Notes under the pieces: model-generated
What the model was told of the DNA's origin: nothing
The model's database searches: none
The model's input: only the letters and a program-made list of their open reading frames with translations
Translations under genes and position numbers: made by a program
Source: Chiloscyllium plagiosum
Lineage: Eukaryota
Direction: 5' to 3'
DNA length: 64,000 nucleotides
NCBI RefSeq assembly: GCF_004010195.1
Contig: NC_057733.1
Location: 22,460,163 to 22,524,162, forward strand
Shown: positions 1 to 64,000 of the stretch, piece after piece
Layout of the letters: the number at the start of each line of letters is the position of its first letter
Position numbering within the stretch: the first letter of the stretch is position 1

Positions 1-364
1 GACTGTTACTGGCTTGCTTAACCTCTCTAGAATATTGAACAATGCTGAGGGCAGGAGGTATTTGGTTTTGAACATGAGAAATCCTTTTAACAAAAAGACA
101 GGACTGTTACTGGCTTGCTTAACCTCTCTAGAATATTGAACAATGCTGAGGGCAGGAGGTATTTGGTTTTGAACATGAGAAATCCTTTTAAACAAAAAGA
201 CAGATGTGACTTCATAATCAAATAGCTTGTACTGAATTTTTTTTGTGCATATACAAATTTCATATTTGGTTTTGAACATGAGAAATCCTTTTAAACAAAA
301 AGACAGATGTGACTTCATAATCAAATAGCTTGTACTGAATTTTTTTGTGCATATACAAATTTCA
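1..364. repeat. Staggered ~101-bp near-identical direct duplications (1-101/102-203 and 160-262/263-364)
   Basis: The copies are identical apart from homopolymer length, read directly from the sequence. Probably an assembly artefact. Confidence 0.85.
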
Positions 365-450
365 GATTTTCATGGTATAATGAATGCTCATATGTTGGTT
401 GGTAAACAGATCTTGTTTCACATGCTTAATTGATCCAAAATTTCTTTCAG

Positions 451-498
451 TAAGGAAAACAGCAGAGATCATGGAGCATGCACTGCTTAACGATGAGA
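451..498 (+). CDS. LLGL2: LLGL2 (lethal giant larvae 2) C-terminal internal exon, xRKTAEIMEHALLNDE
   Basis: tttctttcag acceptor and gtaagt donor, phase 1-1. The peptide resembles the recalled human LLGL2 segment VMERALLSDE. Confidence 0.8.
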
Positions 499-666
499 GT
501 AAGTACAGTCACTTTTAGATTTTTTCCAGATTGTGTTTATATGAGTGCTTCTGGCCCACTTTGGAGGTTCTGGTGGGGATGTAAGAGCATACCCCACTAT
601 TGGAGTTCGTGATTATTTTGATTTTGTTTTAACTATACAGTTTTTTTTTGTTTGTTTACTTTTTAG

Positions 667-724
667 GAGTTTTATTGGAGATTCAGAGCACGCTCGAGTC
701 TGACTCAGCTCTAACTGACAGATT
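667..724 (+). CDS. LLGL2: LLGL2 exon, RVLLEIQSTLESDSALTDR
   Basis: T-rich tract plus ttttag acceptor and gtaggt donor, phase 1-2. Matches the recalled human LLGL2 segment RVLKEIQSTLEGD. Confidence 0.8.
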
Positions 725-1036
725 GTAGGTATTGCTACTGGGACAGTATGGGGTAAGAGGATGAAGGGGTTGGGGAATGCTGGAGCTGGGAGGGAGTGCT
801 GGAAGAGGAAGGATATGATTGGGGGAAGGGCGAAGTGGAGCTGCGGCATCGGCAACATAAAGGTTGGAAGATCTGGGGAACAGGTGTGGGATGGGAGAAA
901 TGTGCAACAAAGGCCTTGACATTTGCAGCTTCCCAATGCAATAGGTGCCCAGAGATCAGATGGAGGTGGGTTTTTTAAACTTGTAATTTTAAGAGTTTAA
1001 TCCTCAATATGGAGAGATTTCAACTTTGTGTTGCAG

Positions 1037-1113
1037 GAGTTTTGGACACCTGGACAGAAACTCCAAAAATTCAACTGGGATACAAACTCCAAAGCAGAGG
1101 ATGATTAATGGAG
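1037..1113 (+). CDS. LLGL2: LLGL2 penultimate coding exon, (L)SFGHLDRNSKNSTGIQTPKQRMING
   Basis: ttgcag acceptor and gttggt donor. Phase 2-1 joins the neighbouring exons with no stop, and it ends in NG like the vertebrate LLGL2 terminus (SNG..). Confidence 0.65.
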
Positions 1114-1206
1114 GTTGGTACAGTCAGGAAAAAAGTGACTCTTTTTGTGATTTATAAATGTTACCTCTGATTTGAACAGTTTCCCAACACTTTGCTGTGT
1201 GACTAA

Positions 1207-4030
1207 GTCATAAAAGCTCAGAAACAGACCCTTTTTGGTCCAGTTCATCCATGTTGGTCAACCTGAATTGAACTAGTCCAATTTGCCTGCATATCCCTCA
1301 AAACCCTTCCTATTAATTTTACCTGTCCAAATATCTTTTAAATGATGTAGATGCAATTGTACTTGCCTCTACCACATCCTCTGGTAGCTCCTTCCATATA
1401 CACACCACCCTCTGTGGAAAATGTTGCCTTTCACGTTCCTTTTAATTCTTTCCCCTCTGACTGCCCTACCCTTGGAAAAAGACCTTGTCTATTCACCTTA
1501 TCTATGCCTCTCATTTATAAATCTCAATAAGGTCACCCCTCCTGACTCCAACATTCCAGAGGAAGAAGGTCTCAGCCTCTCCTTGTAACTCAAACACTCC
1601 AATTCTGGCAGCAGCCTTTCGTAATTTTTTTTTCTGTACCCTTTTTTTCTAGTTTAGCAACTTCCTTCCTATAGCCAGGAGGCCAGAATTGTATGCAGTT
1701 TTCTAAAAGTGGCCTCAGCAATGTCCTTGCACAGCTGTAACATGATGTCCCAATTCCTATACTCAATGCACTGACCATTAAAATGCCAACATTCCCATTC
1801 TGCCTACTGGTGCTGTCACTTTCAAGAAGCGATGAACCTGCACCCCTAGGTCCACATTCAACAACCATTAACTGTATAAGGCTTGCCCTGGTTTGCCTTG
1901 CCAAAATACAACACATCACATTTGTCTACAAATTAAACTGCATCTGTCAATACTCGGCCTATTGGCACCTCTGATCAAGATCTCATTCTATTCTTCGATA
2001 ACCTTCACTGTCCTCCAATGCCACCAATTTTGCAGTCATCTGAAAACTTAGTAACCATATTTTCTCTATTCTCATCCAAATTGTTGTTGCAATAGTGGAC
2101 CCAGAACTGATCCTTGTGGCCTACTCTGGTCACAGGTCTCCAATCTGAATAACAACCCTCTACCAACATCTGTCTCTCATCCCATGTAATCTAACTGTAC
2201 TAACCAGTGTACTAGATGTCCACCTAGACAACATATTTCACTCTGCCTTCATCTACCTTCTTGGTACCATCTTAAACTCTCAAGTTAGTGAAACACAATT
2301 TCCCATGCATAAAGCCATGTTGACCATACCTAACCAGTCCTTGCTTTTCCAAATGCATGTAAATCCTGTCTCAATCCCCTCCAACAACTTGCCTGCCACT
2401 GACATCAGACTCAACATGTCTGTTCTTCCCAAACCCTTCCTTACCACCTTTCTTCAACAATATCATAACATTAGCCACCCTCTCATCTTCTGGCATCCTA
2501 CTTGTGACTTATGATACAAATATCTCCGCAAAGGGTCCTGCAGTCTCCTCCCGAGCTTTCCACAATGTTCTCTGAACACCTGATCAAGTACTAGAGATTT
2601 TTCTACCCTAACTTATGTTTTAAAACCACCAGCACCACCACCTCCTTAATTGTGAACTCTTTTCAAGATATCATTATTTATTTTCCCAGCTTCCATGTCG
2701 TTCTCCACAATAAATACTTGCCCTTAAAAATTGCCCTTAATTATACATGTAGAATCTCTTTACATTCTCCTTAATCTTATATGCCAAAGCTATCATGTGT
2801 CATTTTTTGCCCTCCTGATCGCACCGATACAGCACCGATATTCTCCCTTAAGTGTACTCCTAGTCCCCTGATACTCCAGGGATTCATTTGATCCTAACTG
2901 TCTGCACCTAGCATGTGCCTCTTTTTTTTTCCTTGACCACAACTTCAATGTCCCTAGTCATCCACTGTTCCCTAAATCTTGCAGCCATGTCTTTCACACT
3001 AACATGCTGTCCTTGAACTCCTTGTTACCTTATTTTTGAAAGCCTTCCACATGCTAGACACCCCTTTATCTGCAAACAGCTTCCCCAATCAACTTTTGAA
3101 AGTTCCTGTCTAATACCATTTAAAATTGGCCTTACTCCAATTCAGAATTTAACTTTTGGATCTGGTCTATCCTTTTCCATCACTATTTTGAAGCTAATAA
3201 AGTAGTGGTCCAAAGTGCTCCCCCACTAATACCTCCATCAACTGCTGTGCCTATTTTCCCAAGAGAAGGTTGAGTTGTGCTCCTTCTCTAGTCTGTACAT
3301 TCACCTATTGAATAAGAGAATTTTTTTGAACAAACTTAAATTCCTACCCATCCAAGCCTTTTTACACTATGGCAGTGTCAGTTTGTTTGGAAAGTTAAAA
3401 TCCCCTACCTATTATTCTTGCAGATATCTGACCACTCCCTGGAAGATTCTGATTGTCAACCCTATCTATGCATCTCATAATTTATAGACCTCTATCAAGT
3501 CTCCCCTTAGCCTATTTCACCCCAGAGCAAACAACCCAAGTTTTTCTAGCCTTTTCTCATACCCTCTAGTCCAGGCAGCATCCTGGTAAACCTCTTCTGC
3601 ATTCTGTCCAAAGCCTCCACATCCTTCCTATTGAACACAACACGACAAGTGTGGCCTAACCAAAACCTTATAAAGCTGGAACGTGATATCCTGACTCTTG
3701 TATTCCTTTCCCCAACCAATAAAGGTAAGCATGCCGTATGGTGCCTTCACTCTATGGCCACTGTCAGGGAGCTTTGGACTTGAACACCAAGATCCCTCCT
3801 GTATATCCAGGCTGTTCAGGGTCCTTCCATTAACTCTCTGTACTTCTACTTCACATGTGATTTCCCATAATGCAGTGCCTCACACTTACCCAGATTAAAG
3901 TCCATCTTCACCCACATTTGAAACTGATATCTTGCTGTATTCTTTGACAATATTCTATATAACATCCACTGCTCTACCCTCACTGTTAATCTTTATCACC
4001 TCAAAATTCAATCAAGTTAGTAATATATCT
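1207..4030 (-). mobile_element. Degraded CR1-type LINE fragments (several nested pieces)
   Basis: Minus-strand RT remnants (e.g. RPLLENCIQFWPP), and shark CR1-like 3' ends at about 1207 and 3460. Confidence 0.7.
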
Positions 4031-4129
4031 GCCCTATCTTCCTATTCCTATATTCAGTCCTGTTGTAGCAGGAATAAATCACTGCCCTTGAGGTCCTGGT
4101 TTTAACCTGCCAAATTTCTTTTTATTCTT

Positions 4130-4151
4130 TCGCTCGCTCTCGCTCTCACTC

Positions 4152-4181
<30 letters not shown>
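4130..4181. repeat. (CT)n microsatellite
   Basis: Direct reading. Confidence 0.9.
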
Positions 4182-4185
<4 letters not shown>

Positions 4186-5046
4186 CCCTATCCCTTCCTC
4201 TACTTGTCATTGGCATCAGTGTGCACAAGGACCTCCATCTGCTCACTCTTTCCCTTTTTAAGAATTTGCTGCAGCTGCTGTGAGACACATATGACTCTGG
4301 CACCAGAGATGCAACACACCATCTGGATGTCGTCATAACCAAAAGATCTGTGGATACTGTAAATCAGAAACAAAATCAAACTTCTTGATGTTATGCCTAT
4401 CTGTGCCCCTGACCAAAGTCCCCAATCACAATCAATTGCTTGGACCTTGACTATCCCTCTGAAGAGCAAAATCAATGACAGAGCCAAAGATCTGGCCTCT
4501 TACACTGACACATCTGCGGTGTGACCACCTCCCTGAACCTCTTATCTGTCATACTTCCTTGTTCCTTTAAACTCCTCCATGCCTCCAAGTGATCCATGTG
4601 GTCTGATACTGTCTGTGGCACCTCTGCAGTCATAGTCGTCTGGGACAGTCAATTGCTCCCTGATCTCCTTAACTGCAAATCAGACATTTTTAAAGAAGTA
4701 TCTCATCACTGTTTTACAGATGGATTTTATTTTTCAAACAAGTCCCCATGCAAATGTAATCAGGAAGCTTTTTTTTTTGTCCCAGACCAGATCTGCTATC
4801 CATCCACCCCAAAGTTGTTTCCTTTCTCCACTTCCCAGGGCCTTCAATCTCTGCTCAAGATCTCCGGAAAGGAGGAACCTCACCTGAGGATTCCTGCCAG
4901 AAGGAGTGGCAAAGATCAGCAATTGCCAACCTCCACTCCTTTATTGTTTCAGTCAGTTCAGATGGATGCAATTGCTGTGTCTTTTATGATGAACTGAATT
5001 ATGAAGCAGTTTTGATTGTGAATGTTTTTTTTTTCTTTGTGAACAG

Positions 5047-5051
5047 ATTGA
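5047..5051 (+). CDS. LLGL2: LLGL2 terminal coding bases (D + TGA) at the start of the last exon, followed by an AU-rich 3'UTR
   Basis: Long T tract plus gaacag acceptor. G|AT TGA closes the frame, and the non-repetitive AT-rich sequence to about 5780 has ATTAAA and ATTTA motifs. Confidence 0.55.
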
Positions 5052-6475
5052 CAGTGATGCTGATGGGAGAACTCTGCTTTGTGCCATAACACTACATGTC
5101 CTACTGTTGGAGGAGGGGTCCCATTAGGAGAAGACTGCTCCATGAGACAGATGGCAACTTGGGAAGATGCCAGATCATTTAGTGCCTAATTCACTATTGT
5201 CCTGCTTCAACCCTTCCATGGAATATTTTTCTCATTTCTTTTCTGTCTCTTTGCACAGTCACTGAATGTGATGGATTTTAATTAAATAACTGCCTGGGTG
5301 CAAATAGTTTTAATAGGGGAGCTTTATACCACTATCTGGTTTTTATATGGTTTTAGATATTTCTGAGGGAGTTCTCATACATTAAGTGGAAATGAAAATG
5401 TAGAAATAATTTTTAAATTACAGAACATTTAGTGATATTTAATATATATGTATAATTTAGTTCCTGGTGGCTGCTGTAATTGTTTTACCTAGTCTAGTAT
5501 ACATTGAGGAAATATTTTCATACTTTTGAATGGTTTTAGTCTGTAAAGGTGCTCCTCCTGGAGTCTATTTTTGTAGCCAATCATGTCAGTAGGAACCTAA
5601 TGAAATGCCACTGCAAACACTACTCTACTGAATGATAAATTAAACCATTTTCACATGAACTTTTAAATTTGTATTTATTTATGCCATATCTAAGTTGTAC
5701 TAGCTTCTATCATCATTTTCTGGATTGTTTATTTTGACACCTGAAGATTTAATTTGAGGTCTCTGCAATATTGTAATTAGATTTCATTGTCAGGGCAGGA
5801 CTTGTACACCCATATTAGGACTACTCTCCCTCTCTTCCTCTTTTAGCTTCCCCCTCCCTCCACTCCCCCATCCCTTATGAGTGTGATGGATACTCCTCAC
5901 TTGCCTGGATGAGTGAAGCCCTGAAGAAACTTAACACCATCTAAGCCATCTTGATTGACACCACATCCACTCCCTCAACCACCGATACTCAGAAATAGCA
6001 CAGCGTACCAGCCACTGCAGTAATTCACCAAGGCTACTTAGCAGCATCTTCCAAACCCAAGATTATTTCATCTCTAAAGATCGGAACATCAACAACCAAC
6101 TAATTTGCTCTACAAGCCACTTGCCATCCCAACTTGGATATATATCATAATTTCATTGTCACTGGGTCAAAATCTGAACACTCCCTAATTATGTTGTGTA
6201 TCTACTTATAGTACATGGACTGCAGTGGTTCAAGAAGGCAGCTCACCATCACCTTTTAAGGTCAACTAGGGAAAGGCAATATATGCCGACCCAGCTGTTG
6301 ATGCCTGCAACATTATCAGTGAATTTTTTAAAGTATTATGTCTTTGTTCTCAAGATACACAGAATGCATCCCAAGAAAAATTAAAAGACAAAAGAAACTG
6401 AAGAACCTAACCTCAATCATCTGAAGAAAATGTATAGAGGGAAAACTAATGGGACTACAAGCTGACAAGCTTCCC

Positions 6476-6598
6476 CTGTGAAGGGCTTATGTTTGAAACA
6501 TCGACTCTCTTGCTCCTCTGATGCTGCCTGACCAGCTGTACTTTTTCAGCATCACACTCTTTGATTCTGATCTCCATCTGCAGTCCTTACATTCTCCA
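6476..6598 (+). mobile_element. Degenerate Penelope-derived terminal fragment with a decayed hammerhead core
   Basis: ctg-tgaagggcttatgtttgaaacatc followed by gatgctgcctgacc...atctgcagtcct, the same family as 23645-23861. Confidence 0.65.
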
Positions 6599-6699
6599 AG
6601 CCCTGCCCCAACGCACCCGGAATTGATGGCTATATCAGCGAAGATTAAGTCACTGCAGAAATGCAGATTTATTAAATAGGAACTTAGAAAATTTCCTGC

Positions 6700-8110
6700 A
6701 GTCTGAAAAGGCCTCAGGAAGTTGGTGGTATTTGCAATATAATATTTGTTTGAAGAAATGGGCAGGGTGGGGAGACTGAACAGAAATGGATGGATTAGGC
6801 TAGCTGCACTGTTGAGAAAATGTATATTGTTATTAAGGCAGTAATTTGATTTTTAGAAATTGTGTGATAGAGGGAAATGTCTGACAAATGTCAAGTTTTC
6901 TTAGGATGTTTGGTTGAAGGAAAGTAATAGATATAATTGATTTGGGTTTTCAAAATACTTTCAATAAGTTGTCATGTGTTAAGTGATATTTGCATGAAGA
7001 TATCATCGACTAATGAACTGAAGATATCGAGTCAGGATAAGTGGGTCATTTTCAACTTGGCAAACTAGAATTAGTAGAGTGCCACAAGGATTAGTGTTCA
7101 GATCTTAATAGGAACAGATGTAGATATTTATAATCTATATCAATGACTTCGATGAAGGGGCTGACTACATTACGATGGAATTTGCTGAAAATAGAAAGGT
7201 AGGAAATCAAGTTTGAGGAGAATACAGTCAGCAAAGGGATCTTGATTGTGAATGGGTAAACAAATTGGCAGTGAATAACATGAGAAAATGTGGAATTGTC
7301 TCCTTTGACATCCTATAGATGGAGTGATGGTAATGTCATTGGACTAGTAATCACAAGGGACTGGTTAATTCTCTGGGGGTTTGGGTTCAAATCTTTCTAA
7401 GGGAGCTGGTGTAATTAAAATTTGATGTTCAATTTAATAGCATGTATACTTAGTGACAATGCAGGGTAGGATATTAACACATTCAGAGGGATCTTGGGGT
7501 GCTTGCCCACAAATTCCTGAAGGTGGCAGGGTATATTAAGGCATATTAGAAACTTGCCCTTTATCAGCCAAGATTATAACAGCAGGGACATTGGCCACAG
7601 CTGGAATGATGTGTGCCATTCCAGTCATTGCAATATCAAAGGATGTGTTTGCATTGGCAAGAGAGGATTTACCAAGATGTTTCCAGGAATGGAGTCTTTA
7701 GCTATGAACAGAGGCTGGATAAGTTCAGGTTGTTTTCTTTGGAGCAGAGAAGGTTGAGAGGGGGCCTGATCGAAGTGTATAAGATTGAAGGGGAAGGAGA
7801 GGGTGGATAGAGAACAGATGTTCTCCTTAGTCAAGGGTCAATAATAAGGAGGCACACTTAAGGTGGCAGGCAGGAAGATTAAAGGAATGTTGAGGAAAAA
7901 CTCTTCTTCCAGAGGATGGGGTGGTGGTGTTGGGCTTCTGAGGGGGTATTTGAGGCTAATAATGTCAATTTTTAAAAAGTACTTGGATTAACACTGCCAT
8001 AATATTTGAAGGTATGGGTCTAGTACTGGAAGTGGGACAAATGGAGATTTACTGTAGTTTTGGTGGGACAGACTTGATAGATCAAGGGCCTCTTCTGTAC
8101 TATGATTAAT
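6700..8110 (+). mobile_element. Degraded CR1-type LINE RT and 3' end
   Basis: Remnants GVPQG, IYINDFD and LFSLEQRRLRGGLIEVYKI. Confidence 0.7.
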
Positions 8111-9154
8111 GTGATTCCTGTGCAGCAATCATGTAATGTTGGGAAGTAGTGTAGGTTGGTTAGCTCAGTTGGCTGGGCATTTGGTATGCAATGTATAGTG
8201 ACGTTAATGATTTGAATTTGTTTCGCCAACTCCAGCTCCACAGCTCTCACCCAAACACACTCCCTCCTCAATCCCCAAGCATCTCTTCAGCTTCAACGAA
8301 AGCTCTTAAGACTGTTGCATACATTTCGTAATTGTGGAAATACTGCATTACTGTTAAGTATATGCCTGGAATTTGAAGGCATGCATAGGAGTGAATGTGC
8401 CTGTCTGTATGTGAAGTGATCGAATAAACGTAGTCAACTAGCAATCTAATTGGTGATTTATGTTTAATGGGTTTGCTGTGTAGGCAGGAAAATGGCGTTA
8501 CAAACAAACTATACAATTGCAAGTTGTAAACGGCAAACTTTGGCATAGATCGCTTCTGAGAAAGGTTCCACAAATCTTAAACTTTAACTCTGTTCTCTCC
8601 CCGCAGATATTGTCCGATATGCTGAGTTTTCCCAGCAATTTCTGCTTTCCAGCATCCGCAGTTCTTTGGCTCTTTTTGGCACAGATTTGAGGTCCTGCTT
8701 CTGTGCTGCATGATGGAGAAAGCATTGCAGTCTAAAAGACCAAAATAAATATTTGTAAGTTTACCTTAAGATCTAGAGGCTGCAATCGCATTCGAGTAAG
8801 GTGAGGGATGAGGAGAGGCAACTGAGGTTGGTATAGAGAAATCTGAGACCAGAGTGATTGGGGTCTGGGCGTGGTCTAGAGTGGAAGAGACAGTGAGCCG
8901 TCGTACTTTGAATACTATAACTGCATGCTGGGCTGCAAATACTTCAAAAAAAACAGAGAAATATTGAGTGTTCAATACCTCACATTCAAAAGACAGAATA
9001 AGTATCGGTTAAAATTAATCCGAAAGATGGAAATATTCCAACGAGATAAGCAGTAAAAGCAGCGAATCAGCAGATGAGATTTAAATTGATTTGCAGCCAG
9101 CATTTCCCATTAGAGACTGAACTTTGGAGTTGCGTTTGATATTGAGTATTCATA

Positions 9155-9217
9155 ATGGAGAGACGAATCTTTGCAATCTCCCTCTTCCTTGTGGCTTTTT
9201 TTGCCCCTGGAATCTTG
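9155..9217 (+). CDS. Avidin-like protein exon 1 (signal peptide MERRIFAISLFLVAFFAPGIL)
   Basis: ataATGG start, charged N-terminus and hydrophobic core, phase-0 gtgagt donor in frame with exon 2. Confidence 0.85.
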
Positions 9218-9773
9218 GTGAGTCGTTAAATCTAAGATCAGGATTGGGGTGTGGGGATAGATTCGAAAATGATTGCTTTGTTACTTGATGGTTAAACACT
9301 TCATGGGCTAACAGTGCGTAGTTAGCACCATGATCCGTGTTTGACCCAATGAGTATTGCCTTTGGCCTTTACTGTCTCCCTTGATGCTGTCTTCTGTCAT
9401 TATTTAGCCATTGTTAATGTTTACCTTTGTTCCCTCCGTTGGTGTTTAATTACTGCCGCTGTTTTAATCTCTGGGGTTTTTACTTAACCAATAGCGACGA
9501 CGTTTTTTATACACCCTGAGGATATTTTCCCCCATCGCTGTTTACCCTCTATTCACACCCGGCAGCGTTTACACACGGTTGCAGTTTACCCCGTGAATAA
9601 CTAATCCCTGTGGGTGTTTCCTGCTATCGTTGTTTATCCGAAGTAACCGTTTGTCCTTTGTTTATTTGCTCTTGCACGTTTATTTGCTCCCTGTCAGTGT
9701 TTACCCCTTCTGGTTACCCGCCCCTTTGGTACTTGCTGTCTGCGCCCAATTTTCCCCTTGTTTTCTTTCGCAG

Positions 9774-9987
9774 GCGGGGGTCTGTAACATGACTGGACTT
9801 TGGCAGAACGACCTGGGCTCCGTCTTAAACCTGAATGAGATTGAGAATTATAAATTGAAAGGAAAGTTCTTGACTGCAGTCGAGGCTGCCAAGGGTGAAG
9901 CTGGATCCGACCGACGAGCCCGAGTGATTGGTATCAAGAACAATGGGAAAGAGCCAACATTCAGCATGTCTGTAGCGTGGGCTGGAG
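9774..9987 (+). CDS. Avidin-like protein exon 2 (AGVCNMTGLWQNDLGS...EPTFSMSVAWAG)
   Basis: Avidin signatures C-x2-TG-x-W-x-NDLGS, TAV and PTF-x3-V-x-W. Pyrimidine tract/cag acceptor and gtaac donor, phase 0-1. Confidence 0.95.
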
Positions 9988-10254
9988 GTAACACCCAGGA
10001 ACAGATACAGAAACACCAGCATGTGAAATAATGTTTAGAAATGAATTACCTCTAAGTTAATTAGCTCAATTATTGGTCACTCAATTTAGTGTCAGTGTAA
10101 ATACATCGTTATTAAATAATGGGAATTAACTCCTTACTAAAGCACCAATCATTATTAACTCTTAACACTGAATAACCACAGCGTTAAAGCGCCCAATATT
10201 TATTATCCCTATATCGAGGAACAACTAATGTTAATGAATACCCAATAATTAAAT

Positions 10255-10470
10255 AAAAACCAGAAGAACTGCAGAGGCTGTAAATCAGAAACAAAAACAA
10301 GTTGCTGGAAAAGCTCAGGGTAGCATCTGTGCAGAGAAATTGGGGTTAACGTTTCCGGTCCCGTGACCTTTCCTCAGTCTGAGGAAGTGTCAGTGGACCC
10401 GAAAGGTTGAGTTTGATTTCTCTGCACACATGCTGCGCCTGCTGAGCTTTTCCAGCAACTTGTGTTTTTG
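10255..10470. mobile_element. Fold-back Penelope-derived element with head-to-head degenerate hammerhead cores
   Basis: Inverted arms and a 16-bp TSD tacccaataattaaat (10239-10254/10471-10486). Cores at 10348-10377 (-) and 10379-10408 (+). Confidence 0.8.
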
Positions 10471-10799
10471 TACCCAATAATTAAATCCCACAAATTAATA
10501 GTATTAATTAATTCTTAACTTCAAGTTAAACACACCTCTATATATTTATTAGCTGTTCAACTGCAATGCCATTTAAAAGTTACAAGAGAAATTAAAGGTA
10601 ACAACAGCCATCTTTCATGGTGTGATCAAATACTGAGTGGACTTCTATGCTACTGTTCAAATTCACTACCCTTATTATCCTCTTTCAGGGAATGTTGTAC
10701 CTCTTATTATTTTCCCCTCCCTGCTTCAGTATAGTTTAGCAAATATCTGAGTGAGAATACTTAATGAGAGTGATCACCATACCATAGGGTTTGGATTGA

Positions 10800-11600
10800 A
10801 AATTGAGAAGAACCAGGAAAAAAAACATTGTAAAAGTTCTTTATTGGAGCAGGAGTAATTTTGTTGCAGTGAGAAGGGATTTAGCCAGGATAAAATAGAA
10901 TCATAAGATTGATTGTGGGGGGCAAACCGTACTAGCATAATAGATGATCTTTAAGTAGGAGATGTTTCAGGTACAGGTGAGATGCATTCCAACCAAAGGG
11001 AAGACAAGGGGAACCGAAGCCAAAGCTGCTTCATTTAATAGTGTTAGTGTCAACATGGATTTTTTAAAAATGGCTTCATAACAAAGTGTTAAAGTGCTAT
11101 TTTTCAAACTGGAGGGTGGTTAACAGTGGTGTTCCCTTAGTGTCAAAGCCAAGACCACTATTTTTGTTCACATTATTTAAGTTACTTGGATATTGAATCA
11201 CAGTAAAATTTCAATTTGCCAATGATCCCAAACTTGGAGGTGCAGCAAATACTGTTACAATCAATTGCAACAGGACATAGACTAGCAGAATAGGCAGACA
11301 AACAGCAGATGGAATTAAGCACAGAAGTATGAGAATGCATTTTGGCAAAAGGATAGGAAAAAAATATATAAGTCAAGGCATAATAAGTATACAGGAACAA
11401 AGGGACTGAGGTTAATGTGCATAAATCACTGAAGCTGACAGGATAAATTAATAAAGTCGTTAGCAAAGCACATGGAATCTTCATAAGGTAGAGGCATTAA
11501 GCACAAAAGTCTGGAAGTTATGCATAACCTTTTACAAAGTTCACTTCTCGTTAGGAAAGATGCAAGGATCTTTGAGGGTGTAGAGAAGGGATTTCCTAGA
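10800..11600 (+). mobile_element. Degraded CR1-type LINE fragment
   Basis: RT remnants (SGVP, FAND-x-KLGG) in avidin intron 2. Confidence 0.6.
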
Positions 11601-11950
11601 ATTTGTTTTCTTCATTCTTTTTATGGGATGTGGGTGTCACTGGCAAGTCTAGAATTGCCCTCTAACTGACTATCTTCTGAAGCCATTGCAGAGGGCAGTT
11701 AAGAGTCAACTACATGATAGATAATTGCTCTGAAGTCACATGTAGGCCAGATTAGGTAAGGATGGTAGACTTACTTTTAGAAAGACATAAGTGAATCAGA
11801 TTGTTGTAAAAACCTATGACAATTGTCATGTTCTTCATCATTAAGACCAGCATACATTCCAGATTTTAGTGAATTTAAATTCCATCAACTGCTTTGGTAG
11901 GACGTGATCCATGTTTGCAGCACATTTAACCAGGGCTACTGGATTATTAG

Positions 11951-12113
11951 AGTGGTGCTGGAAAAGCACAGCAGGTCAGGCAGCATCCGAGAAGCAGGAA
12001 AATTGACATTTCGGGCAAAACGTCAATTTTCCTGCTTCTCGGATGCTGCCTGACCTGCTGTGCTTTTCCAGCACCACTCTAATCTAGACTCTGGTTTCCT
12101 TGGTTTTTACTCG
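11951..12113. mobile_element. Fold-back Penelope-derived element, ribozyme core deleted
   Basis: 62-bp perfect inverted repeat (11946-12007/12022-12083) and a 12-bp TSD ctggattattag (11939-11950/12114-12125). Confidence 0.85.
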
Positions 12114-13201
12114 CTGGATTATTAGGCCAGTGGCATTACCAGAATGATTCCAGTGATGAGGAAATGTAGCTACAAAGCTAGGTTGGAGAATTTGGACATG
12201 TGCTTTTCAGGGCAGAGGAGTTTGTGTGTGAAGGTTTGGTGAAAGTATACAAGTTTATATTAGTTGAATCGAAGTTGCTAACGGTACAATGACCGAGAGA
12301 CACAGATTTAAGGTTTTGCACAAAAGTTGCAGGGGAAAACATGAAGAAGAACTTTAACATAGTGAGTGATAATTACCTTGGTATGTATGAAGAGGTGCAA
12401 GTTGATTCAGTCTACAATTTCCATAAGAAATCTGAATAGGTAGTTGAAGGAATTTAAACTTAAAGAACTAAGGGGGTAGAACAAGGGAATAAGACCGACT
12501 GGATTGCTGTCCAAAGAAGTGACATGGGCTGAATGATCTCCTGGGCAATATTGAGTTAGTAATTCTTTATACAGAATAATTAAACAATTATTATCAACCA
12601 CTATATGATTTAGTTATACATGTTATGTCTCCCTCTATCCTGACATCTCTTCGGGAACATGTAATAATATTTGTGACTGATTAAACATCCCTTAAAATTT
12701 ACATCTCCAGTTGTCCATCACAAAACAAAAATTCCTCTTAATCACCTGGAAAGTTATTCACTGCCTTTTCTGTTCATTCAAAATGATATTTTTTAAAGTG
12801 TCCACAGAAAGTGGACATTGCAGGCAAGGCCAGCATTCATTGCCCATTCCCTAACTGTGCTGGAGAAAATGGTGGTGAGCTGCTGCCTTGTGCCACCCCA
12901 CCACCCATAGTGCTGTTGGGAAGAGGGTTTTATGGTTTTGACATCAGTGAAGGAACAGTGATATAGCTTCAGGTTAGGAGGGTGTGGTCTCCCACCTTCA
13001 GTCTGTGTCTTTTCTGCTGAGACAGAATCGTGAAAGGAAACACTTTACGTTAAATAGCCATGAAAGTTGTAAGTGAATGAGTCAAAGTGCTGAGTATTTC
13101 AGTGTGGATTTGTGGACCATCTCTGAATCTCATTGAAGAGCTGTATGGGAGGATTGGTGAGATCTCATGACTGTAAAGAGATACTATCTTGTTATTTTCA
13201 G

Positions 13202-13322
13202 GTTCCATTACATCCTGGGTAGGTCAGTGCCTGATGCTGGAAGATGGGCAGCAGATTCTGAGGACTACGTGGCTGTTGAGATCTCCAGCTACCAACCTAC
13301 TGGAGGATTGGAAAACGACACG
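13202..13322 (+). CDS. Avidin-like protein exon 3 (GSITSWVGQCLMLEDGQQILRTTWLLRSPATNLLEDWKTTR)
   Basis: Avidin motifs GQC, L-x-T-x-WLLRS and DWK-x-TR. ttttcag acceptor and gtgagt donor, phase 1-2. Missed by the ORF track. Confidence 0.95.
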
Positions 13323-14627
13323 GTGAGTCATTAAAGAAACGTATTGATGTATTTATGGTGCAGAAGGAGACAATTCACTTATCATATCTACCTTGGCAAA
13401 AAGAAGTGTCATTCAATCTAATCTAATATATTCCAGCTCTTAGTCTGTAGTCTGGTAGGTTATAGTACTTGAGTGTCATGAAGGTTTCTACCTGTACCAA
13501 CCTTTTGAGACAGTGAATTCATAACCCCAAACCACCCCACCCTGGGTGAAAGGATAACCCTCCTACTCCCCTTAATTCTTCCACTAATTACTTTAAGTCT
13601 TTGCCCCAAGGTTATTGAGCTCCTTGCTAATGGAAATAGTTTCTTCCCATTCAGTCTTTCTAGGCCCCATGTTATTTTATCAACCTTGACTAAATCTCCC
13701 CATAGCCGCCTCTGTTTGCAAGAAAGTAACCCCAACCAAAGCCATCTCCTCTCACAGCTAAAATTCTCAATTGCCATCATCATCCCCATATATCATCTTT
13801 TCCCTAGTTCTGTTTTTGCTGCTAATTCTGACCAATCCACTGATATCTATTTACAGTCTACAGCCTTCTTCCACTACCAATCACATGAATGATCAAATTT
13901 TATATCAATTGCAAATTTCTTAATCATGCTTCCTACATCTGAGTCTCTGATTTCTAAATCACAAGCTGCAAGACAACTAGTACTGAGTTCTGGATAAACC
14001 CTTTTAGATATATCTGTCCAGTCACAAACCAGCATTGACTATAAACCTTTTATATTTGCCAAATGAGCTAATTTTGGATTCAACATGTCACTTTCTCCAT
14101 GTGAGTTTATTTTCCTGACTAATCTTCTATGTGAAACAATGGTCAAATGCCATGTAGAATACATTAAAACCCTGTCTTCATCAAGACTTCTTGATATCTC
14201 CTCAAAACAAATTCTCAGATTTTGCTTTCCTTTAACAAATCCATGCTGACTGTTTTAATTAATCTGAATCAGTGGCTTTCTAAATGTCTAACTTAAACTT
14301 GAATTAATTTGAGTTAATTAGTTCAAAGATTAATGAGTCTGAGAAAAGAAAAAAAACTACTCCTTTCTTAGTTAAGTGGAATGCCCATAATTTTGAAGTT
14401 GGTGCCCTCAAGTTCTAATTTTCCCCATTAAAAGCAACTTTCTCTCAGCAGTTATACTATCAAGCCCCCTTAGAACCTTTCATATTTCAATAAGCTTATT
14501 TCTCATTCTTCTAAACTCTAGGAAATATAGGTCCAATCTGCTCCACGTTGCTCCATAAAGCAGTCCCTTCATTCCCAGTAAGCTGCCAAGTGAAGCTTCA
14601 TTGAAAGTAATTCATTGTAAGCATAGT

Positions 14628-14850
14628 TAAAAATCACATGACAACAGATTATAGTCCAACAGCTTTATTTGGTAGCACTAGCTTTTGGAGCACCGCTCCT
14701 TCTTCAGGTGGTTGTGGAGCTTAAGATCTTGCTCACGGAATTTATAGCCAAAGGAGTCTTGTGTCATACAGTCTGGTGTGATACAGTAATCTTAGATTAA
14801 AACTTTGTTTCTTTTTAATGGGATATGTTGGTTTCTGTTCCTTGATATGT
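14628..14850 (-). mobile_element. Penelope-like terminal fragment with a G12-mutated hammerhead core
   Basis: Reverse complement reads cac CTGAAGA A GGAGC ggt GCTCC AAAA GCTA gtg. Same family as 18680-19067. Confidence 0.7.
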
Positions 14851-15354
14851 CAAAGATACCTTCCTCACAACTTTGATTCTTGCGTACTTTTGTATCATCA
14901 GCCAAGTTGTGGCACTTTGTACCATCATTCATATCCCACCTCCCAGACTGATCCCAATTCCACAACAATCTGAAGCTCTCCCACTTTGTGCCATCTCTCC
15001 AGCCACACATTTAGTTCCACTAATGTAATATTTTGCTACTTGTTCTGACCTGTCAAGGTTCAGATCTATGTCAGCACTGATCGAGATCTTGAGGATTTTG
15101 AAAAGAATTGATAAAGTAGATAGAGAAATGGAAGAGTCTAGGAAAAGATGCCATAACTTCAAAATTCAAGTCAAGTGATTAAGGAACAAATTCAGGGAAC
15201 AGTTAAAGGAATTAACTCCAACAAAAAAAGCAGATGCTGGAGATCAATTAATAACTTTAAATCCAAGATGAATAGACTGTTGTTAGACAAGGATATTAAA
15301 AGATATGGAGCCAAGGTAGGTGGATGGATTTAAGATGTAGATTACCCATACTTT

Positions 15355-15660
15355 CCTGCAGCCTTGAAGAGCTGAGTGGCCTTCCCAGTTTCCTGTAGAA
15401 CAGGCTGGCAGAGCTGAATGGCCTCCTCCTGTTCCCATGGAACAGACTTGAGGGATTGAATGGTTTCTTTTGTTTGTGTTTAATAGGCTGAACAAGCTGA
15501 ATGGCTCATTGGTGTCTGTCCATTCCTACGTAACAGATTTGTGGGACTGGAATGCCTCCTCTTGTTCCTGAATAATTGCCACGAAGGGCTGAATGGTCTC
15601 CTGTCCTTGTGTAGCAAGCTGAAGGAGCTGAATAGTATTTTTCTGTTCTTGTGCTGTATG
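15355..15660 (+). repeat. Degenerate ~42-50 bp tandem array of a CR1/SINE 3'-end motif (GCTGAATGGCCTCCTCCTGTTCC)
   Basis: About 7 recurring gctgaatgg-like units. Confidence 0.7.
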
Positions 15661-15707
15661 ACAGTTGGTAAACCTTATGCTCACACTTTTGTTTTTGGCT
15701 CTCTTAG

Positions 15708-15783
15708 AATTGGACAAGATACATTCCACCAAATCAATGGGGATATTCCGCAAGGAATCCATCAAAAATCCGTCAATCTTTAG
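15708..15783 (+). CDS. Avidin-like protein exon 4 (R-IGQDTFHQINGDIPQGIHQKSVNL-stop)
   Basis: ctcttag acceptor in phase 2. IGQDTF aligns with chicken avidin VGINIF, and the total CDS is 474 nt. Confidence 0.88.
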
Positions 15784-15844
15784 TGCAACACATTGCACCA
15801 AGCCTGGATATTTAGTGTAATTGCCATTTCTGAATGGTATTCTC

Positions 15845-15855
15845 AATAAAATAAA
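15845..15855 (+). terminator. Overlapping AATAAA polyadenylation signals of the avidin-like gene
   Basis: AATAAA at 15845 and 15850, about 60 nt after the stop, followed by a GT-rich tract. Confidence 0.75.
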
Positions 15856-16457
15856 GTAAGAACACGTCTTGTTTGTGTACACTGACAGCGGTATAAATCC
15901 TATCTCTCTCAATGTGATTTTGTTTCAGGAGGTTTAAAGTTTAAGTTTAATCCTGTTCTTGTGAAGTTTTTGAAGGCCGGTTCACTAAATGTGGCCCGCT
16001 TCAGACAGCAGTATGTCTTAAGGGAAGAAGTCTGTTGATTAGAGGGAATGTAAGTTATTTTATGAATTAATGATGGAAGCAAATATTTTACTTGTGTACA
16101 GTATAGCAAGAAAGAATGCACTGTTGGGCCTGGTTCTTAGAGATTAGGTGGATCTAGTGGCTCTAGTGTCAGCTGGGCGACATTCAGAAGATGGCAATCA
16201 TTGTACTGTATGATTCATAGTGATGGTTGAGAATGAAATGCAGCAATCCAGAACAAGCAAATTAAATTGGTGGAGGGTGGACTTTAATGGACCAAGAACA
16301 AAACTGGACAGGATTGACTGGAACCTTGGGAAAACAGTAACTGAACAATGGGCTCCTTCAAAGAAGAGTGTTTAGGTACAGTTAAGGTATAGTTCCTCAA
16401 ATGGGAAAGGTAGGACAAACCAATCCAGAGCTCCCTGCATGACAAGAAGATAATTAT

Positions 16458-16697
16458 TTAGATTAGATTACTTAGTGTGGAAACAGACCCTTTGGTCCAA
16501 CAAGTCCACACCGACCTGCCGAAGCGTAACCCACCCAGACCCATTCCTCTACATTTACCCCTTACCTAACACTACGGACAATTTAGCATGGCCAATTCAC
16601 CTAACCTGCAAATTTTTGGATTGTGGGAGGAAACCGGAGCACCCAGAGGAAACCCACGCAGGCACGGGGAGAATATGCAAACTCCACACACAGTCGC
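16458..16697 (-). mobile_element. HE1-like V-SINE, 5'-truncated
   Basis: (TAGAT)n tail and V-domain, near-identical to the reverse complement of 27372-27686. Confidence 0.9.
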
Positions 16698-17073
16698 TTT
16701 GTTTAAGTTAAAGAAAAAATGTGGTCACAAAAGGTGTCAAGTAGAAAGTAAAATTGAAAAGCAAAGAGGAACCATGTGAAAAGACTGGCAGCCAACATGA
16801 AAGTGTGTCTCAAAGTTTTCTGTCAGCATATAAATAGTAAAAGCCAGAGTAAGGCTGATTAGGGACAAAAGGGTTTTACACCTGAAGGCAGGGGGTGTGG
16901 GTGAGGTGTTAAATGAAAACTTTACATCTGCCCTTAGTGAATAGAGAGATGTTATCCAGGGCATAGTGTCAAAGGAGGAAACTCTCTCATAAAAGGGTTC
17001 AAAATTGATTAAAAAGTGTTTGATTGACAGTCGGTACTTAAAGTTGACAAGGCTTTGGAATGGATGAGATGCA

Positions 17074-17255
17074 AGTGTGGTGCTGGAAAAGCACAGCAGG
17101 TCAAGCAGCATCCGAGGAGCAGGAAAATTGATGTTTCGGGCTGGAGCCCTTCATCAGGAATTCTCCTGCTCCTTGGATACTGCCTGACTTGCTGTGCTTT
17201 TCCAGCAACACACTCTCAACTCTGATCTCCAGATCTGTAGACCTCACTGTCTCCT
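17074..17255. mobile_element. Fold-back Penelope-derived element with a minus-strand hammerhead-like core (17130-17157)
   Basis: Inverted arms and a 15-bp TSD aat(g/a)gatgagatgca (17059-17073/17256-17270). Inserted in a CR1 fragment. Confidence 0.8.
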
Positions 17256-17688
17256 AATAGATGAGATGCATCAAGGATATTGAAGGAACTGAGTGGAAAT
17301 TGTGGGGTGCCTGGCCATAATCCTTCGTCTTTCCTAAACTCAGGAAAGTCCTGTTTAGCTAAAATGGTGGAGTCTATTTTAAAATTTCCAGTTTGTGGGC
17401 ATCATCCACCTGTTCTTCGTCCCTCATTCCCCATTTCCCCATCAAGATGGTCTTGGTGGCTTTCTGCTTCTTCCTGAAAAGAAGGCCTGAATTGTCCACA
17501 TCTGCCACCACCCCCCTTTAATTGCTCTCATTGAATCACTATCGACATTCTGGGGGTTAACATTGACCAGGAACTCAACTGGACTTATCAAATAAACACA
17601 GTGGCTACAAGAGCTGGTCAGAGGCTAGGAATACTGTGGTGAAAACGTCTGTCCATCATCTACAAGGCATAAGTCAGGAGTGTGATGG

Positions 17689-18325
17689 TGAAGATCTATG
17701 ACCCCTCAAGAGGGACCTCTTGGTTCAAGATCAGTCAAAAGAATCGACAAATGCGGTCTATTCAAAAAGCAAGGATCATTAGTTTATTGAATGAAGGTAC
17801 CTTGACGCAATTCTATCCAGCAACACAGAGATTGAAGCTTCTGGGTTCTGTGGTGAAGTTGCGCAATTACATTTGAAAATTACACATTATTTATGTTTTT
17901 TTTTAAGAAATAGTACAGCCTTAATTACAAGAAAGACCAATCACATATAATAAGGTGACATGATTTTCAGCAAGTTAATCCAATGATATTTCCTGGGAAA
18001 GGGTTCTTAATTACAAGAAATGTCCAATCTCCTGTAATAAGGTGACATGATTGAAGACCGGCTAATCCAATGGTATTCTATGCTAAAAGATATCTTATTA
18101 ATGTAAATTGTCATGCCATGTTCAAGGTTAGTTCAAATGGTCAATTAATGTGTCAGTATTCCACTTTTGAAAACTCTATTGTCCTCTTTGAATTTCAGCT
18201 TAGTTCTGCAAATCAGCAGTACAGGTTCACAGGCCATTTTATAGTATTATTTTAAATCGAGAAACCATTTTGAGTAAATAAAAATCTACATATAATTGTG
18301 CCTAAATTCAAATTTTAGATCCTCA
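17689..18325 (-). mobile_element. Solo LTR (637 bp)
   Basis: TG...CA ends with a 9/10 inverted match (TGAAGATCTA/TAGATCCTCA) and a 4-bp TSD ATGG. It interrupts a LINE-like repeat that rejoins across it, has an internal ~87-bp tandem duplication, and has AATAAA on the minus strand near 17785. Confidence 0.75.
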
Positions 18326-18679
18326 ATGGCATACTTCCTAATTTGCCTGACTGATGCAAATCCAACAACACTCAAGAAACTTGATGCCACCCAGAACAAA
18401 GCAGCACATTTGACTTGTGTCATATCCACAAACATCCACTTTGTCCACCACTGCCACTCAGTACACACTGCTGCTACTATTTATAAAGATAAGAAAATTC
18501 ACCAAAGATCCTCAGACAGAACTTTCCAAACCCATGACCACTTCCATTAAGAAGGACAAGGGCATAGGATACACGCAAACTGAAAAATTTAATTTTCAGG
18601 TTCCTTTTCAAACCACACTCAAGCCTGACTTGGAAATATATTACTTGCTTTACTTGCTGCATCACAATCCTGGAATTCC

Positions 18680-19067
18680 CTGTGCCAGGACGGAGAACAC
18701 AGGAGGGCTAACACCTTCAACATATTATCTAGCTAACACCGATTGTTACAGTTAACCTGAGAATGCAACTTTTGAAAAAAATGTTTTGTGATTTACACAT
18801 GAAAGAAGTGAAACTATTATTGTATTCAAACAGATGAAAGACTCAACAGACAATCAAGGTATTTTGCAATGTATAATTTCAGTTACACCACACTGTAAAC
18901 TTTTGCTATAAATTCTGTGCCTTACAATTGTGTCCTCCACAACCACCTGATGAAGGAGTGGCGCTCCGAAAGCTAGTGCTTCCAATTAAACCTGTTGGAC
19001 TATAACCTGGTGTTGTGTGATTTGTAACTTTGTACACCCCAGTCCAACACTGGCATCTCCAAATCAT
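18680..19067 (+). mobile_element. Penelope-like element terminal repeat fragment
   Basis: Highly similar to the arms of the GIY-YIG-containing element at 43396-44878. Confidence 0.85.
18944..18978 (+). ncRNA. Minimal type I hammerhead ribozyme motif (Penelope-associated)
   Basis: cac CUGAUGA A GGAGU ggc GCUCC GAAAG CUA/gug. Core intact, 5-bp stem II, palindromic AGCU stem III, cac/gug stem I. Confidence 0.75.
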
Positions 19068-20454
19068 AACATTTAAAAGGCATTTGGATGGGTATATGAA
19101 TAGGAAGGGTTTGGAGAGATATGGGCTGGGTGCTAGCAGGTGGGACTAGATTGGGTTGGGATAACTGGTCGACATGGACAGGTTGGACTGAAGGGTCTGT
19201 TTCTGTGCTCTACATCTCTATGACTCTATCTCAATCCAAACAGGAATTTAATTAAGTGAGGACAATAATTAATTCTGAATATCCCAGCACGATATTCTAT
19301 TCAGTCTGTTCTCTGTGCTCTTCACGCTTGCTCGCGATTGAATTCAACCTCCTCACACTATTCAAAAACTTCACATTGTACATTGCTTTAATTTCTTGTT
19401 GAGGGCTCGGATTGGTGGGAAGGGACCACATTAATTCTTGTGACTCAACTGTGAGAAGTGTGAAGCCTGCACAGGTTCTTCAAGTAGCTTCATTACCTGG
19501 TGCAATGGACTGAAATGCAGTGATTGACTGAAGATTGATATCCAGTTTGCTAACTGATGTTAGTTGTTGTCAGTGATGGAAATGGAAAACACCAGCACAA
19601 ACTGAGAACAAGACCAGATACCAACACTATATTGATACCAATTGGGCATTAACTGGGCACCACACATAGGATACCCCATTATAGAGTACCTGGTATCCTC
19701 AACAGAAGAAATGACCAAAAATCAGACACCTGTCACATTATTACACTACAATAGATCAGCACTGGGTTATATTTGGAACATAATGCTTTAGCTTTACTAG
19801 ATCTTATTGCATGTGGGGGCAAACTGTTTGAGTATCTGAGGGATCGTGAATAGCACAGACATTGGGCAATCTTCAGTGAATGTCTCTACTTCAGTCCTTC
19901 TGTTAGAAGAAACTTCATTGAATCAGCTAACTATAGTTGAGCCTAAGGCACCTACCTGAAAAGTTCCTGCAGCTGTGCTGGGTCTGAGATGATTAGCCTC
20001 TAACAACGACAACCATCTGTTGTTGTGCTAGGTATGCCTCCAACCACCAGAGAAGTTAATTTGAATTTATCGAGCACCTTTTATAACCTCAAATAACGTA
20101 GAGCACCTCCCAGTCAATGAAGTATGTTAGAGTAGGAGTAGGCAGTTCAGTCACTTAAACCTGCATAGCCACTCACAATTATGACTGATGATCTATCTCA
20201 ATGCCATATTCCCATGTTGTCCCCATACCCCTTGATGTCATTAGTATCTAGGAATGATTTATTCATCTTTTAAGAAAACGATTCATAAATGATGGAGCTT
20301 CTACAGTCCTCTGGGCTACAGAATGTCAAAGATTCACCACCCTCTGAGCAAAGAAGTTCCTCTTCCTCAGTCCTAAATGGCTTGCTTTGTATTTCCAGTT
20401 GTGCGAACTTTAACATCCACCTGAAAGAACAGGTCATGCTTCTGCATTAACTCG

Positions 20455-20612
20455 AACAGTGCAGCCTCCCTTCAGTACTGACCCTGCAACGGTGCAACAC
20501 TCCCTCCGTCCTGACCCTCTGACAGTCCAAAGGCTTTTAGTACTGGCCTCTGAAAATGGAGCATTTCCTCAGCATTGTTATTCTGACAGTGCAGCACTTC
20601 CTCTGTGCTGAC
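20455..20612 (+). repeat. Degenerate ~32-bp minisatellite (ACTGACCCTCTGACAGTGCAGCACTCCCTCAGT-type)
   Basis: About 5 diverged units visible. Confidence 0.65.
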
Positions 20613-22374
20613 TCAAACAAAACAGCCTAGATTGTGAATTCCATTCTAGAGTGGGGCTTAAACCCCCAGTTTTCTGACTGAGACATGAAAAAGACATCAA
20701 ATATGAAAATTAATTAAATTTTTCAGTTGTTGGGACAGCTTCATATCATTGCCAGCAGGTTATATTTAAATATTGCCTTTTGATGATTGTGGAGCAGTAA
20801 TGCTGAAGTCACAAAGCCCAGCTTTATTCTTTTTTTATACTCCAAGGTGCAATAACACATAACCAAACAACTTTCCCACCGCCAAAATCACCATGACTAC
20901 TTTTGTTTTTTTTCATTTAACTAGCACCAGTAATCACCAGTGTAGCCAATCAAGTATTTACATGCAAAGCCCATTAAGAGCAATGCAAAAGTGAGGGTGG
21001 GGTAGGGATAGAGGAAAGGAACTAAATCAAATTGGAGTTGGAGATAAAGTACTATATCTCCTGTGATGCTCATCTCAAGGTCCAGCTTTGTAATTTAAAT
21101 TAATTATTAACAACAGCTTGACCTAATTAGCACCACCATTGCTTCAGGATTAATCATCATGGATTCAAAATCCACCTTAGAGAAGGAGAGCTACATTACC
21201 AGACATTAAGAAATTAAAGGAAGCTTCATCTGCATGTCTTGGTAGAAGACAATAATTACATGATGTTATTGGAACAGCAGCTAGTGAGTTCTCAAATGTT
21301 TCAACCAACCTATGCTCGTTTCTTTTCATAAGATCCTTTAAGTTTTGCATATCCACACACCTGTGGAACCTAAAAGGTCTTCAGCAAAGCTCCCCATTGA
21401 TCAGGCAAAGTCCTCAACCATTCTCCACAGAATGACGCTACTGCGAATGAGATCTGGGAGTGAAACCTTGTGAGCACTAACAATACCTTTGGGCTGTGTC
21501 TACCTTGTCTCGATCCAGGAGCTTTGAATGCCTCCCAGGGAACAACTATATTCAAATGGGACTAGGATGATGCCTGAACATTTGATGCATTCTATTTCAG
21601 CATTCATCTAATTAAGCATTGAAAATATTCCTCCTCTTCAGGGTAGAGATTTGAAAAATTAACGACTCTCCCAAGAGACAAAATTCTTTCTGACCTCAAT
21701 CTTAAATGGGAGACCCGTTATTTTGAAACCATGTCCTGAGTTTTAGATACACCAATTCGGGGAACATTCTATCAGCATCTACCCTCAGAATCTTGTATTT
21801 TTAAGTATGATCACCTCTCATTTCTCCATACACTAATGATAATCAACCCACCCTACTTGACCTTTTCCTTAAGATAACTCGCTCATTCTAGGAATCAACT
21901 TCTCTGAACTGCCTCTTTCATGTAGAAGACAGTACAGAGTATCCTTACAGGGCCTCATCTATACCCTGTAAGATGTAGCAAAATTTCCTCAGGTTTATAC
22001 CCTGTGGCCACAGCCATAAGGACCAACATTCTATTTGCCTTCCTAATTACTTGCTATACTGTACTTGCACATTAACAACAAACGTGATGAAGCAAACAGG
22101 ATCAAGGGAAGGAGTCACTAGGACTTAACAAATTTCTAGCTAGTTAAACACACTCGTGGGGTTGGGGGACAGAGTCACAGGGGGATTTCACTATCAACCA
22201 CTAATCAGGCTTAATTAACCCATATGATAGCTGGTCAATGGCATTGCAATTTAAACAGACTTCATCAAGAAGTGATGGAATACCACATGACTCCATCTGA
22301 AATGAAGTGATAAGAATGATGCAACATCACGTTACTCCCTTTCCACCAAGTGTCAGTTGTAGTTCACTGTGTGA

Positions 22375-22690
22375 GTACCCCTGTTTTCTTGAGAGAGAAG
22401 CCTTTTGGTTCAGATGGAACATTAAACTGAGGCACCATCTATCCACTCGGGTGGACATAAAAGGTTTTATGATACTATTTCAGAGTAGCACAGTAGTATT
22501 ATGCTGACATAAAATGATCAGACGTTAAACAACATGGTGAGTAGATTATCTTGTTATTTGTCTAATCACAGTTAGTAAGATCTTGTGTGCAATACAAATG
22601 TTGTGATTCTTAAATTATAACGGTGATTGTTTCAAAAGTAAAGCTGTGCAATTCATTGGAACATCCTTTCCTGCAAACACAAATTTCAAT
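22375..22690 (+). mobile_element. Old Deu-domain SINE (SacSINE1/AmnSINE1-like)
   Basis: ttaaactgaggcaccatct...ggtggacataaaag...actattt...agattatct, resembling the recalled Deu domain. Confidence 0.55.
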
Positions 22691-22938
22691 GTTACTTGGG
22701 GAGGCAATTGCCACAAAACAATAGGAGGTAATGAATTCTTTCAATAGCAACTAACATACTGAATTCAGTGATGAAATTCCAGGGCAAGCAGAACTATCAG
22801 AGGCTTTTCATTTGATAAGATAAAAAAAGCCTCCAAACAGATTTTTACTGTTGAAATGATCTGACAGTGAAACACCACCTCTGATGCTCCATATGCCCCC
22901 ACTCTGCCTGCAACACCCCATGGGTGTGTCTATTTAGC

Positions 22939-22944
22939 TATAAA
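22939..22944 (+). promoter_or_regulatory. TATA box of the TRIM gene
   Basis: TATAAA 61 nt upstream of the ACCATG start codon. Confidence 0.55.
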
Positions 22945-22999
22945 TCAGTTTAAATTCAAGTGTCATTGACTCCTGCCCTGAGTTTTGTTTGCTTCAACC

Positions 23000-23581
23000 A
23001 TGTCTGCTGTTAATGTGCTTCTCTCAGAGGACAGCCTGTTGTGTGCGATATGTTTGGAAATGTTCAAGGATCCTGTAACAATCCCATGTGGTCACAGTTT
23101 CTGTCTGAAATGTATTCAGAGTTACTGGGATCAAGATATGAATGGTGGAGGCCATTGCTGTCCTCAATGTCAAGAGGGATTCACTCCCAGACCTCAGCTT
23201 TTCAGGAGCCATGTCCTATGTAGAGTGGTTGAGGACTTTGCTTCATCCAAGGGGAGTTTTTCTGAAGGCCCTGTTGGCCCAGATGACGTGGTCTGCGATT
23301 TCTGCACCCACACCAAGCTACAGGCAGAACAGTCCTGTCTGGTGTGCCTGGCCTCTTTTTGCAAATTCCACCTGAAGCCTCACCAGGAGAATGAAGTATT
23401 CCAACACCACATCCTGACCCATCCTGTCAAGAAGCTCAGCCAGAGACGGTGCCCAGTCCATGGAAAAGCTCTTGACTTGTTCTGCAGAACAAATCAGACC
23501 TTTATCTGCTCGGTTTGTACAACGAAGGAACACAAGAACCATGAAACAGTCACAGTAGAAGAGGAGGGAGCTGATAGAAAG
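23000..23581 (+). CDS. TRIM E3 ligase (TRIM16/25/47/65, finTRIM-like class) exon 1: RING, B-box1, B-box2
   Basis: C3HC4 RING (CAICLEMFKDPVTIPCGHSFC...CPQC), B-box1 (CDFC...CLVCLASFC..HL.PH) and B-box2 (CPVH...EHKNH). Kozak ACCATG start and gtgagc donor, phase 0. Confidence 0.95.
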
Positions 23582-23644
23582 GTGAGCTCATTACTTGGGG
23601 TTCCTTTTATTTTTAGAGAAAGAAGATGGTCTAAAGTCAAATAA

Positions 23645-23861
23645 GGAGAAAGTGAGGACTTGCAGATGCTGGAGATCAGAGCTGAAAATGTGTTGCTGGA
23701 AAAGCGCAGCAGGTCAGGCAGCATCCAAGGAGCAGGAGAATCGACGTTTCGGGCATAAGCCCTTCTTGATTCCTGAAGAAGGGCTTATGCCCGAAACGTC
23801 GATTCTCCTGTTCCCTGGATGCTGCCTGACCTGCTGCGCTTTTCCAGCAACACATTTTCAG
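23645..23861. mobile_element. Young fold-back Penelope-derived element in TRIM intron 1
   Basis: 88-bp arms (23680-23767/23776-23863) with 2 differences, and a perfect 14-bp TSD ctaaagtcaaataa (23631-23644/23862-23875). Confidence 0.9.
23770..23803 (+). ncRNA. Minimal hammerhead ribozyme motif
   Basis: CUGAAGA A GGGC uuau GCCC GAAAC GUC/ga. Core intact, palindromic ACGU, but only 2 bp of proximal stem I. Confidence 0.7.
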
Positions 23862-24849
23862 CTAAAGTCAAATAAAACTATTGTAATATTAGAGAAGGCC
23901 ATTTAGTTCTTTGTGGCAGTTCCAGTGTTTAATTAGATAATTGTTGATCAGTACCTCTTATCAATTTTTCTTTCCTAATACTACAACAGCTTTTTGCAGA
24001 AACACTCATTTATTTCTACTATCTTTTATATGAAGAAGTACTCAGTGACATCATTCCCAATGGCTTAGCTCTAATTTGAAATTTAGAGCTGGACTTCCCC
24101 ACTGAAGGAAAGCATTTGTTTATATCTATCATCTTAATCCTTGTAATCATTTTTAACAATTTAATTGTATCTCACTTTATTCTTTACAGTCAAGGCAAAC
24201 ATAGTTACTCCATGCAACCTGTCATCATAATTTAACCCTTTTCCCTCTATATCATTCTGTTGAATCGGGGTGCACCATCTGCCTCAGCTATGGTACCAGT
24301 TGTACAGTTACTCCAGATGGAATCAAACCAGAGTTTTGTGCAAAGGTTATTTCAGTTATTTTGTATTCCATTCCATTGCAATAAAATTTAGCATTCAATT
24401 AACCTCCTAAATCATTTTTTGACCACTAGCTTTTGGTCATTTTTGTACTTGGATCCCTAAATCTCTCTGCTCCTCCACCATTCCTAACTCTGTCACCACT
24501 TAGAAACACTCTGATCTTTCTCCTTAGATCCACAGTGGATCACCTCACACTTGCAGTGAATGCCTTCGCCAACATTGTACCCACTCACTGAATTTAACGG
24601 TGTCTGCTACTTTCAGATCTCATCTCCACTATTTACAATGTTGCCCAAATTAGTGTAATCAGTAAATTTGGATATAGGAGTTCTCTATTCCTTCATTTAA
24701 GTAATTTATCAAAACCGTGGATAGCAATTACTAGCCACATTCTGCCATTTGAGTATATACCTTTTATCCTCAATCTCTATCTCCCACCACCCATCAAATT
24801 TGTATGCCAGTATTGCTTCCAATTCCTCTCACTTTTTTTACATATGTGT

Positions 24850-26240
24850 TAGGAGCAGCAGTAGACCCTTGGATCAATTCTTGCCATTTAATAAGCTGGT
24901 CTGATTATAACCTTAACTCCACAGTCCCTAACTCTAACTACCAATAACCTTTCACCTGCTGAGTGTCAAGAGTCTATCCACCTCTGCCTTTAAAAATATT
25001 CAAATAGCTCCACCATATTTTGAGAATGAGTGTTCCAAATATGCCCAATCTTCTGAGGTAAAAGAATTCTCCTCATCCCTGCCTTAAATGGTGACTCCTA
25101 ATGCTCCCACAAGAGGAAATATTCCTTCTACATATACCCTGTCAAGATTCCTCAGGATGTTTTATATTTCACGGAAACGTAGAAAATCGGAGCCGAGGTA
25201 GACCCTTTGGTCCTGCATTATTACTCTCGCATTCAATTTGATCACGACTGATCATCCACCTCACTGCCCTGTTCCTGCTATCTCCCCATATCCTTTGATC
25301 CCTTTAGCCCTAAGAATCATATCTAACTCCTTGAAAATATTCAGTGTTTTGGCCTCAACTGCTTTTTGTAGTGGAGAATTCGACAAGCTCGGCACTCTTT
25401 GGACAAAGAAATTTATCTTCATCTCAGTCCTAAATGACCTACCCTATATCCTTGAACTGTGACCCTCTGGTTCTGGACTCCCAATTCATCGGCATCCTCT
25501 TTCCTGCATTTACCCTGCCTAGTCATGTTAGAATTTTAAAGGTTTCTAAAAGATCCCTTGATTCTTATAAACTCCTGTGAATATAGTCCTAACCATTAAT
25601 TTCTCTCTTGATATGTCCATCATGCCATACCAGGAAGCATCTGGTAAACCTTTGTGGCATTCCCTCCATCACCGAAACATCCATCCTATGATAAGGAGAC
25701 CAAAATTGCACATGGTACTCCAAGTGTGGGTCTCACCATGTCCTTGTACAATTGCAGCAAAACATCCCTATTCCTGTAATCAAATCCTCTTCTATGATGG
25801 GCAGACACCATTTGCCGTCTTCACTACCTGCTGCATCTGCAAGCTTACTTTCAGCAACTGGTTTACAAGGACACCCAGGTCTCATTGCACTTCTACATTT
25901 CCCAATCTATCACAATTCAAATAATAATGTGCCTTCTTGTTTTTGCTACCAAAGTAGATAACCTCATGTTTATTCACGTTATACATCATCTGCCATGCAT
26001 TTGCCCACTCACTCAACTTGTCCAAATGACAATGATGTGTCTCTGCATCTACCTTACAGCTCACCCTCCCATTCGGCTGTGTCATCTGCAAACTTTGAGA
26101 TATCACATTTAATTCTCTCATGTAATACATTAGTATATATTGCAAATAGCTGGTGTCCCAAGCACTGATTCCTATGAAATCCCACTGGTCTCTGGCTGCC
26201 ACTTGGAAAAAGACCTGTTTTCTGTCTACCAACCAGTTTG
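24850..26240 (-). mobile_element. CR1-type LINE RT/3' fragments
   Basis: Minus-strand LDKLSEWANAWQMMYNVNK..VIYFGSKN. Confidence 0.8.
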
Positions 26241-27371
26241 AATCTTCTATAGTGGATACAAGCCTAGTGTGTCCAGTCTTTCCTCAGAAGACAACCAAGT
26301 AAGGACAGCAGTTTCCTTCCCCAGGATTTGGAACCAGGACCCCAGAACATTCTGTTGATAATACCACTATGCTATTGCTTCCCTTTTGGCTTGATATATT
26401 ATGTTTTATTTTTATTTAACAAGATGGTCATCTAAACAAAAACACACAATGATTCAGATTTGTTTTTAACAATTAAACAGAAGTTTAGTTTACAAAATAA
26501 ATGTAAACAAAATAGAATGTCATAATTTGAAAGATCTGAAAACACATAGTAAAAATACAATCCTGTTGAATCCAACTCCACTGTGCAGTACTTGAATATC
26601 AGAGAATTACTTCCTATCACTATCACGTCTATAGGTTTGACTTAACTGTTCCTTTCAATCCCTGGATCTTTTCCTTGATTAGTCACACAACGTAGCTTAT
26701 ATTTTGTCAGCTTAAAGTAACCCCGTCCAGGTTTTAAGCAAAACACTTTTGGTCTGGAGCTTTCAACTAAACTCTTGACACTGAGGCAACCTATATTCTA
26801 ATTTTTCTGTCTGAGCTTCTTTCTTGAGGAGAAACTGTTTCATACATCTAACTTCAAGTAGGACCTCTGAATGGATACTAAAAGCTTTAAAAGTTATGGA
26901 TTTTTCCTCTTAGCAAAACAAATCCTGATTCTTTTAACTGAAAGCAAGCTAATACTCTTAAATGTTTACTCTGTCTGCATGTTAAACTCGAAGTCCAAAC
27001 AAATTCTAATTATCAACCCAGGAACACTCTCTCTGACATACTGATTGAAAAAAACTTCATGACTCCAGAGAGCCTAACAAGTTAATCATTAAATCTCTTC
27101 ATACACGCCAAAACCCGCACATCACTAGTTCAAAATCCAAACTCTAAAATAAATTATATTAAAATAGACATAAATCATACATCTTACATTATATGAGGAG
27201 GCAGTTATTTTGTGGTAATGTCATTGGCCTTGTTAAACTGCCTACAGTATCCAAGGATGTGCAGGCTAAGCAGGTTAGCCATGAGAAATGCAGGGTTACA
27301 GGGATAGAGTAGGATGTTCTTCAGAAGGTCAGTGTAGACCCAATGGGCTGAATGGGCGGCACGGTGGTAGT

Positions 27372-27686
27372 GGGCGGCACGGTGGCACAGTGGTTAGCAC
27401 TGCTGCCTCACAGCGCCAGAGACCCGCGTTCAATTCCCGACTCAGGCGACTGACTGTGTGGAGTTTGCACATTCTCCCCGTGTCTGCATGGGTTTCCTCC
27501 GGGTGCTCCGGTTTCCTCCCACAGTCCAAAGATGTGCAGGTCAGGTGAATCGGCCATGCTAAATTGCCCGTAGTGTTAGGTAAAGGGGTAAATGTATGGG
27601 AATGGGTGGGTTACGCTTCGGCGGGTCGGTGTGGACTTGTTGGGCCGAAGGGCCTGTTTCCACACTGTAAGTAATCTAATCTAATC
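27372..27686 (+). mobile_element. Full-length young HE1-like tRNA-derived V-SINE
   Basis: Pol III A box (tggcacagtgg) and B box (gttcaattccc), V-domain gtgggtttcctccgggtgctccggtttcctcccaca-like, (TCTAA)n tail, CpGs retained. Confidence 0.92.
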
Positions 27687-28262
27687 ACACTCTAGATTCT
27701 ATGATTCCAAGAAAATCCAGCTTTGGTAGATATTTACATTTTAATTCAATTAAAATCTAGAATAAGGAACTGGCCTATTGGTGACATGTAACCACTGTTG
27801 ATTGCCTTAAAAAAATAATCTTGTTCACTATGTTTAGGGAAGGAAATATGCTGCCTGGCCTGCTGTGTTTTTCCAGCACCACACTTTTCAAATCTGCTGT
27901 CCTTACCTGTTCTGGCCTACATGTGACTCCAGAGCCACAGCAATGTGGTTTACTGTTAGCTTCCCACTGGGCAATTATGGATAGGTCATAAATGCTGTCC
28001 TAGCGAGCAATGTCACATCCTGTGAACAAATTAAAAAGAAAACTCTCTTTTTATACTTCTAGCTAGCTTTCTCTCATACTTCAATTTTACTTTCCTTACG
28101 TATCTTTTAGACATTCTTTGCTTGTTTTATGGTTTGTCCAATCTTCTGACCTGCCACCTATTTTTGCACAATTATATGATTTTTCTTTAAATTTGATATT
28201 ATCTTTAACACTTTTTTTAGGAATGCCAGATGCAGAGCTTAGAATGTTTTCTGGAAGTGCAC

Positions 28263-28495
28263 ACTGACTGTGTGGAATTTGCACATTCTCCCCGTGTCTG
28301 CGTGGGTTTCCTCCGGGTGCTCCAGTTTCCTCCCACAGTCCAAAGATGTGCAGGTCAGGTGAATTGGCCATGCTAAATTGCCCGTAGTGTTAGGTAAGGG
28401 GTAAATGTAGGGGTATGGGTGGGTTGCACTTCGGGGCGGTGTGGACTTGTTGGGCCGAAGGGCCTGTTTCCACACTGTAAGTAATCTAATCTAAT
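28263..28495 (+). mobile_element. HE1-like V-SINE, 5'-truncated
   Basis: Near-identical to 27450-27686. Confidence 0.9.
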
Positions 28496-29699
28496 AAATA
28501 TCCATGGATATTCTCAGATATACCATGCCAATGACTTCTGCAAAGAAATCAGTAAATCAATTATACATGATCTATCTTTCACAAATCCATCCCAGCTTGC
28601 TCTGATTTTGTGAAAGTTCTTATTCACTCAGTAACTAGATTCTAACAACTTCGCTAGAACAGATATTACACTAATAGATCGCTAACTCCTAAGTTCATCC
28701 TCACTGGAAGTTTAATATGTAGATATCGAGTGATGTCAATCCAATGATAGGCTATGATTCTGGCCATGAAGCAACTGTCACCAATAATACACTGTCAGGA
28801 ATGCCTCATATATGAAGATTGTCCTCTTGGATGAGAATGCATGATGTCTTGGTGCCTACACCTAACTATCAACTGGTGCCATCAGTAGAGAAGATAATAT
28901 AAGAGGACATTGTGAAGGACAAGAATCTTGTAGAATTGAATATAGAATGATTATAATCTTAATCCTAGTTTGGTATTGTCTGGTTCTCAACCCTTCCACC
29001 AATGATAACTATTTCTCCCCATTTACTCTGTCCCCTCTAATTTTGGACACCTCCATTCATTATCTTCTCAAACTTTGTTTTCTAAAGAGAAAAGACACAG
29101 CTTTCCAATCTATCCTCATAACTGAAATCTCTCACCTGTTGGAATTATTCTTGTACATCTTTTTTGCAATTCCTCCAATTACTTCTTATCCTTAAGGTCT
29201 GGTGCCTAGAACCGGACACAATCCTCCACATGAGGATGAACCAGTTCTGTAAAAGTTCATTATAACGTACTTGCTTTAGTACCCTATGATCCTATTTACA
29301 AAGTTCAGGATTACAATGCCTTATAAGGTCAGTTTTTCACTTTAGTCCGTCACATTTCTTCCTTCAGGGAAGGGAGCTGGCTTCTGGTTGAAAGAATATT
29401 TAAATTTTGTGAGTGGTTGGACTTGAGAATGTTTGAATATTATAGCAGTTAGTGGGACCATACACAGAGACATCAGTGGGACCATCGATGGGAACATTTC
29501 TAGGATGAGCGACAAGGACAACTGAGAGTCAGTTGGATGCCGTGGTGAGGAATTTATGTAATATATTTTGACAGGAGAAAAAAAATTCTCATTGTATCTA
29601 TGTTATGACAGAACAGCAACAAGTTTGTAAGCAGCCTTTGTAAGATGCCTTCTTCCTATATCCCCTCACTACCCAGTAACTTACCATACAATGATGGGT

Positions 29700-31438
29700 C
29701 AGCCATTCTTACCTCTGAGTCACAAAATTCTGTGTTCAAGTACTACTCCAGGACTTGAAACAAAAATCAAGATTGGCATCCAATGCAATATTGAGGAAAT
29801 GCTGCTCAATCAAAAGTGCTGTCTTTCAGATGAGATGAGAAAATTGAAAACATACCTGCCTTGGGTGAATGTAGTTGAGAGTGTGGTGCTAGAAAAGCAC
29901 AGCACGTCAGGCAACATCTGAGGAGCAGGAAAATCAACGTTTCGGACAAAAGCCCTTAATCAGGAATGAGGCTGGGCGCCTCAGGGGTGGAGCAATAAAT
30001 GGGAGGGGGTTGGGGCTGGTGGGAAGGTAGCTGAGAGTGCAATAGGTGGATGGAGTTGGGGTAATGGTGTTGGGTCAGAGGGAGGGTGGAGCAGATAAGT
30101 GGGAAGGAAGATGGACAGGTCATGAGGGCAGTGCTGAGCTGGAACGTTGGAACTGGGATAAGGTGGGGGAAGTGGAAGTGAGGAAACTGGTGAAATCCAC
30201 ACTGATGCCATGGGGTTGGAGGTTCCCGGGGCGGAAAATGAGGCGTTCTTCCTTCAGGCGTCGGGGTGGGTAGGGAGTGGCGATGGAGGAGGCCCAGGAA
30301 CTGCATGTCCTCGGCAGAGTGGGAGGTGGAGTTCAAGTATTTGGCCATAGGGCGGTGAGGTTGGTTGGTGCGGGTGTCCCGTAGATGTTCTCTGAAACAC
30401 TCTGCGAGTAGGCGTCTGTCTCCCCAATGTAGAGGAGACCGCATCGGGAGTAACGGATACAGTAAATGACATGTGGAAGTGCAGGTGAAACTTTGATGGA
30501 TGTGGAATGCTCCTTTGGTGTCTTGGATTGACGTAAGGTGGGAGGTGTGGGTGCAGGTTTTGCAATTTCTGTGGTGGCAGGGAAAGGTGCCAGGAGGGGA
30601 GGGTGGGTTGTTGGGGATGTCGATCTGACGAGGCAGTCGCAGTGGGAACAGTCTTTATGGAAAGCAGATAGGGGTGGGGACCATTTGTAGGTGGCGGAAA
30701 TGGCAGGGGATGATGCGATGTATACGGAGGTTGGTGGGATGGAAGGTAAGGACCGGAGGGTTCTGCCCTTGTTGCATTTGGAGGGGTGGGGTTCAAGGGT
30801 GGAGGTACAGAAGATGGATGAGATGCATTCACCAATTTCCTCATTTCCCCTTCCCTCATCTCTTCCCTGTTCCAACTTCCAGCTCAGCACTGCCCTCATG
30901 CCCTGTTCTACTTGTCCATCTTCCTTCCCACCTATCCGCTCCACCCTCCCCTCCGACCTATCACCATTACCTCAGCTCTATCCACTTATCGCACTATCAG
31001 ATACCTTCCCACATCCCCAGCCCGCTCCCATTTATCTCTTCAACCCCCGAGGCTCCCAGCTCCATTCCTGATAAAGGGCTTTTGCCCGAAACGTCGATTT
31101 TCGTGCTCTTCGGATGCTGCCTGACCTGCTGTGCTTTTCCAGCACCACACTCACGACTCTACTTTCCAGCATCTGCAGTCCTCACTTTCGCCTTGGGTGA
31201 ACGTTGAAGGTTCCATGCTAATACTGTAAATAAGAGCAGGAGAGTTATCCCTGGTATCCTGGTCAATATTTATTTATTCCTCAATCAGATTATTTGGTCA
31301 TGTTGCTGTTTGTGGGAGTTTGCCATATGTAAATTGGCTGCAGCTTTTCCTATATGAAATCCATGCAAAGTAATTTATTGGCTGTAAACTATTTTGAGAT
31401 ATTGGTATTTGTGAGAAGTAAATATAAATGCAAATCTT
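29700..31438 (+). mobile_element. Deu-domain SINE (SacSINE1/AmnSINE1-like) split by the Penelope insertion (29700-29872 and 31190-31438)
   Basis: gagcaggagagttatccctgg...aatatttat...cagattat..gtttgtgggag...aaattggctgc...ataaatgcaa. Confidence 0.7.
29873..31189 (-). mobile_element. Penelope-like retroelement remnant with GIY-YIG endonuclease fragment and inverted terminal repeats
   Basis: Minus-strand HVIYCIRYSRCGLLYIGET. About 320-bp inverted arms (29878-30195/30828-31153) and a 15-bp TSD gccttgggtgaaYgt (29858-29872/31190-31204). Confidence 0.9.
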
Positions 31439-31681
31439 GCATAATAATAGTTCCTATTAGCAATGTTAAAGCTATGTAGCATGCCTGTAGGCATGTGACA
31501 GAGGTAGAAAACATTTGTATAAATGATTTCCATCAAAATATTAATCAGTATTGCAATATGAACTGATTTACGTTTCAAGGCAGATCTTGGAATTGGGTTC
31601 GTGGGATGGGAACAGGATCGAATTCTTTTTTTTTGGTTCTTGTTAAAAAATTCACTATTAACACACCTTTCTACTTTCAAG

Positions 31682-31777
31682 GAAAAGCTTTTCCAAAAAG
31701 GACATGAAGCAGAAGCAAAGATAAAGAAAACTCTAATCGAGATCAGACTTCTGCAGCAAAATGTAGACTCAATCATA
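31682..31777 (+). CDS. TRIM exon 2 (coiled coil, 96 nt)
   Basis: Canonical 96-nt TRIM exon EKLFQ...VDSII, aag acceptor and gtgagt donor, phase 0-0. Confidence 0.9.
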
Positions 31778-31863
31778 GTGAGTATATCCTTGAGATTTGA
31801 AGTACATCTGTTGACTGTGGTACATGCGGTCAGTCACTGGCCCTGTGTTTTACTCTTTGTTAG

Positions 31864-32097
31864 AGCTCTTCACTTAAAGTGGGATGTGAAATTAGAGGCA
31901 CATTCTCTGCAATGACTGAAGCCGTTGAGGAAGCCACTGAACAAGTGACTGGATTAGTCGAGAACACAGTGCAAGCAGCACTGAGCCAGGCTGACAGTAT
32001 CCGGAGTCAACTGGAACAGAAATGTGAGGAACTGAGAGAGGAGGAGCAGCAGCTGAAAACCTTGTCAAAGAGCAGTGATCATGTGATGTTGGTGCAG
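31864..32097 (+). CDS. TRIM exon 3 (coiled coil, 234 nt)
   Basis: SSSLKVGCEIRGTF...DHVMLVQ, typical 231/234-nt TRIM exon after an 86-nt intron, phase 0-0. Confidence 0.9.
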
Positions 32098-32354
32098 GTA
32101 CTAAATATACTGATTCCATTCCTACTCATTTATCCACCCAATAATTACATGTGCTGATTCAGATCTTACAGATTAAACCTGATTGCAGCTTTGTGACAAA
32201 GATCAATGTCTATGCACCCAATACAAGAGATAAAGACTGAGAGATAAACTTATTGCTGGCTCAGACAGTTTATTCCAATTTGCTTAAATCATACAGAGCT
32301 GGGCACGCATATTTTAATCACTGCTCTACACTGTGTCAGCTAACAGCATATTTT

Positions 32355-33740
32355 TTTAAAAATTCATTCACTGAATGTGGGCATCTGGCGAGGTCAGCAA
32401 TTATTACCCATTTCTAACTGACCTTAAGAAAGGTGGTGTTGAGATGGCTTCTTAAACCTCTGCAGTCCATGTGGTGTGTGTATACCCAGAATGCTGTTAA
32501 GAAGGGAGTTCCAGGATTTTGGCCCATTGACAGTAAACGAACAGCAATAAAGTTCCAGGTCAGGTTGGTATGTGGCTTGGAGGGGAACTATCAGATGCTC
32601 CTATATACCTTCTGCCTTTGTCCTTCTAGGTGGTAGTAATCACAGGTCTAGAAGGTAGTGTCAAAGAAGCTTTGGTTGGTTTCTGCAGTGGCTCTTGTAG
32701 ATGGTTTATCCTGCTACCACTATGCTTGATATTCATGGGACTGAATGATGATGGCTTTGGATTCACTGCTAATCAGTGGGTTGCTTTGACCTGGATGGTA
32801 CTGAGTTTTTTGAGTACTGTTGGAACCAGGCATGTAGAGACTATTGTATCACATTGCTGACTTATGCCTTGCAGATGGTGGACAGACTTTGAGGAGTCAA
32901 GAGGTGAGTTACTCACCATAGAGATCACAGTCTCAGACCTGACTTTGTGGCCACAAAACTAATGATAGATCCAGTTCTGTTTCTGGTCAATGGTAACCTT
33001 CAGAATGTTCATAGTGAGGAATTCAGTTATAGTAATACCATTAAGTGTTAAGTTGAGATGGTTGGATTCTCCCTTTTGGGGATGGTCATTGTCTGACACC
33101 TGTGTGATATAAACGTTATGTGACAGTTATCAACCTAACTATGAATGTAGTCCAAGTCTTGCTATATTTGGATATAGACTCTTTCAAAACTAAATAGTCA
33201 TGAACAGTATTGAAAATGTGCAATCAGTGAACAACCCCACTTCTGACATTATGATGGAGGTATAGGCATTAATGAAACAGTTGTCGGACACTACTCTGAA
33301 GAATTCCTGTTGTCCTCTGGCTGAGATGACTGACTTTGAGAAGCCACAACCATCTTACTTTGTGTTAAGTATGATTCCACTTAGTGGAGTGCTTTCCCTC
33401 TCTTTTCCATTAACTCAATTATTGATGCCATACTTGGTCAAATTCCTGCCTTGGTTTCATGTGCAGTCATCTCACTTGTACTCTTGCATTCAGCTCTTAT
33501 TCCATATTTTGGACAAAGGCTGTAATGAGGTCAGGAGTTAAGTGGGCCTCAGACAACCCTCACTTAGTTAATTAACTTAATTGAGCAAGTCATTGTTGAG
33601 TATACGCCACTTGATAACACTGTTGACAATCCCTTCCATCGTGTTGCTGATGAATAGGCTGTTTGGTTTGAATTGTCCTGCATTTTCTGGATAGAATTCA
33701 CTTGTGCAATTTTTCACATTGCTGAGTCGATGCCAAGTGA
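32355..33740 (-). mobile_element. Degraded L2/CR1-group LINE
   Basis: Same repeat family as 42080-42750 and 58760-61060. Confidence 0.6.
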
Positions 33741-34163
33741 GTAGCAGTAAGAGTCTTTAATAATCTAAAGTGTGTCCGATCAGAAAGAAGGAAAGCCATG
33801 TTTCATCACTAGATCCCATCCAGATGTGTTTGAATTAGAGGCAAGGTGAAGGACAGGGGTATTATGACCTGTCTGAAAATTTTGATGCAATCAATTAAAC
33901 CATATTCCCCCAAAACCCATCCTCCATTGTCTAGTTCTGTTGCCCTCATTTGGTTTCACTCTTACCTGATCAGTTGTAAGTACAGGATAGGTTTTTGAGG
34001 TGGGAGTGTCCCTATCTCTGATCCAGGAGACTCCGGTAACATCTTTGAACAGGATGATTTGAAAAGATATGTAGGTATAGGATTTGCAGCAATGAATTTC
34101 TGACTATGTACCACTAATCTTTGTCGATCCCTCAAGGATTTAACATTAGTCCTCATGTATTTT

Positions 34164-35596
34164 TTTTTCCATTTCTTTTTTTTAATAGATATTTTTATTA
34201 GAAATTTAACATTTTTACAAGTTTACAAAAATAAACAAAACTCTCAGATATAAACATTGATATACAATTAGCTCAAATATACAATAGCCAAAATTTGACA
34301 AAAAAAACAACAACAAAAAACCGAAAAGAAAAAAAAACAAACAAACAAAACTCAACTATCTACTAATCTAACCTACAACTAACCAGGGTATATATTTAAG
34401 TCTCTTACATGCTCGGGATGTGTTAGCATCAGATATAATAAAACCCGTATTCGTGCGGGATTCCTCCCCCGAGGGGCCGCGGACCAGCCAGGTTTGTAAT
34501 CTCAATTAAATAAAAGCCCTTGTTGTATGTGTCCAGGGAGGGAAAGTTCGAAAAGCCCAATAGGAGAGATATGGGGTCCACTTTTATTTCCGTTCCTAAA
34601 ATTTCTGTCAGGGTGCTTGCTACTTTAGTCCAATATCTACGGATTTTATGACAGGTCCATAAGCAATGTACAAGAGTGCCCATCTCTATTTTGCATTTAG
34701 GACACATTGGAGATGCTCCTGCCTTAAATTTTGCCAGTCGAACCGGTGCTATATGGGCCCTATGAAGTATCTTCAGCTGGATAGCCTGGGTTCTAGCATT
34801 TTCCCAGATATCATTCCACGTTTCTGTGGAGATTTCTAGTCCCAGATCTTGATCCCATGTTTTAAGCAGATTATCCATATCTCTCGATACTTCATCATGT
34901 AGCAAATGATAAATATTACTGACGGAAGATACCCCCACTGGTCGTAGGACACTACATTCTCTATTGGATTTATAAAGACTATCTAATAACGTAGTCTTCT
35001 TCTGTATATAATCTTGAATTTGGAAGTATCGAAAGAGGTCTCCATTGGGTAATCCGAATTTCTGACGCGGCTGTTCGAAAGACATCAGGACCCCATCTTT
35101 AAATAAATCCCCGAGACATGAGATACCCCTGGCTCTCCAGAGTTTAAAAGTGGCATCTGTTAGCCCCGGTTGGAATCCTCATGCTCCCACTATCGGTGCA
35201 TAGGGGGATGTTTTATGTGAATTACCCTCATTTTGCCGCATTATATTCCAAGCCTTGATTGTGTTTAGTATTATAGGGTTTTTACAGTGATCTGTAATGA
35301 TTTTCCTCTTGTCTGAGAATAAAAGGTTAATAAGTGGGTATTTTACTTGAGAGGCCTCGATGTCCAACCAGATTGATTGTGGATCAGACAAGACCCAATC
35401 AGCTATGTAACTTAATAGGGAACTTAACTGATATTTCCTAAAGTCTGGGAAATCCAATCCACCCCTTGCCTGTGGAAGCTGTAGCTTCTTCAGCTTAATG
35501 AGGGGCCGCCTATGATTCCAGATAAAGGAACTCAGCCAGCCATATAATTTACATAAAGCCGTCCTCGGCATCATCACCGGAAGCATTCTCATAAGG
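34164..35596 (-). mobile_element. 5'-truncated L1-clade LINE (ORF2 C-terminus)
   Basis: GGLDFPDF, CCHC-type CPKC...HCLWTC and an A-rich tail. 16-bp TSD agtcctcRtgtatttt (34148-34163/35597-35612) at a TT/AAAA site, with one nonsense codon at 35179-35181. Confidence 0.9.
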
Positions 35597-36207
35597 AGTC
35601 CTCGTGTATTTTAATGTGTCCATCCTTCCTCTTGTCCATTTCCTCCACACATAATGGTTCAGCTTCTACATGTGTACAGACAACACTCAGGTCTACATGC
35701 CACCTCTTGATCCCACCTTTGCCTATTCAAAATCCACTTGAGCCACAATGTCTTCCAGTTCAATATTGGGTAGACTGAAGCCATTATCTTTACCCCCTCC
35801 CATTGATTTCATCCCCTTCAAGAAGCTGCCTCAAACTGAAACAGACAGTTCACAAACTAGGCAGCCTATTTGACCCTTGGCTTGAGCTTCTAAGTCCGTA
35901 TTTTTTTCTGTCATCAAGATCATTTACTTCCACCTCTGTAATAACGCTCATCTCCTAGCTAGCTTTTCATCCTTAACACATCCAAAACTCTACTGCCCAT
36001 ATTTTAACTTGCAATGATTCCCATTCACCTGTCACCATTATGCTCACTAACCTATGGGGAATGGGGATATGACTGTTGGACATGAAGAGTGATGATTGTC
36101 TTTTGGACAGTAGGACAGGGAAATGCTCTTGGAGACTGGGAAATATGGAACAGGAACTATATCTCTATGATATTTTCAAGGTTCTGTTCTACTTTATGTC
36201 CTATCAG

Positions 36208-36376
36208 GAATCTTTATCTTTGAATTCATCATCGCAGACGTGGGATATCCCAGTATTCAATTCCAATGTTGAAGCCAAGCTCACCTATGCCAGTAAAGTA
36301 GTAACTGACCTCTCAGCACTGGTTACGGGATATCTGAGAGCGGCTGTCAGGCAACTGAAAAGCAACAAAATAAGGG
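36208..36376 (+). CDS. TRIM exon 4 (linker)
   Basis: atcag acceptor and gttagt donor, open frame ESLSLNSS...KSNKIR, phase 0-1. Confidence 0.8.
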
Positions 36377-38722
36377 GTTAGTCAGTTTGTCTTGTAGTCT
36401 GTTAGAACGTATACTATATATTATATATTTTTGCTCAATCTTAAAATTTTACTATTTTACAAACTGGAGATTATCTTTTGCAGCATTGAGAATTATTATT
36501 TTGTTTGACATTAATCCTTAATCTTTGTTTGTGACCATGATGCATTAGCCTTCTTGATGCCCTCCAATGTCTTCACAAGGTCAACTATCTACAAAATGGC
36601 TCCCTATGGGACTACTTTGCCTTGATTAACTTTCATTTAACTGATCATTGAGAGAATCTCTCGCAATATCGTCTTTTCTTGATCACACATCTTTTCCACT
36701 GGAAGCAAACTCTCACCAAATGCCTTTATGCTTGATAAATGAATCTTGTTTAAGCAATGTTTTGATTTTAAAATTCTCATCTTTCATTTTGAATGCCTTC
36801 ATTGAAGACCCTCCCTATCCTTTAAACTCCTACAACCTTCTGAGATCTCAGCACTCCACCAATTTTAGCCCATTTCAAATTCTTAGTTTTAATTAGCAAC
36901 CCCGCCTTCAGCCGCCTGGATTCTAAGCCCTGGAATTCCCTTCCAAAAATATCTCCACTTTTGTACCCATCTTTACTCATTAAATCCTATTTCTTTAACC
37001 AAGATTTTGGTCAGCTGCCTATTATCTCGTTATGTATGTCTCCATGTCAACCTTTCTTTGCTGGCACTCCTGTGAAACACCTGGAACATTTACTACATGA
37101 AAGATTTTACATGAATATAAATTTCTGTTGAGCTCTCCCAAGGATCTCCTCTTCATCCTCATTTATATCTCAACTCTTGGACAACATGTTTTCTCTGTGC
37201 ATGCTTGCCTGAGATGCCAGACAAGTAATAAACTCAGCAGGGATTTCTGAAACAGTCAATTGATGATTTTGCTTGATTTCAATCTTTAAGAGATTATAAT
37301 AATTTATTCTTTGATGTCTCCCTTGTCAATGCTTCAGTGTTCATTTGGACAAAATGAAGATTATAAAGTGTGTGAAGTCTCTATTATTGATACTTTAATT
37401 GTTCATATGATTTTATAGGGTTGTAGGAATAGCAGTTTTTTTCCAAGAATATTTCTGGTTTATTTTCTCAGCAGATTGACACTTTTGCCATTATTATTGT
37501 ATGATTAACTGGCTATATAGATAGTTCTTGTGGGTGAATGGACAGGGAAGAGGCATGGTGTTGGTACGGAAAATATGATAGGCTTGTGGGAAGGACATGA
37601 GTTGGTATCAGGTCATCATCGAATTTACAAGGTGCCATATGGGGGCATGGGCTGTCACAAAGACTATGAGGGAGTAGGAGGGGAAAGATGGCTTGTGGTG
37701 GTGGGAGTGGGGTGGTGCAGATGTATAAGATCTTTGAATGAAAATCCTTCAAATCCAGTCAACTGTTAAGGATTCCTGTGGGGATATCATGGGGAAGCTG
37801 GTCCACTGCCACAAATTGTGTGGGACAGGGAGATGTCTGAAATGGAATTAGCCAGGTCAGAGTGCAGATTCATTTCCTGCACTCTTAACCTATGCCAATG
37901 AAAACTGCTAGTTCAAGGAATGAGATTGGAAGTCTTGGAATCGGGTTCCTCTCACTATTTTTAAACAGTTCCAAAGTTGTCTTAACTCTGAATGTTCAAC
38001 TCCCAATCTTGGATGATCTGCAATTTCCTCTAATTAATCACTGGGCTATAATCTTTGGCCCACAATCAACTCCATACCAATAATTAGCATTCAATTTCTT
38101 CTTTTTCAGCTCTACCTGAAGCTGAGCCAGACTGTTCACTCTGTCTGTGAGCTTCCAGTCCTACAGCTCACAAAGACTGTCTACTTCCACTTCACAATGC
38201 AACTTACTATTGGCCCAATCTTAGTCCATCTGCTGCTGCATATCTAACCAATGTCTTTTTAATCTTTAGAATTGACCACTACTGGCATCTTGTGGTCCAT
38301 AAATTTCACTCATCCTACCTCTGCTGCCTGCATCTTAACTTGTACCAAGGCCTGTTCACCCATCATACCTGTGCTCACTGTCCTACATTGGCTCCTCACC
38401 CCTCATTACCTCCATTACAATGTTTGTATCTGACTCTGACTCTGGCGTCTTGCACATTGCCCATTTACTTCTCTCCAATTTGGCAGCTGAGAGTTCAATG
38501 CCTTCCACTGCCAAGGTGAAGTGTACAGCTGTCAACTCCTTTTCTCTATCTGTTTACACCTGTAGAATGTCCAGGGGAGGATACACTGACTAATCTGCAT
38601 TCAGAACATCAGAAAGAAGGATAATTGTAGGCGGAACAAAATAAAGAAGGTAATAAGCCATAAATAACTCAAGGTGAAGTTAATAAGTCTTCTATGTGTT
38701 CCTCTTATGTTAAATTGTATAG

Positions 38723-38806
38723 AACAAGATCGGGATCTCCCCACAGTGACTCCTTTGCCTCATGTTCCCCCGCTTCATCTGGAAACCAGAGAGGATTTCT
38801 TACCCT
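38723..38806 (+). CDS. TRIM penultimate exon (…HLETREDFLP-Y)
   Basis: TREDFL-x-Y motif typical just before PRY, gtgagt donor, phase 1-1. An in-frame alternative acceptor would start the exon at 38747. Confidence 0.8.
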
Positions 38807-41159
38807 GTGAGTGTTTTCCATGAATTTATCAGAGTTATTACTAAGACTATCATGGAAATTAACAAACAGGTAACATTGCAATGCAATCCCTACACTCAAG
38901 TAAGGTTCCAATCTAACTATCTTGTGTTTATTAAACCTCTGTGTGTACCATTTTCATTGTCCTTTTAAAAAAAAAAGCATTAAGGATATTGTATTTCCAT
39001 TGTCACAAACACAGTGAACAACAGGTCAATTCACACCGCTGTGCCACGCTGCACAAAACCAAACCAGTCACAGAGAATGCAACAGGTCACAATATCATTT
39101 AGATAGTGTTCAATTTGTGTTGCCATCAGACAGTAACAGACTGTGATGTTTTATTCAGGTTCTCACCATTACAGGTTCTATTAGTAGTTTTTATATATCA
39201 GTAACTTGTGGAGGAGATTCAGTGCTCCTGGGATATCAGAACAGGTGGAGACCTTGCATTTTCTCCAGCTTATTTCACCATGCAGTGATAATGGCAGATC
39301 CATATCCAAAATTCATATCTCCTTTGCCTCCATACTCTTGGGTGGCAAAACTCTATTAGTCTTATATTTTCAATTATTGAGTCAGCATCCATTCCTTTAT
39401 GTGGAGGAGTTCCATTTACACCAACTTTTTGCATAAACATGTACTCCCTAACATCTCCTGAATGGAGTGATCTGACTCTGAGTAGAGGGTTCTGTCCCTA
39501 GTCTTTGACTCTGCCACTCTGAGTGATAAAAATTTCTATCAATATGATCACTAACTTTTACAATCCTGATACCTCAATCACCTTCTAGTCTTCTAATATT
39601 GTATTGTCTCAAAATAATTTAATCCTTGGAATTCTTCTAACATTCTGGTGAATCTGCAATGTTCCTTTCAAGGACAATACATCTTTTCTAAGGCAGAGAT
39701 TTTCCTCAAATCAACCAATCTGGGTGGACTCACTGTCTAGTTAATTATGGAAGGCAAGCTCTCTAAATTGAAGAACCAGTGAGAGGCTCTCGAACATTGA
39801 ATGAGCTTTCCAAGTTAACTGTGAGGGGGTGTCTCAAGATGGAAAGATCTCCAACATTTTGAAATTCCAAATAAAAGGTCCTCAGAGACCAGGCAGTGAG
39901 AGAGATAAGGCTGTTAGATGCTGTAGGTTAAACTAATTTGGGAGGCAACTGCCTAGAGTACAGCCCTCCTTAACCCATCTCAATCTTGGTGTACTGCTGG
40001 GAGTCCAACTTCAGTCAGTCTCCAACATGATCAGTCCTTATAAAAGCCTATTTAGTCACGCCGACGTGATAGCCTGGTTTTCAGTAACCACCCACCACCA
40101 CCCTACCTCTAAAAAAGTGGCTTGGCAACCTGATGAAGTTAAGGAACTAACATGCAAGCTGGTGTCATGAATGTGCTTGGTTGGCTACCTCCAAGCTTAT
40201 TCCACTAGGGGGGAGATTTGATCCCTAGATGTTACATGTATGGCTCACATGCATGCTGCAGTCCATCTCAGCCAACAGAACTCAACATATTCCTTTTTCT
40301 GTTTCTGGATATGACCTCACTTAATTTATGCTTTTCATATGTCTTTGCATCCAAACCTTTTACCAGTAGATACCAGCCCCTGTAATATAAATCCCAGGAC
40401 TGCTAAATACTATGGTCCCAGAACTGTACATAAAGCATCAATCAAAAAAATATTGAATTTTAAACAAGTGCTAACCCATTGGCAACCATGAAACCATTAT
40501 CGATTGTTGTAAAAACCTGTCTGGTTCACAAACATCTTTCAGGTAAGAAGATCTGCCATCCTTAGGTGGTCTGGCCTACACATGATACCAGACCCACAAT
40601 AATATGTGTGACTCTTCACTGCCCTTTTGGAAATTTAGGGATGAGAAATAAATACTAGCCCAGAGTGCAAAGTAACAATTAAAAAAAAAAGTTTGGATTA
40701 GAAAGTAATATAAAGAGACCAGCTGACATGGTAATAAAATGTATCTAATTGTAATATCATCTCTGGGATTGTTATAGTGACCTTTACCCAGACACTTTGT
40801 TAGCCTTTTTCATAGAATCATAACCAGAAAATGGGGTTAATTGACTCATTCTGCCTGTGTTGGCCCTCTGAAAGACCTGTCAAGTAAATCACACACTCAT
40901 ACCTACTCTTTCTCCATTGTTGTATATATTTTTCTTTTCAAGTATTTGCCCAATTTTTTATTGCAAGTTGTTATTGCATCTGCATCAGCTGCTTTTTCAG
41001 ATACCATATTCCAGTTTGTATGTTTTTTAAAGAGAATGTTTGTTTAAAGGTAAAACTAATCTATAACAAAACGCAGGCAGCTTGTTCATGTAAAGTTGAT
41101 TTTTAAAAAAAAACTATTTCTCTGCAAATGTTTGTGCCTCTCTCTCTTTCTCAATGCAG

Positions 41160-41722
41160 ATGCTGTGAATCTGACTTTTGATCCCAACACAGTGAATAAT
41201 TATCTCCGTTTATCAGCTGGAAATCAGACGGTGACAGAATGTTATCCAGAGTCACAGGCCTACCCCAATCACCCTGAGCGCTTTGACAGCTTGTGGCAGG
41301 TGTTGTGCAGTGAGAGTCTGGCCTGTGGTAAATATTACTGGGAGGTGCAGGGTCAGACTTACACACACAACTTTCTGGCCAAAGTGGGGGTCGTGTATGG
41401 GAGGATGAAGAGAAAAGGGGCAGAGCGGTCCTGTTGTATTGGTGAAAATGCTATGTCCTGGTGCTTGAATGTTTACCCAGATGGAGGAACCTGGCTCCGC
41501 TTTTCCACAAGACACAGAAATAAAGGTATTATCCTTCCAGCAACGAGGTGTGAGCGGATTGGGGTTTACCTGGATACTGAAGCAGGCACCCTCTCGTTCT
41601 ATGCGTTCAGTGACAGAATAATCCTTCTGTATAGATTCCAAGCTGTGTTCACTGAACCCCTGTATCCAGCCTTTGGCCTTTACTCCAATTCCTCCATCAC
41701 TATTCAGCAGTTTGATCACTAG
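41160..41722 (+). CDS. TRIM last exon, PRY-SPRY (B30.2) domain
   Basis: LTFDPNT, YPNHPERFD..QVLC, YYWEV, RIGVYLD.EAGTLSFY and FTEPLYPAFGL motifs, with a pyrimidine tract/cag acceptor. Confidence 0.95.
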
Positions 41723-43445
41723 TTATTGTTTCCAGCATCCCTGTTCTGACCTTGCACCTTATTACCAAGCACTGTCTAAAATTCCTTTCAAAATGTTTCC
41801 TCAGAGATTAATCTGAGCAATTCCTATGAGGTGGGACCAAAACTGTCAGCAGAGTGAATCCTTCATAGAAAAGAGAGTTACAGAGACAGGACAGAAGATG
41901 TGAAAAGGAGATTGAAGAGGGAGAAAGTGAATTAAAGTGAAACAGAATTAGTGAGCAGACAATGACTGCTGCATTACATCAATGAGTAAATCCTCTGCCC
42001 AGTGAGACTGAATTTGAGAGTCAACTCCTCGTGCTAAGTTTATTGATTGTACCTGGTGTAACATTATTCTTCGTTCCTGGATTTGAGTTTACTGGCAAGG
42101 CTAGATTTGTTGCCTTGAGAATGAACACGGTGAGTCACATTCTTGAATGCTGCAGTCCATATTGAAAAGATATACCCTTGCTGTTAGAAAGGGAGTTCCA
42201 GAATTTTGATTTCAGTTAATGAAAAACACAGCAATGTTATTGCTCCAACAGAGGACAGTGTGCATCTTGGATGAGAACTCGCAAGTGGTGGTGTTCATCT
42301 AGGTGGCAGATGTTGTTGGAAGATGTTATAGGATACTCTTTGAGTTCCTATAATGTATTTTGCAAATGGTACATACTGCTTCTTTTGTGCATCAGATGGA
42401 GAGAATGTATGTTTAAGATCGTGGATGGGGTACTGATCAAGGAGGCTGTTTGTCCAGGTGATGTTGAGTTTCTTGAATGTTGTTGGAACTGCATTCAACC
42501 TATCAAGTGAAGAGTATTCTATCATACACCTGCTATATGTCATGTAAATGATAAAAGGCTTTGTGGAAACAATGCAAATTATATGCTACAGAGTTCCCAG
42601 CTTTTGACCTACTCTTGAAGCCATAGTATTTATATGGCTGGTCCAGTTATGTTTCTGGTCAATGGCACCCCCTAGGATATTGATAATGATTGACTCAGTG
42701 ACAGTCATATTATTGTATGTCAAGTAGAGATGGTTAGATTCTCACTTGTAGGAGTTACAAACATATCAACATATGAATTAAGGTCAGGAGTATGTCATTC
42801 AATTTCCTTCATGCATTCTCTGCCTGTCAGTAGATTACAGCTGATCTGACTGTAAAATCAAATCAAAGGAGACCTGATTGAAACATACAAGATTCTTGGG
42901 CATACAGACACAGAGAATCTTGGAGAAACTCAGGTCTGGCAGCATCTGTGGAGAGAGAAACAGAGTTAATGTTTCAAGTTCACGATGACTCTTCTTTAGA
43001 AAAAGATTTTTTGGTGGTTTGGCATAGTGAATATGGAGAGGTTGTTTCTCCTTATGGAAGAATCTAAGACCAGAGGGCATAATCAGAGTAAGGAGAATAT
43101 TATCTTTCAGTAGGTAGAGAATCTTTGGAATTTTTTACCATAAAACCTGTCAAGGTTTTGTTGTTAAGTGTATTCAAGAGACAGAGTTCTAATTGGTCAG
43201 AGAATCAAAGGATTCCTTGAGAGACAAGGGAGGAAAGCGGATTTGAGTTCTAGTAGTCAGCTATGATCTCAGTGAATGGCAAAGCAGACTTGATCGGCCA
43301 AATGGACTACTTTCACTCCTATATCTTATGGTCTTATAGTCTAAATCCACATTCCTACCTAAACTTAATAACATTTCACCTCCTTGCTTAACAAGTTTAT
43401 AAATCATACAACACCAGGTTATAGACCTGCAGGTTTAATTGGAAG

Positions 43446-43480
43446 CACTAGCTTTCGGAGCGCCACTCCCTCATCAGGTG
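43446..43480 (-). ncRNA. Minimal hammerhead ribozyme motif
   Basis: Reverse complement reads cac CUGAUGA G GGAGU ggc GCUCC GAAAG CUA/gug, core intact. Confidence 0.72.
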
Positions 43481-44252
43481 GTTGTGGAGTATAAGATCGT
43501 AAGATACAGAATTTATAGCAAAAGTTTACAGTGTGTTGTAACTGAAATTATACATTGAAAAAAACCTTGATTGTTTGTTAAGTCTCTCATCTGTTAGAAT
43601 GACCATGAAAGTTTCACTTCTTTCATATGTAAAATCACAAAACTTGTTTTAAAAAGTTGCATTCTCAGGTTAACTGTAACAATTGGTGTCAGCGTAGATA
43701 AGATGTTGAGGTGTTGAAGGTGTTAGCCCCCTGTGTTCCCTGTCTGTGCCATAATGTTTAGACTAATTCTAATCTAAAAAAGTGAGTTAACAGAATCTTT
43801 CATAGATTCATGCAGTTTTGAGCAAAGTACAAAGTAACTCTGCAAGTACAAATTCACCCCACAGACGTGTGTGTCTATGTCTGTCTGTCTGTCTGTCTGC
43901 TCGGCCACTTTTCGCTGCTGCCTGTCCCAAAGTCTGCCTTGGTGGATGGTCACCCGTAGGTCCGAGGTCCAATGTCCTGGACCACTGAAATGTTCTCCAA
44001 TTGGAAGGGAACACTCCTGTCTGTTGACTGTTGTGCGGTGCCCGTTGTCGTAGCCTTTCACCAATGTACCATGCCTCAGTGCATCCTTGCCTATCTCGGA
44101 CTTTTGGGTGACCATCCTCCAAGGCAGACTTTGGGACAGGCAGCAGCGAAAAGTGGCCGAGCAGAGGCTGATAGCTAAGTTCAGTACCCACAGGGAGGGC
44201 CTCAACCGGGATCTTGGGTTCATGTCACAGTACAGGTGACCACCATTGCACT

Positions 44253-44375
44253 ATACACACACACAGACACTCCTGCGCGCTCGCACACACGCGCACACAC
44301 ACACAACCTCTCATAGACTTAGACCACTTTACACACACACACACACACACACACTCTCTCACAGACACTCACAAA
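44253..44375. repeat. (CA)n-rich tract inside the Penelope element
   Basis: Direct reading. Confidence 0.85.
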
Positions 44376-44891
44376 CCCCCACCCCAGACACAGACAAAAA
44401 CCTATATGCATACATTTGTGGGGTGAATTTGTACTTGCAGAGTTACATTGTACTTTGCTCAAAAACTCACTTTTTAGATTAGAATCAGTCTAAACATTAT
44501 GGCACAGACAGGGAACACAGGGCACTAACACCTTCAACATCTCATCTGCGTGACCCCAATTGTTACAGTTAACCTGAGAATGTAACTTTTTAAAACAAGT
44601 TTTGTGATTTTACATATGGAAGAAGTGAAACTATCATGGTCATTCAAACAGATGAGAGACTTAACAATCAAGGTATTTTTCAATGTATAATTTCAGTTAC
44701 ATCACACTGTAAACTTTTGCTATAAATGCTGTGTCTTACAACTGTGCACTCCACAACCACCTGATGAAGGAGCGACACTCCAAAAGCTAGTGCTTCCAAT
44801 TAAACCTGTTGGACTATAACCTGGTGTTGTGTGATTTGTAACTTTGTACACCCCAGTCCAACACTGGCATCTCCAAATCTTGCTTAACAAG

Positions 44892-46770
44892 AATCTACTT
44901 GCTTCTGCTTTAAAATTACTCTAGGACTCTGTTTTCACCATCTTATCAGGAAGAGCGTTTCAAAGACTTGCAGCTGTCTGAGAGAAAAAAGAAAGCTGCA
45001 TATTTGCGGTTTAAATGAGTAACCCCTGATTTTCAAAAAGTGATCCCTCGTTCTAAATGTTTTTCGTATCTAGCCTGGCCATCATGCAAATTGAAGAAAG
45101 CAATGATGTATTTGAAATATAAATGCCTGTCTTTTCCATAGCTGCATATAATGTAATGCTGCTGCTTCCATATATTCTGAACTATTTGAAACAGTCCTGA
45201 CCAAATTAAATATTAATTGATGGTGAATGATTCAATCATGTCACTTCTTACTCTTCTAATTTCCAGCAAGCACAATTCTAGTTTGTCTAACCTTTCCTCA
45301 TTAGACAACCCTCTCATTCAAGGTATTGGTCTGTAAAACTATCTATAAACTGACTCCAACACAATTACATTCTTCCCAAAATAAAGTGACCAATATTCCA
45401 GTATTCCAGATATGGTCTCACCAATGTAATGTATAACTGAAGCTAAGTTTCATACTCCGTTTCCCTTGTAACAATTCTGACATTTTATTAGCTTTCCTAA
45501 TTACTTTCTGCACCTGCATAGTAATCTTTTGGGATTATGCACTAGGACATCCAGATCTATCTGCTTATCAGAGCTCTGAAATATATACCCATTTAAATAA
45601 TACCTTCCTGTCAAAATAATATTCTTCCTGTCAAAATGAACAATTTCACATTTTTCTACATTATACTCTATTTGCCCCATCTTCGTCCACCCACTTAACC
45701 TATCTATAACTTTTGTAGTTGCCTCATTCCACTTCACAACTTATTTTCCTACCCATCTTTGTGTCATCAGCAAATTTCATAACCATACCTTCTGTTCCTT
45801 CATTGAAGTCATTTATATAAATTGTAAACAGTTGAGATCCCAGTATCAATCTGTGGCATGCTTCTTGTTACACTTTGCCATTTATATCTATTCTCTGCTT
45901 CCTATTAGTTAGGCACTATACTGCCTCTGAAACCGTGAGCTTTTATTTTCCCCAAAAACATTTTATGTGCACCTTTATCAGATGCTTTCTGGAAACATGA
46001 GTGCAGTACATATACTGGTTCCCCTTTACCTACAGCACACATTACCTCCTCAAAATACTCAAATGGATTGGTCAAACACAATTAACATTTCACAAAACTA
46101 TTGTGACGCTGCCTGATTATTTTTAACTTATCAAAGTGTCCTGCTTTAACTTTTAATAAAAACTTCTAACATTTTCCCTATGAGCGGTATTCAACTAAGG
46201 GAATATTGGCCTGAAGTTGCCTGCCTTTTTTAAATAAAGGAGTAACATTCGCCACTTTCCAATCTAATTGAATTGTCTCGAAACAAAGGAGTATTGGAAC
46301 TTGAAATAAATTACATGGAGTTAAGTCCTGCATGGCTCCCTTCCATTTTTTGATTTATCGCTGTATGTTACTTTTATCCCTTAAAGTGAAACTATGCAAA
46401 ATATCTGTTCAGTTCATCTGCAGTTTCCCTACTTTTCATTATTAAATCTCCAGTTCTATAGGACCAATGCTTATTTTGTTAACTACTTCTTCAAAGTTTA
46501 TAGAAACTTTTTATATTTCTGGCTAGGTATCTCTGATACATTAATCCATTGTAATTTTTTTTGGTCATTCTTAGCTGTCTTTTATTGTCTCTCTAATCTT
46601 CTGACCTGCCAAAGGTCTTTACACAATTATGTGCTTTTTTTCCTTTTAGTTTGATAGTTAATATTTCTAGTGAATCATGGAAGGTAGGTCCAAAGGAATT
46701 TTTCTTACCCATTGGTTTATAATCTATTGTGTATTCTGAAATAATCCCTTACATGTCTGCCACTGCATAT
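44892..46770 (-). mobile_element. Degraded CR1-type LINE
   Basis: Minus-strand FADDTK.G and YNVEKCEIVHF. Confidence 0.75.
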
Positions 46771-49700
46771 TAATCCATTGTGACAACTCACTAGGGTGGC
46801 ATGCTAGAAATCAAGCCCCATTATTCCCAAATTTATTACAAAACTTAAAGATTTTATCAAAGGTCGCAAAGATTCACCAATTTAACTATCATTCTAATAG
46901 ACCCAGATGAACAGAAAACATGATCCAGGTTTCTTTCCTTAACAATAATTATTATTTATGAATAAATAAATAGATTCTAGTTATAGGTAAACAACTACAA
47001 ATTGTTGACATATAACTCTACTGGGTAAAACTCCAACCCACTTATAAAATTGCACCTATGCACATACAATCCCCCTTACTTAAACTTTAGAAAATAGTTT
47101 CAGACCCCCGCTTCTCTCCCTCAAATTGAATGTAAAATTCCCAGGGTCGCCTACATTACAAGATCATAAATTAATTACATCTCATTGCACAATATCTGGT
47201 TGAATCTCTGGTAGATTCCAGAACATGCTACGTTAAGAAACTATCCCAAAAACATTCCATGAGTTTCTTATCTTGCCTTAATCGTTTCTTATTTCCACTC
47301 AAACTGCTTCAACAGCTTGGTTTCCTGAAATTAGTAATTATTATTCTGCTGTAGGAATACCATCATTCATAGAGTAACCCCTCCAACACATTTATCTCTC
47401 TAATCTGATTTGTCATGTGGGTCAGGTAATAATGCAGAGATTATGACCTTTGAGGTTATATTTCTTAATTTGGCACGTACCTCCTGGTATTAACTATGCC
47501 ATAGGTTCCTTCTTTGTCTTTATCATTGGTACCAATGTGGACAGTAACAACCGGATCCTCCCCCTCCCACTGAATTTGCTGTCTAGCTCTGAGCAAATGT
47601 CCTGAACCCTGGCGCTGGACAGGCAACACAGTCTTTTGGACTCAGGCTCTTTGCTGCAGAGAACAGGGTTAATCTCCCTCACTATATGTCCCCTGCTGCG
47701 GCTACATTCCTCCTTACTCCCTTACACCTCTTTAATGGCATCAAGTACACAGTGGCATGATCAGTTAGCTCATCCACCTGCGTTCCTTATCTCATCTGGA
47801 CAGAACCTCAAACTTGTCGGGCAATTGTAAATGATGAAGCTCCTTTGCTCCTGTCCTCTGGATCCCCTTATCTGCCTCACATGCAGTCAGACTCTTTTTT
47901 GTCCCTTATCATATTTGACTTAAGACTGTGCTCTGTGTCTGTTTATTACCCATCTTTTATACTTCAGGTATTTTAAACTCTGTTTCTATTTGTATTCATT
48001 TTGCAATCACAAGAAGGTTGCATGGTCAAGAATAATAATGGCTGTTTTCAGGAGTAACACTGCATGCTGAATCTATCAGTATTCTAACTGCATCTCTGGT
48101 CATTCAGAAGGAAATTTATGGACAGACTTGGTTCAGATGGTGGCTGAAGGTTTAAAAAATTAGAACTCTTACACCAACCTGCCCACGTCTGGGTTAAATG
48201 GAGGTGAGATGGAAGGAAAGGGCACCCCAGCCACTGGTGCAGACAACTGCCGAGTGTTATCATCTAACATGGTCTGAAGGAATGCCTGAGATCTAATGAA
48301 ATGAGAGAAAAACAGATGGTGGATATATTAAGGCTTAATTGGGTGCGAATTACGTGTAAAGTTATGGGAAGCCATTAAATGGGGTGTGTGAATTTTATGG
48401 AGTGTGGTTAATGCGATTAACAAAAATAAAACTCTCACTAAAAGTGTGGACTTGGACAATCTTTTATTGTTTAATTACCAGTCTGAATGAATTGACATAT
48501 GGCTATAAAACCATCAGCAAATCCAAAATAGAAATAGTGGTAGATTTGAAGGGTAATCTTTGATGACTGCACGTAACACAGGAAAGTCTGAAGGAGAAGG
48601 AAAGAAAGAGATGGGCAGACGGATGTAACCAGCCCAAACCTAAGAGGTACTCTGGCATTTTCTCCAAACCTTTGGAAATGAAGTCACAATAACTAGGTGA
48701 GGACTGAGCAAGTGCCTTGGACCCCCAAGCCTAGAGCAGATACACTATATCAATTATTGTGATCTACCTCCCACACCCAATTGAGTGCTCCAATGCCTTC
48801 AATGCCCAGGCCTTCAGTTCCCTACAGTTCTCTAATAACCCCTTCTCAACCTCCCACATAGAGGCCACCATTTGACCTAGCACTAAAGCTTTTGATTTGG
48901 ATGTTTAGGAGCTCACCAATATGCAGAGGTGGAGCCTGGAAATCATAAGCTGAGGGCCACTTGTCAAAAGCCTTCCGTTGTCCTAGAATTTGCAAGTACG
49001 AATAGCAAAGAAAGTTAGCACCACCAAACCTGGGGTGGGCAGGGCAAATGCATCAGCCTAAGGAGGGGGCAGTCTCTGAGGTGTCTGCAATATGATGAGG
49101 CCCTACAGAGGACAGCAATAGCCATACACTGCAGAGGAAATACACCTGTGGGATCCCTTATGTGTTAGCTCACTATTCCAATACATCTCTTTGTCCTAAA
49201 CATTGCTGATTATTTCACACAAGACCAACAGCTTTGACCACTGAGGCCAGTGAAGAAATTCTCTGGAGAAAAGATGGCTCACTAACTTGAGTTCCTTATA
49301 AATGCAATGTTCACTTTGCCTACAAACAGCGCAGCAGCTTCTCAAGTCAGGCCTTGCTCCATTGTGCATCATGTATGGAACAGGATGTCTCACTTCATAT
49401 TGTGACAGTTTTATTAGGAATTAGACAGGGACTCAAGCAAAAAACATGTCATAGCATATATTAACAAACATGAGGCTTTATTTACAGAGAAATGACACCT
49501 ATGCTATAGGCACGCTCTCAATAAGTTTTCTTTTTGTTTCACTTACACTAGGAGTGCAGGTCCAGGTTCTGCTGCCTGCCAAACAGTATATTCTGTTGGC
49601 CTTACAGCTTTGGACACCTCCAGTGAGCTCAAAGACCCTCATCTCCCTGTGACCTTGCTACTGGTGATGAGGATTAATGGCTAGGATGATGGAGTGCAGA

Positions 49701-50729
49701 TTTCTGACCCTGAGATTGCTGGACTGGGCTCTCCATGGAAACTGCTAATCTGTCCTTGGTCAGACGATTGCATGGCTGAGGCACAGGATCCCTGTGGTGT
49801 AGCTGCAGTCAGCAAACCTCAAGGCTTTGAGGTTTGATGCCTCTCACGTACCTCTCTAGTGTTCCTATTTCTCCTTGCACAAGTTCCAGGTTTGCTGACA
49901 CCAGAGGGCCTCTCCTGCCTGGGATTGAGACACCTGGTCTCCAGCCGTCCTCCAAGTGACAGCAGTCCTTGGCATTTCCTCCCTGGCCAGTGAAGTGGTC
50001 TTCACTTTAATCAACTGACTCAAATATCCCTGTTGTACCAACAAAGATGTCTGTATTTGAGCAGGTGTGGCAGAATGCAGCCTTATGATGCTTTCTCTAG
50101 GACCTCTGAACTCTATTCCTTACAGAAGCTGGAGGCTCTGTCTTTCAGGACAGGCTGCTTGACTGCTGAGACCATGAGCATTCCACTTGTACATGCATGA
50201 CATTAAAAAAAGAGGTGTTGCAGCCAAAGAGTATAGGTTGTATGCAATGAATGACACTGACAGTGGGGTTAATGTAAAAACTGCACTGGAATGAAGAATA
50301 GCATTTACAGTACATGCTTTGCAGAACATGGATGTCTCCATATCCCTATAGCAGTGGTCTCATCTTCTCTTGCAAGTTCCATGATTCTCTCCTTGTAGAG
50401 GATGAGGAGCCTAACATTGGGCGCCTCACTACCCACTTGGATCCTTTCTGCCTTATTGTGAACTGTTTATTCCTGGAATGAGACAAAGACAGTAATTGAC
50501 AGAAATGAAAAGGGGTGGCACATCTGTTAATATTGGAGAAGGTGCTGAGATCTCCTGAGTAAGTAGGCAGTGCATAGAGCATGAAGGGTCAGTAGTATGG
50601 GAGATAGGGGTGGGTAGGAACAAATGAGGGTTGCAACAGTGAGGGTGACAGACCATGATGTGTAGAAGTGTCTCCAGCTGTAGTTCCTGTCCGACCACTT
50701 GACAGATCTGGAGCTGCAGCTGGATTCAC

Positions 50730-52098
50730 TTTGGAGCATCCGCAAGGCTGGGTGAATTGTGGATAACAGGTTCAGTATATTGGTCACACCACAGATAAAA
50801 ATTACTGAGGAAGAAAGGAAATAGGTGATGAACAGACAAAGGAAGAGTAGGAAAGCAAAGCAGGGGTTCCCTGCGGTCATCCCCCTCCAAAACAAGTATA
50901 CTGTTTTGGATACTGTTGGGGCAGATGGCTCACTAGGGGAATGTGGCAGCAGCCAGGTTCATGACACCGTGGCTGACTCTGCTGCACAGGAAGGCAGAAA
51001 AAGGAGTGGAAGAATTATAGTGATGGGGATTCAGTTGTAAGGGAAATAGATATGTGTTTCTGCAACTGCAAACATGAGTCCAGGATGATATGTGCCTCCC
51101 TGCTGCAAGGGTCAAGGCTGTCTCGGAGCAGCTGCAGGACATTCTGGACAGTCAGCCAGCTGTTATGTGCATTTAGGCCCCAATGATATAGGTAAAAAAA
51201 AACAGGAATGAGATCCTACAACCTGAATTTATGGAGTTAGGAGTTAAAAAGTAGGACCTCATAGGTAATAATCTCAGGATTGCTACAAGTGCCATGTGCT
51301 AGCCAGAGTAGGAATGGCAGGAAAGCTAAGATGAATACATGGTTTGACGGATGATGCAAATGGGAGGGACTTAAATTCCTGGGACATTGGTACCGGTTCT
51401 GGGGAAGGTGGGACCAGTCCAAATCAGATGGTCTGCACCTTGGCAGGACTGGAACCAATGTCCTCGGGGGAGTGTTTGCTGGTGCTATTGAGAGAGTTTA
51501 AACTAACATGGCAGGGGAAACCACTGCAGGAAGTCAGAGGGAAGCAAAATGGGGACAGAAACAAAGGACAGTAAGGAGAATACTGAAAGTGGAAGGCAGA
51601 GAAACCAAAGACAACAATCAAAAAGGATCACAATTCACAATGATTCTAAAAGGGCAATAAATGTCAAAAAAAAGAGTCTGAAGGTTCTGTGTCTCAATGC
51701 AAGGAGCACGTGTAGTAAGGTGAATTAATTAATTGCACAAACAGTGATTAATGGATATGATGTAATTGGAATCAGAGAGACTTGGCTCCAGGGTTATTCA
51801 ACTTTCAGGAAAGAGAGACGGTAAGGAAAGGGATGTGGAGTAGCATTGCTGGTTAAGGAGATTTTTGCACAATAGTAAGAGAGGACATTAACTTAGACGA
51901 TGTGGAATCAGTGCAAATGTAGCTGCGGAATACCAATGGTAAAAAAGCGTAGGAGTTGTGTACAGACCACCAGTAGTTGTGATGTTGGGAGACTGTATCA
52001 AACAAGAAATTAGAGATGCATGCAGTAAGGATACAGCAATTATTATGGGTGACTTCAATCTACATATTGTTTGGATTAACCAAACTGGTAGCAATGCA
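50730..52098 (+). mobile_element. CR1 LINE 5' part: ORF1 esterase-like region and ORF2 AP-endonuclease start, cut by the gap
   Basis: IPLQNKYTVLDTV, CLNARS, GVVYRPP and IIMGDFN. Confidence 0.8.
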
Positions 52099-52598
52099 NN
52101 NNNNNNNNNNNNNNNNNNNNNNNNNNNNNNNNNNNNNNNNNNNNNNNNNNNNNNNNNNNNNNNNNNNNNNNNNNNNNNNNNNNNNNNNNNNNNNNNNNNN
52201 NNNNNNNNNNNNNNNNNNNNNNNNNNNNNNNNNNNNNNNNNNNNNNNNNNNNNNNNNNNNNNNNNNNNNNNNNNNNNNNNNNNNNNNNNNNNNNNNNNNN
52301 NNNNNNNNNNNNNNNNNNNNNNNNNNNNNNNNNNNNNNNNNNNNNNNNNNNNNNNNNNNNNNNNNNNNNNNNNNNNNNNNNNNNNNNNNNNNNNNNNNNN
52401 NNNNNNNNNNNNNNNNNNNNNNNNNNNNNNNNNNNNNNNNNNNNNNNNNNNNNNNNNNNNNNNNNNNNNNNNNNNNNNNNNNNNNNNNNNNNNNNNNNNN
52501 NNNNNNNNNNNNNNNNNNNNNNNNNNNNNNNNNNNNNNNNNNNNNNNNNNNNNNNNNNNNNNNNNNNNNNNNNNNNNNNNNNNNNNNNNNNNNNNNNN
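52099..52598. other. Assembly gap (500 N)
   Basis: Direct reading. Confidence 1.
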
Positions 52599-53128
52599 GC
52601 ATAGATTATACCTAAGAAGCTCTTTCACTTGGAGAATAGACTTATAGCAAGTAGCAAATGGCTCAGAAGAAAACTTGAGGTTTGTAGTAAGAGAGCAGTG
52701 GAGGTGTGGAAGTCATTGCCATGAAAGTGGATGTAGAAACTCTGATCACTGTCTTCTTGAAGTAAAACAAACACACCTTGGGTGTGCTTCTGAGACTTGT
52801 GCTGCCAGGACTGTGGACAAATGAACTGCAAAATGTATTCGGGCCAGATTACTTGAGCTTTATGGACCAGATGGATTTTTTTTTTGTTACTTGAGTTTAC
52901 ATGATGGAATTAACAAAAGCTATGGATTTCCTTACTACTGCTAACGAAATTATTCTCTGGATACTATAGCTGTGCTTTGGATTATCTCAACTTTTGAATG
53001 AAAGGTGAAAAGGTGATTTTGAGTCTTGGATGCTGTGCTCTTGAGAAATTTTGAGCTAACAAACAATATGAAATAGCAAGTAGACTTCCATGCCTAATAT
53101 GTAATAGATTTTCTGATTTAATTTCTAG

Positions 53129-53250
53129 GTGGGGCTTGTCTACATGTTTAATTTGATCGTTGGAACAGGAGCACTGACGATGCCACAGGCCTTCGCTGTT
53201 GCTGGCTGGGGCGTGAGCCTTGCTCTCATTATTTTCCTTGCATTTATGAG
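53129..53250 (+). CDS. TMEM104: TMEM104 (SLC38A12) internal exon, VGLVYMFNLIVGTGALTMPQAFAVAGWGVSLALIIFLAFM(S)
   Basis: Nearly identical to the recalled vertebrate TMEM104 N-terminal TM segment. ttctag acceptor and gtacag donor, phase 0-2. Confidence 0.92.
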
Positions 53251-56200
53251 GTACAGTACATATGTTCTACAACAGTTTTTGTTTGAAATGCTTGTCAGCT
53301 GTCCTCAGCAAAAGAGTAAAACCAAAATGATACATCAATATTTCAATTGTCTTTCAGACCTAACCAAGTCTATATCTTAATGTTGGGGATGTGTAGTGTT
53401 GAGGCATTTGTTAATTTAAAAATTTTTTTGGTGTGCATGTCTTGCATGCTCTCATTACAGTTGGACAAAGCTGTCTAGGTTACTATCTCTCTTCACCTTG
53501 GTTTTGTTTTCCATTTTCTCCACTGATCAAGTAATGAGGTCAAGCTTTGTAGAATATTACATGGGTATGCAAAATAATGGTCTAAATTAATCTGATAGCA
53601 AAATGAGTTTGCTGAAAAATGGATCTGAAGAATTCATTGCTCCACTCAATGATGGCATGATCCATAAATACAAGCCTATTTATTTTGTAAGAATAGGGAT
53701 GATTCATTTAACAACTGGTATCCTTTTCAAAGATTATGTACCTGTTTGGAAATATGATCTCATACAAAAATGATACTCAGTTAGTAAAAAGAACAGTAAA
53801 TGATTGTTAATTTCACGAAGCCAACCATAGATTATGGAGCAAATTTGGTTTGTCTAATTCATGTCTTTGCACGCTTCCAAATATTGTGAGAAATATACAC
53901 TCAGATTCATCCTAGATTTCTTGATTTACAGAAACCTATTTTAGTATGCATGTAAAATGGGCAATGTTAATCTTCCTGGTAAATAGACATAAATGTGGTA
54001 GATGTGATATTAAAGTAATTAAGTGATAGTACACACTTGAGGGATGGATAATAGTTGACAACCTAATCAAACGGAGTGGCTAAAGATCCTTGGACTGGAA
54101 AGAGAATGCTGAAAGTAGTTGAGAAAAATGTAGCTGAGGCACTTGTCTGTATTGAAACAAATTGTTCTGAGAAAGGAGTACTGCCCAAGGGCTGGAGCAC
54201 AACTAATTGGTTTATCTATCTCTTTAGAGTGCAAGTTAGTTCTGAGAACATAGTCCCACTAGTGGTGGGAGGAAAGATAGTGTCTTAATTCTTTGCATGA
54301 AGATTTGAAAATAGAATAAGCTGAGCGTATGTTCAAGTAGTGAGCATTGATCTCCAAGGCCAAGTCCTGATTAATGAACTTCATTGACTTGGAGTAGTAA
54401 CAGAAAGGGATAATTACAGGTAATTGTGATTTATTTGGATTTTCAAAATGTTGGCCGTGACACATTGTATTGCAATGTGGGGCAAGTGGCAGTGACCGGC
54501 ATAGTAGTTGTATGCACGATTGAGACAATACAGAAAAGCATTAGACTTGCAAAATGTGTAATTTGCAAACACAAATTATGGCTAACCAAGGTAATTTTTT
54601 TTTTTTTTGGAAGAATAGAGGCCACATCACTTAGAAAATCATCTAAATTGAGTAAAGGAACACAAGACTGATTCATAGCTACACAAATCACTAAACAAGT
54701 AATTCAAATTAATAAGGCCATGGAGAGAATTTTGTTTGAATAAAGTTGAAAATTATGATCAAGTCTGTGCCAGTCAGAAACTAGTAGCTAACTTTTGGAA
54801 AATGCAATTACCACACTTTGCCACAAGCAGGCATCTAACTACTTCAATGTTAGGTTTTCTGCCTCAATGAATTTTGCAGTCCATGAATTAGATCCCCATA
54901 ACCCTCCTTTCTATTTTCCTAATTTCCTCTAAGTCTTTTAATGCCCTGCTATAAATCTATGCCCCTAGTCATTCATGCCTCCATCGAGGGGGAAAAGTCT
55001 ACCTTACCTACCTTATCAATGCCCCTCAGTTTTATACATCTCATTTGTGTTCCTCCTCAATATCTCTAAGGAAGACCATCTCAGTCTGTTGAATCTCTGA
55101 TCATAATTGAAACTCTTTAACCCAGGGTACATCCTGGTAAATCTCTTCTGAAACATTTCCAAGGCTCAGATCCCTACAGTGTGGATTCCAGAACTGCACA
55201 CCTCTGCTCTGGTTTAACCAAAACTTTGTACAGTTACATCATAACTTCACTTAAACTCCTATGCCTTGGCAAATTCCCAAAGCTCCCTTAACCACTTTAA
55301 AGAGATGCCCTGATATCTCAAGGAATTGCATACCAAGGTACCTCTAATCCGCTATGCTTCTCAGGTCCTACCTTTTAATTGTGTGTTCCTTGCCTTGTTT
55401 GTACTGTCTAACATTTATCTGGTTTGATTTTCATTTTTCTACTGAATTGGCCCATCTGACTAGCCTGTCTATATCCTTGAGTAACCTGAAGCTATAAACT
55501 TCATTATATATCGCCGCACCAATTTTTGTACCACTGCAAACTTACTCATCACTCTTACTACTTCTAAGTCTAGAACATTGGTATGAATCACATGAGGCCA
55601 CAGCATCAATGTCAAGTACTGAGTGGTTTGGATAAGAATTAACAAAAGGAGCAGTACGATCATACCTCACCTGCTGCTTTACTACATAGCATTTTGTATT
55701 GAACCCATTTTGATTGTTTGTTTCCCTCAGTACTTGAAAATCTGTTCATTTTCTTCACATATATTTAAGTGCTGATTAGGGAATGAGCATCCACCATTCT
55801 TTTCAGTAGAGATTTCAAAGATCCACAGTGCTTTAATTTCCCATTATTTCTGTCCTAAATGGCTGACCCTTTGAAACTGATGTTGTGCCTTGACCTTCCG
55901 AGTGGGGGACGAATTCTCTCAGCATCTGTGCTATTGAGCCCTATTAAGTTTTTTTTTGTTGGAGATCACCTAATTGACCGAACTGAATGTAGGGCTAGCC
56001 CAATTGATCTGTTCAGGACAGTCTCTTTTTTTACTGGACTGGTTCCTGTCAGCCTTGATTGCACTTGTGGAAAGTGATCCTTTAAGTACAACAAAACTGT
56101 AGAGTGCCTAATTTCTTCCAGTAAGGCTTCTTTACTCTTGTAATTGTATCCCTTTGCACCAGAGATTAATATACCTTGTATTTGGCTACTTACATGTTGT

Positions 56201-56453
56201 CGAACATGTTAACTTTATTCTGTGTACAAGGGCATCCAGGTTCCCCTTCACAGTAATGTCTTTTTAAGAAATAAATCAGCTTTTTGCCACCAGCCAAGCT
56301 GGTAATGTTCTGCTCTTCCTACTGTTTGCCTTGCCATGTGAACAATCCTTAACTGACGTGCTAGATGAAATTTCATTCTTGGCTTGCAGACATAATTAGC
56401 TTTTGAGTATTGCAATATTCAAAAGTTAACTATCAACCTCCTCCCTGAACCTT

Positions 56454-56805
56454 GGGCTTATGGTGGCTCAGTGGTTGGCACTGCTGCCTCACAGCACCAG
56501 GGACTGGGTTCAATTCCAGCTTCAGATAACTGTCTGTGGACTTTGCACACTCACCCCATGTCTGCAAGGGTTTCCTCCGGTGTTCTAGTTTGTGTCCACA
56601 ATTCAAAACTGTTAAGATTGGGTGGATTAGCCATGTTAAATTGCCCATTGTTTTCAGGGATGTCAGTTAGGTGCATGAGTCAGGATAAATGTTGAATAAT
56701 AGGGGAATGGATCCGGGTGGGATACTCTACGGAGGGTCGGTGTGGACTTGGTGGGCTGAAGGGTCTGTTTCCACACTGCAGGGATTTTGTGTTCGATGTT
56801 CTATT
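56454..56805 (+). mobile_element. Older HE1-like V-SINE
   Basis: A and B boxes (tggctcagtgg, ggttcaattcc), diverged V-domain and 3' end. Confidence 0.85.
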
Positions 56806-58759
56806 GAATGCATTTTAAGTGTCTCTGACCCACTTTACTTTCTAGTTGCATTTTAAAAGAATCACCAACAGACTTGTCAGACTTGCTTTTCATCAATCCA
56901 TGTTCTTTCCTCTACTTCCTTACCCACCGCCCAATTTTAGCTCTTTTTCTTGTGTATGAATTGAAGTTCAAAAAATGATTTTTGTTGTTGTAGAGTTTAG
57001 CCATTAAGGCCACAGGACACTACAGTAACTCAAATTTTATTTATTAGAAACAAAGCACAGTGCTGGCTTCAGCAGTTTGCTATGGGTTTTCATTTCCAGT
57101 TCAGCTTTGCGTGCAGATTCAGTGCTGTCTGTCTGGGCTCTCTCCAACAGCACTACTTCATCTGCTTCCAGGATAACTTCATTTTCAAATTTGATGCAAG
57201 CCTTTGTGATTGAAAGTGGCAGTTTATTAACTCTTTCTAAGCCCCCAACCCATAGCATGTTAAATTAAGCAATTGCTTTCTAATGGGTCTGTTAGGTAAA
57301 GCGTGTTGCAAATTCATGTAATGTCTGCATGATCAATTTCTAAATGATTGTTATAATATTTGTCCTGTGCCACTAAACATGTATTGCCTTCACTCTGCAA
57401 TCTCTCTCTGTATCTCTAAGTGAAGCAAAGCTGAGTCAAATGAAGTATTAAAACCCACATGGATTACAGTTGAGCAGAATGAAGTGATTACAAAGTGAAT
57501 GCACTTTGTGATGGAGTAAAGCAAATCAATTATGAAATGTTAGATTTCTACTGATTCTCAACTGATGATGGGTTCACTTGCCCTCACTTATGATTTCCCT
57601 TTTTTCTTTTAGTAGCCCAGTTAGACTTGCTATGTATCTTCATAGATGGGGAATGCACTAAAATCCAAGGAATTATGGAGGCAAAAGAAGTTAGCATGAT
57701 TAGTTAGAATGAAGGTTTTTGAAGGGTCCTGCAGTGAAGGTACCTTGCTGCAATTTGAGAGCTTTGGCGATAGTGGAGTATGATGTATTGGACATTTTGT
57801 CTCCTTGATCAAGGAAAAATATGATTGTCATTGAGGGAATGCAACAAACGTTCTGATGCCTGACAAGTTGTTGTTCAGATGAGATTGGGCCAAAATCCTC
57901 CTTTCAGAAGAATGAAAGGTGATTGAATTCAAGCTTAAAAATATTCTTGGCAGTGTAGATATTGCAAGAACACTTGTCCCTGATGGAGAATTTGGAGAAA
58001 AGATCAGGAACAGTCTTAGAATAAGAGGTATGCCACTTCAGGACTTGGGTGAGGATGATTGTCTTTAATTTCTCTACCCAATCCAGTTCTTGAGGCTCAG
58101 TCATGAAGAATGTTCAGACCACAATGGGCAGATATCTTCAGATAAGGTATCGATGGATATCAATCTCGTGTAGTAAAATGGCATTGGGACGAAAGATGAC
58201 TTTAACTTATTTGAACGTTGCAACAAGCTTGAGGAGCCAAATTGCCTACTTGTGCTCCTAGTTCGTGTTTTCTCAGCATTGCTTATTCTCCTGGCCCTGG
58301 TGCTGTTCTGTGAAATCTCCTTATACTATGCATGCCCTTCCTTTCACCAGTGTGATCCTAGAATCAGACACTACTCCAAGGTCTAACCTGCAATCTAGTG
58401 AGGTTTATTTTGATGTTTTTAGTTCTGCTTAATTAAAAGCAATAGTGTTTTTCTGCTCCTGGTCTCCATGCTTTTTGTTGCAGCAGTGAGTTTGTACCAG
58501 AAGATGGCAGTAGGGTACTGAATTATCCCAGTAATCCTCTTTATAATCTATGTTCAGATGAACTGGATATCATTTCAGGCAAGCCTGTGTTAGGGTTTTA
58601 TGGTTAACTGATTTCTGGCATTGGATTTGTTGTTACTCAGAAGTTAAGAATTATCAATTTGTTCATATGTTGTGAAATTCCACTATCATTTGGAAGCTGC
58701 TGATTCTCATTTTGAAAACCGGTCTTGTATTGAAGGTAAATCGTTCCCTTTTTTGCTAC

Positions 58760-61060
58760 TTCTGGGACATGAATGCTGCTGGCTGGCTTGCATTTCTCAC
58801 CTATCCCGAGTTCTCCTTGAAGGTGGTGATGAGCTGCATTCTTGAATGGCTGCAGTCAGTGCACTATAGGTAACCCACAATGCCATTAAGGAGAGAATTG
58901 AGAATTTTGACTCTGCAACAGTGAAAGATCAGTAATTTATTTTTCCAACTCAGGACGTTGACTAACTTGGAGGGCAGTTTGCAAATGGTGTTTCTAAACA
59001 TCTGCTGCCCTAGTCCTTGGAGGGCAGTGGTCATGTTTGGACGATGCTGTACAAGGATCTTTGAAAATCTGCAGCACATCTTGTGGACAGTATACGCTGC
59101 TAGTACTGAGCTTTGGGATTGGATACTGTGCCAATCGAGCTAGCTGTTTTGTCCTGGATGGTGTCAAGCTTAGTCAGTGTTGGGGCTGTACTCATCCAGG
59201 CAAATGGGGAGTCTTCTTCATACTGACTTGTGCCTTATAGATTGTGGACAAACGATAGGGAGTCAGGACTGTAGTTACTCACCACGGTATTCTTAGCCCT
59301 TGCCTGCTCTTGTAACTATAGTTATGTAGTGGGTCCAGTCGAGTTTCTGGTCAATGGTAACCCCAGGAGGTTAGTGGGGCATTCAGTGATGGCAACATTG
59401 AACATCAAGGGCCAGTGGTCAGGTTGTTTCTTACTGGAGATGGTTATTGCCTGGTATTTGTCGTACAAATGTTACTTGCCACTTGTCAGCCCAAGCCTGG
59501 ATGTTGTCCTAATATTATTGGATTTGAACCTGAACTGCTTCAGTCTGAGATGCAAATGGTGCTGCAAATCTTGCAATAAATGGCAAGCATTCTCGTTTCT
59601 TACTAATGGAGGGGAAAGTCGTTGAAGCAGCTAAAGATACTTGGGTCGAGGGCACTCATGAGGAACCCCTGCAGAGATATCCTGGGGCTGAGATGACTGA
59701 TGTCCAACAACCACAACCATCTTCCAGGTGCCAGGTATGACTCTAACCAGTGGAAAGTTTGCGCCCCCCCCCCCCCAATACTCATTGATTCCAATTTTGA
59801 GGGCTTCTTTATGCTACACTTTGTTGAATGCAACCTTAATGTCAAGAGCTGTCAGTTCACCTTTGGAATTCCACTCTTTTGTCCATGTTTGAACCAAGGC
59901 TGTAATGAGGTCAGGAGCTGTGTGGCCCTACCAGAATCCAGCTGGGGGACGGTGCGCAGTTGTCACCCTGTTTTTAGGGTATGCCTAGTGCTGCTCCTGG
60001 CGAACCATCCTGCATTCTTCTTTGAACTTGTGCTGATGCTTGGCTTGTTGGTAATAGTTGAGTGGGGGATATGCTGGGTCCTGCTTGATTAGTATTGGTG
60101 ATAGCACTTTCCACCACTGTACTGATGATTGGCAGTAGACTGGGGTGGTGATTACGAGTTTTATGTTGTAGTTTTATTCTGCCATTTGGTGAATGGCACG
60201 TACTGGAGTACTTGTCTTCAGTGCTATTTCACAATTTTGTCAAGGTCCATAACCTCTGTAGGATGCAGTGTTTCCAACCATTTTTTTGATATCGGGTGGA
60301 ATTAATTGAAATGGCTGAAGGCTCATCTGTATGATGCAGGGGACCATTGGAGAATGCCGAGATGGATTATCCACTCAACATGTCAGTCTGAAGATTGCTG
60401 TGAATGCTTCAGCCTTATGCACTTTTGTACTTTGGTGTTGGGCTCTCCTATCATTTAAGGATGGGGAAATTTGTGGCTCTTCCTCCTCCTGAGTTTGTCT
60501 TCCACCATTCATGACTAGATGTGGCAGAACTGCAGAGCTGAGATCTGATCTGTTGGTGAGCCCTGTGTTTCAATTGCTGTTTGTTTGACCAGGTTGACAC
60601 ACCATTTTCGGTCTGGTGCTGCTCCTAGCATGTCCTCCTGCACTCTGCATTGCATTGAACCAGGATTGATTTCCCTGGTTTTATGGTAATAATTCAGTTG
60701 GGATATGTTGCGTCATGAGGTTGCAGATTGTGCTGGAGTACAATTGTGCTGCTGTTGATGGTCTTCCATGTCTCGTGGATGTCCAGTCTTGAGTTGCTAG
60801 ATGTATGAAGTCTGTCCCATTTACAACAGTGATAGTGCCATGCCACACAACACAATGGATGGTACTCTGAGGTGAGGCCTTGTGTCCACCAGAATTGTGT
60901 GGTTGTCACTCTGTTACAGACTGATGCATCTGCAGCCATTGGATTGGTAAAGATGAGGTCCAGTATATTTTTCCTTCCTGTTAGCTCCCTCTCCAACTGT
61001 TGCAGACCCAGTCTAGCACATGTGACTTTAGTTCTGTTAATTTCAGGATAGCTCGGAGTG
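58760..61060 (-). mobile_element. Degraded L2/CR1-group LINE
   Basis: Minus-strand remnants TGRKNILDLIFTN, WLESYL and VPQG-like SALDPSIFSCF. Confidence 0.7.
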
Positions 61061-64000
61061 GGCACCAACTCTTATTTTGTCGTGGCTTTCCCCTCTCGCT
61101 GTTGCGATATGAGACCTATCTATCAGACAGCACAAATCAGTGTAATTTTTGTTCACAACTTGTAAGCATTCAACTTGCCTGTTGCCTTGATACTATGGCT
61201 GACAGTTTTGCTTTAGTGAACCTTCTATTTTGGCTGGAGTGAAGATGTTATGTAGAACTGTTGCAGATTCTTTTCTTAATCTGTAACACTGTGCTGGAGA
61301 CAGTTTGGAAAGGAACCGATACTATGTATTTCCACACTTAAACCATTCTCAGTGTGCTGTCCTGAAGTTTGGAATGCCAAAGGCATAGACAAGGAATCTA
61401 AGATGTTTTTTCTTTTGTAAAAGTGGATTAAAATCCACTTGAACTGTTTTTAAACCAGCCATTTACAAGGATGTTGGCATGTTTAGAAAGCAAGGAACTT
61501 TATTCCTAATATGAATTTTGCTGGTGTAGCTGAGTGTCTTAACAATGTGTAATTGCAAACAGGTTGTTTGCAAGTGAAGCTGATTTGGTTTGTGGATTAG
61601 GGACCAAGTATCCATGGCAGTGGTCCCCTGCACATTGTCTGCTTATGTACGCTGTCTCATTTATTCCCTCTGGCTCAGAAAACTGGCAAGTTATTTTCAG
61701 TCCCTGTGTGGGAGATAGAACAAATCCAAAAATTACATCTTAAGATTGTGTTTAGGTAGTTGCTTGGTTGTTCAGGTAAGTTTGCATGAGCTGTGGAAGA
61801 TTTGTACCAGAAGATGGCATTGCAGTCATGAATTCTTCCACTCATGAATTCTTCCAGCTGCTGCCTTTTCAGTGTGATATGGGATTTTATTCAGTTAAAC
61901 ACTCTCTCTAGGCAGGCCTTCAGTAAGGACGCTTGCCAACAGTCTGAGGGGAGAGCCAACAGAAGGTGAGAGGGGGTCTAAAGAGGGTGTACCTGACAGT
62001 GCAACATAAGAGAGGAAAACTAAAAGACTAAGGGAGCAACAGCATGAACAAGGTTGGGGGCTGGTGGGAAAAATCATATTACTGGCAGTTGATGGGCTGT
62101 GTGCTGCCTTGAGGTAGCCAGTTTGCTCTTGTCTTGATCTCTTTAACTGTCTTATTTCAATGCTAGTTAGTTTTGTTAAGCAGGGCTTAGCATGGTGGGC
62201 AGTCTGGTGCACCCTGTTCCCAGCTGATTTGTATTTGACTATCTTAAGCCTTTTGCATTACCTTTAAACGTTTCTGCTAGCCCCTGTGTCATCTTGCACT
62301 AGTTGAGTGATGGGAGTAGAATGTAGCTGTCTTTGTAACAGTCAACCCCAATACTGTCCAGTAGGGAAGTTTTGGCTTTTGTTGAAGGTGTAGAATGTGT
62401 GAATTTGAGGTGTCTATAACAGACCATATTGTATGCAAATATTTTTGTTTTTGTTTTTTTTCCACCTGGCAAGACCTCTGAGGATGGCCCATTGTTGATG
62501 CACCCTAATTTTTAGGGGCAAATAATTCATTGTCTGAATCCTTTTGGCCAATGACCATGGGGTAGCTGCTCCAGGATGTCAGATGACTGTTGTCCCATTG
62601 TTTACTTACACTTGTTAGTATGCATTCCTTGCAAAGACAAAATCTAATTATTTTGAAAAACGTACTCTAGTGTTGTGCTTATGTTTAGTTTGCTCTGGTA
62701 AAGGGCTAGTTAATACTGTAACTGTTTTAAATGAGGTTTTGGGTGGCATAACAACAAGTGCTAACCACCAGATCCTGAAAACATTGTTTTAAAAGGAAGC
62801 CCAATTTCCAACAGTCAATAACCTGGTCAGCAACTGTGGACTTGACTATCTAAGAAAAGATCCAATGCGAAACCTCTTTTGCCAGAAGTTGTTCAAACAA
62901 ATGTTAACTTGCCATTATGTGCAATTGGGTGCAAAACTGTCGTCAAAATGCGCCTGTGAAACCTGGAAAACCCATTTCTGATACCTCAGAACATGCTACA
63001 TAGAGTCAGCCCTACATATGGAAGATCTGCCCCACAGTGGATGGATTTCTGTATGACACCAGCATCCTTCAGGAACAAAGTATTCTGAAGGTGTAGGTTA
63101 ACATGCGCATCAGCTGCGCTAGATGGGCCACTGCGTCAGCATCAGCATATCAAATATTTATTTTCAATATGGAAAAACTAGCCTTGATTAAACTGGTTTC
63201 CAGTTGCACACTGCCACATTTTGTTTCCAAGCAAATAGATTACAAATAACATCTAGTTCATCGTTGAAAAGATCAATGCATGATCAAAATACCCAATTTA
63301 AGGATTCAACTTTTGTGCTAAGCAACTATTGATGGCACAGGTTTATGCAGTGACGATGCAAGTATTGCATTGAAATCAGTAGCTTCCACAGTCAAATACC
63401 ACTTTGTCTGCATGCTACAACTGTGGAGAATTGACCTCTCTGGAGCCACCATGCAATCACCTCTATCTCTCAGTACATATTTAATATTTGAACATCATTC
63501 TGTTTCTTAGTGTCAGCTGGTAAAGAAACTATTGAAGTTTACAGTGCAGGAGACGACAATTGAATTCATTGTCTTGTTTGTTTGAGCAATTCAAAAATAA
63601 TTGGATTACCCTGTATGTTCCTATGTTGAAACTAATCTCAATCTTTTTGGGTGCAACTGGCTCTGCTTCAGTCGTCTTTGTTCTATCAACTGCAACTCCC
63701 TTGACCCTTGGTCATTTATGTTCGCAGTTTCCATTGGCTGCTAACCAGAGCAACTAGTCTTTCTTTAACCAACTGTATCATAGTCTTCAACATGAGTTCT
63801 AAAATCTCGAGCCTCTTGTGGGCCTTTTGATCCATTGCAGGTAGTCCTGACATAACCAGTTCTTTTTTGGAGTCACAGTATCTCATTTCTCATGTCATTT
63901 TGATAAATGTGCACTCCTTTTAACATGAATATTTTGGCTATAATTGGATAGCCATAATTTTGCTTTGTCTTTCAACTATAGTCTAATTGTTTTTGGAATA

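Follow-up and report, generated by a model that had tools for sequence, protein, structure and literature searches.

The avidin gene described here from the bamboo shark Chiloscyllium plagiosum is, judged by its sequence, an orthologue of zebrafish zebavidin and not a member of the chicken-avidin/xenavidin lineage, and it encodes a phenylalanine, Phe53, where avidin and zebavidin have the tyrosine that reaches the ureido oxygen of biotin. In our assessment the product is probably a tetrameric, reversible biotin binder of moderate affinity whose role is to transport or buffer biotin, with gonad and egg as the probable sites. The gene is already annotated and catalogued and is not new: the 157-aa protein is letter-for-letter identical to RefSeq XP_043570489.1 ("avidin", C. 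plagiosum), and the same sequence appears as "C. plagiosum_1" in Table S2 of the 2026 fish-avidin survey of Saralahti et al. (PMC13425791). The statement of the original prediction that no biochemically characterised cartilaginous-fish avidin was known agrees with our literature search, which found no such study, nor any literature on where shark avidins are expressed, on avidins that naturally have Phe at Tyr33 or on zebavidin-type paralogues in amphibians, most subscription papers lying outside its reach.

Gene structure and transcript

Within the window, i.e., the whole stretch of 64,000 nucleotides that was analysed, four GT–AG exons with phases 0, 1 and 2 translate into a stop-free avidin of 157 aa (Table 1), and the cysteines C25 and C102 (in GQC) and the N26-M-T sequon are all found as originally predicted. 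The ATG of exon 1 is the first in frame, with an in-frame stop five codons 5′ of it; short upstream ORFs begin at 8808, 8925, 9027 and 9074.

Table 1. Features of the avidin locus, in positions of the window
Feature	Position	Strand	Content and evidence
CpG-enriched stretch	8751..10250	.	obs/exp 0.61-0.79; covers promoter and exons 1-2
5′ UTR part, exon 1	8900..9154	+	X1 contig 8900-9216, 0 differences; ~110 nt more upstream in X1 contig
Coding exon 1, signal peptide M1-L21	9155..9217 (63 nt)	+	likely cleavage after A22; translation, AF2 helix 2-16, alignment with chicken pre-avidin leader 7ZN1
Coding exon 2	9774..9987 (214 nt)	+	C25, sequon N26, pocket N33, L35, S37, F53, T55, V57, W90, zebavidin-type L3,4 loop; PF01382 E 2e-10
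Codon TTC, Phe53	9867..9869	+	equivalent of avidin/zebavidin Tyr33 (ureido-oxygen hydrogen bond donor); alignment
Coding exon 3	13202..13322 (121 nt)	+	S94, T96, W98, C102, W116, W129; PF01382 E 7e-9
Coding exon 4	15708..15783 (76 nt incl. TAG)	+	D137, short low-confidence C-terminal tail, TAG stop
3′ UTR	15784..16100	+	AATAAA at 15845 read through by spliced contig; ATTAAA at 16261 as second candidate signal

The splicing was followed in four sequencing runs, none of which is recorded as RNA, the RNA origin being inferred from the spliced joints themselves. All three joints, which skip 556, 3214 and 2385 nt with GT..AG borders, are present in contigs of two runs (X1 and X10), and contigs of a third (X6, 2/3 joints) lack the last two introns, so that the predicted exons do occur in spliced transcripts; the fourth run (X20), consisting of raw single-cell reads sampled at ~6%, gave 0 reads at the avidin locus and has no bearing on splicing. 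The depth in X1 was 224–418 on the exons versus mostly 4–15 on unique intron contigs, and in X10 it was 4743–8615 at the splice joints versus 6–107 on intron contigs. The transcript extends beyond the originally predicted interval at both ends. The AATAAA that had been proposed as the polyA signal is present, but the X1 contig with the intron-3 joint passes it and continues to beyond 16100. A fall in X10 depth after 15888 was considered as a sign of AATAAA use and rejected, since a short high-depth junction contig in the same bin accounts for it. As for the proposed neighbours, the TRIM gene was confirmed with Pfam, whereas LLGL2 comes down to two putative short exons at about 452–720 that resemble it by eye; scans with short motifs gave no convincing LLGL2 match.

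That the gene is a decaying or non-binding relic, kept for no more than the oligomerisation of its barrel in the manner of fibropellin's avidin domain, is scarcely credible. Zebavidin is dispensable in laboratory knockout fish, according to the survey (PMC13425791), which would suit such a fate; however, the shark frame is open and spliced, the Hemiscyllium protein is identical at 156/157 residues, and the exonic differences among those listed in the run contigs number three, all of them synonymous. W90 and W129 are also present, and the loss of these abolishes binding in a fibropellin-like mutant (PMC8033661).

Family, fold and lineage

Exons 2 and 3 each match Pfam Avidin (PF01382) alone, with 41.4 and 36.5 bits against a gathering cut-off of 24 bits, and exons 1 and 4 give no match. 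The hydrophobic N-terminus was called a signal peptide on three grounds: its hydropathy, a helix in the AF2 model and its match with the chicken pre-avidin leader in an alignment. The family and secretion first assigned to the protein are borne out. The following features of vertebrate avidins are there: a signal peptide, four exons with three introns, and the cysteines of the intrachain disulfide; the likeness to the chicken gene layout holds as a comparison of exon number, not of intron phases. The mature chain would have 135 aa (~14.9 kDa, pI about 8), one N-glycan site at the single sequon and a C25–C102 disulfide.

The AF2 model (pLDDT 89.6) has the strands expected of the eight-stranded antiparallel avidin β-barrel. 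Its top six Foldseek matches are all zebavidin (TM 0.97, rmsd 0.7–1.0, 47–48% identity), and chicken avidin, AVR2/AVR4 and xenavidin follow at 32–36% identity; in a sequence search the best solved single-domain relative was again zebavidin (4BJ8, E 3e-36), level only with an engineered dual-chain avidin. A homotetramer model scored 0.89 (best control 0.00), which shows likeness only, as like complexes have already been solved, and the runs agreed in at least 94% of contacts with pLDDT of at least 83. In calibration the mark was reached by 21/30 solved pairs and 0/23 single chains from microbes, and by 17/29 and 0/30 from eukaryotes. W129, the equivalent of Trp110, lies at a subunit interface of this model, whose score may derive from the solved homologues.

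In phylogenetic trees the shark protein is separated from the bird, turtle and Xenopus avidins by branches with a support of 100/99 in one tree and 98 in a 30-row tree, which places it with the zebavidin type and not with the chicken-avidin type. It stands on the same side of this split as a Carassius avidin, zebavidin itself not being among the rows, and the zebavidin-type group received only 87/60 when invertebrate rows were included. Monophyly of all shark avidins was rejected (p-AU 0.008): the Stegostoma and ray avidins of the second clade group with the chicken-type avidins in a tree that does not include the C. plagiosum copy. That copy, XP_043538978.1 (C. plagiosum_2), is likewise a secreted avidin barrel, and second-clade shark avidins keep the tyrosine and lack the avidin disulfide pair, unlike the zebavidin-type protein.

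With zebavidin (Danio rerio, PDB 4BJ8, PMC3811995) the shark gene shares the four exons, the middle ones measuring 211/120 nt in zebavidin versus 214/121 in the shark, and the proteins share the L3,4 loop type, an L5,6 loop that is short and has no Phe72, a Trp at 78 and an Asp at 117. They differ in that Tyr33 is Phe, Ser39 is Ala, Ala43 is Glu, a free Cys75 is missing and a 15-residue C-terminal tail is present in the shark protein. Chicken avidin, AVR2/AVR4, BBP-A and xenavidin have the Pfam Avidin barrel, the disulfide and the four-exon gene in common with it but lie across the old split and keep Tyr33; avidin has a pI of about 10.4 versus about 8.0 computed for the shark protein, and its glycan is at N17, a different position from the N26 sequon.

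The biotin pocket and Phe53

Of the 11 residues given as ring-binding in zebavidin, nine are identical in the shark protein by alignment, Ser76 is replaced by Thr (as in avidin), and Tyr33 by Phe, a change that the original prediction overlooked. Because nine of these eleven agree, the protein would be expected to bind D-biotin, with the warning from the authors of PMC8033661 that predicting biotin binding from the residues of the pocket is difficult. In 16/16 chondrichthyan rows all tryptophans of the pocket, and the disulfide, are unchanged. The Asn-Ser-Tyr triad, which hydrogen-bonds the ureido oxygen in high-affinity avidins of the chicken avidin and streptavidin type, is incomplete, N33 and S37 being kept and F53 standing at the Tyr position; the chicken-type L5,6 loop with Phe72 is absent, and a short W-A-G-G-S loop is found as in zebavidin. 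Phe53 probably makes the protein hold biotin less tightly.

Phe occupies the Tyr33 site in all five carpet sharks, and Tyr in 14/14 other chondrichthyan orthologues. A link between Phe53 and egg-laying was rejected on these orthologue rows: the whale shark, which is live-bearing, has Phe, and catsharks and skates, which lay eggs, have Tyr. The same distribution speaks against Phe53 having arisen in response to the urea-rich body fluids of sharks, urea being a mimic of the ureido group, which would have made this a urea-tolerant avidin and which we consider very improbable. Phe53 does not follow urea across these species, and the urea-tolerant scaffold originally suggested is a conjecture. Urea reportedly binds weakly in the avidin pocket, according to older literature, although our search found nothing on such binding; the 14 orthologues with Tyr come from animals that all retain urea, and Phe is found in bichirs, newt and tuatara, which have no urea osmoregulation. 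In frogs the residue is Leu or Met (17/17 rows), Tyr is kept in 23/23 chicken-type rows, and the 30-row tree requires at least three changes away from Tyr, all on the zebavidin side. The survey describes this Tyr as highly conserved among the avidins of fish and, in the sections consulted, does not mention the Phe variant; six Phe-containing strings match at least 6 of the 130 rows of its Table S2 (four carpet sharks, two bichirs); its search, as there described, left tetrapods out (PMC13425791).

These repeated departures would also suit a zebavidin lineage drifting towards another ligand (a biotin metabolite such as biotin sulfoxide or biocytin, or a small hydrophobic molecule), with Phe53 as part of the shift, and structure titles show that avidin crystallises with other ligands. 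We consider this improbable, as N33, S37, T55, D137 and the four tryptophans, the needs of a ureido-ring ligand, are all kept, and avidin with Y33F still binds biotin, "without severe loss" (PMC3029397).

Biotin carrier or biotin trap

As a reversible biotin carrier, the mature chain would form a homotetramer with one biotin per barrel, the ureido oxygen being held by N33 and S37 and the NH groups of the ureido ring by T55 and D137, and T96, W98 and W116 closing the pocket together with W129 of the neighbouring subunit. With Phe53 the third of the hydrogen bonds to the ureido oxygen would be lost, and avidin's Phe72 has no counterpart in the short L5,6 loop; binding may therefore be expected to be reversible and nanomolar or somewhat weaker. 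Five residues that weaken the zebavidin tetramer, Phe95, Met97, Met114, Glu116 and Cys75 (PMC3811995), are T115, L117, I134, Q136 and I95 in the shark protein, and these could raise stability and affinity, offsetting Phe53. The least certain step is that biotin would be carried, stored or buffered in extracellular fluids, by analogy with zebavidin most likely those of the gonad and egg yolk, and not locked away from microbes as by egg-white avidin. The ovary or egg as the most likely site is drawn wholly from the zebrafish orthologue, since the tissue of the runs is not given: zebavidin (Kd 2–5 nM) is expressed most highly in the ovary and was isolated from oocytes (PMC3811995), and it is most abundant in yolk according to PMC13425791. 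The CpG-rich promoter fits broad, not gonad-specific, expression.

The defence of the egg case originally suggested, i.e., antimicrobial sequestration of biotin there, in jelly or at mucosal surfaces, as by chicken egg-white avidin, found no support and is unlikely. The protein is secreted with an almost intact pocket and could deplete free biotin even at nanomolar affinity; however, its gene is outside the chicken-avidin lineage, the loss of a hydrogen bond is the opposite of what a trap would need, a better candidate exists in the second shark avidin, which is of the chicken type and keeps Tyr, and the gene described here is intact in live-bearers, which by their reproductive modes make up 8/19 chondrichthyan rows. 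Catshark eggs do keep low bacterial loads by a jelly factor yet to be identified, but elasmobranch egg jelly is reported to contain <0.001% protein (PMC11496042). Zebavidin is also found in male gills, with its affinity nanomolar and not femtomolar (PMC3811995), and knockout zebrafish were no more sensitive to S. agalactiae, the one pathogen concerned, survival being unchanged (PMC13425791).

As an annotated family member, the gene itself adds little; its wider bearing is on the role of vertebrate avidins. We tentatively propose, as a speculative wider picture, that the avidins of jawed vertebrates fall into two ancient lineages, that the zebavidin lineage lives on in amphibians and tuatara, where it seems to have escaped notice, next to the chicken/xenavidin one, and that the recurrent loss of its ureido-binding tyrosine reflects a split of tasks, one protein trapping biotin tightly and the other acting as a carrier able to release it or binding some different ligand. 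A stable, naturally reversible tetrameric avidin may find modest use in affinity purification. With Phe53, and with Tyr lost repeatedly from one of the two paralogous lineages, "trap versus carrier" can be tested on a few natural proteins, and the bamboo shark and catshark pair would, if this is true, serve as a Phe/Tyr comparison made by nature and supply a reversible avidin ready for use.

The gene, its transcripts and its surroundings

The four coding exons (see table) are joined in phases 0, 1 and 2 and encode an uninterrupted chain of 157 residues bearing a hydrophobic leader, the cysteines C25 and C102 and the sequon N26-M-T, all as originally predicted, and exons 2 and 3 each separately exceed the Pfam Avidin cut-off. 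Four of 24 sequencing runs were examined, their contigs being compared over 8900-16100. All three introns are removed at GT..AG in the contigs of runs X1 and X10, and two of them in X6; the records of these three runs carry no RNA label, and RNA origin was judged from the spliced joints and an exon depth far above the intron depth. Run X20, raw single-cell reads of which about 6% were read, gave 0 reads on this interval. Contigs from X1 reach back about 110 nt before 8900 and continue past 16100, which shows the transcript to exceed the predicted gene span; the predicted polyA signal, a candidate AATAAA, is present at 15845, but X1 contigs traverse it to beyond 16100. A 29-nt unit recurs in five degenerate copies immediately upstream of exon 4 (15352-15636), and intron 2 contains short elements bounded by long terminal inverted repeats at 11946-12083 (66 nt, 98%) and 10293-10467 (26 nt, 96%), whose very high contig depth shows a high-copy MITE-like family.

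Coding exons of the avidin gene and neighbouring features (window positions)
Feature	Position	Strand	Evidence and remarks
Two short exons ending in stop	452-720 (approx.)	+	upstream of avidin
Avidin coding exon 1	9155-9217	+	canonical splice sites
Avidin coding exon 2	9774-9987	+	canonical splice sites; own Pfam Avidin match
Avidin coding exon 3	13202-13322	+	canonical splice sites; own Pfam Avidin match
Avidin coding exon 4	15708-15783	+	canonical splice sites
TRIM gene, multi-exon (RING/B-box/coiled-coil/PRY-SPRY)	22982-41719	+	Pfam domains; downstream of avidin, same strand
Amino-acid-transporter exon	53129-53250	+	Pfam Aa_trans match; downstream of avidin

The gene had been placed between LLGL2 and a TRIM gene. 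The latter was recovered by its Pfam domains; LLGL2 is tentatively suggested by the two short upstream exons, which seem to resemble its C-terminal tail, and motif scans of the window for the remainder of LLGL2 were negative, as expected if only its 3′ end lies there. The transporter exon is presumably TMEM104-like, and together the three would make a human 17q25-like block. Near-perfect overlapping tandem duplications (units of about 101-103 nt) occupy 1-369, possibly as an assembly artefact, a TRIM intron contains LINE-like reverse-transcriptase fragments (34432-35610, minus strand; weak zf-RVT match), and 52099-52598 is an assembly gap of 500 N.

After splicing, the product matches RefSeq XP_043570489.1 ("avidin" of Chiloscyllium plagiosum) at every residue, and this sequence also appears in Tables S1 and S2 of Saralahti et al. 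2026, which give 18 chondrichthyan avidin rows in two clades (PMC13425791). Orthologues were found in sharks, rays, skates and one chimaera (16 matches among 63 candidates, plus cluster members). The gene is real, expressed, and already annotated and catalogued; in line with the original remark that no biochemically characterised cartilaginous-fish avidin was known, the literature searched yielded no biochemical study of one. Shark and skate-like isoforms (P0004, P0059) continue beyond exon 2 in unrelated sequence and are left without the barrel's second half.

Position in the avidin family

By sequence and by fold, the closest solved single-domain relative is zebavidin, the Danio rerio avidin (AF2 model pLDDT 89.6; rmsd 0.7-1.0 at 47-48% identity), identity to chicken avidin, AVRs and xenavidin being 32-36%. 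The main tree was built from 76 domains, picked by hand among 242 proteins, on a short alignment of 128 columns; it has no true root, and close relatives stand in for zebavidin and chicken avidin. It split 23 chicken-type rows (birds, turtles, alligator, Xenopus avidin, lungfish, coelacanth, and the second-clade shark and ray avidins) from all others with 100/99 support. The shark avidin fell in a group that also contains proteins of teleosts, bichirs, tuatara, newt and frogs, away from the chicken avidin whose four-exon layout it had originally been said to match; this group's own support is just 87/60 with invertebrate rows included. A 30-row vertebrate subset gave the same split with support 98, and there a single clade of all shark avidins was rejected (p-AU 0.008). 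Since sharks and tetrapods occur on both sides, we infer that the duplication predates the jawed-vertebrate split. The text of the 2026 survey places chondrichthyan avidins with chicken and Xenopus (PMC13425791). Among the invertebrates, an annelid (Ridgeia, P0026) and an octopod protein (Argonauta, P0029) carry a tandem pair of avidin domains and end in a hydrophobic C-terminal tail, and are possibly membrane- or GPI-anchored. In Eleutherodactylus coqui, P0231, with kinase and avidin Pfam domains annotated together, may be a mis-joined gene model.

The Tyr33 site of the biotin pocket

Nine of the 11 ring-binding residues specified for zebavidin in PMC3811995 are identical in the shark alignment; Ser76 is replaced by Thr, as in avidin, and Tyr33 by Phe53. 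The equivalent tyrosine is described in PMC4888747 as one of three donors to the biotin ureido oxygen. Phe occupies the site in all five carpet-shark rows, where it is among 10 domain positions specific to that group, and Tyr in the 14 other chondrichthyan orthologues. Phe recurs in both bichirs, tuatara and newt, as well as in echinoderm avidin-domain proteins; the frog group has Leu or Met (17/17), and Tyr is kept in the remaining ray-finned-group rows (Carassius and four more, 5/5) and all 23 chicken-type rows. On the 30-row tree rebuilt without that column at least three changes are required, and 189 domain rows of a wider set gave 142 Tyr, 27 Phe, 3 Leu, 1 Ile and 16 gaps. This distribution and conservation fit poorly with Phe53 as a urea adaptation or with a decaying gene, both of which we regard as very improbable. 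The Leu in frogs suggests that the zebavidin lineage might be shifting to another ligand, for which the odds seem long, given the intact polar residues of the shark pocket. Chicken avidin tolerates Y33F without severe affinity loss, according to PMC3029397.

Assembly, binding and role

Most likely the protein is a secreted tetramer, closed by a disulfide and carrying a glycan at N26. Modelled in four copies, it scored 0.89 against 0.00 for the best control (contact agreement between runs at least 94%, pLDDT at least 83), passing a mark that 21 of 30 solved pairs but none of 23 single chains attained; as avidin tetramers are already solved, this pass speaks to likeness only. Zebavidin binds biotin at 2-5 nM with an off-rate about 100,000-fold faster than that of avidin, and its level is greatest in the ovary. 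Because the zebavidin loops are shared and one further hydrogen bond is missing, our best guess from sequence is moderate, reversible biotin binding, although the absence of zebavidin's destabilising core residues may tighten it.

Antimicrobial sequestration of biotin, originally proposed as egg-case defence, is unlikely: the gene is kept in live-bearers, to which we assign 8 of the 19 chondrichthyan rows by presumed reproductive mode, and the shark paralogue that keeps Tyr is the better candidate. Egg jelly is reported to be almost protein-free (PMC11496042), and the zebrafish knockout to resist S. agalactiae normally (PMC13425791). The avidin literature covered also included PMC8033661, PMC1082904, PMC2761383 and PMC10670868.

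The gene itself was already known; what the analysis adds is its placement in a lineage and the repeated loss of Tyr33, of which no description was found in the literature searched. By analogy with the zebrafish orthologue (PMC13425791), the shark avidin would act as a biotin carrier or buffer in gonad and yolk.
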